From assembly GCA_002633005.1 (NCBI GenBank), contig NMRA01000242.1, positions 1 through 64,000 on the forward strand: a stretch of DNA of 64,000 nucleotides. Reading direction: 5' to 3'. The notes under the pieces are model-generated. The model made no database searches, was not told the DNA's origin, and saw nothing but the letters and a program-made list of their open reading frames with translations. The DNA comes from Phoronis australis (Eukaryota > Animalia > Phoronida). Positions 1-64,000 of the stretch are shown one piece after another (the first letter of the stretch is position 1; each line of letters starts with the position of its first letter). Made by a program: the position numbers and the translations under genes.

Positions 1-624
1 AATATTATGCTTCAAAATTCTCCCGATAGCCTTACTGCTTGGGTAACAGAAACTAATCCACCATGACAAGCACTTCAAGATATGGACTTAACGCATGTTA
101 GTTAAGTTGAACATAACTGAATTTAATATACATTCTTTAGTTTAAATTTATTTTTCATTTTTGTTACACACCACCACCTATAGCTGCTGACTCATTATGG
201 GCACTCACTCAATTGCCCAATATGTAATGTGCTTCAGCGAACCCCACCCNCCCCCCCACTTATTAAAATATCTATTCTTAAAATTTAAAGTAAAAATAAG
301 CAAAACACTGACAGGGCTGAAAGTTACAAAATATTTGTATTTCAATATTTTCTTTTAATCGACGAAACCCATCCTGTGTTCTTAATTGGTGAATGTAAAG
401 GGAATAGTGTTTTTACCAAAACTTGGCTGAAACAATAATGAAATTTCACTTGTCTCAAGAGAAGAAATCATTTATAAACTGAATAAGGAACGACATCAGA
501 CCGACACAACTGATCTAAATCAAAAGTTTTTTGACAATGCGAGCGGGTTCAACGCACCTTTAAATTTTCATACAAAAGACGGTTTTCGTGAAATGGAACC
601 TTTGACACTACGTGACAAGTGGGA

Positions 625-700
625 AAGTGGTGACAATATATTGTCGGCAAGTGGTGACAATATATTGTCGCCAAGTGGTGACAATATATTGTTACCACTT
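625..700. repeat. 24-bp tandem repeat x3 with palindromic units
   Basis: aagtggtgacaatatattgtcggc / ...gtcgcc / ...gttaccactt. Confidence 0.85.
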
Positions 701-3700
701 TGAATTTGTAACAAATGAAAATGAACTTGGAGCATATTACACAAACTGTCTAAAATAAAAGTTTGATTGCTACAAACCATCAACAGTGTCTAAACTGATG
801 GGTATGCTGTAGGACTTGGCTCTTGTTTCAGCTAACCATCTTCTGTCACCGTCACTCACATTCACAAACTCTGGTTGTTTACCCTGCCAATACAACACAA
901 CACGGCCCTTAAAGCATCTCTTTTTCATACGATCATTGAATAATATTTTTAGATATACCAAGCACTGTTGGGATCATGTAACTATTGCTTTGGGACATCT
1001 ACTTCACATAACGGCGAGTGCCAAATGTTTGAATTCATTGCTACGGTCTAAAATCAGGTTGTGAAATAGGATATATTCTAAGTTTACACTTCTTCTTGTT
1101 GTCTATTACTCTGTAGTAGGAATGGACCGCTCATGGATGTTATTTTTAAAGTGACATTACCAGCAAAAAAGTCACGTGGTTTTCTGTGATAGCCCCAAAT
1201 CAAACTCACACCATCAGTGGCCACAGGCCAATGAATTGCTGGCACAACTAACTACACTTGGAAAATGTGACTGAGAGTATTTAAAGCTTATTGTACTTAG
1301 CATAGTCACAGGCATTGACTTCACCAGCGAATGTCTGGTAGACAATGACGGGAATTAGTGATTTGAAATAAAATCTCAAATTAAATAACCAATTTTGCTG
1401 TTTTATAGCTCTGATTGAAGCTACTAACTTTAAGAAGAATCTAACAACAGTCCAAAAAAATGAGATTTTTGCTTGTAAATTGATACCACTTTATTCACAT
1501 TTTATCTTACTTTGAAGTTTTTGCCATTTCTAACCTATCGAACTTTAATTCTTGCTAAACCAGTGGCTTATTTTTTACATTTTACACTTAATTCACCAAT
1601 TAAAACAAAATACTGATTAAAAAATCACCATCTAGATCCTTTGCACAATTAAAGTACAATATGATCGACCCACTTCTTGCTCTCTGAAATAGGTTATGGT
1701 AAAAATTCTTCAATTTGGGACAAAAAAATTGCTACAATTGCCATATTTCAAATTTTCACAGGCTTATCACATTGTAGCAAACGATAAAAATTTTACTAAA
1801 CGTTGTTTCAATAGGTAGTATCTACGTCATATAAATTGCGCTGACACCACAAACACAATGAATTTTCACGAACATTTTTTTGTTGAGAAATTTGACAAAA
1901 TGTAATTTCACCCGTCCACCATAACGTGCCCTAAACTGAAGACTGTTTAACACTACTTACAACATACCTCAGGACTTGCCAACTGACAAAGTATTCCTGA
2001 ATCTCTGTGTAGTAACGTAAAGGCTTGAATGAATGACGGCGCAGAAACACCTGAAGAATAGAGTCAAAATAAAATTTGTACAGCAAAGTAAAGTTTGACA
2101 CAGGAATCATTTCAAAATTCACTACTGTGCCTAACAATTACCTTTTATGGCCGATGAATCTACCTTGAATTGAAAACTAGAAATAAACCGAGTACATGTT
2201 TGTATTGTAGGAATTCTTTTAAGCACGGAAAAAATGCAATGGGACTTTTTCTTTGGAAACATGTCGTCAGGGAGCTCGATTGTAGAGCTCTACGTCACAA
2301 ACTAGTTGCAAATGCTCCAGGACAATTCCGTGAAAAGGTCAACCTCGAGACAAAAAATTAAAATTGTGGCTACACTAACATTTGTGCTCTGATCAAAAAG
2401 CCAATTCTTTCTAGATTCAGGACTATATTTGATTGTCCTATAACTTTCAATGTTTTGCGCAAATGGATCCATTTTTGAGGGTCACTTGACCCTAAAAATT
2501 AGCTCGATTGTCATATGTGTTGCTAATTATTGTCATAAAAAGCTAATTATGGGTATTTCAATATACTATCAAATTTGTGCAATCACATGAGCCCCAAATT
2601 TTATTTAAAAAAACATTTCAACTCCGGCACACCATCCACCACTTGGGGTCAAAGGTCAACTCTTGGATATCATCGTGCCACATGTCCGTCACAAAAAAGT
2701 GTTAAAAAGTTTCATTACATTAAGTTTTCAATCAAGTCAGAAATTGCATGACAAACGAACAGCAAATTTGTATGTCTGTCAAGTGCATCCGTCACACCCA
2801 TGAAATTACAGTTTTTCAGCCAATAAAAATAACCTTAGGTCATATTTTTACTTTCTAAACTTTCAGAAAATGAAATATATCTCGCACCTAAGAACCTTGA
2901 AATGACAAAATAACACAACGGCAGCTTTAAAATTATGCATTGGATTTTTTCAATTTCAAAACTATTTGCAGAAAAATTATAGTTTACAATGTCATCTAGT
3001 TATTCTTTTTATTTCAAAATGTTCTTGATTGTACGTCCATCACAAATGGAATTGCCCTCCAATTTTTGCTATCCAACCAATAAACTTTTCAAGCCCGGAC
3101 CAGAACATACATGAACATCTCAAATTTGTTCATCAAATGGTCTGGAGAAGCGATACTTATTGATGCTACCCTCTGGGGCAGCAGCACAGGTAAAGCACTG
3201 TTTTGTACTGTTTCATCAGTGATTTGCGAGTACAATCTGATTAAGCCTATCAAAGATGCTTGCCCAGTGGCAAATTGCCTCGGAGATGAACAGTTTGGAC
3301 AGTTGATTGTCATGCTGGGAAACCCCGGTTCAAGTGTTTTCTTATTTTGGACTTGGACTTCCAGGGTAACTAGTCTGCGTATAGTGGCTTAGCATTTTGA
3401 GGGAGGGTTGTAAGTCATCAGTGTCTTCCACATGCAATAGGCTTTTTCAAATTGATATGCAAGGCTAGTGAAAGCATGTTCTTTGAGAATCCTGCTCTTA
3501 GTTGGATAATTATCCCAGTCGGCCTGAGTAAGTAAACACAGTTTAAGGGTTTATGGTAATGGCTGAGAAGGCAATTATTTTATTACCCGCTACAGATACT
3601 GAATAGCCCAGCCCGGAATGAATATTGGTGCCAAATTAACAAAAACCCTGACTAAGATGTATACAGTTGCTCTAACTGCCAGATGGAGAAGGTGCTAGCC

Positions 3701-4919
3701 TCATTGTGGTGGATTCAGAATACAAGGAGAGCATCAGTGATACCACCACTGAATGAGAGCAATTATTACAGGACGTCGCGGGCCATGGCCAGGTGAGAGC
3801 TGCTGAGGGCAAATTCCAGGTGAGCATACTGCAAGTCACTAGGCTTGGCCGCCTAGAATATTCCCTATGCAATAGATGGCAAGCAGTGTTGTGTTTTATC
3901 ACATGACTTCCGTGCATAACGTACAGTCTGCTAAATCCTGTCCAAGTCATTTGCCAAGCGGAAACTGACACTTGGCAGAAGGATTTGGACCCTTTCGTTT
4001 TGGACGCTCGACTTTCACAACCTGGTTCAACAGTGCACAACAACACAAGTCGCTGTGAAAGAATTTTTCAACAGTTCCCGACGTTGCAGTGTCAAATGCA
4101 CAGCTGATAAATTCACGAATACTTAGAATTTACCTCTGTCAGAGCCGGATAACAAAATTAAACAATTCAGTGATTTTGAGGAAGTCATGTTTCAGTACTC
4201 ATGACTTTCACCAGGTAGCGCTAGCGCATATAGGGCTAATGTTATTGTGCAATTTCAGGGGTAGAGGTCAATTAAATGTTTTAGGAGAGTTTCATATAAC
4301 TCAATCGCAACAAAAAATGCACGCTAAATTTTTTTCTCTGGATTTCTTTAAATTACTCTTTTGTTGTTCGAATGTGTTCTTCTATCATATCAACACTCGG
4401 TTCTTGTTTCCGGAATGTAGAATGTAGCAGAAGATCGCTGTCTGTTTTTAAGTGAGCTTTTTGGTCAGTACAATCTTCAAATTGGTATTCTCTAAACACT
4501 GGTCACTACACTGGCCAATTACGCTACCGTTTTAGCCTGACAGACGACCTGTGAACGAAACTTTTTTTTTCTCCGGCACTCGCTTGTAGCCTTGTCTATT
4601 GAGTATTGTACTGTTGTGCGCGTTATGTAGATCTGCGCGTTTTAGGGATGACGTAAGCAAAATGTGTGATCGTGACGTCATCCGCAANAGCAGTGGGCGG
4701 TTAAATCGAAAATCCACCTAAAGTAGGGGGTGGGCGGTTAACTGAGCATGGGCGTTAACCCGAACGTTTACGGTAAATTAAAATCAAATTTTAACATATG
4801 ATAATGCCACGTATACTTTTATTTTCAATAAATAATTACATTTTTGAAAAATAGATAGACCGCGAAAAAGTCACCCTTCAGACTTGAGAGCGGCAATCCT
4901 GAAGACCGTATTTCTCTTC

Positions 4920-5673
4920 TTTTGGGAGTCGCCACCGGGAGCCGGGAATTCATAAGAATGTCCTTTGGAATTCCCCCTGAATAAATACCAGGCCTTTTAA
5001 ACTGCTGTGTAGTGTAGAAAATATGTTGTCAATCATTCACTTTTTAGCTTTTGCGCTTAACTGTATGACTTACATCCGCTGGCGAACGCGGTGCTTCCAG
5101 CTGTACATGGGAAAACGCCGGCAAAAATCAAACGTCATCCCTCGTTCACTGTCTCGCAGGCCAGAAAACATAATTTCCCATGACGGAACCCATCCCCGCA
5201 CTCTTTTCGTTTCATATTATTGCTTTGATTCTTCCTGAACTCGTTTTTAGCAACTAAACCAACGCCGTCCAGGCCTGGACGGCTTCCATGTTTAGACGTT
5301 TTGCCAGAGTGCAGACGATCAGTAGTATCACGTGACAACTTATTCAGAAACTGCAGGGCACGTTCAGTGAATCGAAAGGATTTGACCGCGAGCGTCATCT
5401 GTGCACGCTGCAACACACTCGTTCTATTTTCCTTTCGGTGCTCATTCGAAGACGGGAGTTTCTTTGACGGCCACAGGGGCTTTTTCGACGGTTTTTAGGC
5501 TTGTGCCGGGGTTCGTTACTTAGGAGCAAATGTCGAGCAGACAATCTTAGGATCTACTTGCCTATGCTAGCTTTTTAACTTGCCCATCGGGCAAGTACTT
5601 TTCAAATTCCACTTGCCCGATGCAAAATCTACATGTACACGGGCAATCGGGCAACCGTTAGTGTTGAGCCCTG
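4920..5673. mobile_element. Second, 5'-truncated copy of the element at 7528-8466
   Basis: High identity to 7633-8466, ending ...gcaaccgttagtgttgagccctg. Confidence 0.65.
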
Positions 5674-5991
5674 TGACACTCTCGACTTGCAATTGAATCT
5701 ATAAGCGAAACTTCGCTGAAAATTGTAGGATTTAAAAGCGAAGTTTCGGTACTTACCGAAACTTCAGCGTAGTGGGAACACTCAAAGCAAAGCTTCGTCT
5801 AAATTATCGGTAGAGGTCGCAGCAATGATGTACGATCATGCAAGACTCGAAAAACGTGTTCTTTGTTATTGTACCGTAGCTGACGTGCTCTCAATAGACG
5901 CACATAAATAAATAAAAGAAAGTATGTCTGATGAAAAATGACTGTGATCATTTTCATAAACACTCGTAAATGGCAGGAGAACAAATTTCAT

Positions 5992-6515
5992 TTAGCTTTG
6001 AAACCACTACTCAATGTTTGTTTGAGAGTACGAATGAACTGTGTCATCTGGTGTCTTCTTCTATAATGTTGTCTAGTCCAAAAAGTAAGCGAAGTTCCGG
6101 CGAAGCATCGGTAAACCGTAGTTCCCCTAATGGGAAAGTGCCTTTAGAAAACAACACGCCGTTTGTGGTCTTATTTCCATTTCATNNNNNNNNNNNNNNN
6201 NNNNNNNNNNNNNNNNNNNNNNNNNNNNNNNNNNNNNNNNNNNNNNNNNNNNNNNNNNNNNNNNNNNNNNNNNNNNNNNNNNNNNNNNNNNNNNNNNNNN
6301 NNNNNNNNNNNNNNNNNNNNNTTAGCTTTGAAACCACTACTCAATGTTTGTTTGAGAGTACGAATGAACTGTGTCATCTGGTGTCTTCTTCTATAATGTT
6401 GTCTAGTCCAAAAAGTAAGCGAAGTTCCGGCGAAGCATCGGTAAACCGTAGTTCCCCTAATGGGAAAGTGCCTTTAGAAAACAACACGCCGTTTGTGGTC
6501 TTATTTCCATTTCAT
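5992..6515. other. Exact 194-bp duplication flanking an N-gap (probable assembly overlap artefact)
   Basis: 5992-6185 identical to 6322-6515 on either side of the gap. Confidence 0.8.
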
Positions 6516-7527
6516 GGGCATTACATTAACGTTGACCTTAAACAATTGGCTAGGGGTTTCCCCTATCTGAGTTACGGCTGGGGTGCGCTGACCACATGAG
6601 CATTTCATTGATGTTGACCTAAAAAATTGGGCAGGGGCTCCGCTCTATCCCGGGGTTAGGGCAGGATACGCCGACCACATAATAGGCATTTATTTCATTG
6701 ATGCTCTTGATTTGAGCTGACTGATTCGACATGCGAGTACGTTTCCCAAAATTGATTTTTATTGTCAAATTGCCAAAGCACTCGCCAAATTGGCGAGTGG
6801 ACGTAGCTCTACCATCACTAGTGTTGCTCAGAATTCGCCATTGGCTAGCGCAAGCCTAGTAAGTATCGGACAGACCTAAATATTGGACGGACCTAAATAT
6901 CGGATGTTGTATAGAATTTTACCTGAAGCAAATTCTGAGATAGCAATTGATTGGATTTCCAAGATTTGAGAACCTGCTTGGAACATTGTAGTCATTGTAA
7001 TAGTCTGGTGTAGCAGAATGGCACGACCTGTCATTCGTAACTCATTATGTTGCACATATAGCCATAATAGCGGGTGTGCGCTGATCGACATTCTGATTTG
7101 ATAATAATGCTACTTTTTAGATCAGGTAAAAAATAAACATGTTTTTGTCTCCGCCTTTGCCTAAAATAAGCCACACTAAATTTAAAGAAACTTTGATCTG
7201 TAAGCATCAGTAAAAAAGTGTTTGGATGACGTGGAAGTAATTACACAGAGTACCAAAGTTCATGTGTCACCAGATGGTGCTGCTCCAGAGAGCACTTTCT
7301 AGGTAAATATGGGAACTGCAATTCACATCGTCTGCACTGCCACGGGTCTCTTGTGGATTGACAAGTACAATTGAAGGATATGATACGTAAATACTTCAAA
7401 TAACAATTCAGGATCATGTTTGATTGCTTGCAATGAGGCTAATGTCCAAGTATACGGTAGTCTTTCAGCGGGCTTATGGCAGACTTCACAATGAGTGTTT
7501 GTGACACCACTTCTGGTGACATAAGAT

Positions 7528-8466
7528 CAGGGCTTGGAAGTTTCCGCGGAAAGGCGGATTTCCGCTTTTTTCAAATGTGCTTTCCGCTTTTTTATAATAT
7601 TTCCGCGTAAAAAAATCGGATTTGATATATTTCTTTCGGGAGTCGCCACCGGGAGCCGGGAATTCATAAGAATGTCCTTTGGAATTCCCCCTGAATAAAT
7701 ACCAGGCCTTTTAAACTGCTGTGTAGTGTAGAAAATATGTCATCAATCATTCACTTTTTAGCTTTTGCGCTTATCTGTATGACTTACATCCGTTGATGAA
7801 CGCGGTGCTTCCAGCATGGGTAAACGCCGGCAAAAATCAAACGTCATCCCGTGTTCACTGTCTCGCAGGCCAGAAAACCTAATTTCTCATGACGGAACCC
7901 ATCCTCGCACTCTTTTTGTTTCATATTATTGCTTTGATTCTTTCTGAACTCGTTTTTTAGCAACTAAACCAATGCTTCCATGTTTAGACGTTTTGCCAGA
8001 GTGCAGATGATCAGTAGTATCACGTGACAACTTATTCAGAAACTGCAGGGCACGTTCAGAGAATCGAAAGGATTTGACCGCGAGCGTCATCTGTGCACGC
8101 TGCATCACACTCGTTCTATTTTCCTTTCGGTGCTCATTCGAAGACGGGAGTTTTTTCGATGGTTTTTATAGGCTTGTGTCGGGGTTTTGTTACTTTGGAG
8201 CAAATNACTCGTTCTATTTTCCTTTCGGTGCTCATTCGAAGACGGTAGTTTCTTTGACGACCACAGGGGCTTTTTCGACGGTTTTTAGGCTTGTGTTGGG
8301 GTTCGTTACTTTGGAGCAAATGTCGAACAGACAATCTTAGGATCTACTTGCCTATGCGGCTAGCTTTTTAACTTGCCCATCGGGCAAGTACTTGTCAAAT
8401 TCCACTTGCCCGACGCAAAATCTACATGTACACGGGCAATCGGGCAACCGTTAGTGTTGAGCCCTG
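7528..8466. mobile_element. hAT-like non-autonomous element (CAGGGCT...AGCCCTG termini)
   Basis: Short TIR. 7633-8466 is a near-identical copy of 4920-5673, with an internal duplication around an N at 8206. No clear TSD. Confidence 0.6.
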
Positions 8467-8599
8467 GCGTATCAGGGGGCGGCAGCGGGGTTAACTGCCC
8501 TGCCCATTTTGGGGCAAAAATAGTGAAATATGGAGCCACATACTAAAACCACCGTATAGGCTGCAGTATTATCAAATTTGCAGAAGAAGATGATTAAGT

Positions 8600-9100
8600 G
8601 ATCCCTACCAACCACACGCTACTAAAGCTTAAAATAACTCATTAAATTAAAACGTGTGGTCGTATGGATCAATTTTATCAGCATAGACCACGCAGTTGAA
8701 CGTTGTCGTCGTGTATGAATTGTGTCTGCTGACCACACTGCTGACGGAAGGGGTGGTCGTATGAACGAAAAATTTCTCCAGACCACAAGCGCTCTCTAAG
8801 TCATTTAAAGCACGTGGTCGTATGGTGTCAGCTCAACCAAAAGCGTTCTGAGACCCTAGCAAAGTCACGTCGGGTCGGTACGGACAAAAATTAACAGCCC
8901 TGACCACGCTCTCTCGAGTTGCTTGAGGCGTGCAGTCGTATGGCCAAAAATTATTCGTCGGGACCACGCCTTCTCTAGGACACTAAAACGCGTGGTCGTA
9001 TGAACGAAAAATGTCAGTCCGACCACACTACCTCTTGACTAAATCAGAAAAGTTGTGTCAAAATTAGCTATAGTTTGGGAAGTCATATCCTCAGGACCAC
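8600..9100. repeat. Diverged ~60-bp tandem array with conserved inverted GTGGTC...GACCAC motifs
   Basis: GTGGTCGTATG at 8656, 8753, 8814, 8992; GACCAC at 8686, 8731, 8781, 8902, 8962, 9021, 9095. Confidence 0.75.
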
Positions 9101-11933
9101 TGACAAGAAGACTACGAAAGCGAGATATTTTCGAAGCATGGTAAAGTGCAAGTTTTCAAACGCATCTTATTTCTTGGCCCCTATCTCATTTGGGGACAAT
9201 GTTCTAGGTCAAAGTCACAGACTTTCCCAATTTTCCAACTTCGATCCACCATTGTGACGTTGTTATTGCTCACCGGACGTGACGACTTACTTTTTGGAGT
9301 CAGTAAGTAAATAGCTATCCAACAAAGAAAAAAGTTTTGAAATCAGGGTGAACAGATTTTAAGGCGCTAAAAGCTTGACTCGACAGACAGTGCGAGGAAC
9401 AGTTGCCTTAATGGATTGAAATTGCGTTCTAGAGACACGTGGTTAGAAAATGCGGATCGTTCTTAGACCAAAATCGTGAAAAAGGGCATATTTTCATCGA
9501 CCCTGGTACCCACATTATACTGCGTGCCGCCCCCTCCCCCCGCGCTGCACTCAGAGCACGACATGTCCTATTCCCAATGGATTGCAGGTGAAATGTTCAC
9601 ATATTATATGTGTCTGTCGTTCTCTGTGATATCTGCTAAACTCAATGCGCAATCTTAATGAGATGTGCCGGATGTTCCTCAGATGCTGCCGAACGATTTC
9701 AAAGAGTTTCTGACCAATCTGACTATGGCCGTGCCCTTTTCTGAATAATTGTTCAGTTTTTCACATTTTCCGGTGTGCTGTGAGTTCCTTGATGGATTCC
9801 CATGATCCTTGGTCTATCAACGAGACATCATCCCATTTTAAACAGATTTGATATACTTTGCACCACCTCAAACCCCTGTTTATTCTTTTTATGCCATAGT
9901 GTTTGCTTGAACAGGCGCCCTCTAATGGCAATTAGTTTGTTACTAATAAACACCACCATAATACAACATATTATACCTTTTCAGTTGTTTATAGTGTGTC
10001 AAGATGATGGCAACATGTCCAATTACTGGGTGCAGATTTGAAACTCAAGATATATGATGTTGTCAGACGAGTGTATGAACAGTGCTTCAGGCCAGTTACA
10101 AGAGGGTGAAAAAGATTGTGGTAAGGGACTTGATGGGTGTACAGCACACACTTGCATGCAAATTGTGTCAAGGAGTGTTTGTGACAGTATTGTGAGTTTT
10201 TACTTATGGGTACTCATAATTGGTGGATTTAGCTCACATTTTCAAATAAGTGCCAAAGTTTATGTTGATGGCTTGGTGCTGGAACTTCGACTCGTAATAA
10301 AAACATTATCACGGGTTCAGCTCCCATTAGCTGTGAATGTGTGAGTATGGCTGCTAATCGGGATGACGATTTCCACAAACCAATATCTTCATCATCCTGG
10401 AATTTGGATTTGAAAACTGACTTTAGTGACAACACCTGTCAAAAAGTATAATCTTCTAGTAATTTTTATAATTTTGCAGGACTGCATGGATGTCCTTTGA
10501 TGCACACAGATGTTTCTATTTTAACTAAGACAGCAGCTCCTTAATTCTTGTCAATTTTGATGTGCCTGTTGGTAACGATAAACTTTTTTAAAAAGAGCTT
10601 GTACTTCTTGAAAATTGAAAACAAAAATCAATCTTCTATGGAAAACTTGGGAATAGTACTTGAATGTTTAAAAGCTCCCAAAACATGGACGTATGGTTGT
10701 ACAGTAGCCTAGACTCGGTGATTAAGGTCATCCACCTTGTTCTTTTGGAATATAGTATGAAGTGCCAAAGGGTTCTTAAATGGGTACCTTGTTGTGCTTA
10801 TTCAAAGCGCACTCTTGCTTAATAAATGCGTAATACTGTTTATTTGACGTGCTGAATTATTTGTTCTTTGTGTCCAATCAAACACAAGTTTAGAGTTAGT
10901 ATAAAGTTAATGGCACCACCATTTACATGCTTAATTGAACAATCTTCGAAACAGGCCTTGCATGCATGTAAAAAGTCTTCCGCCATCTTGAGATTTGAGA
11001 GCATGGAGATGATTGGGCTGCATGAACTATTTGAAAGTATGTGTCGAATAAGCAATAGTATGCATTGAATTCTGTGCAGAAAGGTTTTCTTTTAAGAACA
11101 ATCTCAGTGCCTTGGATAATTAACTCTTAGCATTGATTACGCAAAAGTAAGCATTGAATAAGCACATTTTAAAGATGCTATGTCTCATTAAATTGTGAAT
11201 ATGCAAATGAAGTACTCATTTACAAACTACCCCAGGTCTTTCAGTTTGCAAGAAACAATCCGAGAACTAGTTACCATTATAATCTCGCAAAAGTCTCATT
11301 TTGCAAGACTATTTTTATCTAAATCAGTATTGGTAAAACGTCATTGTTACCCAAATGAAACGAGGCATACTTTTTTATTATTGGTTGATTTGACTACCAA
11401 ATAACGATTGTGTAATATTTGGAATTACTACTAAGGGTTTTTTGCACTTGGTTTTAAGTGTATCAATTTTGTGTTTCTTTAAAACCACAATTTGTTTACA
11501 AATTGCTTCTTTTCCTGATTTTATATGTACACGCAGTTCTCTATGAAGTCACTAGGTGGTGCTTGATTCAAATTTAAATATTCGGGGTTTTTAACGTGAC
11601 ATAGCTTCTTTAATTTGCAGAAAGATATTCATTTAATAATCCTGTTGGTGGAAGAGCCTCAGCAATGCTAAAATGTCGTGAAATACTCTCTGCAGGATGA
11701 GCATTTAAATCATTACCACCTTCATGAAGGATGATCATATTCGGTTGGTACGATCACACCACATGCTGTTCATTGTCTCGCAGCAACTTCATGATCATGA
11801 AGTCACCTTTCCTGAACAAGTTGATATCAAGACTATCGTCACGTAAGTGAAATTTGTTGCTTAGCTGTTGTGAGCAATGTGGTTTTGCAGACTTCATATG
11901 CTTCTAAAAGTATACAAACACTCACGGAGCTAT

Positions 11934-13383
11934 AGACCTAATTCACGCCAACAGGAGGCGCGTTCTAAAACGGCATAGTTGTATTCCGCATTGCTGAAAA
12001 AATACGCACTCTCAATTGTCTGTTTTACAATCCCTAAGGAGATTAAGATTCGGAAGCATTGGGTTGTTACCATACACCGCGACAAAGGAAAATATATCCG
12101 TGTAAAATTTATAAATGTTTTCGAAAAGTTAGATCATATTTTAATTGTCGCATCTTGGTTGCCGAGCTTCAGAGCAACGACCGGAGAATCTTTGGTCGCA
12201 ACCAGGCTGTGTTTTCATGACTATGTGTTGAAACATGCATTTTTCTTTCCAAAAAGGACAGGGCCATCAATCCCTCGATTTTGGGGCCGAATATCGGCCC
12301 TATTCCACTCTCAAAAATATTGAAAAATCACGCGAAATTTGGAAATTCCCCCATGAGACCTAAAAATTCCCCTAGTGATTGAAAATTTCTCTCCGAAGTT
12401 CAAATCACCTGTAATCACACAGCTGACAAACAGCTGACAATTTGGAAGAACACAAAATGCTACAGAGCCTATGAGACCTTGCAAGAGGGCGGGGTTGCTA
12501 TTGATGGTGATCGGGAGGTAGATTTTTCCCCTCGCTCGGTGAAAAAATTCCCCTCTCAGAAGGCACAGACACCTTTCCCCTCGGATGAGCGAGGCCCATG
12601 AAGAAACATGATAACTATGCTTGCTCTGTCCAGTTAACTGAAACTGAGCTCTAAAACGAGGTTATGCGTTGGACAAACGAATAAGGTGTTTTAATTTTTG
12701 AAAATCAACTTGGTCCAGAAGATATTTGAAACCTAACACATGAAATAGACGTAAGAATAATTGATGGTCAAATAATTTTTATTTTCAATTACGAGCCTGG
12801 CTTTTTATTTTATTGAAAATATATTTAATAACATCAATTATTCTTTCAGATCAATGACAAATCAACTGTTAGTCCCTACCTCACCAGGACCTAAGCAATA
12901 TGCTCGATGTTAATATTCTTTATCAACAAATTCAACCAGATGTGACTAATTGCACACGGCAGCAAAATGCGATGAGCCACCACTGTCGAATATATCTTCA
13001 ACTCGTCAACAATACGAGCAGATGACCTGGTTCGCGTAGAAAGCATTTTTATCAACAATTTACAAGAAGAAACGTAACCCTGCATTCAGCATGATACCTA
13101 ATCCGTAACACTGTGATTGCCGCAATTTGGTCACATTTACTTTTCATGTTTCGAACCTTGTTTTCCGAAAAAAACTTTGGTCACACAACTCTTTGGTGCA
13201 ATGACTTATTCTCTAATGTAGTTTTCGACATCTCAGTGGTTAATGATCGACACATTCTAAAGATTTAATATCCAGCTTAGACTCTAAAGACCGGCAATGT
13301 AACTCACGCAATGTCATCTTCCACTTTGTTTATCGCAGTGAGCCTCCCTTTGGATTTTAATGTCCGCTGCGTGAATTAGGTCT
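11934..13383 (+). mobile_element. Non-autonomous TIR element with THAP remnant (ISL2EU-like)
   Basis: TIR AGACCTAATTCACGC / GCGTGAATTAGGTCT flanked by AT/AT; degenerate THAP motif near 11975-12100 (CIPHC...FTIPKEIKIRKHWVVTIHRDKG). Confidence 0.6.
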
Positions 13384-13914
13384 ATAAGTCCAGTTCCTAA
13401 CTTAGAATGATTATTCACCCGTTTTCGGCAATTTGACTTTATTTAGGAGGATGATCGAACAATTGTCCTCAGAATTACATGACATTCTGAAACAACGAAT
13501 TACATTTTTAGCTCAAATAGAAGACTGGATTACTCTTTTATCTCAGTTATTGTATTGTAATGAGTATTTGCTTAATATATTTAATAAATTGTGTTTTAAA
13601 CGAAAAATAAGAGCTTGACCGAACTTACAAGAATTCCCGGTTTTGAGAGTATAAAAGAAGAAAGAATTTACATCCAACATCACTATGCCTCTGCACGCTT
13701 CTGCTGCTGTATGACCGGCATATATAGCGCATACGATTGAGCCAGAGCCATGCGGATGGCAGCTCAATTGCCGACTAAATAGTACCCCTAACAAAATCGG
13801 CCAAAACTCTAATTCAAATCAAGCGAAAACGTTTTGTTATGTATGCATACAGTTTATCTACACTGAAAACTAAGATGTTAACAGGAAAGTGCAACATAAT
13901 ATCAATTATGTGCT

Positions 13915-14950
13915 TTTATGCACCTACATATTTATATGTGAGTGCATATTGCTGTCATCTCTTGTATGGGCATCCTGCGTCTTCTGCTGTATCTCCTAAA
14001 CCCCTCACAGGGTCTTGATGAGATTTGGCAGTTGTGTTTCTGTGAAGCTGACAACAGATGAGAGCAAATTTCGAACTTCTCCGACCACTTGTGTACTCCT
14101 TAGTGACAATTTTAGTTTTTTACACTTACCTCAGTCTGTTTCTTCAGAGGTCATCACTGGTTTTTCGTAAAATGTGGCAGTTAGGTAACTATTAGTGAGA
14201 TGACGCTATCTTCTTGTTTTTGGATGGATTAGATGTACTTTGCGCCACCTGGTTGGCATTTTTACTGTTTTTTGTGCGCCCTTCTATTAACCAAACTGCC
14301 CTAGGGGTGATTGTGGAAATTGGCATGTATGTTCTTACTATGAAAAGGGTGGCTAGTGTATTGATGTGAAGATGAAAACGGACAACGTCGACATTCGGAG
14401 GGACTGAACTACCAGTGTGCCCCTATTGGCAATTTAATTTTATTTTTAAGTTTACCTCTGTATCTTCAAGGTCCTCACCGTATTTTCCCTAAAATTTGGC
14501 ATCTAGGCATCTGTTAGTGTTGTGACGCTTTCCTCTGCTTTTAGGTTTGATTAGAGTTATTTTGTGCCACCTAGTGGCCATTTTTACTATTTTAGAGTCT
14601 GTTTTTTTTTCTAAGGATGATTGTGGAAATTGGCATGTATGTTCCTAATGTGGTGAGGAGGGCTGACGATAATTTTCGACTACTGAGATGACACTGTCCT
14701 CCCAATCCAACTTCTGCTGTATTCCCTAGTGGCAATTTTTCTATTTTACGTTTGCCTTTGTAACTTCTGAATTTTTATGCTTGTTCATGAAATTTGGCAA
14801 ACACATTTTTATTAAGATGACAACTGCTTTCCTTTTTGTGATGCATTTGACGTATTCTGCCCCATGAGCTAGTGGCCATTTTAATTATTTTTTAGTCTGT
14901 GCTTGTCGCCTGCTTCTGTATTTGCCAAACCATGCAAAAGATCATTATGA
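13915..14950 (+). mobile_element. Older copy of the same HINE-like family
   Basis: Starts tttatgcacctacatatttatatgtgagtgcat; internal repeats homologous to 38266-39338; 3' end approximate. Confidence 0.65.
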
Positions 14951-16194
14951 AAATTGCCCTTGTTATATTTCTGCATGGATTGTTCCTAAGTTTGCTCCGA
15001 ACTTTTATATTATTTTATGGTTCAGTGTTTTCACTTGTATGTGTCACAAACTGAAAATTCTTAACAATTTGTTATGAAATCAAACTTCAATAGTTATTCA
15101 ACACTTTCAAAGATAATCTTGTTGCCACTGACGTGGTACCGTGCTTGGCATATGCCATATATATAACGACATCTACCAACAACAAAAAGCACACGGCAAC
15201 AACATGTCGGTGCCATACACATAAGTTCATGTGTATGGGATTACTAGGTTATCCTACAAACATAGGTATACATCTACTGCAATATCCTAGCTTGATCTTT
15301 GGTGTCGTTCGGACATTACCTGGTGAAATCAATTCTTGATAGAATATGTGAGATAACCTACATGTTTACCTTAAAATATAAAGCTTTCTCCTGTCATCAT
15401 GTTGTTTTCTTGATAACTTTTGACAACATAAACTTTCTTTATATTTCAGGATATTGGCTAGAATCACACAATGGGAATCTTCCAAGTCAAAGGCATGGCA
15501 GATGAATTTCAAAACTTTACTTCTAATGTATATTTGGAAGTTTAATAATAACAATGTCTCAGAACTACTGCTATTTTCTTTACCATGCCAATGATGAGCA
15601 GATACTTGGAAATGTGCATTTTGCAAGACAATGAAGGATGTTCTTTCAAAGACAACTAAACTAGGATATAAACATTTCCCATACTGCACTTTAATATAAA
15701 ATCATGCTATGGTACTGGTCAACCCTCAAAAATTAATAACCCCTTATTAATGGGAGTGGTTATTAACAAGACAGCAGTGGGGAAAACCTCTGTCCAAGAA
15801 TTATTTTGTATTTTTGGTTGAAACCTAATTTTTTCACTCACTTGATATTTTCACAACTTGTCACAATGAAACAATCAGAAATTATTGAGACAATTGAACC
15901 AATTTGTTATCGCGCAATTTTCAATTGTCTTCTAAGTGCTGTTCAATAATATTGGCAACATAGCATTCATAATGTTTGAAGTTTGTGGACCAGAATTGTA
16001 ACAATTTATCAAATATACTTTATTACGGCCCCCCTAAGGGATTACCAGGACGGATGACTGAGGACGCCTAAAAAAACTCTGAAAACACGTGATGCGTCAC
16101 CCGACTCGTGCAGTTTAGTGGTGTTGACATTTTAGACATCATTAAAGACGAATGTACAAGATACAGGCATTTTAAGGATTTATGAAAAAACCGT

Positions 16195-17335
16195 TCCAAA
16201 ATCGAAATTCCTATAATGTGCAAGGCTGGGCGTTATAGGAATCTGAAACTCATGGGCATTTAAAGTATTATTTGCGGTAAACTTCGCTAAGAAATCGGGG
16301 TTCCTATAACGCGCAAGCTTGCGCGTTATGGGAATCTGAGCCTGATAGGCGTTTTAAAGATTATTTGAGGGAAATTTCGTTCGAAAATGGGGATTCCTAT
16401 ATTGCGCAAGCCTGCGCGTAATGGGAATCTGAGCCTAATAGGCGTTTTAAAGATTATTTGAAGGAAAACTCGTTCAAAAATCGGGATTCCTATATTGCGC
16501 ATGCCTGCACGTTATGGGAATCTGAGACTGATAGGAATTTTAAAGAATATTTGAGGGAAAACTCGTAAAAATCAGGATTCCTATATTACGCAAGCTTGCG
16601 CGTTATGGGAATCTGAGCCTGATAGGAATTTTAAAGAATATTTGAGGGGAAAATTCGTTAAAAATCGGGATTCCTATAACGCGCAAGCTTGCGCAGTATA
16701 GGAATCTGACTCTGATAGTCATTTTAAAGAATATTTGAAGGAAATTTCGTTAAAAATCGGGGATTCCTATAACGCGCAAGCTTGCGCAGTATAGGAATCT
16801 GACTCTGACAGGCATTTTAAAGAATATTTGAGGGTAAATTCGTTAAAAATCGGGGATTCCTATAACGCGCAAGCTTGCGCAGTATAGGAATCTGACTCTG
16901 ACAGGCATTTTAAAGAATATTTGATCGAAAATTTGTTAAAAATCGGGGATTCCCATAACGCGCAAGCTTGCGCAGTATAGGAATCTGACTCTGATAGTCA
17001 TTTTAAAGAATATTTGAAGGAAATTTCGTTAAAAATCGGGGATTCCTATAACGCGCAAGCTTGCGCAGTATAGGAAGCTGACTCTGATAGGCATTTTAAA
17101 GAATATTTGAAGGAAATTTCGTTAAAAATCGGGATTCCTATAACGCGCAAGCCTGCGCTGAAGAGACGCTGAAGCTGAGAGACGTTTTAAAGATAATTTG
17201 AGGGAAAAATCATCCAAAAATAGAGATTCCCATAACGCGCAAGCTTGCTCAGTGTAGGAATCTGACTCTGATAGTCATTTTAAAGAATATTTGACGGGAA
17301 AATCGGGATTCCAATCACGCGCAAGCTTGCGTTAT
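16195..17335. repeat. Tandem array of ~92-93 bp units each with a 38-bp palindrome (array 1, ~13 units)
   Basis: GCGCAAGCTTGCGC recurs at 16681, 16774, 16867, 16960 (93-bp period) inside GATTCCTATA-ac-GCGCAAGCTTGCGC-ag-TATAGGAATC; units degrade toward 16200. Confidence 0.95.
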
Positions 17336-17806
17336 TTTAAGAGAAACAGCCGTTCAAAATTCCAATCACTGTTAAGGCTGAGCCATATAAGAGTATTAAG
17401 CAGAATGATCATAGCGTGCTAATTAAGAATGCGTACTTATACAAGTGGTTCAACGAAAACCGAAATTATTATATTGCGCAATGTTTTTTATTTTGCTAAT
17501 AGCGAATCAATCCGGAACGTACAAGTGAATGCAAAGCACAAATTCAATCAAGCCGCTGCGCATATTACCGAAACAAATTTTGAATAAGTAGTCTAATTGG
17601 TTTTTGATTTCAAGAATCTGTTGTACGAAAATCAATGCCATTTCGCCCTATTTACGAAAGTATGGTTTTGACTGCAACTAAAATGCATTTGGCGCTGTGG
17701 GGTCAAATTACGAGGAATGCGTTGACGATTTGCGTAACAAGTGCTAATTTTATGAAGATAAAGACACGAACAAGTGAACAGCTCTCCTGGGAATGAGTGG
17801 TGGCCC

Positions 17807-18233
17807 TTAAAAGGGCCGTTTGTGTTCTAGCTGCCTAATTGTTCGCCAAATGAAGGCCGTGAACAACTTGCACTTAAGTGACCTGTAGAGGCGGTAATGC
17901 CCCTGGTCATTGAGGTGTACCTGGTCTCGGTTCATAAGCTTCCTGTTGCCGTTGAAGCGCCGGTGGATCCAGAATTTCACGGTGGGATCGGTTTCCAGAG
18001 ACTGTCCGAGGAGGTGGTTCAGGTCATCGGCCTTGTCGTTGTACCCGTCCAAGTGATACCTGTATAGTACAGACGACACGATGACAACCCGCACACCGTA
18101 GTCCTCTTTCAGACGGGAAACCAACCGAACAAGACGCCTGCGAACGTGGGGCGGTTCGTCCGTGGACAAATCATTCCCACCGACATGCAGAATGACGACG
18201 TCTGGCCGAAAACTGGATACCATATGGAGTTGC
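17807..18233 (-). CDS. SGNH hydrolase copy A (5' part lost in assembly gap)
   Basis: Essentially identical to 20593-21019; runs into N-gap 18234-18416. Confidence 0.7.
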
Positions 18234-18416
18234 NNNNNNNNNNNNNNNNNNNNNNNNNNNNNNNNNNNNNNNNNNNNNNNNNNNNNNNNNNNNNNNNNNN
18301 NNNNNNNNNNNNNNNNNNNNNNNNNNNNNNNNNNNNNNNNNNNNNNNNNNNNNNNNNNNNNNNNNNNNNNNNNNNNNNNNNNNNNNNNNNNNNNNNNNNN
18401 NNNNNNNNNNNNNNNN

Positions 18417-20115
18417 AATTTCGTTAAAAATCGGGATTCCTATAACGCGCAAGCTTGCGCAGTATAGGAATCTGACTCTGACAGGCATTTTAAAGAATAT
18501 TTGAGGGTAAATTCTGTAAAAATCGGGGATTCCTATAACGTGCAAGCTTGCGCAGTATAGGAATCTGACTCTGATAGGCATTTTAAAGAATATTTGAAGG
18601 AAATTTCGTTAAAAATCGGGATTCCTATAACGCGCAAGCTTGCGCAGTACAGGAATCTGACTCTGACAGGCATTTTAAAGAATATTTGAGGGAAAATTTG
18701 TTAAAAATCGGGGATTCCCATAACGCGCAAGCTTGCGCAGTATAGGAATCTGACTCTGATAGGCATTTTAAAGAATATTTGAAGGAAATTTCCATAAAAA
18801 TCGGGATTCCTATAACGCGCAAGCTTGCGCAGTATAGGAATCTGACTCTGATAGCCATTTTAAAGAATATTTGAAGGAAATTTCGTTAAAAATCGGGATT
18901 CCTATAACGCGCAAGCTTGCGCAGTATAGGAATCTGACTCTGATAGTCATTTTAAAGAATATTTGAAGGAAATTTCGTTAAAAATCGGGATTCCTATAAC
19001 GCGCAAGCTTGCGCAGTATAGGAATCTGAGCCTAATAGGCGTATTAAAGATTATTTGAGGACAAATTCGTTCAAAATTCGGGATTCCTATATTGCGCAAG
19101 CCTGCGCGTTATGGGAATCTGAGACTGATAGGAATTTTAAAGAATATTTGAGGGAAAACTCGTAAAAAATTGGGATTCCTATATTGCGCAAGCTTGCGCG
19201 TTATGGGAATCTGAGACTGATAGGAATTTTAAAGATTATTTGATGGTAAATTCGTTAAAAATCGGGGATTCCTATATTGCGCAAGCTTGCGCGTTATGGG
19301 AATCTGACTCTGACAGGCATTTTAAAGAATATTTGAGGGAAAATTTGTTAAAAACCGAGGATTCCCATAACGCGCAAGCTTGCGCAGTATAGGAATCTGA
19401 CTCTGATAGACATTTTAAAGAATATTTGAGGGTAAATTCGTTAAAAATCGGCGATTCCTATAACGCGCAAGTTTGCGCAGTATAGGAATCTGACTCTGAT
19501 AGGCATTTTAAAGAATATTTGAAGGAAATTTCGTTAAAAATCGGGATTCCTATAACGCGCAAGCTTGCGCAGTATAGGAATCTGACTCTGACAGGCATTT
19601 TAAAGAATATTTGATCGAAAATTTGTTAAAAATCGGGGATTCCCATAACGCGCAAGCTTGCGCAGTATAGGAATCTGACTCTGATAGGCATTTTAAAGAA
19701 TATTTGAAGGAAATTTCGTTAAAAACCGAGGATTCCCATAACGCGCAAGCTTGCGCAGTATAGGAATCTGACTCTGATAGACATTTTAAAGAATATTTGA
19801 GGGTAAATTCGTTAAAAATCGGCGATTCCTATAACGCGCAAGCTTGCGCAGTATAGGAATCTGACTCTGATAGGCATTTTAAAGAATATTTGAAGGAAAT
19901 TTCGTTAAAAATCGGGATTCCTATAACGCGCAAGCTTGCGCAGTATAGGAATCTGACTCTGACAGGCATTTTAAAGAATATTTGATCGAAAATTTGTTAA
20001 AAATCGGGGATTCCCATAACGCGCAAGCTTGCGCAGTATAGGAATCTGACTCTGATAGTCATTTTAAAGAATATTTGACGGGAAAATCGGGATTCCAATC
20101 ACGCGCAAGCTTGCA
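18417..20115. repeat. Same 92-93 bp palindrome-bearing tandem array (array 2, ~18 units)
   Basis: Same unit; followed by the same ~480-bp spacer and SGNH ORF as array 1. Confidence 0.95.
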
Positions 20116-20592
20116 TTATTTTAAGAGAAACAGCCGTTCAAAATTCCAATCACTGTTAAGGCTGAGCCATATAAGAGTATTATGCAGAATGATCATAGCG
20201 TGCTAATTAAGAATGTGTACTTATACAAGTGGTTCAACGAAAACCGAAATTATTATATTGCGCAATGTTTTTTATTTTGCTAATAGCGAATCAATCCGGA
20301 ACGTACAAGTGAATGCAACGCACAAATTCAATCAAGCCGCTGCGCATATTGCCGAAATTCAAATTTTGAATAAGTAGTGTAATTGGTTTTTGATTTCACG
20401 AATCTGTTGTACGAAAATCAATGCCATTTCGCCCTATTTAGGAAAGTATGGTTTTGACTGCAACTAAAACGCATTTGGCGCTGTGGGGTCAAATTACGAG
20501 GAATGCGTTGACGATTTGCGTAACAAGTGCTAATTTTATGAAGATAAAGACACGAACAAGTGAACAGCTCTCCTGGGAATGAGTGGTGGCCC

Positions 20593-21186
20593 TTAAAAGG
20601 GCCGTTTGTGTTCTAGCTGCCTAATTGTTCGCCAAATGAAGGCCGTGAACAACTTGCACTTAAGTGACCTGTAGAGGCGGTAATGCCCCTGGTCATTGAG
20701 GTGTACCTGGTCTCGGTTCATAAGCTTCCTGTTGCCGTTGAAGCGCCGGTGGATCCAGAATTTCACGGTGGGATCGGTTTCCAGAGACTGTCCGAGGAGG
20801 TGGTTCAGGTCATCGGCCTTGTCGTTGTACCCGTCCAAGTGATACCTGTATAGTACAGACGACACGATGACAACCCGCACACCGTAGTCCTCTTTCAGAC
20901 GGGAAACCAACCGAACAAGACGCCTGCGAACGTGGGGCGGTTCGTCCGTGGACAAATCATTCCCACCGACATGCAGAATGACGACGTCTGGCCGAAAACT
21001 GGATACCATATGGAGTTGCTTGTAAATTGACCTGGTGGTCATTCCGCCAACACCATGAAGCTTGACAACAGGATCCAACGCAGTCAAATCGAAGTTGAAG
21101 TTCGTCGACGGCTCTCGCAACATATAGTCGCGGAGTCGACGTACGTGGCTGCTCCCGAGGATCAGAATTCGCTTCGACATAGTCAT
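20593..21186 (-). CDS. Intronless SGNH/GDSL-like hydrolase (esterase), probably mobile-element encoded
   Basis: All four SGNH blocks are present: ILGSSH (I), GVGG (II), HVGGND (III), DQVH (V). GC-rich relative to flanks. Likely start MTMSKR at 21186/21180 (two CCAAT boxes at ~21251 and ~21288) rather than the track start at 21342. Confidence 0.85.
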   Translation of the reverse strand: MTMSKRILILGSSHVRRLRDYMLREPSTNFNFDLTALDPVVKLHGVGGMTTRSIYKQLHMVSSFRPDVVILHVGGNDLSTDEPPHVRRRLVRLVSRLKEDYGVRVVIVSSVLYRYHLDGYNDKADDLNHLLGQSLETDPTVKFWIHRRFNGNRKLMNRDQVHLNDQGHYRLYRSLKCKLFTAFIWRTIRQLEHKRPF

Positions 21187-21807
21187 CTGTTCGATCCACC
21201 GCTCACTCTCACATTTTATTGTACTGCGGCAGAAACAGTCCACAGAATTGCCAATCAGAATTGCCAGACACCGAGTGTCAGAAACTGACCAATGAGAATA
21301 AATGTTTTGGATAAATTTGATATTCAGGTTTGTTGTTGACATTCCTTTGAGGAGTAGGCCCTAACTGCCAAACTAAGAGAGTAGCGGTCCTCTATAATCA
21401 CAGTTAATACCTCGGTCATTGTGTGCTGTAAACCTACCTCTTGCTGTGTAGTTAATAAAAGAGTGGACTTAAGGAGCCGGTAACAATGCTTTGATGTTGG
21501 TCAAAGTTTTACCTGTTAACTTGTTTGCTGTGTAATCTGCCTAAATCATATAGACAACTCTTTGCGCGGAAAATCAGTCCTTAACTGACATTCAACAAGG
21601 GCAAATTACTGACGCCGTACGCGACGGTATTTTTGAATACAAATTAACAACGAAAATCCTCATACAATTCCCTGCTCGCTTGGCATTATGAACGACACAA
21701 ACGTCTTTTACCCCCTGTAGGTGCCTAAATAAGTTTTGGATAAATGAGGCATACTACAATTTGTATTCCTATAAATAACGTATATATAGTATAATCAGCG
21801 TTCAGTN

Positions 21808-22244
21808 GTGGATCCAGAATTTCACGGTGGGATCGGTTTCCAGAGACTGTCCGAGGAGGTGGTTCAGGTCATCGGCCTTGTCGTTGTACCCGTCCAAGTG
21901 ATACCTGTATACATGTAGTACAGACGACACGATGACAACCCGCACACCGTAGTCCTCTTTCAGACGGGAAACCAACCGAACAAGACGCCTGCGAACGTGG
22001 GGCGGTTCGTCCGTGGACAAATCATTCCCACCGACATGCAGAATGACGACGTTTGGCCGAAAACTGGATACCATATGGAGTTGCTTGTAAATTGAGCTGG
22101 TGGTCATTCCGCCAACACCATGAAGCTTGACAACAGGGTCCAACGCAGTCAAATCGAAGTTGAAGTTCGTCGACGGCTCTCGCAACATATAGTCGCGGAG
22201 TCGACGTAGTGGCTGCTCCCGAGGATCAGAATTCGCTTCGACAT
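21808..22244 (-). pseudogene. SGNH hydrolase copy C, frameshifted and 3'-truncated
   Basis: Copy of 20748-21180 with a 1-bp deletion just after GSSH (cgtagtgg vs cgtacgtgg), a 6-bp insertion and a 7-bp deletion of the first ATG; part of the ~1.04-kb duplication 21808-22844 of 20748-21797. Confidence 0.7.
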
Positions 22245-23756
22245 AGTTCGATCCACCGCTCACTCTCACATGTTATTGTACTGCGGCAGAAACAGTCCAC
22301 AGCCGGAATTGCCAGACACCGAGTGTCAGAAACTGACCAATGAGAATAAATGTTTTGGATAAATTTGATATTCAGGTTTGTTGTTGACATTCCTTTGAGG
22401 AGTAGGCCATAACTGCCAAACTAAGAGAGTAGCGGTCCTCTATAATCACAGTTAATCCCTCGGTCATTGTGTGCTGTAAACCTACCTCTTGCTGTGTAGT
22501 TAATAAAAGAGCGGACTTAAGGAGCCGGTAACAATGCTTTGATGTTGGTCAAAGTTTTACCTGTTTACTTGCTGTGTAATCTGCCTAAATCATATAGACA
22601 ACTCTTTGCGCGGAAAATCAGTCCTTAACTAACATTCAACAAGGGCAAATTACTGACGCCGTACGCGACGGTATTTTTGAATACAAATTAACAACGAAAA
22701 TTCTCATACAATTCCCTGCTCGCTTGGCATTATGAACGACACAAACGTCTTTTATGATCCCCTGTAGATGCCTAAATAAGTTTTGGATAAATGAGGCATA
22801 CTACAATTTGTATTCCTATAAATAACGTATATATAGTATAATCAAGCTTGCAAACGGGGATAAAATAATCGACAGCGCGCCTTAATTTTAATAAAATCAA
22901 ATCATGGACAACTTTATCGAATTTGCTGAAGAAATGTGGCGAATAAATTTTGACAGAAATTATTTTGCTAGACCCGGGACCGGAGCGTATCGGACCGCGT
23001 GCCGATTGAGACCAGACACTGGCGAACGGTAAGTGCATGCGGTTGCGAGCTGTTTTGTCGAAGTAAAATGCTCAAATCATAAATGCCGCATATATTCAAA
23101 GATAGTTTCAGACACTTGCATGAAATTACGGGCTGGTTAGTCCTGTGTCACACTGCAGCGGCAGACGTTAGCTACATGTAGCCTCACTGCCAGCTACCAC
23201 TGAGGACTATCGTCAAAATACCGCTTGTTAGTACATGTAGGCCTGTACAGCTTTGCGTCAAGGCTACCCTTAGGACTAACTGGTCGCTGGCCACAGCGCT
23301 CGCTCAAACGAGGTTTATTTAGAACTTGGGTACTTCTCGCGAACTGTGCAAAGTTGTTGGCTTTCAATAGAGATTTGCTCAGACTTTGTATGAGCGCACC
23401 AAGCCTAAAAGAATGGGGGGGCTGGAATTTTTGGGAATGTCTACCTTTTACTATAAGATTCACTGGGTATGTTCAGAGCTATGAATTGCAGACGCTAAAT
23501 TTTGGTACTTCCTGTATTCTAGAGGAATATTGTCTTGTTTTTTACTTTTTTCGGAATTCGTGCTTCTCTGACTGAGGCAGACCTTTTTCCATTTCTCCAA
23601 ATAGTAGGCTCGTTCGAGCACATAAGTATGACAAGTCCAATACAAAATGTTATCATTTTTATTCATTAACCCAAAATGATTCAAACTTTTAACATAATAA
23701 GTAAATTAAAATATACAATACTTTACAACATTTAGCATTACAAACACTATTCAACA

Positions 23757-24006
23757 CATGCACGCACCCAGCCTTCAATATGGGGGCTCGAATTCCCGGC
23801 GATGTGGGGCTTTTGCTAAAAAAGAGTCGGCGGACTAAAAAAAAAACGGGAGCACCACTGTGAATTGCCCGTTTGCGCTTCTTTAGTGGACTTTTGTCCC
23901 ATTTTCTCCGGCTTTTGTCTCTCGGGGGCGGACCTTTTTTCCCACTTCGCCAAATGGGGGGGCTCGTTTGAGTCCCCCGAGCTCCCCCCCCCCGGGTGCG
24001 CGCATG
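23757..24006. mobile_element. MITE with CATGCGCGCACCC TIRs and 5-bp TSD (hAT5-like), copy 1
   Basis: catgcacgcaccc...gggtgcgcgcatg flanked by caaca/caaca. Confidence 0.8.
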
Positions 24007-25550
24007 CAACAGCAAAAGTTTCCATGTTATGAAAGTGGACTTACATGTAACTATTACAATGGTGACTGAATACAGAATTTGACAGGCATTTTTTTAATGT
24101 TTATTACGAAATCTTCAGAATACAATGAATATACATAACCCAGAAAGCGCCAAGAGGCATTAGATCTGGGTAAAAAATACAAAGAAGTCTATATACAATG
24201 ATTATATACGAATACATAAATAAAAAAACTGATGTTAAGAATACAATGATATATGACAACGAATGAAAATAATTCATTTTCATACAGATGTATAAAATTC
24301 TATCCACTCACACAAAGAAATTTAATGTTATAAAGAAATTCTGATACTATTTGACAGGCATGATTAAAAAAATATGAAGTTGCAAGGAACAAGAATTGGA
24401 GGCTTGAAGCTTCACAATCCAACATAGCTTATTTCTCAAATTAAGATTATTCATATTGTTGACTTGATAACCTGAATTAAGAAGCAATAAGTTACAAAAC
24501 ATGACTTGAAAGCAATTGAGACTTAAAATTTAGAAAAACGTGAATCATTTTGTGACACCGAATCAAGCCTTGAACAGCAGTTGACAGTCAAACAAAAAAA
24601 CATTTTGAAATTACTTCAACTATTTTTTTAGCTTAGTGTAGGATCACCTGAAATTCACAGTAAAATAATTCGAATATATCTAATATTTTTGCACAAAAAC
24701 ACGAAAATTTAACAAAGTTCCTTTTTTTGTAGCAACGCTTGTCAAAATATATCAACGTTAAATCTTCACAAATTACGCAGTAGCCGATTGAACATGCCTT
24801 TCAGTTCAGCAAAATTCGCCATGTTGTCGGTGCCGCCAGAAATGAGACGAAGTCCAACGGGAATTGTCAGCACATTTATCACTTATTGAGTAACAACTGC
24901 GAGCCTGAAGTTTGGTGAACACTGTTGAATCGTGCAAAATAGTAAGTAAAGACATGTCTAACTAAATTTCACCGTAATTTGTTGGCGAAAACAATTTACA
25001 CAAAGTTTTAAACTCGTATCCTATCTCACAATTCAACAGCAGGTTACATACTCATTTATTAATGTCAACTGTATGCCGCACAAAACTTGAACCATCTTAG
25101 CCAAGTACGCTGCAGCCTATGAAAATACCGAAAATTAACCCGAGTTTCAACTTCTTTGCAAACATGGAACAGGGATATCAAAGGGATATGAAGGTTGTTT
25201 TTATACTTCAATGTTACATTTTTGTAAGCAGACAAATGTTCTTTTTTAATCTGCCTTAATTCCTACTATTCCAAAAGTATTTCCAACCTTACGCCTTTCA
25301 AATGAACATTTATGACAAAAACGTAATTCTTCAACCGGTTTTGTAAAGTCCTTCACCACCTCTACATAATGTGAACCAATCCTACTCCTAATGTAACAAA
25401 AAGGCACCGTGCGTAACGGATACTAAGTATGGTCCTTCTGAAATATTGGATCGGTTCTGCTAACGCAACCTCGCACGTAACCTTTTATGAATTTACTGTA
25501 GTTGGTTACAGACAGGTCCACCTTTATAAAACTGGCAACGCAGACAAACT

Positions 25551-25705
25551 CATGCGCGCACCCAGGGGAAAAGTCCGAGAGAAAGAGACGAAAGTCTATC
25601 ACAGTGCCCCGTTTTCTATTTTAGTTCTCACGCTTTTTTGTTAGCAAAAGGTCCACTTTGCCAGAGATTCGAGCGCCCCGAAATTAGAGGCTGGGTGCGC
25701 GCATA
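25551..25705. mobile_element. Same MITE family, shorter copy 2
   Basis: catgcgcgcaccc...gggtgcgcgcata flanked by aaact/aaacg. Confidence 0.7.
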
Positions 25706-25984
25706 AAACGTCTACCCAAGTTGCACCCAATGCAGCTCCTAGTTTAAACGCGGGCTTCTTTTTTAAAGTTTGGTCAGGTATAAATAAAGCCACAAACATG
25801 GAAGTTCACTGAAACACGTCTACCTTACAAATGTGACAATCCCTAGCCTCGGTAAAGTTGAGAACCCGACAAAAATACTGATGATGAAATACCGGTGATG
25901 ATAATCATCCACTTTGTTAATTTAGTTCACCTACACAATTGGAAATAGCCGCTAAAATGAAACTCATTCGAGTAAGCACCACGT

Positions 25985-26234
25985 CATGCGCGCACCGGGG
26001 GGGGGCTCGAATGAGCCCCCCAATTGGCGAAGTGGGCAAAAACGTCCGCCCCTGGGAGACAAAATGTCCTAGGAACTGGGACAAAAGTCCAATAAATAAG
26101 CGCAAACGCGCAATTCACAGTGGTGCTCCCGCTTTTTTTTTGTTTTTTTTTTTAGTCGGCCCTTTCTTTTGTTAGCAAAAGGTCCATAACGTTAGGAATT
26201 CGAGCCCCCATTTTGAAGGCCAGGTGCGTACATG
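25985..26234. mobile_element. Same MITE family, copy 3 (opposite orientation to copy 1)
   Basis: catgcgcgcaccg...ggtgcgtacatg flanked by cacgt/cacgt. Confidence 0.8.
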
Positions 26235-27009
26235 CACGTGAGTCCCTCTGACAGCCCCAATATGGTAGAACTCAAGAAGCTCAAGTCGTGGTCAAATCAG
26301 GATGAGCATAAATATGGAAAATTACTGTATCAACAGATTATACAAATAAAAATAAGATACATATAGATTATTACATGGCGAAGTCGTTATCCCCCGTTAT
26401 CTAGAGCCCGAGTGGATTTTGGAGAATTATCGCCCGAGGGGCCTATTTATACTACATACTAAACGAGAAACATTGCAATGAATCGATTTACCTTTTCTGA
26501 CTCTCCACGGCTTTGTAACTATTTTCTATGCCAGAGGCCCGCAGAGACCGTAGCGTCTTTGAGGCCCGGGGTCGGAGGTCGTGACCTTTTAAGAAAAGCC
26601 CGGTTATTTTTGTCAAATATTGCTTTTACTCAAAACCAATTAAAAACTTAAATATCATACAAATAAATTGAATTTATAAATTAAGGTTTACCAACTATTA
26701 TAGCTTAAAACACGTTTTTTTCACGCTAAGCTTCGACCGGGAAATTATCGTCTGCTAAACTAAAGTAGGTTACCACTGGTAACTGAATATAATTCTCAAG
26801 TCAAAGATCCTGACGACACGATACCCGCATTCAAACTAGAGATCGGTGATTTACAAGTACAAAGACATGAGAGAAAAATTTCTCGGAATTAAGATATCAT
26901 TTTTATGGAAATTATGTGTCTTATTTTTCGTAGCGTATAAGTACAGTACAATGCGGTTTGTTGAACGTGCGATTATTGCGCGTGTTCATTTAAGTATTCT
27001 ATTTTCACT

Positions 27010-27488
27010 CTTGACATGTGAAATTAGTCCAAGTCGCATCATAAAGTCATCGTTAGCTGTCATCTTCACAGCAGGAACATAATGTATATGCCAATTTTCA
27101 CAATCATCCTTAGAGCGGTTTGGTTGATAGAGGAGCAAACGCCAAAAACAGACTCGACAACAGTAAAAATGCCCATTAGAGGAGGATGGAGTCATCTCAC
27201 TAATAGATGCCTGTCTGCCAAATTTTATGAAAATCCGTTGAGGACCTTTGAAGATAGGCCTCCGGAGGTGAACATAAAAATCTAAAATTGCCACTAGGGT
27301 GCATACCGGCAGTCGGATCCGTTCGCAAGTTCGCTCACGCTCATCCCATCTATGAAAGCGACACACAATTTCATGAACAATACATCAAAGGATTTGGAGA
27401 TACTTAGAGAAACGGACGTCGGACGCCGGACGGACGCCAGACGGACGGACAGCGATGACGCTCACATACAAATATGTGGGCGCATAAA
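27010..27488 (-). mobile_element. Partial copy of the HINE-like family
   Basis: Ends ...ggacgccagacggacggacag...atatgtgggcgcataaa, homologous to 38880-39338. Confidence 0.7.
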
Positions 27489-29859
27489 TATGTTGTTGAA
27501 ATTTGTTCGGAACACATTTTCGGTGATGACAGTTCGAAACTTACTTCCCCATTTTCCATGGCAAGAAACGACCTGGGAACTATCGAATACAAAAAAACTA
27601 TCGACGCATGCGCGGTGCAACTTCAGCCGCACGTTATCGAAGTTTCCATTATTAGAATTCTAACAAAGGTTACAGAAAACGAACCCTGTCATGGCAAGAT
27701 ATTGTTAGGGTGACTTTACAGAAAAACTCTTAATTTGAACAGCGTTTTAGCAAACTAATCGAAGCGAAATGCAACTCTCATGAACCAGGATGTAAGGCTG
27801 TCGGATTTATGCATCCCCATTGACAGTTTTTCACGAATTTGCATTAAGCTGTTCCTAAAATTTAGGCATGGGTGACATTCTAATACCATAACGAGGTTTG
27901 ACTCCCTCTCCCGTCCAATCATCTCCAGCTGTCTGTGCCTAGAGGTGTCTGGTTGCCCTCCATAGGTTACCTACATGTACTTAGTTAATCGAGCGTTACG
28001 AACTACGTAGGCTGTACATCGGGACTTTCACGGCCGTAGTCTGTGTGCAAAGAGTAATTATTTCCTCTAAAATATGAAATGGGCTGTCATGAGTTAACCG
28101 TGAACGATAAGGGTAACACTGTATTATGCCACGTTGCATTTTAACATAATATTTAACCGTTTTGGGTTTAATAAAGAAACTTTTAAGAGAAATTTCTCGA
28201 ACCCTGAAGTAAAAGACAGGTTTGAAAATGAAATGGCGTGTTTATTTAAAAAAAAAAAAACGTATCCCTGTATTCAAACAGAACAAAGCACATTTAATCT
28301 TCAAGTGATAAAAGACGCTTTTCAGTTGTAAAAATAACTGGACACATAACTTCAGCTAACAAATGTGTGAAAATTGTACTAAAAAATCCAGTAAAGGCCT
28401 ACATTATAAATGGCCAACAGCAATACATGATTAACCATCACTATCCCAAACCAGGTTTCCAGTGACACGATAACACACTAAACATTGTGGAAAAACTTAC
28501 AAAGCAAATTTTGAACTAATAACAGCACACATACGAACAATCACTATTTCAAACTTCACTGAACACATCATCAACTAATTAATTAATTTTTTCATATGTT
28601 CGACTCTCTGCTCCATAACCTGTAACTCGAACCAACAGTCTGAAAACCGATGAACCATTGGTCGCGGTTGATGAAATAAGATTACAAAGAACTTTAGTTA
28701 AACTTTTGCTGTGACAGTCCCAAACAATACAAATTGTCCTTTTAAAAATCAATCATAATCAAGGTTCAACTTAAAGGAAAAAAATAACTCATGTTGATCA
28801 GGCTTTTTGAAGTTTTGACTAACGACAGGATAGGAAAGGTGGACCAAAATGCGAAGAACGGAAGAGAAAGACGAGGTTGTGAACTAAACGTCATTGTTTG
28901 ATGTATTAGCACTCTATTAAAACATGCAGTGAATATCAAGTATTGAAATGGACATAGTTGGCATTATCACAACAACTGTGTAGTTTTTCGGGCGAGTGTA
29001 CACAATCAGTAATGCAATCTCAGATATAACAAATGAAATAAAATAATGGTTCGTCCTCCCTATCGCAACCCCGTCCTTCCCATTTCTCGTCCGACATTCG
29101 CATTCTGGGCCCGTCCTTCACATTTCTCATCCATCCGTCAAGGTCGGCAGTCCAAGCTTCAAGCAATAGCCAGTTTATAAAATAGTGACCATGAACTACA
29201 CATTAAAATAAGTTGGGTTGCTAGATGCCCGTACGACATGGACGGATATTCAAAGTGGTGCTATTTGCGGGATTCATCAACGTTGTGCATTGGGATATGA
29301 CTTGCGCAAAACAGATGGTGACATGTTTGTGAATGAAAAAAATAGGACTCATCTTGGTCAACTCTGCTTCTCTTATCCACTGCACATTGAGATTCAATAA
29401 GCACACAGTCACTTTCCTAGCTATAAACAACTTGTATTTGCACGGTTTGCTGTTGACAGATGGTCTATAAATACATACAACTGCAAATGGTAAATGATGA
29501 CAAACAGATTACAGGATCTCCACAATTTATCTCAGGATAAATTAGCATCAATTAATTAATCCACATAGGGTATACGAAATCAATTTTGTACAATGCATGA
29601 TATTGACTAAACTTGAAAGAGGTCATCAATCACTATGGCTACTTCTCTTCATAATTGGTGGAATTTGCAGGTAACTGTTACGCAAAGAAATGCTTGCTTT
29701 GTTTATGTTACAAGTGTACTCGACTCCTAACGCCAAGGGTTTCGCTTTTCAAAATTGTGTCTACTACCAATTTTAGTATTTAAATCATTGACTGCAAACA
29801 TATTTAGTCTGGTCAGCTCACCACCTGTTGCCCACATCATGTGACGTAACGACTATAAG

Positions 29860-29939
29860 CCTGAAAAGAACCCTTCTCCAACTCAAACTCGGGACCTAGT
29901 TCTGCTAACTTTTCGGACCCTCTTATCCACTGAGCCACC
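29860..29939 (-). mobile_element. tRNA-derived SINE head (degenerate)
   Basis: Minus strand GGTGGCTCAGTGG (A box) ... GAGTTTGAGT (B-box-like); no intact cloverleaf. Confidence 0.4.
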
Positions 29940-30750
29940 AAGATTACCCTCGAATACAGAACGCCTGAGTGTATATGAATGGGTAAATCTTAAAGAGGTG
30001 TGGAAACTTAGACGATCAGCGATTTTAGTTTGTTCGGCCGGTGGTAGTTGAAGGTCCTGGATTCGTGTTACAGTGGGGACAGGGATCTTCTCACACTAAT
30101 AGTCCTTCTCGATGGTTCCCTGCGTGTCCGCTAGGGGCCGGGGTAGAGGACACGCAGGTATCATTCAGCAGTAACCTCGGCAGTAATAGGCCAGCTTTGC
30201 AACAAAGAAAGAAAGTAGCGGACTGTGAACGATTTTAGCCATAACACATCTTTGTGAACCAAGTTTTCTCTCTACTGCAAATATGTTTCAGCAGTAGGGT
30301 AATGTTTAATAGCCATGTGGACGATTTACATGTAGGATGTGTTATTCATACTAGTTGAATACAGGGCAGCAACGTAAACAAACGTCAGCGCCAGTAGAAA
30401 AATGCACACTGAAAAGGCACAACCACAACTTTACAACAGACCACAAACTACATCCACATTTACACTTCATCAGTCGTGCCAGTTTGTTTAGTAAAGCCCT
30501 CCCTGTTAACAATTCGACCAGCCAATTAGAAACGCCAGTGTAAAAAAATTCCAGGGGGAAAGTTAAATGATACCTGCTGTTTTCTACAACATAGGAACAC
30601 CAGGGAACCAGAGAGACTTTTATTAGGTCCAGTGATGTGGCCAATAGGTGGCGGGCTGACTAGACTTAAAAGTTTGTGATCCATACCGACTACACACCAT
30701 TTTAGGATTTGACATAGGCACTTCAGATAAGAATTAACTGACAGAAGAGT

Positions 30751-30893
30751 TTATATGCTAGTTTCTCTCACAGGAGTCACCTCTTGCACATCAAACTGGA
30801 TTTCAGGAATTTTCTCAAGCTCTTCACTTGTTTTGTTCTGTCCAACTTCTTTCATGAACACTTTTCCATTCTGGTCACATGCCATGAAGTAAC
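30751..30893 (-). CDS. IL-1-like gene last exon (GYFMAC...EIQFDVQEVTPVRETSI*)
   Basis: ctttaacttctcag acceptor, TAA at 30753-30751, AATAAA on minus strand at 30624-30619. Confidence 0.83.
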
Positions 30894-33800
30894 CTGAGAA
30901 GTTAAAGTGAAATTCTGTCCAAATTAATGTATTGTCAACTACTAATGAAATCCATCACATAATGCATCATAGCCAGGAAGATAAGATTTTATAAACTCTG
31001 AAGAGTATCCCATCTGTTCAGTAAGTTGTTAACCGACAGGGTCAGCTGATGTCTCACAACAAAAGTACCAGGTCCTCTGGAATTCAACTTTTCCTTAAGA
31101 AATTAGGACTTTATTTCCTTAAATATCAAGAGCACCTACTAACAGGTAAATAGTGACATTTGGGAGGTTTAGTTTCAGGGTGCCAAGGGTCTCAAAACAT
31201 ACACACCTCGAGTCAGTATGAATAATTCTACCACTATCTATTTTATTTATATTGTAAACCCAAATACAGCAATAAGCAGAAAAAGCTCTGAGTCAGCCCG
31301 GCCGATCATACTCAAATTCCGAGTGCCCCTTGATCTCAACCTCAGGACCTGATTTGATTTGACTTTTGTCATGAAACCGCTGCTGGATTATTTTATGAGC
31401 ACCCTCAAAAGAATTGAGGCCGGGGTCACAGACAGGTTTTTTTGTGCTCATTGACTTATCAGCTGATAAGATGCAAGTTTGTTTGCTTCTGCTTCTTAGT
31501 AAATTTTTGTTTCTACATTTGTAGAACCAATTGCAACCATTGTAATTCTGTGAGTTAGTGCGCACCTTACATAAACCATGGCCTTCTGTATATTTGTTAT
31601 ATTTCTTTTATTGCACGGGTACCAGATAGTCTTAATAAGTAGTAAAATTCTTTATATGTGAAGTCCAAGAAGGCAGACGATCACCATGTATAATCACGAG
31701 TCAAAATTTCAAAGACAAGTATATAGTCACGGCTTAATACCGACATACCAGCGAGGCTCGTGGTCTACAAATTCCACGCACAGTGATTTTTTCAGGACAG
31801 TCGGATCTTGCTGATAAATTGAAGACATTACTGTAGAATTTTAGAACTGTTGGTAAGGCATTTTTCACATGTACACGCCGTTCATGGACAGGGCGCTTAT
31901 TTTAGCAAAGTCTAAAAACGCGTGGGGGGCGCTTATAGGAGCATGGGCGTTTATTAGGACGAATATGGTAAATATTGTTATATGTATTCTGTTATACAGA
32001 CTTTGTTAAATGCACGACACTTTTCATTGTTCACAGTCTTTATTCCGTTGCGTTCATACTTTCGGGAAAGACTGCAGTCTTTCCCGTCGGTTATCCATGC
32101 ATCTTCAAAATGGCGCCATTCAAGATCATTTTCTGCAATACCACGCACGTAAAATCACCCGTCAAGAAATTGTGGAAAACACGTCAATTCGCTACGTGGA
32201 GCAAGATATGCTGCGTTTGAAAGTATTAGAGTCCCTTTTAATTGCTTTTGAGAAGCCTGTTTTGAATGAGCAGCAAACAGGGTCGCGCCACACGTTACAC
32301 TTGTTTGCGTGACTTTCCTGCTACCCCAATTCATTAGTCATTCTTTGCAGTATTTCACACCCGCCATGTCTCACTGTGTGTGTCGTCAGCTTATACTCTG
32401 TGGTGGCATTACTGCATCATTTTATCTTCACTTGAGAATGAAACAAGTATGTTTCGAAATATCGTGTGTCTTTTAACTATGTCGCTAGGTCAGTTACTGT
32501 ATCTATGTTCAGTTGAGAGTAGAGTTTTGTTCCGAAAGTATGAACGCAACGGAATAAAGACTGTGAACAATGAAAAGTGTCGTGCATTTAACTAAGTCTG
32601 TATAACAGAAAACTTGCTCCCGAAGTACAGTCAGTTCAAGTTATATGTATTCTGTAAAAGTGTATACAACAGAAAGCAAATAACAATGTAAAACCATTTG
32701 CACTTACATTAACGTACTCTCTCCCTAAGTTTAGTAGAACAGGGGCATTCGTAACTGCTCGTGGAACTATTTCCATGACAACGATAGCACGCTCATGATC
32801 CACTATTTCATATCACATTTTTACACCACTTTCTGTTTTTAACCACTAGACTTGAGCCAGAGCAGATTCGCATGTAGGTAAATCTGATGGGAAAGTCATT
32901 CATCGACATATGATTATGAAATGTGTAAAAATCACAAAGATATATCTATTGCCACAGGTCGTGGATCAAGGGGGTTGTGGGTCTTGGGTCGTGGGTGCTG
33001 TGGGTCGAGGGTCAAGGGGTTGTGGGGTGCGGGGACCGGGTTGAGGGGGTTTAGAACAACGCAACATGATAATTGCAACAAATAAAACAAAATACCTTTG
33101 TGTGCAAAAGACTCGAAGAACACCACATTGCTAAACTTGCTGATCCTGAACAGCATGGGTTTCTGTTTTTTGAGATTATTAAGGTTGATGCCACTAGATA
33201 CCTGAAAATGAAGACATGCTTATTAATTAATTTAGTGATACAACGTTCACTAGGGGTGCTTTAAGTAGACCTAGTTTCTCGCAATAAAAGCAAGATTACG
33301 CAAGACCTTGCAATATCATCTAAATGAAAGTTGAGTGTTTCACAAGAATGCTTGTAACCTAGCAAAATGGCAGCCACTGAAGTGATTGGTTGGATGCTGG
33401 AGAGTTGCATTATGGGATAGAATTGATGAATTACGGGATAGAACTCACTGTTTCTGTTCCATAAACAAACATTTCTCACCTGAACATAGCTAATGTCTTG
33501 GGTCAGCACAAAACAGTCCTGGCATTTACAATTATACTACTTGTATTACCACAAAGACATGTCAAGAAAACCACAAACTTAACTACCTCATTGCACATAA
33601 TATCTGCTAACAGCAGATGTGGGTGCTGAGGGTCATTTGAGTTGAGACTAAGTTCCCTCTGTATGTGCCCCTAAATGAGCGTGAGTAAATATTACAAATC
33701 TCTTTCAGGTCACATGTTCCTTGCATCATGTGACCAACATATAGTGTGTAAGACATAAAATAATTCCTAACCTATCAAAATCTTTCCTTCTCAAAATCCA

Positions 33801-36800
33801 ACTCCTCCCCATCCTTATCGTAATTTCTACCCCTTCTTCATCTCATAACGCCTCCCCTTCCCATCCCATACCTATTCCTCTTCCCATTTCACAACTCCTA
33901 CCATTCTCAGTGTCATAACTCCTTCCCATCCCATACCTATTCCTCTTCCCATTTTACAACTTCTGCCATTACCAGTGTCATAACTCCTCCCCTTCCACAT
34001 CTCATAAGCCCCTCCCCTTCTACGCAGTCCATTCTCATGCCACACTTTTTCATTCCCCTCTGCCTCCTCTCATTATACCTTTTCTTTGCTATCTCTTGCC
34101 ATATCTTCTCATCCTCTTTGTTCCACTCCCTCCCTCATTCCCTCCCTCATTCCCTCCCCCATTCCCTCCCTCATTCCCTCCCTCTCTCATTTCCTATTTA
34201 TAACTATTCAGCTTCTTGTATACTTACAAGTAAACGAACTTCCTTTTTATTGGCATAAAGATACAAGTTGTTGGATTTAAATGCAGCAACAGAATTTAGG
34301 AATGCTGGGCGGCTGTCTATCGTGTCCCACCCACGGTAGTTATGTTGATAAAAAACAACTGCAATCAAAAGATAAAAGCATGAACTATATAGTTACAATA
34401 ATGTACATAGGTGATAATGCCAACCCCAAGAATTAACCTAAATACTCACTTTAATGAAATTGTTAGCAAAAAATATTGTTGAGCAGCAGCACAGGAGTAA
34501 TTGGATCTGACAGACACACGTTCAAGTAAAAATTATGCATCGCATAACGAGAACAAAAAGCTAAAAGATCAATCCAGTTGACTGCACCACAAAGTCCTCT
34601 AGTTAAGTCCCAATACCATCAATGAGTGATTTGTGCTTCAAGTAACCAGTTTATGCTCTCTCCCTCACCGTTTTCACTAATAGTATTTTTGCACATATTT
34701 ACAATGTACATCTTGTGTAACACGTTTCTCACGTCAACCTGCATTTTTCTCAAGCACCATTCTTTTTTTCCTATGAACAATTGTGTCTCTTTTACAACTG
34801 TAACCTAGCTCATAATTTGAATCTGACAGATAGTGAATTTGGAAATAACTTACAGTGATCATCGCCATTGCCCATGGGGCAGGCCTGTACTGAGGAGGTT
34901 TCGTGGCACCACTTAAAAGCTTTGCCATTTGAGAATATGCGTACTTCTGGACAATCATCAAAAACCAAGTCCTCTATTTCATCTGACTTGTCTGCCGACA
35001 CAGTGTCTGTTTCAACCCTGATATATATTTGGTCAGACTCAGAATCTGAAAAAGCAAGATGCAGCCAGAGATTAAGTTTCGTTTATTAATCCAAGACAAT
35101 TTTCTTCAGATATTGACAAGAGAAAGCATGAGATGTTACAAAACAAGCCACACAACTGTTCATCTGTCAAGCACAGCAGGCAATGTACAAAATGTGGCAC
35201 GCAGGTGTACATCTTTGTCAAGCACAGCAGGCAGTGTGCAAAATGTGGCCCGCACATGTACATCTCTGTCAAGCACAAAAGACAGCGTAAAAAAATTGAC
35301 ACAAAGGTGAACATCTCCGTCAGGTACAGTAGAAACTATACAAAATACGGCAAACAGATGTACATCTCTGTCAAGTACAACAGAGAGTGTAGTTTGCCAT
35401 GACCAAAGTAAAAAAAATACTTTTCAACTAATTTCTTACCATAAGATAACTCCTTAATGGTAATCTTGACTACACTGTTGGTCTTTTTTACAGTCTGAAA
35501 ACAGGATAGTATATCAGCAATTATATTTATGGAGCTCTGGTTTCAAACATTGTTTTATTGATAGCAAGCTATTTCAAGAATTTGTACTTCACTAAGTTCA
35601 TAACTGAGTCATGTGACGAAAAAGAATTTAGCATTGAAAAAGGATGGTACATTCATAGCAAAACAACAATATCAGTAACATAGACAAAAAATTTGATATC
35701 AATGTTAAAGATGAAATCTCAAAAACACTGTAGTTACAGTTTTATAAAATATAATTTTATTTTTGTCTTATGCAACTTTTGAGTTTTTTCATAAAAATTC
35801 TGAGTCATGAAGGTCCAATTTTTAAACCCGTTCACGTTAAAGTATAACACCTAAAAAACAATAGAGAAAAGTGCATAAAGTATTAAGTTGAAAACACAAC
35901 TAAACTCTTTGTTTGAAAGCTTAATACCAAGTCGCTCATAGTGTCGAAACAATTACCTTTCTTCAGGTGTGCAGCTATGTTGCTTTCAAACAAAAAGTTT
36001 AGTTGTGTTTTTGACAAAGTTTGTGTTAACAAAGGGCTGGTACCTAACTACAATAAAAATCCTTTGAGAAAGTTTCATTTGAATCCATTTCTGAGATATG
36101 ACATTCTGAAATTAGCCAAAATTGTAAATTTTCTAGGATTCCATACATTGTTAAAGCCTTAGTTGAATAGAATTTTGTTATTTTAGATGTATTTGGCTAA
36201 CCATGCAGTCCTAGCAAAGCCTTGGTAAAATAAGAAAATGCGAGTTTAATCACGCAAATGTCAGCCTGTCAAATGATAGATGAAGCTGCCTTTACATGCC
36301 ATATTGCGTCACCACTAGATCCCAGCACAAACAAGGATGATATCAGTTGTATTGAATGTTTTTAAAGTTAAAAGTGGTCTGCTGGATTACCTTTTTTGAT
36401 TTCCTAGATCTTCAGAGACATCTCGTCTGCTTCGATGGAGGTTGATTGTGATGAGTTGCACGAACTCTGGTCGAGAGAGTATGGAGGCAGTTTCGAGGTC
36501 CTACATGACCAGAGTTCCCGCAACTCATCGCAGTCAACATCCCATCAAAGGAGATGAGAAGTCTCCGAAGATCTCGAAAACCAAAATAGGTAATCCAGCA
36601 GACCAGTTTTAACTTTAATATCATGAACATTCCTGGATGGCTCAAGATCTACATTTTATTAGTTGTATTGAATAGGAGCCTGAATAGAACACCAATGGTG
36701 TGCAGGTTTATTTGCAGCTATTTCTATTAAAAGGTGACAGAGACAAAAGCAAACTGATATGCCTAACAATTCATAATATTTGACCATATAAGGCACTAGT

Positions 36801-39800
36801 GGGCTCAGAACAATGCTCTTAACATAATTTAGGAACTGCATTTACAAGTGTCACCATTCAAGATACATGTAACTATCAATTTTGGATATTTGCAAAATGT
36901 AATGTCTATATTTTGTATAAAATTATATCTAAGTCAATATTTCTCATGGCTGCTCATAACACTTCACCAAACAATTATTCACACACCAAATCTGTGAATT
37001 GTTTGATACTTCAGTTAATTTCAAATTTTGTGGCACCAACTTTATTAGCCATTTTCAAGCTTGTTCACTTTCAATGTTTTAAACTGTTACGGTACTGAAC
37101 ATCTATTTCCTTTTATTGCATTGACTGGTTCAAAGGGAACTTTGCACACTTATTGTATGGTCTATGGTTATGGAAACCAAGTCTCAATGGAGATATCGGC
37201 AAATAAACTAGAGACTAAATGACAATGAAAACAAGAGAAATGCGCAGTGTTGATATGCATCCGTTGTGGACCAAAAATGCCATGTTCCTAGAGTGCTTAT
37301 CAGGTCATGAAAGGTAAAATGAGAATAAAATTTGACTCAGGTTCTGTAAAGGATTGTAGCAATGCGTGCTGGGTTCTATGCATCCTGAGTTCTATGTATC
37401 CTGGGTTCTTTGAGTTCACAGTTCTATGTGTCCCAGATTTTATGTGTCCCGTTTTATGGATTTCGGGTTCTATGTGTCCAGAGTTTCATGTGTCCCAGGT
37501 TCTATGTGTCCCGGATTCTATGTGTTATGGTCTTTTGTATTATAGTCCAGGCGCTAAGCGAACAAGTGTGCAAATTTTAGCTACAATCACCATTTTAGGT
37601 CCACACGACAACTTTGAGGTACTTTTTCGATCCTGGTATAGGGCAAAAAATTGACCTCATTAACCCTGAGCTGCATGCATAATTAAGTCAAAACTTGGCT
37701 TAACAGCATAAATTAAATGCATGCATATCTCTGAAACCACTTGACAAAATCTCAGGATATTTGGGTCGATTCTTATGTTCACCATTCAAGGCCAAGATCA
37801 CGTAAAAATTTCCTAAAAGACTGCTATCCTTAACCAAAAAATGTACATAACATTCAAACCACAGGCAGTATGTGCAGGTTTCATAAGAAATTGTCATACT
37901 TGGTCCAAATGACCATTTTGAGTTGCCCTTTCAAACCTGATAAAAGGCAAATTAATTCGACCTCATTAACTCTAAGTTCCAAGCATAAATAGCTTATAGT
38001 TGTTGGTCATAATTAGCATAATTTACTTGTGAGCATACTATCAAACCATTTGGAGGTATCATCTATGGCTTGATTCTTACCAGTATGTTAACCCGGGTTG
38101 TCCAATTCATTGTTGACACATTTAAAGTCATTCCAGATCAAAATCAAGTGACAATTCCTCCAAAACTGCTATTTTTACCCAAAAAAGTACATAACATTCA
38201 AAAAAGGCCAGTATGTGCAGATTATATAAGAAATATCCACACTTTGCCCACGTGATATCAAAACCAACAAGAGCAACGCGGAGCGTTGAAATGCGCCCAC
38301 AATTGCACCGCATACGGTATCCTTCTAGGGTTGTTTATTGGTACCATAAAGTCGCCAGTAGAGGGCATACTTTGCAAAATGGAAAGGCATGGTCATTGTC
38401 TCCTCAATAGGCTAGGGGCAAAATGTGCGTAATCTTCATAATACAAGCACATCCTATACACCAGTTGCTTAAAGCACCACAGAAACATAGAATTAAAAAC
38501 AAATTTACCAACATACGAGATTAGCACAGCATTAGAATGCCAGAAACAAATTTCTACTTGGAACTTTTCCTTCACAGTCACGAAGTAACACAAAGTATAC
38601 ACCTGAAGACCTATGAAAATACAGAGGTCAATGTAAAATACTAAAATTGCCACTAGAGGCAAATACTAAAATTGCCACTAGAGGCATACCGGTAGTCAGA
38701 ATCATCCTAAAGTCGTCATCGTCCGTTGTCAACATCACATAAATACACTTGCTAAATTTAGTAAAGATCCTGCAAACGGTTTGGGAGATACAGCCATGGG
38801 CGCAAAAAAACAAAACTGCCACTAGGAGGCGCCACAGTAGTCCAAATCGTCTGAAAATCATTGTCAGCTGTCTTCCTTATAGTAAGCACATACACGCCAA
38901 TTTTCACAATCATCCTTTGAGCGGTTTGGTTGATAGAGGGGTGGACGCAAAAATACAGACTCGAAAACAGTAAAAATGGCCACTAGGTGGCGCAAACTAC
39001 GTCGAATCCATCTGAAAACAGTAGGATAGCGTCATCTCACTAATAGGTGCCTACATACCAAATTTCATGAAAATCCGTTCAATACTTTTGAAGATACAAA
39101 GGTAAGCGTAAAAAACTAAAATTGCCACTAGGGGGCACACCGGTAGTCGGATCCGTCCGAAAGTTCGCACATGCCGTCCCATTCATGAATGGAACATATG
39201 CGCCAAATTTCATGAACGTATGTCAAAGGGTTTTGGAGATAGAGCAGCGGACGCCGGACGCCGGACGCCGCCCGGACGGACGGACGGACAGAGATGACGG
39301 CATAATGCGTCCACATATAAATATGTGGGCGCATAAAAAGGGCAAAAAGTTCGAACAGAACCCCGATGTCCATAAAACTGAACACATAGACCACAGGACA
39401 CATAGACAACAGGAAACATAGACCACAGGACACATAGACCACAGGACACATAGACCACAGGACACATAGACCACAGGACACATAGACCACAGGACACATA
39501 GTCCACAGGAAACATAGACCACAGGAAAAATAGACCACAGGACACAGACCACACGAAACACAGACCACAGGACACATAGACCACAGGAAACATAGACCAC
39601 GGGACACATAGACCACAGGACACTTAACCACAGGAGACATAGACCACAGGAGACATAGACCACAGGACACATAGACCACAGGGCAAATAGACCTCAGGAC
39701 ACATAGACCACAGGACACATAAAACCTGGGACACATTAGACTGACCCAGTTCTGAACTAGTCTCAGTATTCTCACAAAAGTGATGACGCTTCAACATTTA

Positions 39801-41934
39801 ACTAATGTCAAATCAAAAAGTATAAAATGAAAGTCACATGATTATAAAGGACAATGTACAAGCTTAGGGTTGAAAAATAACAGTCATGACGCTATTGGAT
39901 GATTTGATAAATGACTTTGGGAAGATTGATAATTTCATTACGCTATTAAGCCACTTTCCATTAAAAATATGGCCTTAGATCACTTAGAACTATCTTGAAA
40001 CTGGTCTCAACCTGCTCCTGCCTCAAACTGAAGGTGACTTCTGGCGTTTAGAAAGAACTGACCATACATTCAAAATTATCATCAGTTTCAACACTGTAGA
40101 AAACACCCTTCTCTCCCTACAGTGAACACTTAACACATTCACGAAAATGGTGATAATGTGAACAGTACTAAATTTGTTTTATCATGACAAGTCATTGTGT
40201 ATGGGCTGAGCATGAAGTCCTCAACAAGCAACACCAGATGGCAGCAGAAGGTCAATGGCAGACAACAATGATAAGAAAGTGTTCAGTTTTGCTTTCAGTT
40301 TTGCTTTCAGTTGTAAGTAAATTTTTTTGGGTACTTACTTTCATTCAAAATATGAAAAGTTTCCTTCAACCATCAGATTCCAGTTGTGATAACTTTGTTA
40401 ATTTCATCATAACAAATTGAATCCTTGGCTAAGCCCAGTTACCACGTGACAGACAACAATATATCAGTTATATTGATCAACAAAGTAGGAAAACAATAGC
40501 AGGTAACAATAACAGCCTAAAAAAGGTACATGCTGCAGGTATCAGGTGCCCAGCTAGAATTCCACCTATACCACAACCACACTGTCAAATGAGTCCAAGC
40601 ACTATATTTTATCTGCTGCAATAGCTGAACTTACAATACTTGAATCTTCCTCACCCGCAACCAGATGGCGCAGCATATCGATAACTAGGTCATGTTCCAA
40701 CATGGTTACACTGAGATCCCCAATGTTCAACAAGGTGTACTGATTACTAAAAAATAAAAATTTAACAAAAATAAATTAAATCCTAGTACTGTATGCAAAA
40801 AAGTTTACATGACAACCAATATTACTCGCTACACAAAAAGCAATAAAGTCTACATGACAACCAACCTGACTCGCCACAATTATTCTAATTTCATCTACTG
40901 AGAGTCAGACTGTCTCTTCAGTAAGAGATAACACACTTTCATTTTAGTAACTCCTTTTGAACACAAAGTCGTCATTAAGATAAAAATTGCATGCAGAGGT
41001 TTATGTTTTCCATTGCAGATGAAACGTGAAGAAATAATCATTGTGTTACATTAGTTCAATATGACAATGTTATGACACCAATCATGCGTGCACCCGGCCT
41101 AAAATGTAGGGGGACTCGAATTTTCGACATGCGGACCTTTTACTGAAAGAAATCAACGAGGACTAAAACAAAAACAAAAAAACATGGCCACTAGGTTCAG
41201 GCCTGCGAATTGTGCATCCTCGCCGACTTCCCGTGGATTTTGTGGACTTTTGTCTCGTTTACTCGGACTTTTTATTTCACTGAGGCAAACCTTTTTGCCC
41301 AATTCACCAAATTAGCGTGAGCCCCCCGAGCCCCCCCCCCCCCTGGGTGCGCCCATGCCAATGCAGAAATACCGTAATCCCAGTTCCTTAACCAGTTCAT
41401 CCTCTTCATCAAGGTTAGTAAACTCATGGCTGCCATGTGAACCACCAGTTTTTAACCAAATTTTAGTGACATGGTCTTTAAGAAGTCGCACTTGACTCGG
41501 CTGGGAATGCTGTAAAACAACCATCACATATTCATCATTTGTGGCAAATCAACCACTGACCAATTACAGATCACAAAAATTTCAAATTTTGCTAAAACAA
41601 CTATGCTAAGTTTGACTGTGGCCATTTGAGTTTACAGGTACTTTAATTTTTTAAAAATTTGAGAAGCCAGGTTCAACATGTTTTTTATTTTTACCACACC
41701 TCTAAAAACTAACAATAGATATATATATATAAATCAAACTAAACTATGATGAAAAACAGACAGAAACCGTGTTTACGTGCACGTCAACTTCATGTCTCAA
41801 TCCATGATCTGTAACTCTCCAACTGAAGTTAAGAATCAACTTACATCATTCATCTTGCATGCTTTCTGTTCTACACCATCTTTATCTCCCTCAACATGCC
41901 TCTTATGTCCTGATGGTGAATTCATTGTCAACAT
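30751..41934 (-). CDS. PDZ-like + IL-1/IL-18-family beta-trefoil cytokine-like protein (8 coding exons, 321 aa)
   Basis: Exons 41934-41845, 41509-41373, 40746-40635, 35494-35440, 35045-34854, 34358-34228, 33201-33096, 30893-30751. All introns are GT-AG, phases 0,2,0,1,1,0,1, and join into a 966-nt ORF ending TAA. Protein: MLTMNSPSGHKRHVEGDKDGVEQKACKMNDHSQPSQVRLLKDHVTKIWLKTGGSHGSHEFTNLDEEDELVKELGLRNQYTLLNIGDLSVTMLEHDLVIDMLRHLVAGEEDSSITVKKTNSVVKITIKELSYDSESDQIYIRVETDTVSADKSDEIEDLVFDDCPEVRIFSNGKAFKWCHETSSVQACPMGNGDDHFVFYQHNYRGWDTIDSRPAFLNSVAAFKSNNLYLYANKKEVRLLVSSGINLNNLKKQKPMLFRISKFSNVVFFESFAHKGYFMACDQNGKVFMKEVGQNKTSEELEKIPEIQFDVQEVTPVRETSI. FESFAHKGYFMAC resembles IL-18 FESSSYEGYFLAC; KSNNLYL resembles IL-1b KEKNLYL. 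Alternative start ATG at 41925. Confidence 0.82.
31987..32610 (+). mobile_element. Penelope-like retroelement 3' fragment with inverted terminal arm (last intron of IL-1-like gene)
   Basis: GIY-YIG C-terminus LSRRLSMHLQNGAIQDH...LKVLESLLIAFEKPVLNEQ* (~32073-32312); 79-bp inverted arms 31987-32065 and 32532-32610; hammerhead-like cttgagaatga...tcgaaa at 32430-32460. Confidence 0.75.
33096..33201 (-). CDS. IL-1-like gene coding exon 7 (VSSGINL...MLFRISKFSNVVFFESFAHK)
   Basis: cttcattttcag acceptor, donor GTATTT, phase 0/1; carries the F-E-S IL-1 family motif. Confidence 0.83.
33820..34190. repeat. Pyrimidine-rich low-complexity region with ~65-bp direct repeat and (TCCCTCCCTCAT)n
   Basis: Direct reading. 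Confidence 0.8.
34228..34358 (-). CDS. IL-1-like gene coding exon 6 (FVFYQHNY...NNLYLYANKKEVRLL), 131 nt
   Basis: ttttgattgcag acceptor, donor GTAAGT, phase 1 in / 0 out. Confidence 0.83.
34854..35045 (-). CDS. IL-1-like gene coding exon 5 (acidic linker + first trefoil strands)
   Basis: ctttttcag acceptor, donor GTAAGT, phase 1/1, 192 nt open. Confidence 0.82.
35150..35390. repeat. ~54-bp tandem repeat x4-5 (intronic)
   Basis: gtacatctctgtcaagcacag... recurs at ~54-bp spacing. Confidence 0.8.
35440..35494 (-). CDS. IL-1-like gene coding exon 4 (TVKKTNSVVKITIKELSY)
   Basis: cctgttttcag acceptor, donor GTAAGA, phase 0 in / 1 out. Confidence 0.72.
36366..36614. mobile_element. Palindromic MITE with TTAA TSD (Kolobok/piggyBac-type target)
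   Basis: ttaa|agttaaaagtggtctgctggattacc ... ggtaatccagcagaccagttttaact|ttaa, plus an internal hairpin. Confidence 0.75.
37370..37530. repeat. Diverged 18-bp repeat in inverted orientation to 39385-39735
   Basis: (ggttctatgtgtccc)-like units. Confidence 0.7.
38266..39338 (-). mobile_element. Non-autonomous Helentron-associated (HINE/DINE-1-like) element, full length
   Basis: 5' subTIR ATGCGCCCACA within a hairpin (39334-39305) followed by a (GTCC)n-like microsatellite. Internal ~150-160 bp diverged repeats. 3' subTIR (38291-38301) followed by stem-loop CAACGC-gga-GCGTTG (38274-38288) and a T-rich end. Confidence 0.8.
39385..39735. repeat. 18-bp minisatellite (CATAGACCACAGGACACA)n, ~19 copies
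   Basis: Direct reading; explains the repetitive ORFs 39128-39775. Confidence 0.95.
40635..40746 (-). CDS. IL-1-like gene coding exon 3, PDZ-like core (NQYTLLNIGDLSVTMLEHDLVIDMLR...)
   Basis: tttttag acceptor, donor GTAAGT. Pattern GLR-x3-LL-x-IG-x2-V-x3-H-x2-V-x2-LR resembles PDZ betaD-betaE-alphaB. Confidence 0.8.
41083..41357. mobile_element. Same MITE family, copy 4 (intron of IL-1-like gene)
   Basis: catgcgtgcaccc...gggtgcgcccatg flanked by ccaat/ccaat. Confidence 0.8.
41373..41509 (-). CDS. IL-1-like gene coding exon 2 (HSQPSQ...KELGL)
   Basis: ttttacag acceptor, open frame, donor GTATTT, phase 2. Confidence 0.78.
41845..41934 (-). CDS. IL-1-like gene coding exon 1 (MLTMNSPS...KMND)
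   Basis: Acceptor ttgaag upstream of 41944, two in-frame ATGs (41934, 41925), donor GTAAGT, phase 0. Confidence 0.7.
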
Positions 41935-42239
41935 TGACAAGAACCTTCAACAGATGAAAACACAATAGTGATGTATAAAATACTCTATACAAACACGACA
42001 ATTTACACATTTTAAGTAGTATGCATAAACACAATGTTAAAACACCCACAGCAACAATTTAGCGACACAAATTCTACAGTACTTATTTTTTGCAGAACCC
42101 ATTATAGCAAAAATCTCGGAAACAATGAAGTTTAATCAAAATCTTTAGAGGCACGGTGCTAAAATATCCAATAAATATGGCGCAAACAGTGTAAAAATGG
42201 CCAGTTGCCGAGTTGGGCAACAAAGCAAAGGACTGTTTC

Positions 42240-42830
42240 AAAAAAGTTTAACTACGGGAGTATTTGTTCAAGCGAGGACAAGTTAAAGACATTAATGCAT
42301 TATGCACAAAAGTACTCATAGCACCGTGACTTTGATGGTCTAATCAGTTTCCCATAATTCACTAAAAAGTACCTGTGCATGAAGGGCCTATGCGATGGCC
42401 GCTGTCTCTACTGCTACTTAAGATGGTGGGGTGGCACTCTCTTTATCAATCAGCTACTATACAACTCTCATAAAAAGGATAAATAAGAATAACATGTGGT
42501 GACTATGAGATCAGTATACTTATTACTTCAAAGTCCTTCTGGTGTATTAGTAAAGTGTCTGTGAAGTGACTCCGAACTAAAATGGCTCAGAAAAAAGGAC
42601 ACCGACTGCAAAATGCCACCATCTCTACTTAGCAGTAGAGACAGCTGTACTCCCGTAGGGCCTTCATATGCCAGAAGCTTTTCAGAGAATTATGCCACAC
42701 ACTGATTAAACCAATAAAGTCACATTGCTGTAAGTAGCTTTTGTGCATAAAGGGACACCTTTGGAGGCCGTTGATGTCTAATTCCTTCCACAACTCTAAC
42801 AAATACTCCCGTAATCAAACTTTTCTTTCG
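42240..42830. mobile_element. Old foldback/MITE
   Basis: Diverged ~200-bp inverted arms (tacgggagtatttgtt...gctgtctctactgcta vs tagcagtagagacagc...aacaaatactcccgta). Confidence 0.65.
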
Positions 42831-42850
42831 AGCCAGGCTGGTTGGTGGAC

Positions 42851-44379
42851 TACAGTGGCTGTAAAAGGACAGCACGGCAACTTTTTTCTCCATGCTAACT
42901 CTATCAATGGACTTACTAACTCTAACAATAGACTTACTAACTCAGTCGATAGACTTATTATTTGTCGATAGACTTATTAACTCTATCGATAAACTTACTA
43001 TTTCTATTGATAGAGTATTCAATGGTTTAAAAGTTCGTTCTGGATTGTCAGTAAAGACAAACCTGACCTAGTTTTCAGATCCCGTCATTGCTAATACGTT
43101 TGCAATATTGTCTAAAATCATGGTTCTTAGATCACTGCACTGCTGGTTTCAAGTTTGACAGTATGTTGGCCTTTGCTGTGGCTTAGGAACTCATATGTAG
43201 GCATGGAACAGACTGGTGAACTGTTGAAACTGTTTTTGTAATTTAGTAGACAAGCTTTTTGTAATGTATAAGTTGATTTGTTGTGTTGCATATACAAGGA
43301 TTTTTTAGTTCAAAGTACATACTGAGAGTGGCGCTAACTGTAAGCAAGATAGGTGTGAGATGGATTTAAGTCTTTCTTTTTTGTTTCAATAAAACTGGAA
43401 TTAAATGAGTTGTATATATGTATGAGGATTTTCAGTTCAAAGTACAGAGTGCGGTGGTAACTGTAAGCAAGATATATTGTATACGTGTGAGACGGTTTTC
43501 AAGAGTCGAAGATTCTTCACTTCAGAAGGTTAGACCTATTGGCAATAGCTTCTATTTTTGAAGGCGTGCTGACCATTGTTTCAAAGTGCTATGTTTTAAC
43601 CGTCTGTTTATCGCATGTTTTGTGCAAGCACCCTTGGGACACTGACTGTCTTGTGGGCCTCAAACCATAATACGTATCTTGAACATACGTCAATACAGAC
43701 ATTAATTCAAATGTCATATAGCTTTAACTCGTCGTAAGAGTTCATGTGCCAAACGACATTCGGACCTCAGACTCCATACCTCGTCCGAACTAGCCATTTC
43801 AACGTCTGGCTTCAACTCATGAAGCTTCAATGACAGTTAACAACTGCCGAATTGTCTCTCGACGTGGTACAGTTAAACCATTTGCTGAAGCACTTCTGAT
43901 ACATAAATCTATAACCGTGCATCTGACCTGATCCCGCGGCTTGTTCTTCAACAAAACGATCTACTTCATCAAAATCTGGCATATTTTTCCGGCGCCGAAA
44001 GTCACCAAAACACGTCGCAATTCCCTTGTGCTTAGTGACGCTCCAAAAGTAAGCATGAATACCTTTATTGTTTCATCTTGAGTCAGTCCTAGCTTGAAAA
44101 AATCGACAAGAATCAAAAGATGCTTGTTTCCGTCCTTCATTTTTATTGAAACCGAGGTAACAACCTCGATGTAACTGCAACGATAGAGTTAGTCTATCAA
44201 TAGACGTATTAACTGTTTCGATACAATTATTAACACTATCGATAGAGTTACTAAGCCAATCGATAGAGTTAATAAGTCTATCGATAGAGCTAGTAAGTCC
44301 ACAGAGTTAGTAAGCCTATTATCGACAGACTCGCATTAACAAAAGGAGAAAAAGTTGTGTCGTCCTTTTACAGCCACCA
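42851..44379 (-). mobile_element. IS3EU-like DNA transposon, decayed (intron 1 of IL-1-like gene)
   Basis: TIR GTGGCTGTAAAAGGAC, TAC terminus, 6-bp TSD gtggac/gcggac, ~20-bp subterminal repeats (atcgatagagttaataagtct) at both ends. Disrupted transposase on minus ~44140-43620: FFKLGL...RRKN...GSGQMHGYRFM...GPNVVWHMNSYDELKLY...IDVCSRYVLW. Confidence 0.75.
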
Positions 44380-44451
44380 GCGGACTGTTTCTTACTTAGT
44401 AATCACTATCTATATTTAGTTGTTTTATCATACAACGTATGTGAAATTTAC

Positions 44452-44520
44452 CTCTTACAACTATCAGGCGTCGTCACAATGCCAACAGTGAGAGTTTCTT
44501 TGTAAACCGCGGTCTACGAC
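44452..44520 (-). other. Probable non-coding 5' UTR exon of the IL-1-like gene
   Basis: GAG|GTAAAT donor at 44452/44451 immediately downstream of a CpG-rich promoter-like block; no ATG; 5' end approximate. Confidence 0.5.
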
Positions 44521-44670
44521 GGACGTCACTTGCATGAACCCGGAAGTGTAAAGTGACTGTGCCCCTTTCAGTACCTCAGTGCTTCCGGCTCGTATTGAAA
44601 TTCGGCCCAAATCGGAATATTCCGATACGGGCCGTTCCCGTCTGGAATTCCAATGGGCGGCCCGTGTGGA
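44515..44670. promoter_or_regulatory. Putative promoter of the IL-1-like gene
   Basis: CpG-rich patch with GACGTCA (CRE-like, 44522), ETS motifs CCGGAAGT (44540-44547) and CTTCCGG (44582-44588), 16-bp palindrome ATCGGAATATTCCGAT (44611-44626), GGAATTCC kB-like core (44644-44651), CCAAT (44650) and GGGCGG (44655). Confidence 0.55.
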
Positions 44671-45059
44671 ATATATTTAAAACGATAAATTGAATACAAA
44701 ACTTTATAATTAGTTATTATTTCATAAAATCGAGGTTCCCTTTCATAGTATTAATATAATACAAATACATACAACGTCGTGTTGCTATTAAATCTTCAAT
44801 CGTTGTACTAGGTTGACCGGGGGCGAGTCTCCTACTAAATTCCAAATGATCAGCTATTATGAGTTGCAGGAGTTCAAGGCAAATAATTTTGAAAATTTAG
44901 CTTCTAATAGAACATTTTCGACGAATTTGAATATTGCTTTATACGAAAAGACCAGGTTAAAATATGCTGTTACGTTTCCACGTATTTTCTACCAACGGGC
45001 CTCTTAGTCGGCGCCGATTCCAATAAGGCTACGACACGGCATGGGAGCCGGCTCGTCCG

Positions 45060-46190
45060 CAGTACTGGAATTTGGGCAAGTGTTCAGACATTGGGACGTT
45101 TATTCCGAAAATTGCAAGAGATGCAAATTGGTCCTGAGATACAACGTCTTTGACAAAAGCGCCAAGTTTGAAGTAGGCTGTCTATGATGAACGGGTCAAA
45201 TACATAGTTGCGCTTGTAACTCTTTTGAATGGACATGACAACGTGAGGACCTTAGTGTCAAGCAGCAAAACGAGACGTTGACATCGTAGACTGAGTCTTA
45301 CAAGCTCAATGACACAGCAAGCATTAATTGAGAACAAACATCGAAGATGTCTGGGTAGTTCCAACTTGAAGACCGCGCAAACCATTTGATCCGATATTAC
45401 TCGGCAGTCCACTGAGACAACAGAAGCTAACGTGCCTCAAGAGACACCCAAGTAATAAATCATAATTCTACACAGTTTGTACACAATCTCGATTTTCTGA
45501 CATACTTTTTTTCTTTGATGCTTGTGTGCAATGTAAACGAAACAGACTTATTAGTTTTCGGACATGCCAAATAGTATACCCGGCCGAGTAAAGGAAGTAA
45601 TGACGGCACAGGGTCTACGATCGAGCGCACAGAAACTGATTCTTATCTAGTAGCTTCATAACCGAAATCTATTTCACGTAATGCTTAGTTAAATTTGTAC
45701 TCAATACTTGTTTCTTCCAGTGAGTACTACAGAAGAACAGTGTGTAGACAACCTCTCACATCAGTTGACCACCCGGTTTTCGAAAGACAACAGGCAGGTG
45801 GAAGCTGTCATGTCTTGTGCCATTAGTGGTTAGCAGGATGAAGGATGTAGACTTAGGCTCACTGGAGGATAGGCTGCATTTCTGGGATACAGACTTGCCA
45901 CCACCAGATTTGAAGGTGACTGACTATCCGTTCTGACTATCCGCGTTCTGAGCAACACGTTTTGTCTTCTGTTAAATTTCCAATTGCCCTATGTCAGAGA
46001 AGCATAAAAAGTAGAATATCTTTTGCTCTCATTTCAGCAATAACTGCGACGCTGGCGGTCCTTCTGGAATGCTCAAAATCGAGAGGAATTCCCAGATAAC
46101 TTGCGTTCCACACTCAAGCACGCAGACGGTGACCTCATCTTCCCAAACGTCAGGGAGCTGTTATTGATAGAATGTCTATTCCCTATTGGA
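45060..46190 (+). pseudogene. Decayed intron-containing hAT transposase C-terminal half
   Basis: Disrupted peptides YIVALVTL, EYYRRTV/DNLSHQLTTRFS, LEDRLHFWDTDLPPPDLK, FPDNLRSTLKHADGDLIFPNVRELLLIECLFPIG (hAT dimerisation domain). Splice-like acceptors at 45720 and 46037; interrupted by a CATGGG-terminated MITE at 46191. Confidence 0.65.
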
Positions 46191-48259
46191 CATGGGCTCT
46201 GCAGCATTGAAAAAAGTGGGGCTGTAGCCCCCCCCCCCCCCCCCCCCCCCCCCCNNNNNNNNNNNNNNNNNNNNNNNNNNNNNNNNNNNNNNNNNNNNNN
46301 NNNNNNNNNNNNNNNNNNNNNNNNNNNNNNNNNNNNNNNNNNNNNNNNNNNNNNNNNNNNNNNNNNNNNNNNNNNNNNNNNNNNNNNNNNNNNNNNNNNN
46401 NNNNNNNNNNNNNNNNNNNNNNNNNNNNNNNNNNNNNNNNNNNNNNNNNNNNNNNNNNNNNNNNNNNNNNNNNNNNNNNNNNNNNNNNNNNNNNNNNNNN
46501 NNNNNNNNNNNNNNNNNNNNNNNNNNNNNNNNNNNNNNNNNNNNNNNNNNNNNNNNNNNNNNNNNNNNNNNNNNNNNNNNNNNNNNNNNNNNNNNNNNNN
46601 NNNNNNNNNNNNNNNNNNNNNNNNNNNNNNNNNNNNNNNNNNNNNNNNNNNNNNNNNNNNNNNNNNNNNNNNNNNNNNNNNNNNNNNNNNNNNNNNNNNN
46701 NNNNNNNNNNNNNNNNNNTTGGCTGCCGCAAAAAAATAAAACAGCAAGAGCGTAGGGAAATGTTGAGTTTATTAATTAACCCCGGTAATTAAAATTGTAC
46801 GGCTGAAACAAGATTTAAATGTGTACAGTTTTAGTGTTTGGGGGGGGCTCAGATCCAATTTCAAGTGTCACGGCGCAATCGTGACGGAACTATTGCTAAG
46901 TATAGGCTCTCCCGCGTTATCTCAGGCGACCGGCAGTGTCGCTGGGCACTACGACTCCCTTTCCGTCGTCTGCTCCACTGTGCAATGAAGAAAATTACTT
47001 CATTTTTTTAAAAAAATGGAATCTTTGTGATGGTGAAAAAACAGAAGCTGCTGGTAAGATGTCAATTTTAATCGAAGCCTTAGTGAATCACTCAGAAACT
47101 CATAATTCTCTCTTTGTCAAACCTTAACTTAAGACGATTTCCAAAGCAATCGCGTCATTATTGCCAACACAAAAAACGGATTTGGTCTTTTGGGCAATTG
47201 AAGACTAGCAGGAAAAAAAAAACCAAGTACGGTTTTCGATTTTTAAAAATCGATTAACTAATAATCTAAAAACTGCAACCATTGGGTACGATTGAAGATA
47301 AACTACCGCACGTATTGATATTCTTGGTGGATATACAAACGCTGATCAGAGTTAACAATATCACATGGATTCATTTTTTTAATATTCTTTCAATCTCGTT
47401 TTACCAGATTTTTGACCAGGAAAACAGTTGTACTTAACTTGTGCCCACTTTTCATTTTTATTACTGACAAAGAGCTAGAATAGTTATATAGTCTGTGCCA
47501 CCGAAATTGTCCAGAGATTCCAAATCTTCAGTTTGATTATCACAATATTTGCACTTCTGTATATATTTTATGATTTGAGTTCTAATAAAGATTAAACTTT
47601 AATGACTCGTGAAATGTTTAGTGTACCTGTAATGTGGTAAGTTGATTGGTTCCCAATGAATTTAACTAATTAAGTTTAGCTGGCGATCAAAATCTACCAC
47701 TGTTTCGGTACTTCAAGTTTGATGAAAAGTTATCAGCCCGTTCCCGGTAAGAAAAAAAAAAACAAGTGGGCAGAAGCATTAAAAATTAAATAAAAAAACC
47801 AACATGAAACTTATCGTTCCTTTGGGAAGTGGCCCTTTGTGAAGATAAACACAAGTTAACCTTTTTAGTCATTTTGTAATATCTATAATGTACCAAGACA
47901 AAACTACTCTCCAGAGTTGCAAGCTTTAACTCTGCAAATGTCAGAGAAAGCCAAATTGGGGGTACTAACAACAACCATTGTTGAGACAGTAATGCTAGCA
48001 ATTACCTAGTTTTTTACTTCAATAGCTCAGATCTACATCAATACACAGGGCGCCCTGAATAGGCATTGTAAAAGTTGTTTGGGGCTTGGGGAATCCGAGA
48101 GCCGTCACCAGTGCAAGCGAGAAATTCTCCATATGACCAAAGAGATAAATATAGTCCACATATAGCTCAATGGGTCCGAAGTTGGAAGTCTAAAATGCTC
48201 TTAATGCCAGCGTGTCTTTCAGTGGTTGGACCTGGACAACGGGCCGCGTAATCGGCTTT

Positions 48260-48630
48260 CTCGTATTTTCATTTCATAAGCACTTCGTTGACGTCATAGA
48301 ATGATCTTATGATTCTATTTTGGTCTCGGTGTTACTAAAAATAGGCCACAAACAGTGAGTCACTTTGCGACACCAGATGTCGTCAGAACTCAGAAATACT
48401 TCATTTTCATGTTTTATGTATTTACTCTCACGGGTTAGTTTACTACAACTCATTTTTTTACAGATTGCATGGAATAAAAAATACGTCTGTTATTCTCTTA
48501 CCGGCATGTAAACTTCTAATTTTGTCAACGTTCAAGCGTTGCAACGGGTACCTGGTACAACGGTAACATTTGTTTGTGGTCCTCTACTGACGTCAATTAC
48601 AAAACAAACTTTCTGAATTGGACGTGCGAT
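48260..48630 (+). promoter_or_regulatory. Putative proximal promoter of the MVP-like gene
   Basis: Two full CRE palindromes TGACGTCA (48289, 48587), AP-1 TGAGTCA (48356), TTTCATTTC IRF-like element (~48267) and ATTGG (~48617) within 450 bp upstream of the ATG. Confidence 0.45.
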
Positions 48631-48712
48631 CGGCTCCGAAAATTTACAAACTGTTGGACAAAGCTCGAAGAAGTTGGAATTTCGTGTGTAGCATCGGCCC
48701 GAGAGTATCACC

Positions 48713-48757
48713 ATGCCTCGTCAGTTTGGTTTTGTGACCCTGGATGTTGGAGAAAAG
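48713..48757 (+). CDS. MVP-like exon 1 (MPRQFGFVTLDVGEK)
   Basis: accATG start, donor GTTAGT, phase 0. Confidence 0.78.
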
Positions 48758-51700
48758 GTTAGTGGAAAATCCCCATTGTGACGGCGGGTTGAACACAACC
48801 ACACTGGCACACAGGCCGTCACGCGTCACCCATCAGCTAGGACAAGGTTAGGCAACACGTAGCCCCTCGGTTGGCCGGTTAGGGGCTACAATACTCCCAT
48901 CGCTTTCTGTACGAATTTCGTCCCGTGTATTTTAAACTTTCACCGATTAAGAGTTTTCACCTCGTCAAGAATACATTCTACAACCTTCCGCTTTAAAATG
49001 AGCTTACTGAAGTGATCCTTCTACACATATCTTCAATGAAGCATATCTACTGGAATTAAGGTGACTTTGGAGAAGAATTCCAATTCCACTTTTTGGTCAC
49101 CGTTAACTTTTTCACTGCGTGCGTGATAACCACAAAATATTTCAACTGAGTCACGTGAGTTAGGTAAAGGCTAGCGCGAGACTGAACAAAGCGCGTGACC
49201 TGGCGCGTGACGTTTGCAAAATAGCATGGGAAGATATCAGATGGAATTTGTGAGATCTGTGTCCCTTGGACTTTTTGTTTGTCAACAGTTGGATTTCACG
49301 TAACTTCCTCAAAATGGCACCCGGTGAGAGAAACCCGAGCGAACCGCGACAGATTTTCATAGACATGCTCAAGTTATGTTAACTAAATTGTATTCAAAGT
49401 CATCGTATGTGTTAATTATAACTCCATGTAGATAGTAGGCAATTACATCACTCTGGATGCCGCAGGCATACAGGGGCGATGGCGCATCCTCATAAAAGTT
49501 ACTCATTTCAAAATACAACAAATAAAATAGAATGAAACATGCATATAAGCTCATAGAGTTTTAATTAACACATACCATGACTCTGGATACAATTTAGTCA
49601 ACATAACTTCAACATATCCATGAAAATCTGTTGGGTGGTGCCATTTTGAGGAAGTTACATGGAAAGTCCAAGGGACACAGATCTTACAAATTTAACCTGA
49701 TATCTTCCCATGCTATTTTGCAAGTGTCATCCGCCACGTCACGCGCTTTGCTCAGTCTTGCGCTAACCTTTGCCTAACTCACGTGACTCAGTTGAAATAT
49801 TTTGTGGTTATCACACGCACGGTGAAAAAGTTAACGGTGACCAAAAAACAAAAAAGTGGAGCTCAAATTCTTCACTAAAGTCACCTTAATACTCGTAACT
49901 ATGCTTCATCGAAGATATGTATAGAAGCAGAAAGGATCACTGAAGAAAGTAAGCGCTTTTTGAAGTGATAGTTTTAAGTGTGGAATTTATTTTTGATAAG
50001 GTGAAAACTCCTAATCGGTGAGCAGCAGATTTCACCTGCCACTTATTTAAAACACTAGTACATGGGATGAAATTAGTACAGAAAGCAATGGGAAGTATTG
50101 TAGCCCCTAACCAGCCAACCAAGCGACTACGTGTTGCCTAGTCATAAGCTGACAGTCGAACGTCCAAATCGTTCGGCTAAGAGACAGTTTCCACTTGGCA
50201 AGCGATTTAGACAGACTGTATTAGATATTAAAATATCTAATACAGTTTTGGGTGTGACTTAAAAGTCACACCCAAAACTGGAAATACACAACACTCTCCT
50301 CGATTGTGGGGAGCACAGGGAAACGCTTGCCTGTAATTTGCCTTTGACCAGTTTCTGGGGAGGGAGTTAAGAGGGTGAGTAACTCCCTTTCGGCCTTTTG
50401 AGTTTTGTGAGTGCCCCTCCGGGCTCTGGCTCATGGGTCCCACCATTGCTGGGTGCCAATGTGGAAAAATCCAAATGATGAGAGCAGGTTTGAAACACAG
50501 CCCGTTGTGGCTAGTGACAGTGTGGGAGCCAAGCATTTAAACCATTTGGCTAAGAGCCAGTTGCCTTTTCACTAGCAATTTAAAGAGGATCTGAGCGATG
50601 GTATGTCACACCTGGAATCAGAAATTCACAACAATGGCAGTAACTGTGTTGGCGGTGTTGTAACCCTGTTCAAGCCAGAAGATTTTCTGAAAATTACTCT
50701 TAACCCTTGCTGAACTATCAAAGTCACATTTAATGTGCACCATTTTGATTTGAGTGTAAATTGACACCTCTGGAAATAGTTGTAGTCTATAATCCTTCCA
50801 GCTCGAACAAATACCCCTGTAGTCGATTTTTCCCTGCCCGTTTGAAGAACTCTTCAGTACCCGTACAGTCAGTGTGTCACTGTCAGTGTGCCAGTACCAG
50901 ATCACTTAGTCAGACCTACAGCTCTAAAGAGCGACTGCTAGCACTTGGCAAATTCAAGGTATACTATTCTGGAAGAAAATTTTGTTTTCTATTAGGCGAT
51001 GTGCATGTTTCATTAAATTAGCTAAAGAACTAGATGGTTGTGATTTTCTCATGGACAATGTCAGTTCCATGTGCAGTGGTACAATCACAACAAAAATGGC
51101 TCAGTCTTCTGGTGTGAAGGATGTAACAGGACATACCATCGTCTGTCTGTTGGCAAGTGATTAGCTGAGGCTTTATTTAACTACATGGTTCACCCACAAG
51201 TCACATGATACAGCTCCTTCCCCTCTCACACAACAGGTGTGTGTCTTGGCTACACACATCAGCAACACTCGTAGCATCCTGGAATTTGGCTTCAGTATCT
51301 TTCCAGCTATGTTCTGGAATTTGCCTGCAGCAATGCCCTCGGTATGTTCTGGTCCACAACCAGGCCACCACCCTCTACATGTGTCAATTGGAAGTCTTGC
51401 ATACATCTCTCAGGGTTTCGTGGGTCTCACCTTAATTGGCTACCAAATCCTTGGGTACCGAGATTTCAAAGTGGGTATCTAAAGGATATGAGTGAACAAA
51501 CCATTTGGCTAAGAGGCAATTGCCTAAATTGACGAGCAATTTGGAAAGGCTTTATTGGACTCCACACCACACCGGAGGCGCGTGATAAAACACCACCAGC
51601 CACATTCACGGTATTACGAGCTGCTTGCCATGTAGATTGACATTTGTTGCATTCTGTACAGTGATGCATTTATTGGTACTAGTTACTTGCCAGTGACACC

Positions 51701-54700
51701 TAGTGAGATTATTTGTCAATACTCATCTGTGCGCAACTGTAGCTTGAATGGTAATATGTCTGGCAATCACATAACACTGTTATCATTCATCCGGGTGAGA
51801 AGTACTTGATGTGGACATTATAAATCAGATCTTTCTGTCCAGTTGATGGTTTGGGCTAGATGAGTGAGTGTAAACCTAGATTCTGTCTTTGAATATTCGT
51901 GATAGTGTCAGATTTATGTTGTTTGACTCATAGTCCAGGGCCCTGCAGTTTTTGTCCAGTAGGAAAACTGGCACAGGATGAAACAGTTTTCGCTATTCAT
52001 CAATTCCAGTAGGAAAAGCCAAGCACTGAACTCCGTAACATCGGCAGGAATATTACTGTAAATTTCCAGGAGTGTTTTGTTTGGTGAATAGTGCACCAAA
52101 TTTCAAGCACTCTATCAGTAAATATTTGTGATTTCCCACAAGCTAGATGTGCCACTAACTAGATGTATTAGTGTTGCTGCTGTTGTTGTTTCTGTTGTTG
52201 CTAAAGGTCGCCACAATCGTGCTTCGCCATTTTACCATAAGGTAGGCACAAAATAAATATTTTCCTGACAGTCAAGTTGTGCCAACTAAACTGAATAATT
52301 ATACAAACTTCGTAGTTGACGGGTCTGCGAAATGAAATGAATAACCAAGCATCGCCTGCCAGCTTTTCCCTATTACTGACTGTACCCATGACAACCAATT
52401 AGTGGGTGTATGGGACAACAGCTACTGGAATTGTATTTTGTAACTTATCTTTTGCCAGGCCATTGTATATGACCGGGAAGGTAGAGCGCGTGTTGAAGAA
52501 GGGCCTCAGAGGGTAAGTACATATTTGCTTAATAGTGTGTTACCATTGTAGCGACGAACAATTAACATCTATGGTAAGAGCTCTCTTTTTGTTTATGTGT
52601 ACATGAATTTACAGTTAATTCAACTTAATACAATATCGTGCAATACAATGCTATAGAATAATAGTTAACAACAAATATGGTGCAATTTACATTTAGATTA
52701 CCACACTTTAGAATAAATAAAAGCAGTCCAGTACAATAGTATAATATAACACAATTTACAATAAATACAAGATCTCATATTATAAAATATAGAATGTTAT
52801 ACAGTAAATACAATACAATACAATACAATACAATACTATAGGAAAGCACAGGTTGCAGTAATCACAGTAATCAATCGAATAACATAGTTTATAATAAATG
52901 CTATGTACCACTAATATATCGTATACCGTATATGCAACATAATACAATACAATACTGTAGATGCAACATAATACAATACAATACTGTTGATTACCATAGT
53001 TCACACTAAATGCATACTATGCTATAGATTATTTAACAGCAATAGAAACATTGGATGTGGTCTTTAGATAAGTACAATATTCTGTACAGCTAGTGTTCAC
53101 TTATTTGCTCCCAAAATGCCAAAACTGTTGTTTTTCACATTTTCAAAGGCTGGTTGCATTGCTGCAAATAATGTAAACACTGCCAAACTTAAGTCTTATC
53201 CACACTAGGTGTCACCCTAAAACAAGTTACTCCTGGAACAAGTTTTCACTAGGTTTAGTAGTATTGTGGAAGCTATTTGTGCTTGGGCATCTTTACACTT
53301 GTGACCTAGTTGCCTCACCTTATTGACGTTGGGTAACTTACCCCACGTCCTCGTGCTTAGTTCACATACATATGGGTGTGCAATCCTGTTTGCGTCATAT
53401 TTGTCACAAGGTATAGGTTGGATGCTTGGCTGGCTGGGCACAAGATATTCTTAATCTTTGTTTTCGTTGAGAAAAGTATTAATTAAGTAAAGCTTCTCCT
53501 TTGAGCCATATTGTCAGTTACCACAATGCCATCATTATCGTTTGTAGATATTCCTGTGGCAAGAGAAGTTTGTGTGTCTAAAGCGATACACTGCTAATCA
53601 GAATCAGTACCTTGCAATACGATACAGGGATGGACGTTCTAAGCATATGCCTGGGTAAGTGGACTATGTGGTTATTAGTTTTGTTAATTAGTTGTCCCTG
53701 TTGATCCGTTGTGCTTTAACTCCTATATTGTGCAACTGTACAGGGGCTTGTTATTGAGAATGTTGATCATTCAGTTTTTACCTGCATGAGAAAGACACTA
53801 CCAGGAAGGGAACTTTCTGTATGTTGGGAGAGTTTTTAAATGTGATTTAAGAATGGACTCGTTTTGTTTTAGTACACATTTGAAGTCTTGGCCTATACAA
53901 TGAGACTAATTTGGTCCTTGAAAATCGCAAACAAATAGCAAAGAGGCATTTTGAATATAACCTGGTTTGCCTGGCCTGGCTTACAGAAGATAGCCCCAGG
54001 CATAAACTTTGTGAACTTTAACCTCATGAATTAATGTTCTCTGATTGGTTATATCGTTATCATGCCCCTCTGGAATTTATCAACTACTTCGCACATGTGT
54101 GACAGAAAAGTGACGTTTTATCAGTAAACAGGTTTCAGGTATTTTTATACCACAGATGTTGTGCCTCAATAATGTTCTCTTTTACCCAAACAAGCAGATT
54201 TTGGAAACTAGGTAATTTATATAGCTCAATACCCATTTATATGAAACTGGGTATAATTTAAAGTATACCAACAGATGTGAGGTCTGTTATTGACTGTTGG
54301 ATGATGGTGAACATGTGGGTATGATGTCACTGGTCCAGCCACTTTTTTGCAGAGTTCACGTGGTGTGTCCTTTGCTTAAGTGTAGCTCTATTTATTAATT
54401 CGCAGGCATTGTGTTGATCTCATTTACAGTTATTGTTTTTATCTATATTTTAAATATATGTAATGAAAATAATTTCAGGTGTTTGATACGATTGGCCTAA
54501 CTGAGCGGCCTGGGCACATCTGATGCAAGGTGTATCAGACCACCTATGCTGCACTTTTTTGCTATCTCGTTTTAAGAATAATATTCGAGTTTGGTATTCA
54601 ACGTTGATATCAAATAAATGTAGACATGTGTTTGTAGACCATGTGCCATGCACCAAGTGCCAACCCAACATCACAGTATTGATGTAAAGAATGCCATATC

Positions 54701-57700
54701 ATTGGATGCTAACGAAGTGCTTGTCGTATATCGACGGAACCCTGAAGATGACGTTGTGACTCGCTACATTCGACATGGACCTACTATGTTCATTCCACAG
54801 GCCAATGAATGGTAGGTTTTGACAGCTACCATACTTATGTTTTTGCCTGCTCTGTTCATTATTTACAGGGGTGTTTTTGGTTATGAAAATTTTTTAACAG
54901 GCAGCACAGCTGTGTGTAAGTGGTTGCTGGCTTCAAGCTAATACTCAATTTCATGATTTACATCAGATTTCATAAATTTTTGTTAAAGTTTGAATATTTT
55001 GGCCTGAGGACTGTCAAGTAATTACCAAACACTATCTGTTTGCTGACTTTTAGATGCATGTTTGTATACACAAGTCTTGATGTATGCATTTTCCTTCCTT
55101 GAAGGCTTCATGAGTTTGTGTGGCATGGTACGGACGTAAACAACAAAACGAGAAAGGTCCCTGGAGCACTCACCTTTGAAAAACTAAGAGTCATCCCTGA
55201 CCAGTTCTACTATAATGTAAGTAGTATGTAGTATGCATCTGTCTAGTTCTGGCCATATCATCACTGGTGCTCATGTTGTTTTTCAAGTTTATTGTGGAAC
55301 GCATGTCACCACAGCATGAAGTAAGTCTTTCTTGAAAAAGCAGTTATGTCTGAATTTCCTGAATTTCGTAAGAGAAAATAAATTTGTTTAGTCAGTTCTT
55401 AAATTTGATCCACAACATCAAAAAGCCAACAAATTATGAAAAATATGTTGTAAATAGTTCTTTAAATTGCTTCGATTGGTATTGGGTTGTTCTACCGGCT
55501 TCAGGTAATTGATTAGAACTTTATTGTGATGATTCAAAATGAGTTGTCCTTCTATAGGTGAACACTCGTACAAAGGACGACACACCAATACGTGTGAAAT
55601 TGATGATATTCTACGAGTTGGAGAATATTGAACTTATGGTGAGAGTTTTTGATACTTTTTGTCAATATAAGGCAAATTTGTTTGTTTACAAATATTTCAT
55701 GCTTTAACCCTCAGTTTTAAGGGAGAGCTCTAGGCATGATGTAAAAAGTTGTTTCAAGTCAGTGTTATAATGAATGATCTCAGTTTTTTTGGCAGTGTGC
55801 CAATAGAAGCCTTGTTTCAGTTTATAGACAATGTCTTGACCTCTCAACTCCATTGTTTGAATTCATAAACTTTGTCTTAATCTCTGACCTCCAGTGTGTG
55901 TCCCCAACAATTTTAGTTGACAACAGATTTTGACCTGCAAGGTAAAAAGGTAAACACACAGTTTTATGCTGTCATTTCACACTGCAAGCAAACAAAACAT
56001 GTAGTCATGTGATTTGATTTTTATGTTTCATTTACAAAGTAATGGCTTCATAGAAACTCTGTGTTGTGTTTTGTTTTTAGTCAAGAAGAGGCAGTGTGAA
56101 CTAGTAGGATAAGTGACTGCTTCCTTTACTCAAGGTTGTGAGTTCAAGTCTCACTGGGACATCTGCTAGCTCCTCAGCTTGGTTTTAACTTTATATTAAT
56201 AAAGCTCGAGAATGGTTCCAGTTGAGCAGTGCAATGGGCCCCACCTGAACGTCATGAACACGTCTGGTGCAACGTGTACCAGACAGCCTGCAAATATTGT
56301 TTTTATTATATTAGTCATTGACTAAATTTTGAAACCCAACAAACATTTTACTGCCATTCATTGTGCATAAAGCCTTTGTGCATCACCTCATTAGTTTCTT
56401 GTAAAACAAAAAAAATTTAAATTATTGCACTTGGTTAGTTTTAGTTGTGTTCATTTAGTAGTATTCACGTAGTTCTGTTACGTGGTTAATGTTTATGTGA
56501 TGCTTGGGTTTCAATTTTTGTCATTTGTGGTCTAACTTGTTATTGCAATTTTTTGTGGGATGTGAGTTACCTTACTAAGGTAATCCAAGTTCATAGAATT
56601 CCCAGTGGTGTGTACTGCGTGGGCACGTCATATTAAACAGTGTCCATGGCTTACATACTAATAATATGCTGTGAAACAAATACAACTTGGCTGGCTGTGA
56701 CAGCAACCTTCCATGTTTTTGTTACAGTTGGATGCAACTGAAGACCCTATAGCAGACTTTATTAAGTAAGTATGGCCGAGTCTGTGAACATATACAACAA
56801 TAGATGGACATTAGTATGTTTACTTGTTGATGTCTGCTTTTTGTTGATGAACAAGACTTTGTAGATGGTTTTGACTACGGCTCTTGGGAGGCCCAATATT
56901 TTCATTATTTGCCAAAATTAATTCAGTCATAGAAACAATTGAACATTTTTAATCCTAAACTTGGAGGTCATTCATTTTAAAGTTCTTTTTTCACCTTAAT
57001 GGACTTAAAGAAACTCTTTAAACTGACTTTATGAAAGGAATATAAAGCACCAACTTACTTGTTCTGGTCTGCTGTAGAATATATTTTTAAAATTTTTTAT
57101 GGCGCAAGTTAACTTTGTTGAGTTCGCTCAATTATTCTATCAACTGACTACAGTTTATTGCTTACTTCTGCCATCATATTTGTTTCTGAAAACTTTCATA
57201 AATCCTACCGTTTGTAACATGGTCATAGACACGTTATTGCAAAGTCAATGCTGCGTTTTTTCAAGATGAGCAAACATTTTTTACTGACGTGACTGTGGTT
57301 TACATTCAAGTTGAAAGTGCATCTTTATAAACAGTGTTCATGAATTGTGTGCCAATAGAAATTTAAGATAGGGTTTTGCTCACAACAACTTAACTGAAGA
57401 TCTTTCAGAACACGAGTCATTTGTTGTGTGTGTGGTGATATTCTGTTGAATATAGCGAATAGATTGATCTCAGCATTTTTGCATGGATTTCTGGAATAAA
57501 TTGAAAGTTTCTTGGCAATGTAGAACAGTGATTTTAGAGCATTTTACCATCTTGCTACATGCCCTTGGAGTTTAAATATGATTCTAAATAAATTTGCAGC
57601 AAAAGAGTTCTGCTTATTAAGTTACATGAGCCTGTATATCTGATTCAGTTGCCTGGGCGCTGATGTGATGGGCTTCACCTCCAACTGTACTTACCTGGAG

Positions 57701-60700
57701 TTCATGGAGAAGTCGACGGAGCTCAATGATTTGCGACACTTCCCCCAGTTGTGTGAACGGTGCAAGAAGATTGGCTTCATAGTTACGAAGGTCGTCTTTC
57801 GAGGTTACTACGCATCTGAGCAACTGCAGAGTTTACACGATAAGTCAATTGAGAAGCGGACAAAATTGAAAATAGCGGTAAGGCCGTCAGTTTGTGGGCA
57901 TCACAATTTTGGCCTATAGCAGCTTTTAAATTATCTAGTGGTTTATTTTGAATTATCTAGTGGTTTATTTTGAATTATCTAGTGGTTTATTTTGAATTAT
58001 CTAGTGGTCTATTTTGAATTATCTAGTGGTTTATTTTGAATTATCTAGTGGTTTATTTTCAAAGCGTGCTGAAGTTTACTCAAGGAAACATTCTGAGCAT
58101 GATTTATAAGCTAGTTTCTCCCAGCCAAAGTTATCTTATTGGAATACTGGTTCCGTTAGGTATCGGTGAAGTCATGGTGTTGGAGATGTGTGTTCTGTAT
58201 TGTTGAAGTCATTGTGTTGGAGATGTGTGTTCTGTATCATTGTAGTCGTGTTGTTGGAGATGTGTGTTCTGTATTATTGTAGTCATGGTGTTGAAGATGT
58301 GTGTTCTGCATGTGCCTTCAAGTGTTAATTCAAAACAAAATTTGCAGTTTGAGTCAGAGGAACAGAACCAAGTAATGATTGATATGAACCTGAAGAGTGA
58401 AGCTGAACGAACAGCAATGGAGGAGAAAATGGAATTAGACAAGATCCGTCACAGGCATGAGATTGAGAAGTATGTGGCTTTGTTATCCCGCACATTTCCA
58501 TGTCACTGTTTACCTGGCTATTACCAATTCGTCTGAGTTGAGGTCAGGGGCACAGTTCTGTTACCCTTCAGTTCATCACTGCCAATGTTATTTCTTTGAT
58601 GTCTGTAGAAGAAAATTTGCTTAGTCTAGACTTTTCCTTATCTGAGACTGAATGCATATATAGTGGCTTTGAATTCGAACTTATTAGGTTGGCCATGTTC
58701 TATTCCAAAAGATATCATTTGCATTTCTGATGTCATCTCAATTTACTGCCTGTATTGTTTTGTTTTGTCTTCTATAAAAATGGTTATTAGTTAATGTAAA
58801 AATTAAACTACGTCATTTTCCCAGTATATACTTTAACGTATTCAACCCTGACCACAGTTTAATAAAAAATAGCTCTCAGGCATGGTATACATAGTCTGGT
58901 GCCTTGAAGTAGACAACTATTCCAGCAAAAATAATAATAATAATTGAAACCTTATTATTTCAAAATTGTAATTTATTTAACAATCAACATTTCATGAATT
59001 TATCCTGGGTGAAAATGCATTAAATTATCGTCAAGAAAAGGTCATAATGATTGCCTTTTCTCCAGAAAATCACCCTATTTTTTGGTGGGCCACTGTTTTT
59101 TACTCAAACATAGTGTTTTCACATGACATGGAAATTTTGTTTCTTTATTCTGTCATGAGCAAGAGTGTGCCTAGGATTTCCTTTTAAGACCTTTTAGCCT
59201 AAGACCTCATTAGCCAAAAATGAAGGCTTCCATTTCTTTCAAGAAATGCTGACAATTTCATTTTTAACAGCAGGCCTTAAAAGAAAACCCCAGGCATGTT
59301 TTTAATTAATAAGATGAAGAACATCTTAAGTGTGTTCATAGATTTCTTCATATTGATTTAATTTTCTGAAAAGATGTCACTGATGTGTTAATGTTTTTTG
59401 TAATAACACCCCAGATTCACTTAGAAAGAAACAGTTTCCTTACCACCATACATTTGAAGATAATAATCTGGCCAGTTCCACGAAAGAAAACGTACACTAA
59501 TGGTTTTATATGGTGACTGCAATGGCATGTAATAGCTCTTACGATAGTCTAATTATCTCTAATTCCACTGGAAAATCAAGTAGTGATATTTTAGCATAAC
59601 AAATAAGCCAAAATAGGCGGTTAGGTTGTGTATCTGCAAAAGCCTGGTGGTCAAGAAATTGTGTACATGATGCACCTTGTTGGCAACTGATTGAGAATGC
59701 AAAAATACTGTCACGCCCTCTGTTGGGTTGCCATGAGGGTTGAATGAGTGATGAAAATAAATTTAATTATTTACAGTTATTCTTGACAAGATTAATTCAC
59801 AATGCCTAATGCTAGCTTGTATTTCACCAGAATTTAATCACATGGCGGGAATGTTTCATTTGTCTTTAACAGATCCCAGCTAGAGCACAAACTGCAGATG
59901 GAAAGAAAAACAGCTGAAGAGAAGATTAAAAAATCTAAGAAAGATTTTCTGGATGAATTAAATGTAAGTGTGAAATTAAATGTAAATGTGAAATTAAGTG
60001 TAAGTGTGAACACATTTTAGAAGTGCATGGGAATGTACACCAGTGAATGACTGTTGTTGTTTTTACTGTAACAGTTCTTAATTTCTGTTGTTTAATAATG
60101 TCCATAAAGTAATTGATTTATACACAAGGGAGTGAACAATGCATTGACTGGTATTGACTAGTTAATGACTCATTTACAAAATGGTCACCAAAGCATTGTT
60201 TGATATTGACTAGTTAATGACTTGTTTACAAGGTGATCACCAAAGCACTGTTTGATATTGACTAGTTAATGACTTGTTTAAAAAGGGATGATGAAGCCAT
60301 CTAATGGTATTGTCAAACATTTAATCCTACTTCTTTTCTTGCAAGACTGTTCAAAAAGGGACAAATTAAAATATTTTCTGTTCCACTGCTTAAAGGAGCA
60401 TGCCACCCAAAAAACAATCTAATTTGTATCAATTAAGATCGAGTAGTTCTACTCCATAACGACACCTACAGTTGCATTACCTGACACCTGACGGCAGACG
60501 GAGGTGTTGAAATTATCCAATGACGTCATCGGTTTCACACGCAGTCTGTTTAGCAGTTCACAACACGGGTTACTGGTGTCAGCTTATCGCTTGAAGTTAT
60601 CGTTTAACACCAATAAATCATCAAACTTCGATGTAAAACCCTTACAAATACACTGAGTTCTTATAAAAACGTGTTGTTTTATTTCGCTCTTACGAATTTA

Positions 60701-62638
60701 TGGTATTTGGACACACCGTAGCCTACAACGGTTCGGCAGGCCAGTAAGGTTCGTAGCAAGAGTTTGGGGTCTGTTCGGAGATAATTTCGAAGTATTTTCC
60801 GTGAGATACAGACAGGAGAACCTAGATCTGTGTTGTTTAGACTTGTGATTTTTTGAGTTCTAAACACAAAACGCTTGTTAGCCTGGCCAGTGGCTCAGAG
60901 CCCGATCAGGCCCATCGCGGCCGGCCGCCGGGATTGACTTGTTATTCCCGCCAGTGGCTCGGAAACTGATCAGACATCACGAACATAAACCAGCCGAAGT
61001 TCAGTGGAAACTAAACTTTCAGTCAAGAAAATACTATCCTGGTGAGCCAAAGTAATGTGCACCTGATTATGTTGGTGAATTAGCCACAAAACTGCTAATC
61101 TACTTACTCGTCGGAGGCCGCGAAGTCAGGTTCCGCTTTGGTCACGGCACCGTCAGGGCAGAAGTTGTACATTGACAATCATTATTTGAGTAATGTAAAT
61201 GTAAATAAAGATTCCCCTAACACCTGGCCGTGGGATGGAAATTGAGTTGTTTCACAAGAGTTTCTGCCAGCAAACACTAAATTAGCATGAGGTCACACGG
61301 CCTAGGTGTCCCGTCAGTTAGCTTTATTGCACCTAAAGCCGGCCGGGTAACGCAGTGATTTTTTTCAGTGCTGGCTTCTCAAATCATTTGCACTCACGAA
61401 CACTCCAAAGGCATTACAAATTGCATTTAATGAGACGGACTTTGTTTCAGTTTTATGTAAGTATTGGTTAGGGTGAGAATAGTTCATTTTGAAACAGAAC
61501 GCTAAGTAATAAACACCAACGATGGCAACTCGCAATCCCGACGTAGGACGAGCTAGAGCTCATCAGTCCCGACTTCGCAGGTGGATCGTTAAGTTTTACA
61601 GGCTATCAATGCGAACAGGAATACAGTGATGAAGAAATACTAGAGAGGCGCCGTGAACAAGCTCAGACAACGGAACGTATGGAGTTATTTGGTAAGCCGG
61701 CATTCATCAGGCACTGTCGATACGTGTGCAGGCCACAGACACGGAGATGTTTCACGGCCTCATACTTGCTATTTACAGCGTACATTTCATTCTTCACTAC
61801 CATGAGCCACTTCCTAAGCATTTCGGACTCTCGAGGAAGTAAAAAAAAAACGATATACCTGCTTTCCTCGCAGCTGCTTAGTTCGGACAAGCGGGAACGA
61901 TGCACCGCAACATAGCGGCATTCACTCTGCATATGAACCACTGACGTCGCTAGCGTCGTTTCTCTCCTTCCTCACAGGTTAATGCGACACCTCTTGGCAT
62001 GGTAAGGTCGACCGTATGCGAGGCGATGTGGATATAGACCGATTAAGACGGCAAAAAAGACTAATTAAATTGGGTGGCATTCTCCTTTAATACTGCTAAA
62101 TGAAAATAATTTCATATGCTTTGCTTTCTTGCTTTGTAAGGTTTGCTAGTACAATGGAATTGAACACCTCATAGACCTACATGTACACAGACAATTGTTA
62201 AGTCATACTTTGTAATGACTTTTTGCAATAGCACTGACTTACTGGTTACTTTGCGAATATTTAACAATTACGGTGGCCATTTGCTATTAGTTGTTCTTTG
62301 TTTTATTACTAGGTAATTGCACGCTAGTCAAACATATCATGGAAGGTAGTACTGGCTTTGTAATGACATTGTGTGGCTTCATTCATGCCTGTACTATCAT
62401 GCTGTTTCAAAGGCTGTGTGTTGATTTTCTCAACAGATTCACACATTCTGTCACACTGGTTTTATTTCAGGCTCAAAAAGCAGAAAATGTAGAGAAGTTA
62501 TCTCACTACAAGAACTTGACTGACTTGAACGTTTCCTTGACTGACTACCTGGTGGCAGCACAAGCAAGGCCAGAGAAGGTGATTCAGATAGTCACGGGAG
62601 ATAAGTCAGAGCCAAACATTCACCTTCACCAGAATTAG
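48713..62638 (+). CDS. Short major-vault-protein-like / SPFH (band-7 shoulder) coiled-coil protein (11 exons, 406 aa)
   Basis: Exons 48713-48757, 52459-52512, 53548-53654, 54638-54811, 55105-55216, 55558-55638, 56728-56765, 57649-57877, 58348-58469, 59873-59963, 62471-62638. All introns GT-AG, phases consistent, 1221 nt, Kozak-like atcaccATG, stop TAG. AISLDANEVLVVY...HGPTMFIPQANE resembles MVP repeats (AIPLDENEGIYV; FGPELVSLGPEE). IPDQFYYNVNTRTKDDTPIRVKLMIFY...DPIADFINCLGADV resembles the MVP shoulder ([25 protein letters not shown]...DFVGDACKAIASRV). A long E/K/Q/R-rich helical region follows. Confidence 0.88.
48849..50140. mobile_element. ~1.3-kb foldback element (long imperfect inverted repeat) in intron 1 of MVP-like gene
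   Basis: TAGGCAACACGTAG...CTACGTGTTGCCTA termini; arms ~48849-49430 and ~49570-50140 are reverse complements throughout. Confidence 0.85.
52459..52512 (+). CDS. MVP-like exon 2 (AIVYDREGRARVEEGPQR)
   Basis: cttttgccag acceptor, GTAAGT donor. Confidence 0.85.
52620..53000. repeat. Degenerate (AATAC)n microsatellite
   Basis: caatacaatacaatac runs. Confidence 0.75.
53548..53654 (+). CDS. MVP-like exon 3 (IFLWQEKF...SKHMPG)
   Basis: tttgtag acceptor, GTAAGT donor, phase 2. Confidence 0.87.
54638..54811 (+). CDS. MVP-like exon 4 (PCAMHQ...AISLDANEVLVVY...GPTMFIPQANE)
   Basis: tttgtag acceptor, GTAGGT donor, phase 2/2. Confidence 0.9.
55105..55216 (+). CDS. MVP-like exon 5 (LHEFVWHG...IPDQFYYN)
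   Basis: ttccttccttgaag acceptor, GTAAGT donor. Confidence 0.9.
55558..55638 (+). CDS. MVP-like exon 6 (VNTRTKDD...ENIELM)
   Basis: ccttctatag acceptor, GTGAGA donor, phase 0/0. Confidence 0.9.
56088..56160 (+). mobile_element. tRNA-derived SINE head (degenerate)
   Basis: A-box-like tgtgaactagtagg and B-box-like gagttcaagtctc. Confidence 0.35.
56728..56765 (+). CDS. MVP-like exon 7 (LDATEDPIADFI)
   Basis: ttttgttacag acceptor, GTAAGT donor, phase 2. Confidence 0.88.
57649..57877 (+). CDS. MVP-like exon 8 (CLGADVMGF...VVFRGY...RTKLKIA)
   Basis: tgattcag acceptor, GTAAGG donor; overlaps track ORF 57665-57919. Confidence 0.9.
57929..58060. repeat. 22-bp tandem repeat x6
   Basis: ttatctagtggtttattttgaa repeated. 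Confidence 0.95.
58171..58310. repeat. 37-bp tandem repeat x4
   Basis: gtcatggtgttggagatgtgtgttctgtattgttgaa variants just upstream of the exon 9 acceptor. Confidence 0.9.
58348..58469 (+). CDS. MVP-like exon 9 (coiled coil)
   Basis: tttgcag acceptor, GTATGT donor, phase 2. Confidence 0.88.
59873..59963 (+). CDS. MVP-like exon 10 (coiled coil)
   Basis: tgtctttaacag acceptor, GTAAGT donor. Confidence 0.87.
60150..60290. repeat. ~52-bp tandem repeat x3
   Basis: tattgactagttaatgact...caccaaagca repeated. Confidence 0.8.
60394..62086 (-). mobile_element. Kolobok-like non-autonomous DNA transposon with THAP remnant (intron 10 of MVP-like gene)
   Basis: TTAA TSDs (60390-60393, 62087-62090), TIR AGGAGCATGCCACCCAA / TTGGGTGGCATTCTCCT; minus ORF 61663-61941 has FFLLPRESEMLRKW...LRVCGLH (THAP-like). 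Confidence 0.78.
62471..62638 (+). CDS. MVP-like last exon (AQKAENV...PEKVIQIV...IHLHQN*)
   Basis: tttatttcag acceptor, TAG stop; AATAAA at 63888-63893 is a candidate polyA signal. Confidence 0.88.
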   Translation, partial: AQKAENVEKLSHYKNLTDLNVSLTDYLVAAQARPEKVIQIVTGDKSEPNIHLHQN

Positions 62639-63090
62639 TGTCTCATGCGTTTCTGTGATATTTGAATTTTGTCTAAATTCTAAAAATGTGTGAATCTTGA
62701 AGGTGATGAATGTGATTAATATGCAGTTTATGCCTGAAGATTTTATTGCTTTTTACATTCTAACAGTATTTATTTTGAGGCCTTGAGTATTTTATACACT
62801 GTTAAATGATGATTGTTTATGAATACATTGAGAGTCCGGTGCGACACACTTGTCTATTTCATTGTTATATGATTGACAGATTTTTGAAAATTTCTAAAAT
62901 GAAAATGTTGCAAGCTTTTACTGCAGCAGTATGTGCATATTGTGTGTTCCTAATCATTTAGCACTACGAAAGTTACGGTAGTAAAATAATTTTAATGTTG
63001 GAATAACTGTAGGAGGCTCTGGAATTATTTTCAAAAATAGTTTAATTTTTATGCAATTTTACTTTGACATGGACTTACCAATGTTTTAAT

Positions 63091-63200
63091 TTTCATGCTC
63101 CCACATATGCATATGTGATCGCACATTACCATCATCTCTGTCTGGGCATCCAGGCGTCCACTGCTGTATCTCCAAAGCCCATGAAGGATCTTCATGAAGG
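63091..63200 (+). mobile_element. 5' fragment of the HINE-like family
   Basis: atgctcccacatatgcatatgtg...catctctgtctgggcatccaggcgtccactgctgtatctcc matches the family 5' end. Confidence 0.55.
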
Positions 63201-64000
63201 TTAGCCTTTCCAGGCTGGGCTATTCAAAACCCTTAGGGGTAATGAAACAATTATCTCCTCAGCCAGGACTGTAAAGCCTTTGTCAAGCTGTGTTTACTTA
63301 CACAGGCCAACTATGACAGTTTCATGATTACGTGCAGGGTTCACAAAGAACTGCAGTCACTGACCTTGCACTTCAATTTAAAAATGCCTAGTGTGTGTAA
63401 AGGACACCCATGATATACAATCATTTGCAGAGTTCTAGGCGTTTACCCGGACTAGTTACCCCTTTCAATCCCAAAATAGGCAGATGACAACTTCTGTTAG
63501 TCAGATCCAGTTACCGCTGTGCCTGTCGTTGGAGTTCCGTGGTGGATTTTCACGAAATAACCAAATATGTGTTTATTAGGAGATGAAGACATCTCCCCGT
63601 TTTAAATTGGGTTCAGTGTGTTGTGCACCACCCAGTGCCCATTGTTATGATGCTCATAAACACCTCTTTGTGGTGCAGTCATGGGCGTATTTAATTAAGC
63701 ATTGGGCTATAGTATTTATAAATGATACTTTTATACCATGTGTTCCTACATTATTAGGATATCTGCTTTCCTTACATTGTGTGAATGTTTTTATGTTATC
63801 TGTATAAATACTTCATGAGTGTGCAAGTAAGGTATTCATTTTGTTATATTTCACTGTATTGTATCAAATTTCACTTATTTGTTGTGGAATAAAATGCTGA
63901 ATATCATTGGCAAGGGCTATGCTGCAGGGTTACAAGTATTTTCTTTTTATGCATCATATTAAAAACATACAACCAAGATGGGTTGTGGATTTTGCTGTCC

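What the first reader, a model, noticed from the sequence alone, without database searches (positions are those of the whole stretch)
30751..41934. Hidden invertebrate IL-1/IL-18-like cytokine with an N-terminal PDZ-like domain
Seen: eight small exons, invisible in the ORF track, splice in phase into a 321-aa leaderless protein. Its C-terminal ~160 aa carry IL-1-family hallmarks: FVFY, KSNNLYL, PMLFRI, FFESFAHKGYFMAC and the final strand EIQFDVQE (IL-18 has FESSSYEGYFLAC...SIMFTVQNE). The N-terminal ~100 aa read like a degenerate PDZ. Established: IL-1-family cytokines are leaderless beta-trefoils long regarded as vertebrate-restricted. Inference: this is an ancient invertebrate-type IL-1 precursor in which a PDZ-like module serves as the pro-domain. 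I recall that structure-based searches have recently reported PDZ-bearing IL-1-like genes in invertebrates, so literature novelty should be checked, not assumed.
Basis: partly seen in the sequence, partly recalled or inferred. Interest (0 to 1): 0.9.

Follow-up and report, generated by a model that had tools for sequence, protein, structure and literature searches.

The report
Unlisted invertebrate PDZ–interleukin-1-like gene
This is a real, spliced and transcribed eight-exon gene whose 321-residue protein is likely an 'ancestral interleukin-1' (a PDZ-like head joined to a predicted IL-1-like tail), a family already described in invertebrates in 2025-2026, so it adds an unlisted member rather than a new kind of molecule.

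Summary
Observation confirmed. Eight minus-strand exons (41,934 to 30,751) join through GT-AG introns into one open 321-aa frame with no signal peptide. RNA reads show 5 of the 7 junctions directly; introns 3 and 6 have only indirect support.

The layout (PDZ-like exons 2-3, trefoil-like exons 5-8) and the (F/L)ES motif match the IL-1anc family of Fontenla-Iglesias et al. 2026 (PMC13736523). The protein is not in that paper's Table S2. The scan found this family before on other DNA.

The whole protein was not folded. Single-exon searches were blank, and exon 6 alone folded as a helix, so the trefoil rests on motifs and gene layout. 'PDZ as pro-domain' is untested: in the paper only a PDZ-less member was cleaved by caspase.

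One extra: two runs from two studies carry a second version, with 16 amino-acid changes against 3 silent ones in codons 159-266. It loses the Asp-Asp at the candidate cut site and alters the predicted beta4/5 loop (partial lists, pN/pS not significantly above 1).

Verdict: new member of a known kind.

The parts
41845..41934 (-). Exon 1, aa 1-30: polar, likely disordered N-terminus; no signal peptide; no obvious basic NLS cluster (by eye)
   Evidence: intron 1 junction reads 8/9/7
41373..41509 (-). Exon 2, aa 31-76: first half of the PDZ-like domain; the Gly of the carboxylate-binding loop appears to be missing (by eye)
   Evidence: by-eye comparison with Table S2 entries
40635..40746 (-). Exon 3, aa 76-113: second half of the PDZ-like domain (strand-strand-helix with the conserved His); Tyr where PDZ domains usually have the Asp of GD
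   Evidence: pattern in 6 of 100,000 shuffles, written post hoc; intron 2 reads 16/8/17
35440..35494 (-). Exon 4, aa 114-132: likely last PDZ strand and start of the linker
   Evidence: best of 5 candidate exons; its 3' junction read 6/5/13 times
34854..35045 (-). Exon 5, aa 132-196: acidic linker (38% D+E in aa 131-162) and predicted trefoil strands 1-3 (aa 165-168, 174-178, 183-187)
   Evidence: single-exon model, pLDDT 51
34954..34959 (-). Asp161-Asp162, candidate caspase-type cut site just before the trefoil; both changed in the second version of the gene
   Evidence: cleavage untested
34228..34358 (-). Exon 6 (131 nt, phase 1 to 0), aa 196-239: inferred strands 4-7
   Evidence: intron 5 joint. 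Against: folds alone as a helix
34309..34335 (-). Codons 204-212, inferred end of strand 4 and beta4/5 loop; 5 amino-acid changes between the two versions
33096..33201 (-). Exon 7, aa 240-275: inferred strands 8-9, with the FES motif at aa 268-270 (33,117-33,109)
30751..30893 (-). Exon 8 coding part, aa 275-321 and stop: inferred strands 10-12 and a short tail
   Evidence: intron 7 reads 12/4/10
30200..30750 (-). 3' UTR, at least about 550 nt; AATAAA at 30,624 and ATTAAA at 30,310; no AU-rich element cluster
   Evidence: strand-biased depth 16/8/18 in bin 30200-30606

Best explanation
The gene is spliced and transcribed and encodes a leaderless 321-aa protein that is likely an IL-1anc cytokine precursor: a degenerate PDZ-like domain (about aa 34-130), an acidic linker (131-162) and a predicted IL-1-type beta-trefoil (about 163-312). 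Shown: exons, open frame, expression, absence of a hydrophobic leader, the (F/L)ES motif and the family's exon layout. Inferred from the family: the protein is made in the cytoplasm and is probably raised on infection. It would leave the cell without a signal peptide (gasdermin pores or cell death), with or without a protease cut in the acidic linker (candidate Asp161/Asp162), and the basic trefoil (about 18.3 kDa, pI about 8.7) would bind an Ig-TIR IL-1-receptor homologue to drive NF-kB/AP-1 signalling. The PDZ-like head seems to lack the loop glycine needed for canonical C-terminal peptide binding, so it more likely acts as a folded cap or docking unit than as a classical PDZ scaffold.
For: Gene model and expression. 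Family definition (N-terminal PDZ, C-terminal trefoil, no signal peptide, (F/L)ES in strand 9, under 500 aa, trefoil on 3-5 exons). The authors' peer-review reply puts the PDZ in exons 2-3 and the trefoil in exons 5-8 for ambulacrarian members; this gene has that layout. Four patterns read from Table S2 occur once each and in the right order: PDZ strand-helix at aa 81, strand-4 pattern at 196, strand-8 pattern at 254, FES-x4-G-x-F-M at 268. They occur in 6, 413, 19 and 140 of 100,000 shuffles. A fifth pattern did not match. The FES-x4-G pattern is completed only across the RNA-confirmed intron 7. The exon 5 model has three strands where trefoil strands 1-3 should lie (low confidence). Induction and caspase processing in other members.
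Against: The joined protein was not folded or profile-searched. Pfam on 7 of the 8 exons gave no PDZ or IL1 hit even at E 10. PDB sequence, atlas, homolog and phmmer searches with single exons gave no relative. Exon 6 alone folds as one helix (residues 12-36, pLDDT up to 87) where four strands are expected; single-sequence models of short peptides lean to helix (my knowledge). The patterns were written after seeing both the table and this protein, so the shuffle counts overstate the case. Intron 3, the PDZ-to-trefoil link across 5.1 kb, was not seen in reads. No IL-1R, GCC2, ESD, EIF2A or TRAF3 was recognised in the window. No strict NF-kB site lies in or near the gene. In the paper no PDZ-bearing member was cleaved, and receptor binding is unproven for the whole family.
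Confidence: 0.85

Rival explanations
1. An IL-1anc by descent that acts uncut or inside the cell (IL-1alpha-like alarmin, or an intracellular PDZ-trefoil adaptor) rather than as a caspase-matured cytokine. This rival concerns the processing step only.
For: 7 of the 8 IL-1anc proteins tested were not cut by caspase. The second expressed version here lacks both Asp161 and Asp162. The gene is expressed at a basal level in three runs.
Against: The acidic linker holds eight Asp residues in aa 132-162, six of which are not among the listed changes. Other proteases could cut.
Confidence: 0.4
2. The C-terminal domain is another beta-trefoil (FGF, fascin, ricin-B or actinohivin-like) or another beta-rich fold, and the IL-1 motifs are convergent.
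For: No profile or fold hit was obtained. The exon 6 model is helical. FGF genes also have a phase 1/0 central exon (recalled).
Against: The PDZ-plus-trefoil order, the eight-exon layout and FES-x4-G-x-F match IL-1anc specifically. No QxW or fascin-type repeats are visible by eye.
Confidence: 0.07
3. Two adjacent transcription units: exons 1-3 (a PDZ fragment) and exons 4-8 (a PDZ-less IL-1-like protein).
For: The intron 3 junction is not among the rows shown. PDZ-less IL-1anc proteins exist.
Against: Exon 3 ends in a GTAAGT donor and exon 4 starts at a strong acceptor in the same phase. Exons 3 and 4 are covered on the same strand at similar depth. Exon 4 carries the expected last PDZ strand.
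Confidence: 0.04
4. For the second version only: it is a recent paralogue, a cryptic-species copy or a copy under relaxed constraint, not a selected allele.
For: pN/pS of 1.5 is not significantly above 1 (binomial p 0.36-0.39). 7 of 28 changes are CpG-type transitions. Each run shows only one version, which fits separate populations or sample-specific paralogues. IL-1anc genes often expand.
Against: Silent divergence is similar along the gene (pS 0.040 vs 0.031-0.046) while replacement divergence is about six-fold higher after codon 158 (18 of 21 changes, p 0.0016, post hoc), so lineage separation alone does not explain the pattern.
Confidence: 0.55

Closest known systems
IL-1anc family (Fontenla-Iglesias et al., Nat Ecol Evol 2026, PMC13736523; preprint PMC12338702); by eye nearest to Lingula LanaIL-1.2 and scallop/mussel PmaxIL-1.x, MtroIL-1.x
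   Same: N-terminal PDZ-like domain, acidic linker, C-terminal trefoil-like domain, no signal peptide, (F/L)ES-x4-G-x-aromatic motif, PDZ in exons 2-3 and trefoil in exons 5-8. The strand-4 pattern [FY]-x-F-x4-[FY]-x-G is seen by eye in 5 of the 9 brachiopod and bivalve entries.
   Different: Not listed in Table S2. The PDZ is more degenerate (loop Gly and GD Asp apparently absent), so the paper's PF13180 screen might miss it (inference). Short N-terminus without an evident NLS. None of the published neighbour genes was recognised in 64 kb. A strongly diverged second version is expressed.
Fish nIL-1F (lumpfish; PMC7144542)
   Same: PDZ plus IL-1 family domain in a 352-aa protein, with predicted protease sites.
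   Different: Vertebrate branch of the same family; no sequence comparison was run here.
Mammalian IL-1beta / IL-18
   Same: Leaderless precursor with an acidic region before a trefoil and FES in strand 9. A 131-nt phase 1/0 exon starting at strand 4 recalls IL1B exon 6 (recalled, not verified; one search found no paper).
   Different: They have no PDZ. Here an extra intron splits the motif after FES-x4. No Pfam IL1 hit on single exons.

Membership tests
IL-1anc | (F/L)ES motif in strand 9 of the C-terminal domain | tested here: met
   FES at aa 268-270 followed by x4-G-x-F-M; 140 of 100,000 shuffles
IL-1anc | No signal peptide; under 500 aa | tested here: met
   321 aa; hydropathy only, no SignalP run; start codon not fixed
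IL-1anc | Gene layout: PDZ in exons 2-3, trefoil on 3-5 exons (5-8) | tested here: met
IL-1anc | Conserved phases of the central PDZ and trefoil introns | not testable with these tools
   The phases here are 0,2,0,1,1,0,1; the paper gives its phases only in a figure that is not held
IL-1anc | N-terminal PDZ domain (PF13180 or fold) | tested here: inconclusive
   No Pfam, PDB or atlas hit on single exons; the strand-helix pattern with the conserved His matches (post hoc); loop degenerate by eye
IL-1anc | C-terminal 12-strand IL-1-type beta-trefoil by structure prediction | tested here: inconclusive
IL-1anc | Linkage to IL-1R, GCC2, ESD, EIF2A or TRAF3 (cnidarian and ambulacrarian loci; supportive, not universal) | tested here: inconclusive
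   297 flanking frames scanned in Pfam (most taken from the 467 listed outside the gene), none recognised; small exons are easily missed and only 64 kb is held
IL-1anc | Induction on immune challenge; protease processing; receptor binding | not testable with these tools
   Sample conditions are not given; bench work is needed
Classical vertebrate IL-1beta / IL-18 | IL-1 propeptide without PDZ, and a Pfam IL1 match | tested here: inconclusive
   Exon-level Pfam blank; the N-terminal part reads as PDZ-like, not as a propeptide
FGF / fascin / ricin-B trefoils | Family profile or best structural match | tested here: inconclusive
   No Pfam hit on single exons; whole-domain fold search not run

The most novel reading that the evidence does not exclude
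A single invertebrate IL-1anc locus carries two long-lived, functionally different alleles. They are about 4% apart at silent sites but differ at 16 of 108 residues in codons 159-266. The changes cluster at the candidate protease site (Asp161-Asp162 present or absent) and in the beta4/5 loop, which in mammalian IL-1beta versus IL-1Ra helps to decide co-receptor recruitment. One allele would be caspase-matured and the other not, or they would differ as agonist and antagonist: a natural experiment on IL-1anc processing and receptor use, kept by balancing selection.
Probability: 0.12. Interest if true: 0.65.

Novelty: new member of a known kind. Interest (0 to 1): 0.3.

Why it matters
It extends the recently described ancestral IL-1 family to a gene that the published catalogue does not list and that single-exon database searches did not find. 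Its degenerate PDZ suggests that PDZ-profile screens undercount the family. It does not overturn anything: invertebrate PDZ-IL-1 proteins are in print. The possible added value is the pair of expressed versions that differ at the candidate cut site and the predicted co-receptor loop. If they are alleles, they give a ready-made test of two open questions the paper leaves: whether PDZ-bearing IL-1anc proteins are cut, and whether they signal through Ig-TIR receptors.

Tried and rejected
No whole genome is held, so paralogues, receptors and caspases could not be sought.

The run index listed no RNA holder; three raw-read runs and one contig set were laid instead.

Homolog searches with exon 5, with exon 7 plus five read-through codons, and with a neighbour-gene exon gave 10, 6 and 6 candidates, none significant. 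phmmer with exon 8 gave 5 hits, all repeat-rich unrelated proteins, so they were rejected.

A first exon set with a wrong exon 5 acceptor gave stops and was corrected. Four other exon 4 candidates were rejected on score or phase. An alternative donor 5 nt earlier in exon 3 that skips exon 4 was considered and dropped, because reads join exon 4 to exon 5.

NF-kB consensus: 16 matches in the window against 2.8 expected, but none between 20,016 and 48,763. Twelve of them are six sites each counted on both strands, and four of those six lie in the 93-bp arrays.

One of five patterns (strand 6) did not match the protein. A paper search for the 131-bp exon found nothing. Look-ups of earlier scan notes by place, sequence and relatives were blank.
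Full report
THE GENE. The quoted motifs lie on the minus strand. Reading the sequence and scoring splice sites gave eight exons: 41934-41845, 41509-41373, 40746-40635, 35494-35440, 35045-34854, 34358-34228, 33201-33096 and 30893-30751. They give 966 nt and 321 aa (36.6 kDa, pI 5.5) with one terminal stop. All seven introns are GT-AG (335, 626, 5140, 394, 495, 1026, 2202 nt), in phases 0,2,0,1,1,0,1. None of 200,000 random chains of the same lengths stayed open; that null ignores the freedom to choose boundaries, so the reads below are the stronger evidence.

TRANSCRIPTS. Three RNA-seq runs of one study (X2-X4, about 18-19% of each read) and one contig set of another study (X1) were laid on the locus. 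Joints at the predicted sites: intron 1 8/9/7 reads, intron 2 16/8/17, intron 4 6/5/13, intron 7 12/4/10, all with the first mate on +. Intron 5 appears as 17 reads in X4 and as an X1 contig, each with one changed letter beside the joint. That is 5 of 7 junctions seen directly. Introns 3 and 6 are not among the 15 joints shown (72 hidden). Intron 6 has indirect support: the X1 contig piece runs three bases past the exon 6 end, the three bases shared by the donor and the start of exon 7, and has 175 further bases. Intron 3 has only in-phase splice sites and same-strand coverage of exons 3 and 4. Coverage continues at least 550 nt past the stop. The start codon is not fixed (Met1, Met4, or an upstream exon).

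ANATOMY. There is no hydrophobic leader. Residues 1-33 are polar. Residues 34-130 read as a PDZ: a strand-strand-helix pattern with the conserved His matches at aa 81. By eye against Table S2 entries, the Gly of the carboxylate-binding loop and the Asp of the GD motif are replaced. Residues 131-162 are 38% acidic, with eight Asp in aa 132-162. Residues 163-312 hold the IL-1-type patterns in order: strand 4 at 196, strand 8 at 254, and FES-x4-G-x-F-M at 268, the last completed only across intron 7. The four matching patterns occur in 6, 413, 19 and 140 of 100,000 shuffles; a fifth did not match; all were written post hoc. A fragment from 163 would be 18.3 kDa with pI 8.7.

WHAT COULD NOT BE SHOWN. 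The spliced protein was not folded or profile-searched, and no relative was found to stand in for it. Single exons gave nothing in Pfam (7 exons), PDB sequences, the atlas, two homolog searches or phmmer (5 unrelated repeat proteins). Exon 5 alone gave three strands at aa 165-168, 174-178 and 183-187 at pLDDT 51, with no meaningful fold match. Exon 6 alone folded as a helix with pLDDT up to 87. This counts against the reading, though weakly for a 43-residue piece without an alignment. The trefoil is therefore inferred.

WHAT IS KNOWN. A search for IL-1, PDZ, invertebrate and trefoil returned Fontenla-Iglesias et al., PMC13736523, and its preprint PMC12338702 (the preprint seen as a listing only). 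Of PMC13736523 I read the abstract, sections 6, 7, 9, 10, 11, 12, part 1 of the Extended Data legends, passages on phasing, parts 1-5 of 7 of supplementary file 4 and passages of files 1 and 3. The figures, including the intron-phase figure, were not visible. The paper defines IL-1anc as PDZ plus IL-1 trefoil without a signal peptide, with (F/L)ES in strand 9, from cnidarians to fish. The peer-review reply places the PDZ in exons 2-3 and the trefoil in exons 5-8, as here. Lumpfish nIL-1F is an earlier member (PMC7144542, passages).

IS THIS GENE LISTED? Three motifs of this protein occur 0 times in Table S2 (cells are cut at 400 characters, but a 321-aa entry would be whole). 'IL-1anc' occurs in 3 records, 2 listed, both this work. 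The authors mention more than 80 further ambulacrarian members that I could not see, which might include it. By eye the protein is nearest to brachiopod and bivalve entries (strand-4 pattern in 5 of 9; not counted in other groups), so a marine spiralian is my guess. The scan has noted the same family in other genomes, which is not independent evidence.

MECHANISM. Inferred from the family: cytoplasmic synthesis, induction on challenge as in lamprey, sea urchin and anemone, unconventional release, and binding to an Ig-TIR receptor, which is undemonstrated for any member. Only SpurIL-1.3, listed without a PDZ, was cut by caspase, and none of the lamprey proteins was. The best candidate site here is Asp161/Asp162, just before the first predicted strand. 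No strict NF-kB site lies in or near the gene, and none of the published neighbour genes was recognised in the window.

A SECOND VERSION. Run X4 shows other letters in all of its reads at the listed exon positions (for example 24 of 24), where X2 and X3 show almost none (0 at all but one place: 1 of 17 in X2 at 41,881). The X1 contig shares the six exon 6 changes that are listed for it and has the same count, nine, in that exon. I took 29 listed exon differences, dropped one that all three runs share (41,447), and translated the rest. Codons 1-158 have 3 replacement and 4 silent changes. Codons 159-266 have 16 replaced residues (18 nt) and 3 silent changes. None is listed beyond 266. Five changes fall in aa 159-164 and remove both Asp161 and Asp162. 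Five fall in aa 204-212, the inferred beta4/5 loop, which in IL-1beta versus IL-1Ra helps to decide co-receptor recruitment (PMC6596353, passages). Replacement changes are enriched after codon 158 (18 of 21, p 0.0016; Fisher p 0.043; boundary chosen post hoc), but pN/pS of about 1.5 is not significantly above 1 (p 0.36-0.39), and 7 of 28 changes are CpG-type. The tables are truncated (122 and 853 rows hidden) and reads under 93% likeness are lost. A paralogue, a cryptic lineage or relaxed constraint are at least as likely as balancing selection. One search for invertebrate IL-1 polymorphism under balancing selection listed 4 papers, none on this by title and abstract start.

VERDICT. A real, expressed gene, likely (0.85) an IL-1anc member, not in the published list: a new member of a known kind, interest 0.3. 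The most novel reading left open is a balanced pair of functionally different alleles (probability 0.12, interest 0.65).

Noticed in passing
window 52,459-62,635 (+): A divergently oriented multi-exon gene (exons near 52459-52512, 53548-53654, 54660-54812, 55105-55216, 57649-57877, 58366-58469, 62471-62635). It resembles major-vault-protein/SPFH-type proteins by eye (recalled); Pfam, PDB and homolog searches on single exons were blank.
   Followed up: partly
window 17,810-18,232, 20,596-21,360, 21,808-22,272 (-): Three near-identical intronless GDSL/SGNH esterase-like frames (PF13472, E 1e-13 for the 255-aa copy) set among 93-bp tandem arrays at 16,198-20,087; probably repeat- or transposon-borne.
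   Followed up: partly
window 38,266-39,339 (intron 3): An interspersed element of about 1.07 kb with very deep strand-biased RNA coverage (up to about 2,800-fold, from many genomic copies), sharp ends with A/T-rich loose tails, and a GGAC microsatellite near one end. It looks like an active or UTR-borne non-autonomous repeat; a related piece lies at 27,298-27,660.
   Followed up: no
window 39,382-39,721 and 37,372-37,525: The same 16-bp tandem unit occurs in opposite orientations on the two sides of the intron 3 element, suggesting a composite inverted-repeat structure.
   Followed up: no
window 61,666-61,971 (-) and 46,044-46,253 (+): A THAP-domain-like relic (E 0.0006, below cut-off) and a fragment that reads like a hAT transposase C-terminus by eye (Pfam blank).
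   Followed up: no
window 16,945-20,015: Four units of the 93-bp array match the NF-kB consensus on both strands; probably incidental.
   Followed up: no
window 41,447: All three RNA runs differ from the window at this silent site in exon 2, so it is private to the assembled individual or an assembly error.
   Followed up: yes

What the first reader, a model, noticed from the sequence alone, without database searches (positions are those of the whole stretch)
30751..30768. C-terminal class I PDZ-binding motif (ETSI-COOH) on a protein with its own PDZ-like domain
Seen: the protein ends R-E-T-S-I*, on a short tail beyond the last predicted trefoil strand. Established: E-[S/T]-x-[V/I/L]-COOH is the canonical class I PDZ ligand, and class I PDZs have His at the start of alphaB; here the motif is LEHDLVIDMLR. 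Inference: the tail could latch into the N-terminal PDZ, in cis (auto-inhibited pro-cytokine released by linker cleavage) or in trans (head-to-tail oligomers), or tether the cytokine to scaffolds. Caveat: no clear GLGF loop is visible, so the PDZ may not bind peptides.
Basis: partly seen in the sequence, partly recalled or inferred. Interest (0 to 1): 0.7.

Follow-up and report, generated by a model that had tools for sequence, protein, structure and literature searches.

The report
Ancient IL-1 with PDZ-binding tail
An expressed invertebrate gene, likely of the recently described ancestral interleukin-1 family, ends in a classic PDZ-docking tail that more likely binds other scaffold proteins than its own, apparently degenerate, PDZ domain, an untested idea that the published tagged constructs would have masked.

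Summary
The motif is real. A clean 8-exon minus-strand gene (321 aa, all GT-AG) ends RETSI-stop; RNA reads confirm five of seven junctions and cover the stop. By eye it is an IL-1anc cytokine (N-terminal PDZ, IL-1 trefoil with FES, no signal peptide), a family published in 2025-26; no fold or profile hit could confirm this.

The self-latch idea is poorly supported. The protein's PDZ has Lys where the carboxylate loop's invariant Gly should be. Among published members a class I tail goes with the alphaB His in 1 of 18 and without it in 5 of 28, and one tail sits on a PDZ-less paralogue.

The tail is not family-wide: 7 of 52 readable invertebrate ends, 0 of 28 vertebrate, 0 of 5 lophotrochozoan; no close orthologue was found. 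Class I ends are mildly enriched, 12 of 52 end in Val, and the published constructs carry a C-terminal FLAG that would hide such a motif.

Best reading: docking on other PDZ scaffolds (0.45); incidental (0.40); own PDZ (0.15). A new member of a known family, with a cheap untested question attached.

The parts
30751..30768 (-). Last five codons plus stop, R-E-T-S-I*: class I PDZ-binding motif (the finding)
   Evidence: read depth over the stop
30751..30893 (-). Exon 8 (aa 275-321): likely trefoil strands 10-12 (last strand about 30798-30781), then a 9-residue tail (30780-30754)
   Evidence: joint 30891/33094 in all 4 runs; strand assignment by eye
33096..33201 (-). Exon 7 (aa 240-274) with the FES motif (33117-33109), the IL-1 beta9 signature
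   Evidence: joints
34228..34358 (-). Exon 6 (131 nt, phase 1 to 0): likely strands 4-7; holds most of the allelic amino-acid differences
34854..35045 (-). Exon 5: acidic linker with candidate caspase sites (VETD at 35016-35005) and likely strands 1-3
   Evidence: cleavage is inference
35440..35494 (-). Exon 4: likely last PDZ strand
   Evidence: joint 35045/35440 and loose end at 35494
40635..40746 (-). Exon 3: PDZ betaD-betaE-alphaB with His94 (40694-40692)
   Evidence: its 3' end seen in reads as a loose end
41373..41509 (-). Exon 2: PDZ betaA to alphaA; V-T-K-I (41470-41459) in place of the G-Phi-G-Phi loop
   Evidence: register by eye against Table S2 rows; not read-verified
41845..41934 (-). 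Coding part of exon 1: hydrophilic 30-aa leader, no signal peptide
   Evidence: start codon inferred, not read-verified
30619..30624 (-). AATAAA polyadenylation signal; same-sense reads continue to at least 30200, so the 3' UTR may be longer

Best explanation
The gene is expressed and spliced, likely encodes an ancestral-type IL-1 (IL-1anc) pro-cytokine, and its ETSI tail most likely docks on PDZ domains of other cytosolic proteins rather than on its own PDZ, which is predicted to be a poor peptide binder. Shown: gene model, splicing of exons 3-8, the terminal motif, FES, no hydrophobic leader. Inferred: family and fold (by eye); that the last 9 residues hang free beyond strand 12; that Lys46 in place of the loop Gly disables the carboxylate cradle; that the leaderless pro-form is held or routed in the cytosol by a host class I PDZ scaffold (a GRASP-, Dlg- or syntenin-type protein is the guess) until a protease cuts the acidic linker and the trefoil is released. 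The N-terminal PDZ would then act as a pro-domain, not a latch. Family membership about 0.9; the trans-docking role about 0.45.
For: The E-form of the motif is rare by chance (4 of 2146 ORF ends). Class I ends recur in 7 of 52 readable invertebrate IL-1anc ends: QSDV, YSKV, ETNV, QSGV, MTKV in Table S2 and SSRV, KSDV from cloning primers. That is p 0.003-0.07 for backgrounds of 3.8-7%, or 4 of 24 lineage blocks, p 0.012-0.083. 12 of 52 end in Val (p 0.0002 at 7%). One class I tail is on a PDZ-less paralogue (SpurIL-1.3) and 5 are on members without the alphaB His, which fits a partner in trans. The loop Gly is described as fully conserved in peptide-binding PDZs (PMC2891790 passage) and is Lys here. 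GRASP55/65 bind C-terminal tails through PDZ1, and their depletion reduces IL-1beta secretion (PMC6660245 passages). Published localisation, secretion and cleavage tests used a C-terminal FLAG, so they do not bear on the tail.
Against: 45 of 52 invertebrate, 28 of 28 vertebrate and 5 of 5 readable lophotrochozoan ends lack the motif. 24 of 104 table rows remain unreadable at the end (29 cut, 5 recovered from primers; a sixth primer gives a lamprey end without the motif, read by eye, not counted). The enrichment fades at a 10% background (p 0.26; 0.21 by blocks), and over all 80 readable ends it is weak (p 0.03-0.33). Terminal Val is not significantly commoner than in the vertebrate rows (12 of 52 vs 3 of 28, p 0.24). 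Two of the seven tails (the anemones) end at about the end of strand 12 and may not be free. Paralogue pairs differ in having the tail (PminIL-1.4 vs 1.5). No close orthologue, no binding data and no partner were found. All table counts are by eye. GRASP's role in IL-1beta release is described as unclear and possibly indirect.
Confidence: 0.45

Rival explanations
1. Incidental tail: ETSI is the lineage-specific end of a fast-evolving, unconstrained extension after strand 12 and has no selected PDZ partner.
For: 3.8% of random ORF ends fit class I. Most family members lack it, including 5 of 5 readable lophotrochozoan ends, and the neighbour gene's best named hit is an annelid. Tail length and sequence vary freely in Table S2. 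The gene tolerates many amino-acid changes (12 non-synonymous vs 5 synonymous codons between alleles, pN/pS about 0.6).
Against: The E-T-x-I form is about 20 times rarer than plain class I. Similar ends recur in anemones, an acorn worm, sea stars and a sea urchin. No tail variant is listed in an allele differing at 18 other coding sites (weak, P about 0.6 by chance).
Confidence: 0.4
2. Self-latch: the tail folds back into the protein's own PDZ, or into a neighbour's to form head-to-tail oligomers, keeping the pro-cytokine closed until the linker is cut.
For: His94 and Ile98 sit at alphaB1 and alphaB5, as in class I PDZs (role of alphaB1 His). A basic residue (Lys41) precedes the loop. Trefoil N- and C-termini lie side by side (recalled), so a roughly 35-residue linker and 9-residue tail make the geometry possible. 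Precedents exist: NHERF-1, X11alpha, tamalin, Dishevelled (abstract in listing). Saccoglossus IL-1.1 has an intact L-G-M loop, the His and an ETNV tail.
Against: The loop reads V-T-K-I, with no Gly and a polar residue at the first hydrophobic position. His-bearing members have a class I tail in 1 of 18 cases against 5 of 28 without His, so the His is a general family remnant. A tail persists on a PDZ-less paralogue. Neither the paper nor the preprint text mentions such an interaction.
Confidence: 0.15

Closest known systems
IL-1anc / nIL-1F family (Fontenla-Iglesias et al., PMC13736523; lumpfish nIL-1F, PMC7144542)
   Same: N-terminal PDZ-like domain, acidic linker with Asp sites, C-terminal trefoil with FES, no signal peptide, under 500 aa. 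The PDZ core resembles Pecten IL-1.2 and Saccoglossus IL-1.1 by eye.
   Different: This protein is not among the 104 Table S2 rows. Its loop Gly is replaced (also lost in several bivalve and sea-star rows). A class I tail is a minority feature of the family and is not discussed in the paper's main text.
Saccoglossus kowalevskii SkowIL-1.1 (Table S2)
   Same: Free tail beyond strand 12 ending E-T-x-V/I (ETNV); His at alphaB1.
   Different: Keeps an intact Phi-G-Phi loop, so it is the better test case for a self-latch. Orthology to the window gene is not shown.
Self-latched PDZ proteins: NHERF-1, X11alpha, tamalin, Dishevelled
   Same: [quoted passage not shown]
   Different: Those are scaffolds whose PDZs demonstrably bind peptides. 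Here the loop looks degenerate and the tail does not covary with the groove residue.
C-terminal-valine cargoes of GRASP55/65 (TGF-alpha precursor and others; reference titles in PMC6660245)
   Same: A hydrophobic C-terminal residue on a signalling-protein precursor that could engage a trafficking PDZ.
   Different: Those are transmembrane cargoes; this is a soluble leaderless protein ending in Ile; no partner is shown.

Membership tests
IL-1anc | N-terminal PDZ domain | tested here: inconclusive
   No Pfam, PDB-sequence or Atlas hit for single exons of 37-45 aa. The pattern matches Table S2 PDZs by eye.
IL-1anc | C-terminal 12-stranded IL-1 trefoil shown by structure prediction | not testable with these tools
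   The spliced protein was not folded. Twelve candidate strands were placed by eye; exon searches gave only chance hits.
IL-1anc | (F/L)ES motif in beta9 | tested here: met
   FES at aa 268-270, 33117-33109, in a read-confirmed exon.
IL-1anc | No signal peptide; shorter than 500 aa | tested here: met
   321 aa; highest 10-residue hydropathy in the first 45 aa is -0.34. Crude test; the start codon is inferred.
IL-1anc | Conserved phasing of the two central trefoil introns | tested here: inconclusive
   Introns 5 and 6 are phase 1 and 0 around a 131-nt exon. This matches human IL1B as I recall it; the paper's figure is not held and a search for the exon size found 0 papers.
IL-1anc | Microsynteny (GCC2, ESD, EIF2A, TRAF3, IL-1R) | tested here: inconclusive
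   The only neighbour gene identified is an SPFH/band-7 protein. The paper reports no microsynteny in lophotrochozoans.
Class I PDZ ligand | [S/T]-x-hydrophobic at a true C-terminus | tested here: met
   T-S-I-stop in the terminal exon, covered by reads; definition.
Class I PDZ ligand | Measured binding to a PDZ domain | not testable with these tools
   No binding data.
Canonical peptide-binding class I PDZ | Carboxylate loop R/K-xxx-G-Phi-G-Phi with invariant second Gly | tested here: not met
   K41-D-H-V44-T45-K46-I47: Lys at the Gly position, loop one residue short (by-eye register; genomic sequence only).
Canonical peptide-binding class I PDZ | His at alphaB1 | tested here: met
   His94; also in 18 of 46 other invertebrate PDZ-bearing rows with readable ends, 17 of which lack a class I tail.
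Self-latched PDZ proteins (NHERF-1, X11alpha, tamalin type) | Tail kept together with a matching groove across relatives | tested here: not met
   1 of 18 with His vs 5 of 28 without; distant relatives only.

The most novel reading that the evidence does not exclude
A C-terminal PDZ-binding tail is a recurrent, perhaps ancestral, control element of invertebrate IL-1 cytokines: it hands the leaderless pro-form to a trafficking scaffold for unconventional secretion, and in members with an intact groove (such as Saccoglossus IL-1.1) it can latch onto the protein's own PDZ. It has gone unseen because the published constructs carry a C-terminal FLAG tag.
Probability: 0.25. Interest if true: 0.7.

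Novelty: new member of a known kind. Interest (0 to 1): 0.38.

Why it matters
The IL-1anc paper leaves two questions open: what the PDZ does and how these leaderless cytokines leave the cell (a reviewer calls the PDZ underexplored). A tail motif touches both, and it can be tested by moving a tag from the C- to the N-terminus in existing sea-urchin constructs, two of which appear to end in class I motifs. If the tail is incidental, the window still adds one expressed, polymorphic IL-1anc gene from a probable lophotrochozoan.

Tried and rejected
Homologue searches with single exons found no relative. Exon 5: 0 of 10 candidates. Exon 8: 0 of 3. HMMER over 1.84 billion representatives with exon 8 gave 5 hits, all long repeat proteins (3 bacterial LRR/zinc-ribbon repeats, 2 bindins), rejected as chance. 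Atlas: nothing at 0.9 or above. Pfam on 6 exons: 1 weak hit below its cut-off. PDB sequences: chance hits only. These blanks reflect 35-63-aa queries and are no evidence against the family. No whole genome is held. No indexed RNA holder was listed; raw-read runs of the same species label were laid instead. Earlier findings: 0 in 3 look-ups. The cut ends of Table S2 rows could not be searched and the preprint's supplement could not be read. Alternative exons considered and left out of the model: 40893-40866 (no open frame to it), 36500-36390 (phase mismatch; the exon 3/4 junction is seen directly in reads). One search had three off-by-one borders, fixed; one search miscoded one variant, fixed. 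No structure or complex prediction was run, so groove shape and tail contacts are untested.

Full report
1. Observation. The window is animal DNA (GC about 38%, assembly gaps). Positions 30768-30751 on the minus strand read R-E-T-S-I-stop. Eight exons (41934-41845, 41509-41373, 40746-40635, 35494-35440, 35045-34854, 34358-34228, 33201-33096, 30893-30751) join through canonical GT-AG introns, phases 0-2-0-1-1-0-1, into a 321-aa ORF with no internal stop. Reads from three RNA runs and contigs from a fourth run with the same species label show joints at introns 4-7. A 17-read loose end at 35494 matches the end of exon 3. Sense-strand depth across the stop is 7.8-13.7. So ETSI is a true C-terminus of an expressed transcript. 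Exons 1-2 and most of exon 3 were not checked with reads. By chance, 81 of 2146 six-frame ORF ends in the window fit [ST]x[VIL] and 4 of 2146 fit E[ST]x[VIL], this one included.

2. What the gene is. A literature search for PDZ plus trefoil plus interleukin-1 returned the IL-1anc paper and its preprint. That family is defined by an N-terminal PDZ, a C-terminal IL-1 trefoil, an (F/L)ES motif in strand 9, no signal peptide and conserved intron phases. The window protein has FES at 268-270 and a hydrophilic N-terminus. Its alphaA-to-alphaB segment lines up by eye with Pecten IL-1.2 and Saccoglossus IL-1.1 in Table S2. A 131-nt phase 1/phase 0 exon matches human IL1B as I recall it (not confirmed). 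Every database search with single exons was blank or gave chance hits, as expected for short queries in a family whose authors could not find it by BLAST or HMMER. No fold was computed. I put membership at about 0.9. The neighbour gene's best named hit is an annelid at 60% identity, 1 of 2 hits, a weak pointer to a lophotrochozoan.

3. Is the tail conserved? Table S2 has 104 proteins; 29 cells are cut at 400 characters and 75 are whole. Five sea-urchin ends were recovered from the reverse cloning primers; the lamprey IL-1.1 primer reproduced its known end as a frame control. Class I ends, counted by eye: Exaiptasia QSDV, Actinia YSKV, Saccoglossus 1.1 ETNV, Acanthaster 1.3 QSGV, Patiria 1.4 MTKV, urchin 1.2 SSRV, urchin 1.3 KSDV. 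That is 7 of 52 invertebrate ends, 0 of 28 vertebrate ends (one of which looks mis-pasted) and 0 of 5 lophotrochozoan ends. Against backgrounds of 3.8, 5.3, 7 and 10% the invertebrate count gives p 0.003, 0.02, 0.07 and 0.26. Collapsed into 24 lineage blocks it is 4 of 24, p 0.012-0.21. Terminal Val occurs in 12 of 52 (p 0.0002 at 7%), but also in 3 of 28 vertebrate rows (difference p 0.24). The true proteome backgrounds were not measured. So the motif is a recurring minority feature with mild, uncertain enrichment, not a family hallmark. Within the species, run X3 carries an allele differing at 18 listed coding sites in exons 4-8 and none listed in the tail, which is uninformative (P about 0.6; 120 rows hidden).

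4. Can its own PDZ take the tail? For: His94 at alphaB1 and Ile98 at alphaB5, Lys41 before the loop, plausible geometry. Against: where relatives have L-G-M, A-G-F or M-G-M before betaB, this protein has T45-K46-I47. A review calls that Gly fully conserved and left-handed. The His is no sign of a matched pair. Among 46 PDZ-bearing invertebrate rows with readable ends, 18 have it and 1 of those has a class I tail; 5 of the 28 without it have one (Fisher p 0.38). SpurIL-1.3 keeps a class I end with no PDZ. Self-latching is known for NHERF-1, X11alpha and tamalin, but I give it 0.15 here.

5. Mechanism. The most likely working model is a cytosolic pro-cytokine. Its PDZ acts as a removable pro-domain. 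Its acidic linker carries candidate caspase sites (VETD at 142-145 among eight Asp residues; caspase cleavage is shown only for SpurIL-1.3). Its free tail engages a host class I PDZ protein that positions it or routes it for non-classical release. GRASP55/65 are the first candidates, because they bind C-terminal tails in PDZ1 and their depletion lowers IL-1beta secretion, though that link may be indirect. All of this beyond the sequence is inference (0.45). The close rival is an incidental tail (0.40).

6. Known or new. The architecture is published. The terms PDZ-binding, PDZ ligand, binding motif, intramolecular and autoinhib occur 0 times in the main text of the preprint and of the paper. 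Searches for IL-1anc and for nIL-1F with PDZ list only these two and the lumpfish paper. In the peer-review file I saw 11 of 44 PDZ passages, with no GLGF. The authors cloned all eight tested proteins with a C-terminal FLAG, which would block a terminal motif, so their localisation and secretion results do not test it. Figures, the preprint's supplement and the cut table cells could bear on this and were not seen.

7. Papers seen. PMC13736523: abstract, sections 7, 10, 12 (part 1 of 2), 47, 63 (part 1 of 2), term passages; supplement 4 parts 1-6 of 7, supplement 1 part 1 of 2, supplement 3 by term search. PMC12338702: term search only. PMC2891790, PMC6660245, PMC7144542: passages. PMC13142005: start of abstract in a listing. 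Recalled, from no call: IL1B exon size and phases, adjacency of trefoil termini, caspase preferences, the role of the beta4-beta5 loop, PSD-95 PDZ3 register.

8. Verdict. Observation confirmed; interpretation partly supported; new member of a known family. Interest 0.38: the self-latch is unlikely for this protein, but the family-level tail question is cheap to test and has been hidden by tag placement.

Noticed in passing
window 34311-34335 (exon 6) and exons 5-8: Two alleles differ at 17 codons, 12 non-synonymous and 5 synonymous; 5 amino-acid changes cluster in codons 204-212, the likely beta4-beta5 loop, which in IL-1beta contacts the co-receptor (recalled). Possible diversifying selection on a receptor-facing loop.
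   Followed up: partly
window about 53550-62640, + strand: Multi-exon gene, divergent from the IL-1 gene, for an SPFH/band-7 (PF01145) protein with vault-like wording; one exon is 60% identical to an uncharacterised Owenia fusiformis protein. No full model was built.
   Followed up: partly
window 17810-22272, - strand: Three near-identical copies of a GDSL/SGNH-hydrolase-like ORF (PF13472, E 1e-13 for 20596-21360) among tandem repeats and assembly gaps; probably a repeated element or a local mis-assembly.
   Followed up: partly
window 35016-35005: VETD in the linker resembles a caspase-8-type site (recalled); cleavage there would leave about 19 residues before the first trefoil strand.
   Followed up: no
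window about 44540-44452, - strand: Candidate non-coding first exon ending in a GT donor, preceded by ETS- and CRE-like words; not checked with reads.
   Followed up: no
window 31975-32634: Intronic repeat with RNA reads on both strands, inverted joints and very high contig depth: a dispersed, transcribed element with inverted ends.
   Followed up: no
window about 39400-39720: Tandem array of a roughly 16-18-nt TG-rich unit in intron 3, giving spurious long ORFs in all three minus frames.
   Followed up: no
PMC13736523 Table S2, row LreiIL-1.2: The listed sequence is hydrophobic and lacks IL-1 features; it looks like a four-pass membrane protein entered by mistake (by eye).
   Followed up: no

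Follow-up and report, generated by a model that had tools for sequence, protein, structure and literature searches.

A spliced, transcribed gene on the minus strand of a 64,000-nt stretch of the Phoronis australis genome (contig NMRA01000242.1, positions 1 to 64,000; hereafter the window) has a predicted product of 321 residues that pairs a degenerate PDZ-like region with a putative IL-1-type beta-trefoil. We consider it probable that this is an IL-1anc gene, encoding a leaderless cytokine precursor of the family described by Fontenla-Iglesias et al. (Nat Ecol Evol 2026, PMC13736523; preprint PMC12338702). The PDZ fold, the trefoil fold and descent from an IL-1 ancestor are what we infer rather than observe. 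The gene is likely homologous to the IL-1 superfamily and likely owes its intron pattern to descent from the published "ancestral IL-1" family; it is thus one more member and not something new in kind.

One open frame runs from ATG to stop through eight coding exons and seven introns, all GT-AG, and all features given here lie on the minus strand. A candidate non-coding first exon (44452..44560, 5' end uncertain) is proposed from a GT donor at 44451 in the sequence rather than from junction reads. Coding exon 1 (41845..41944, ATG at 41934, residues 1-30) has AG/GT ends and an open frame, and encodes no hydrophobic leader. Exon 2 (41373..41509; 137 nt, phase 0 to 2) and exon 3 (40635..40746; 112 nt, phase 2 to 0) hold the two halves of the PDZ-like region, which ends in exon 4 (35440..35494; 55 nt, phase 0 to 1). 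We infer the three upstream coding junctions. Exon 5, here called A (34854..35045; 192 nt, phase 1 to 1), encodes an acidic linker and putative strands 1-3; exon 6, or B (34228..34358; 131 nt, phase 1 to 0), putative strands 4-7 with the motif NLYL; exon 7, or C (33096..33201; 106 nt, phase 0 to 1), putative strands 8-9 with an F-x10-FES motif; and exon 8, or D (30751..30893), the GYF half of the IL-1 signature, putative strands 10-12 and the stop. A long 3' UTR (28250..30750, end approximate) follows from minus-strand read depth over 28001-31170 and an AATAAA near 28246. AU-rich elements were dropped as evidence, the 7 ATTTA copies in 2.65 kb of 3' UTR being, by estimate, about what base composition would give.

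The four 3' splice junctions are base-exact in RNA reads, giving junction support for 4 of the 7 coding introns. Stranded reads in X1, X2 and X3, respectively, join C to D (12, 4 and 10) and B to C (10, 2 and 10); A is joined to B by 4, 6 and 16 reads, those of X3 with one variant letter beside the joint, and the upstream exon at 35440 is joined to A by 6, 5 and 13. A single X4 contig covers all four of the 3' exons, A to D. All three 2026 runs contain the transcript, at low depth. Read alignment over 19 kb was dominated by repeats, with no exon junctions among the matches listed. The reads bear out the splice pattern described in an earlier note on this DNA: exon A is entered at phase 1; a phase-1 intron cuts the Phe codon (residue 196) of FVFY; the 131-nt exon B follows; and a phase-0 intron sits behind EVRLL (residue 239). 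A further phase-1 intron, after exon C, cuts Gly275 and separates the FES half of the signature from the GYF half.

The best 9-residue hydropathy in the first 48 residues of the predicted protein is 0.12, which gives no signal peptide on the proposed first coding exon. The linker is 37.5% Asp or Glu over residues 132-163, with several Asp at 150-162 directly ahead of putative strand 1; the X3 form lacks the two Asp nearest the trefoil. FES, at residues 268-270 in putative strand 9, is the sole [FL]ES in the protein, and its Phe lies 28 residues past the phase-0 intron. The pattern F-x10-FES-x5-aromatic-hydrophobic, which was composed after the sequence had been seen, recurs in 69 of 200,000 shuffled versions of the sequence. 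Five of nine defined positions of the IL-1 signature, a pattern drawn partly from the literature, are matched; four fail, and the signature Pro and Thr are missing. The PDZ-like region carries the helix pattern H-x3-V-x2-L at residue 94, in exon 3, and the protein has neither a GLGF-like loop nor a GL-x2-GD-x-I pattern.

Human IL1B exon 6 is 131 nt, and its NLYL lies 26 residues after the phase-1 intron and 17 before the phase-0 intron. The corresponding distances here are 30 and 13, so the equal length amounts to a +4/-4 trade, and the exact 131-nt match looks fortuitous. The size of the human exon, which the earlier note gave as established, was not found in the literature searched; the equivalent exon in pacu IL-1β is 137 nt. 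Under an assumed log-normal model of exon size, offered as illustration only, a phase 1-to-0 exon would be exactly 131 nt with a probability of about 2%, and 113-143 nt with one of about 23%. The phases of the note's comparator are published: they run II,0,I,I,0, ending in 1, 1, 0, and its last three exons encode the trefoil (PMC4880838). If IL1B exon sizes are combined with the E113/D116 numbering of PMC12108812, the FES of IL-1β also falls 28 residues past the phase-0 intron.

Vertebrate IL1B has in common with the Phoronis gene phases 1, 1, 0, the F-x10-FES spacing, an acidic stretch before the trefoil and the lack of a leader; it differs in having no PDZ, three trefoil exons, an intronless signature and the full Pro and Thr. 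With four trefoil exons and five of nine signature positions, the gene does not qualify as a vertebrate IL1B orthologue, and its PDZ-like head points to IL-1anc rather than IL1B. The proposal that shared architecture supports homology is likely right for the IL-1 superfamily, and is weakened both as independent proof and as a link to IL1B in particular. The intron within the signature, called "extra" in the note, is confirmed in reads and is probably not peculiar to the Phoronis gene: ambulacrarian IL-1anc genes also carry the trefoil in exons 5-8. In all likelihood it is an old intron of invertebrates that vertebrate IL1B lacks.

According to PMC13736523, the trefoil of the IL-1anc family is encoded on three to five exons, two central introns close to an L/FES motif are conserved, the FES motif and a PDZ-like head are its marks, a subset of members has no PDZ, and ambulacrarian genes have the PDZ in exons 2-3 ahead of the trefoil exons; conserved trefoil intron phasing is already treated there as homology evidence for the invertebrate genes. 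The Phoronis gene has a PDZ-like N-terminus, a putative IL-1-like domain at the C-terminus that carries FES, no predicted signal peptide, fewer than 500 residues, eight coding exons, a putative trefoil in exons 5-8 and two central introns in that region, whose phases 1 and 0 are seen in reads. By eye, its PDZ-like region resembles, and its trefoil region aligns with, IL-1anc rows of Table S2, the latter with those of shark, lamprey, bivalve and brachiopod. GKVF behind the signature occurs in one such row (LanaIL-1.2), and the P. australis gene is not among the rows compared. Its PDZ-like region is more degenerate than those of IL-1anc, without the GLGF-like loop. Syntenic neighbours named in PMC13736523 are GCC2, ESD, EIF2A, TRAF3 and IL-1R, with some members outside these loci; none of the five was recognised in the window, among six-frame ORFs of at least 85 residues or by reading. 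The neighbour here is a Band 7/SPFH-family gene, for which an annelid protein, 59% identical, is the best named relative. A neighbouring exon (57650-57877) returned no homolog at 1e-10.

Sequence and profile searches returned no IL-1. Pfam gave no match for any of seven exon queries (all coding exons but exon 4; the PDZ-like region is split over exons), and a PDB sequence search matched none of five exons, exon 3 among them, to PDZ or IL-1; matches there to troponin C, carbonic anhydrase, cell-wall-binding repeats and a designed repeat (E 0.0038) were dismissed as chance. A word search with exon A found no homolog. HMMER with exon B against representatives gave seven matches, none to IL-1: Pfam or the sequence itself marks five as repeat proteins or propellers, and two have only weak unrelated matches. 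Two ESM Atlas queries gave no usable match, and tblastn found no second IL-1-like copy in the window. No threefold internal repeat rises above shuffles, 74 of 150 of which reach the score. Modelled alone, exon A forms three successive strands (residues 165-168, 174-178 and 183-187; mean pLDDT 50.7), whereas exon B forms a helix at residues 12-36 of the exon (mean pLDDT 69) in place of the proposed strands 4-7.

These null results, the exon B helix and the missing repeat signal would fit a real gene that is not a trefoil at all, its motif and phases coincidental. We regard this as extremely unlikely: BLAST, PSI-BLAST and HMMER also failed for published invertebrate members, according to PMC13736523, and here the number of exons, their phases, the distance to FES, the order of the domains and the missing leader agree simultaneously. 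A trefoil of another kind, for instance one derived from FGF, would share the phase-1/phase-0 intron pair. The earlier note had named FGF genes as a control, and they match in part. In elephant FGF5 the coding part of exon 1 is 364 nt long and exon 2 is 104 nt, so that its middle exon likewise runs from phase 1 to phase 0; phase alone therefore fails to separate IL-1 from FGF. Amphioxus FGFs have kept two core introns. By sequence, IL-18 and IL-33 have been found equally distant from IL-1 and FGF. Against such an origin, the FGF exon is 104 nt and not 131, and the FGF motifs C-x-F-x-E and C-x-[FLM]-x-E, like the ricin QxW, are absent from the protein. FGF conservation should, we would expect, have given an exon match in Pfam or the PDB, and FES with a PDZ-like head belongs to IL-1anc and not to FGF. 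Another beta-trefoil is thus very unlikely.

Of a different kind is the suggestion that the gene is IL-1anc by descent but encodes no agonist; its product would instead antagonise the receptor or stay inside the cell as a PDZ-trefoil protein. The PDZ-bearing member in vertebrates, fish nIL-1F, is reported as an IL-1β antagonist; the low-depth transcript in every 2026 run, the X3 form without its two Asp and the ATTTA count at only the base-composition level fit as well. Other Asp sites persist in the linker, however, and challenge induces members of the family in lamprey, sea urchin and sea anemone. We judge a non-agonist role unlikely, and favour the cytokine precursor. By analogy with the family, such a gene would be induced on infection; its product would be cleaved within the acidic linker, among the Asp at residues 150-162, released without a signal peptide and bound by an Ig-TIR receptor. 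Its two central introns, one preceding putative strand 4 and the other following putative strand 7, would be inherited family landmarks. Against the cytokine reading, PMC13736523 reports caspase cleavage for just one of the tested proteins from sea urchin and lamprey, and leaves receptor binding undemonstrated.

The strand positions of the intron pair are presumably equivalent in this gene and FGF. IL-18, too, has a middle exon entered at phase 1 and left at phase 0, and we presume a likeness to IL-18 in the FES-x4-GYF-x-AC motif of strands 9-10 and in a short strand 6-7 hairpin; the F-x12-F-x-S spacing typical of IL-18 is absent from the protein, and IL-18 has no PDZ. On a tentative and rather doubtful view, the phase-1/phase-0 pair predates IL-1 and stands at equivalent positions in IL-1anc, IL1B, IL18 and FGF; IL-1 and FGF would then share as ancestor a single trefoil gene that already had introns, and the Phoronis gene, with its eight exons, PDZ and IL-18-like signature and from a lineage unlisted in PMC13736523, would keep an early state of the IL-1 branch. 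No paper stating shared IL-1/FGF intron positions was found, in a search that most subscription papers fall outside and that is no proof of novelty. The phase pair could serve as a test of a single ancestral gene for IL-1, IL-18 and FGF, a question that PMC5861070 leaves open; given FGF5, the 1/0 phasing speaks more for an origin among trefoil cytokines than for IL-1 as such.

Up to 2025, finding IL-1 in an invertebrate would have counted as a major result; such genes are now published, the same intron argument included. What the Phoronis gene contributes is one exon map, read-confirmed over the four 3' introns, for an unlisted, probable IL-1anc member, and its divergent X3 form offers a handle on fast cytokine evolution. 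As a separate observation, tandem SGNH-hydrolase ORFs terminate in a histone stem-loop, and may matter more than the IL-1-like gene.

The minus-strand IL-1-like gene is a real gene, and it probably adds a member to the already published ancestral IL-1 family, or IL-1anc (Fontenla-Iglesias et al. 2026, PMC13736523; preprint PMC12338702). Its four 3' exons are A (34854-35045, 192 nt), B (34228-34358, 131 nt), C (33096-33201, 106 nt) and the last exon, D (30751-30893). Reading upstream on the same strand gave four further coding exons, at 41845-41944, 41373-41509, 40635-40746 and 35440-35494. Stranded RNA reads from three runs (X1, X2, X3, in that order) cross the junctions of D with C (12, 4, 10), C with B (10, 2, 10), B with A (4, 6, 16, the 16 carrying one variant letter at the joint) and A with the small exon at 35440 (6, 5, 13), and a single contig from a fourth run, X4, covers D-C-B-A. 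An open frame of 321 codons for amino acids runs from the ATG at 41934 to a stop within exon D, with seven introns, all GT-AG, in phases 0, 2, 0, 1, 1, 0, 1. RNA reads confirm four of the seven; the three predicted upstream introns rest on the open frame and minus-strand read depth. The four seen in RNA bear out the phases claimed in the earlier note: 1 before exon A, 1 where the first Phe codon of FVFY is split, 0 directly following EVRLL, and 1 in Gly275 of the signature, the FES...GYF motif of IL-1-type trefoils.

The equal length of exon B and the human IL1B exon, on which that note also relied, carries less weight. The exon is indeed 131 nt, and NLYL lies 30 and 13 residues from the flanking phase-1 and phase-0 introns. 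The equivalent offsets in human IL-1β are 26 and 17, so the shared 131 nt arises from two cancelling indels. The equivalent exon of pacu IL-1β is 137 nt (PMC7687281). In vertebrate IL-1β genes the last three exons encode the trefoil, and the intron phases are II,0,I,I,0 (PMC4880838). The strongest individual match is a spacing: 28 residues separate the phase-0 intron from the Phe of FES here, and also in human IL-1β when its exon sizes are combined with published residue numbering (PMC12108812). Phase does not set the gene apart from FGF; exon length, FES, the PDZ-like head and the missing FGF Cys motif do. FGF core introns probably lie ahead of strand 4 and behind strand 7. Elephant FGF5, with 364 coding nt followed by a 104-nt exon, has the same phase 1 then 0 pair (PMC2754481), so the FGF control suggested earlier separates the families only in part; amphioxus FGFs retain two core introns (bioRxiv 10.1101/2024.08.30.610304).

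By hydropathy, the predicted protein lacks a hydrophobic leader. Residues 44-128, approximately, resemble a degenerate PDZ domain by eye; pattern scans of this region found a His-x3-Val-x2-Leu helix pattern and no GLGF-like loop. Residues 132-163 are 37.5% acidic, and residues 164-315 contain NLYL at 226 and F-x10-FES at 257-270. Five of nine IL-1 signature positions match. The pattern F-x10-[FL]ES-x5-aromatic-hydrophobic, composed after the sequence was seen, occurred in 69 of 200,000 shuffles, and an internal repeat scored no higher than shuffles (74/150). Modelled on its own, exon A formed three consecutive strands at the expected place of strands 1-3 (pLDDT about 50), and exon B formed a helix. 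Homology searches, all with single-exon pieces of 31-63 residues, returned neither IL-1 nor PDZ from Pfam (seven exon queries), PDB sequences (five exons), a word search with exon A, or Atlas (exons B and C); HMMER with exon B gave seven matches, none to IL-1. Sequence searches likewise failed for published IL-1anc members (PMC13736523).

Members of that family are defined as proteins that lack a leader, combine a PDZ with a trefoil and carry an [F/L]ES motif (PMC13736523). In its ambulacrarian genes exons 2-3 encode the PDZ and exons 5-8 the trefoil (authors' reply to reviewers, PMC13736523), the same layout as the PDZ-like and trefoil-like exons here. None of the invertebrate rows compared in Table S2, the member list of PMC13736523, is this protein, and three of its motifs had no match in the first 400 letters of each cell; brachiopod and bivalve entries are nearest by eye. 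The intron splitting the signature may already figure among the published IL-1anc phases (Extended Data Fig. 7). In a literature search the term IL-1anc was found only in PMC13736523 and its preprint; further comparison literature is PMC3271213 and PMC5861070. We consider the gene probably an IL-1anc cytokine precursor. An IL-1anc gene by descent, but with another role, is a less likely reading, for which the fish nIL-1F reported as an antagonist (PMC7144542) offers a precedent. The non-IL-1 readings, even taken together, seem improbable. No published IL-1anc neighbour was recognised around the gene within the window.

As an IL-1anc cytokine, the protein would arise in the cytosol as a precursor, and infection would induce it if family data apply. 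A cut in the acidic linker would shed the PDZ half, and the cytokine, released without a signal peptide, would be read by a putative Ig-TIR receptor. Of the sea urchin and lamprey IL-1anc proteins tested, only SpurIL-1.3 is described as cut by a caspase (PMC13736523).

Run X3 carries a divergent form, with at least 24 exonic letter differences from the window (23 among 40 of the 135 listed rows, and one at a joint), where X1 and X2 match the window. The divergent letters fall within 30816-34999, in exons A-D, and the X4 contig agrees where it covers them. Among the variants listed, 22 codons are altered, 17 non-synonymously and 5 synonymously, an approximately neutral ratio (1.0-1.5). Five altered residues at 159-164 remove two candidate cleavage Asp adjoining the trefoil. 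The form may be an allele or a paralogue.

Around the coding exons, a candidate promoter at 44520-44660 has ETS-like and CRE-like words and palindromic GGAAT...ATTCC stretches; a scan of 41001-47000 found no strict NF-kB pattern. Coding exons 3 and 4 are separated by a 5-kb intron, which holds an abundantly transcribed interspersed repeat (38145-39412, depth up to about 2000). In the 3' UTR, about 680 bases (28574-29251) are skipped in the X4 contig, probably an insertion polymorphism.

Head to head with this gene lies a multi-exon Band 7/SPFH-family gene (PF01145; about 52456-62635, plus strand), which matches a 416-residue Owenia fusiformis protein in nine blocks, eight with E <0.001, at 41-72% identity. 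An intronless SGNH/GDSL-hydrolase ORF (20563-21360, minus strand; PF13472, E 1e-13) is tandemly repeated at 17.8-22.3 kb with period 2786, in a copy at 17777-18232 and a partial copy at 21808-22272, both minus strand; 93-nt satellite arrays at 16104-20206 are interleaved with these copies. A canonical histone 3' stem-loop (Rfam RF00032, 36.9 bits; 20563-20608 and 17777-17822) encloses the TAA stop of the SGNH ORF, and a purine-rich stretch resembling the histone downstream element follows the stem-loop. Judged by sequence, this may be a non-histone gene using histone-type 3' end processing; a literature search found no paper on such an end in an SGNH gene of this kind. THAP-like zinc-finger remnants at 61666-61971 (minus strand; PF05485, E 5.5e-4, below cut-off) and 11979-12320 (plus strand, by eye only) are probably transposon debris.
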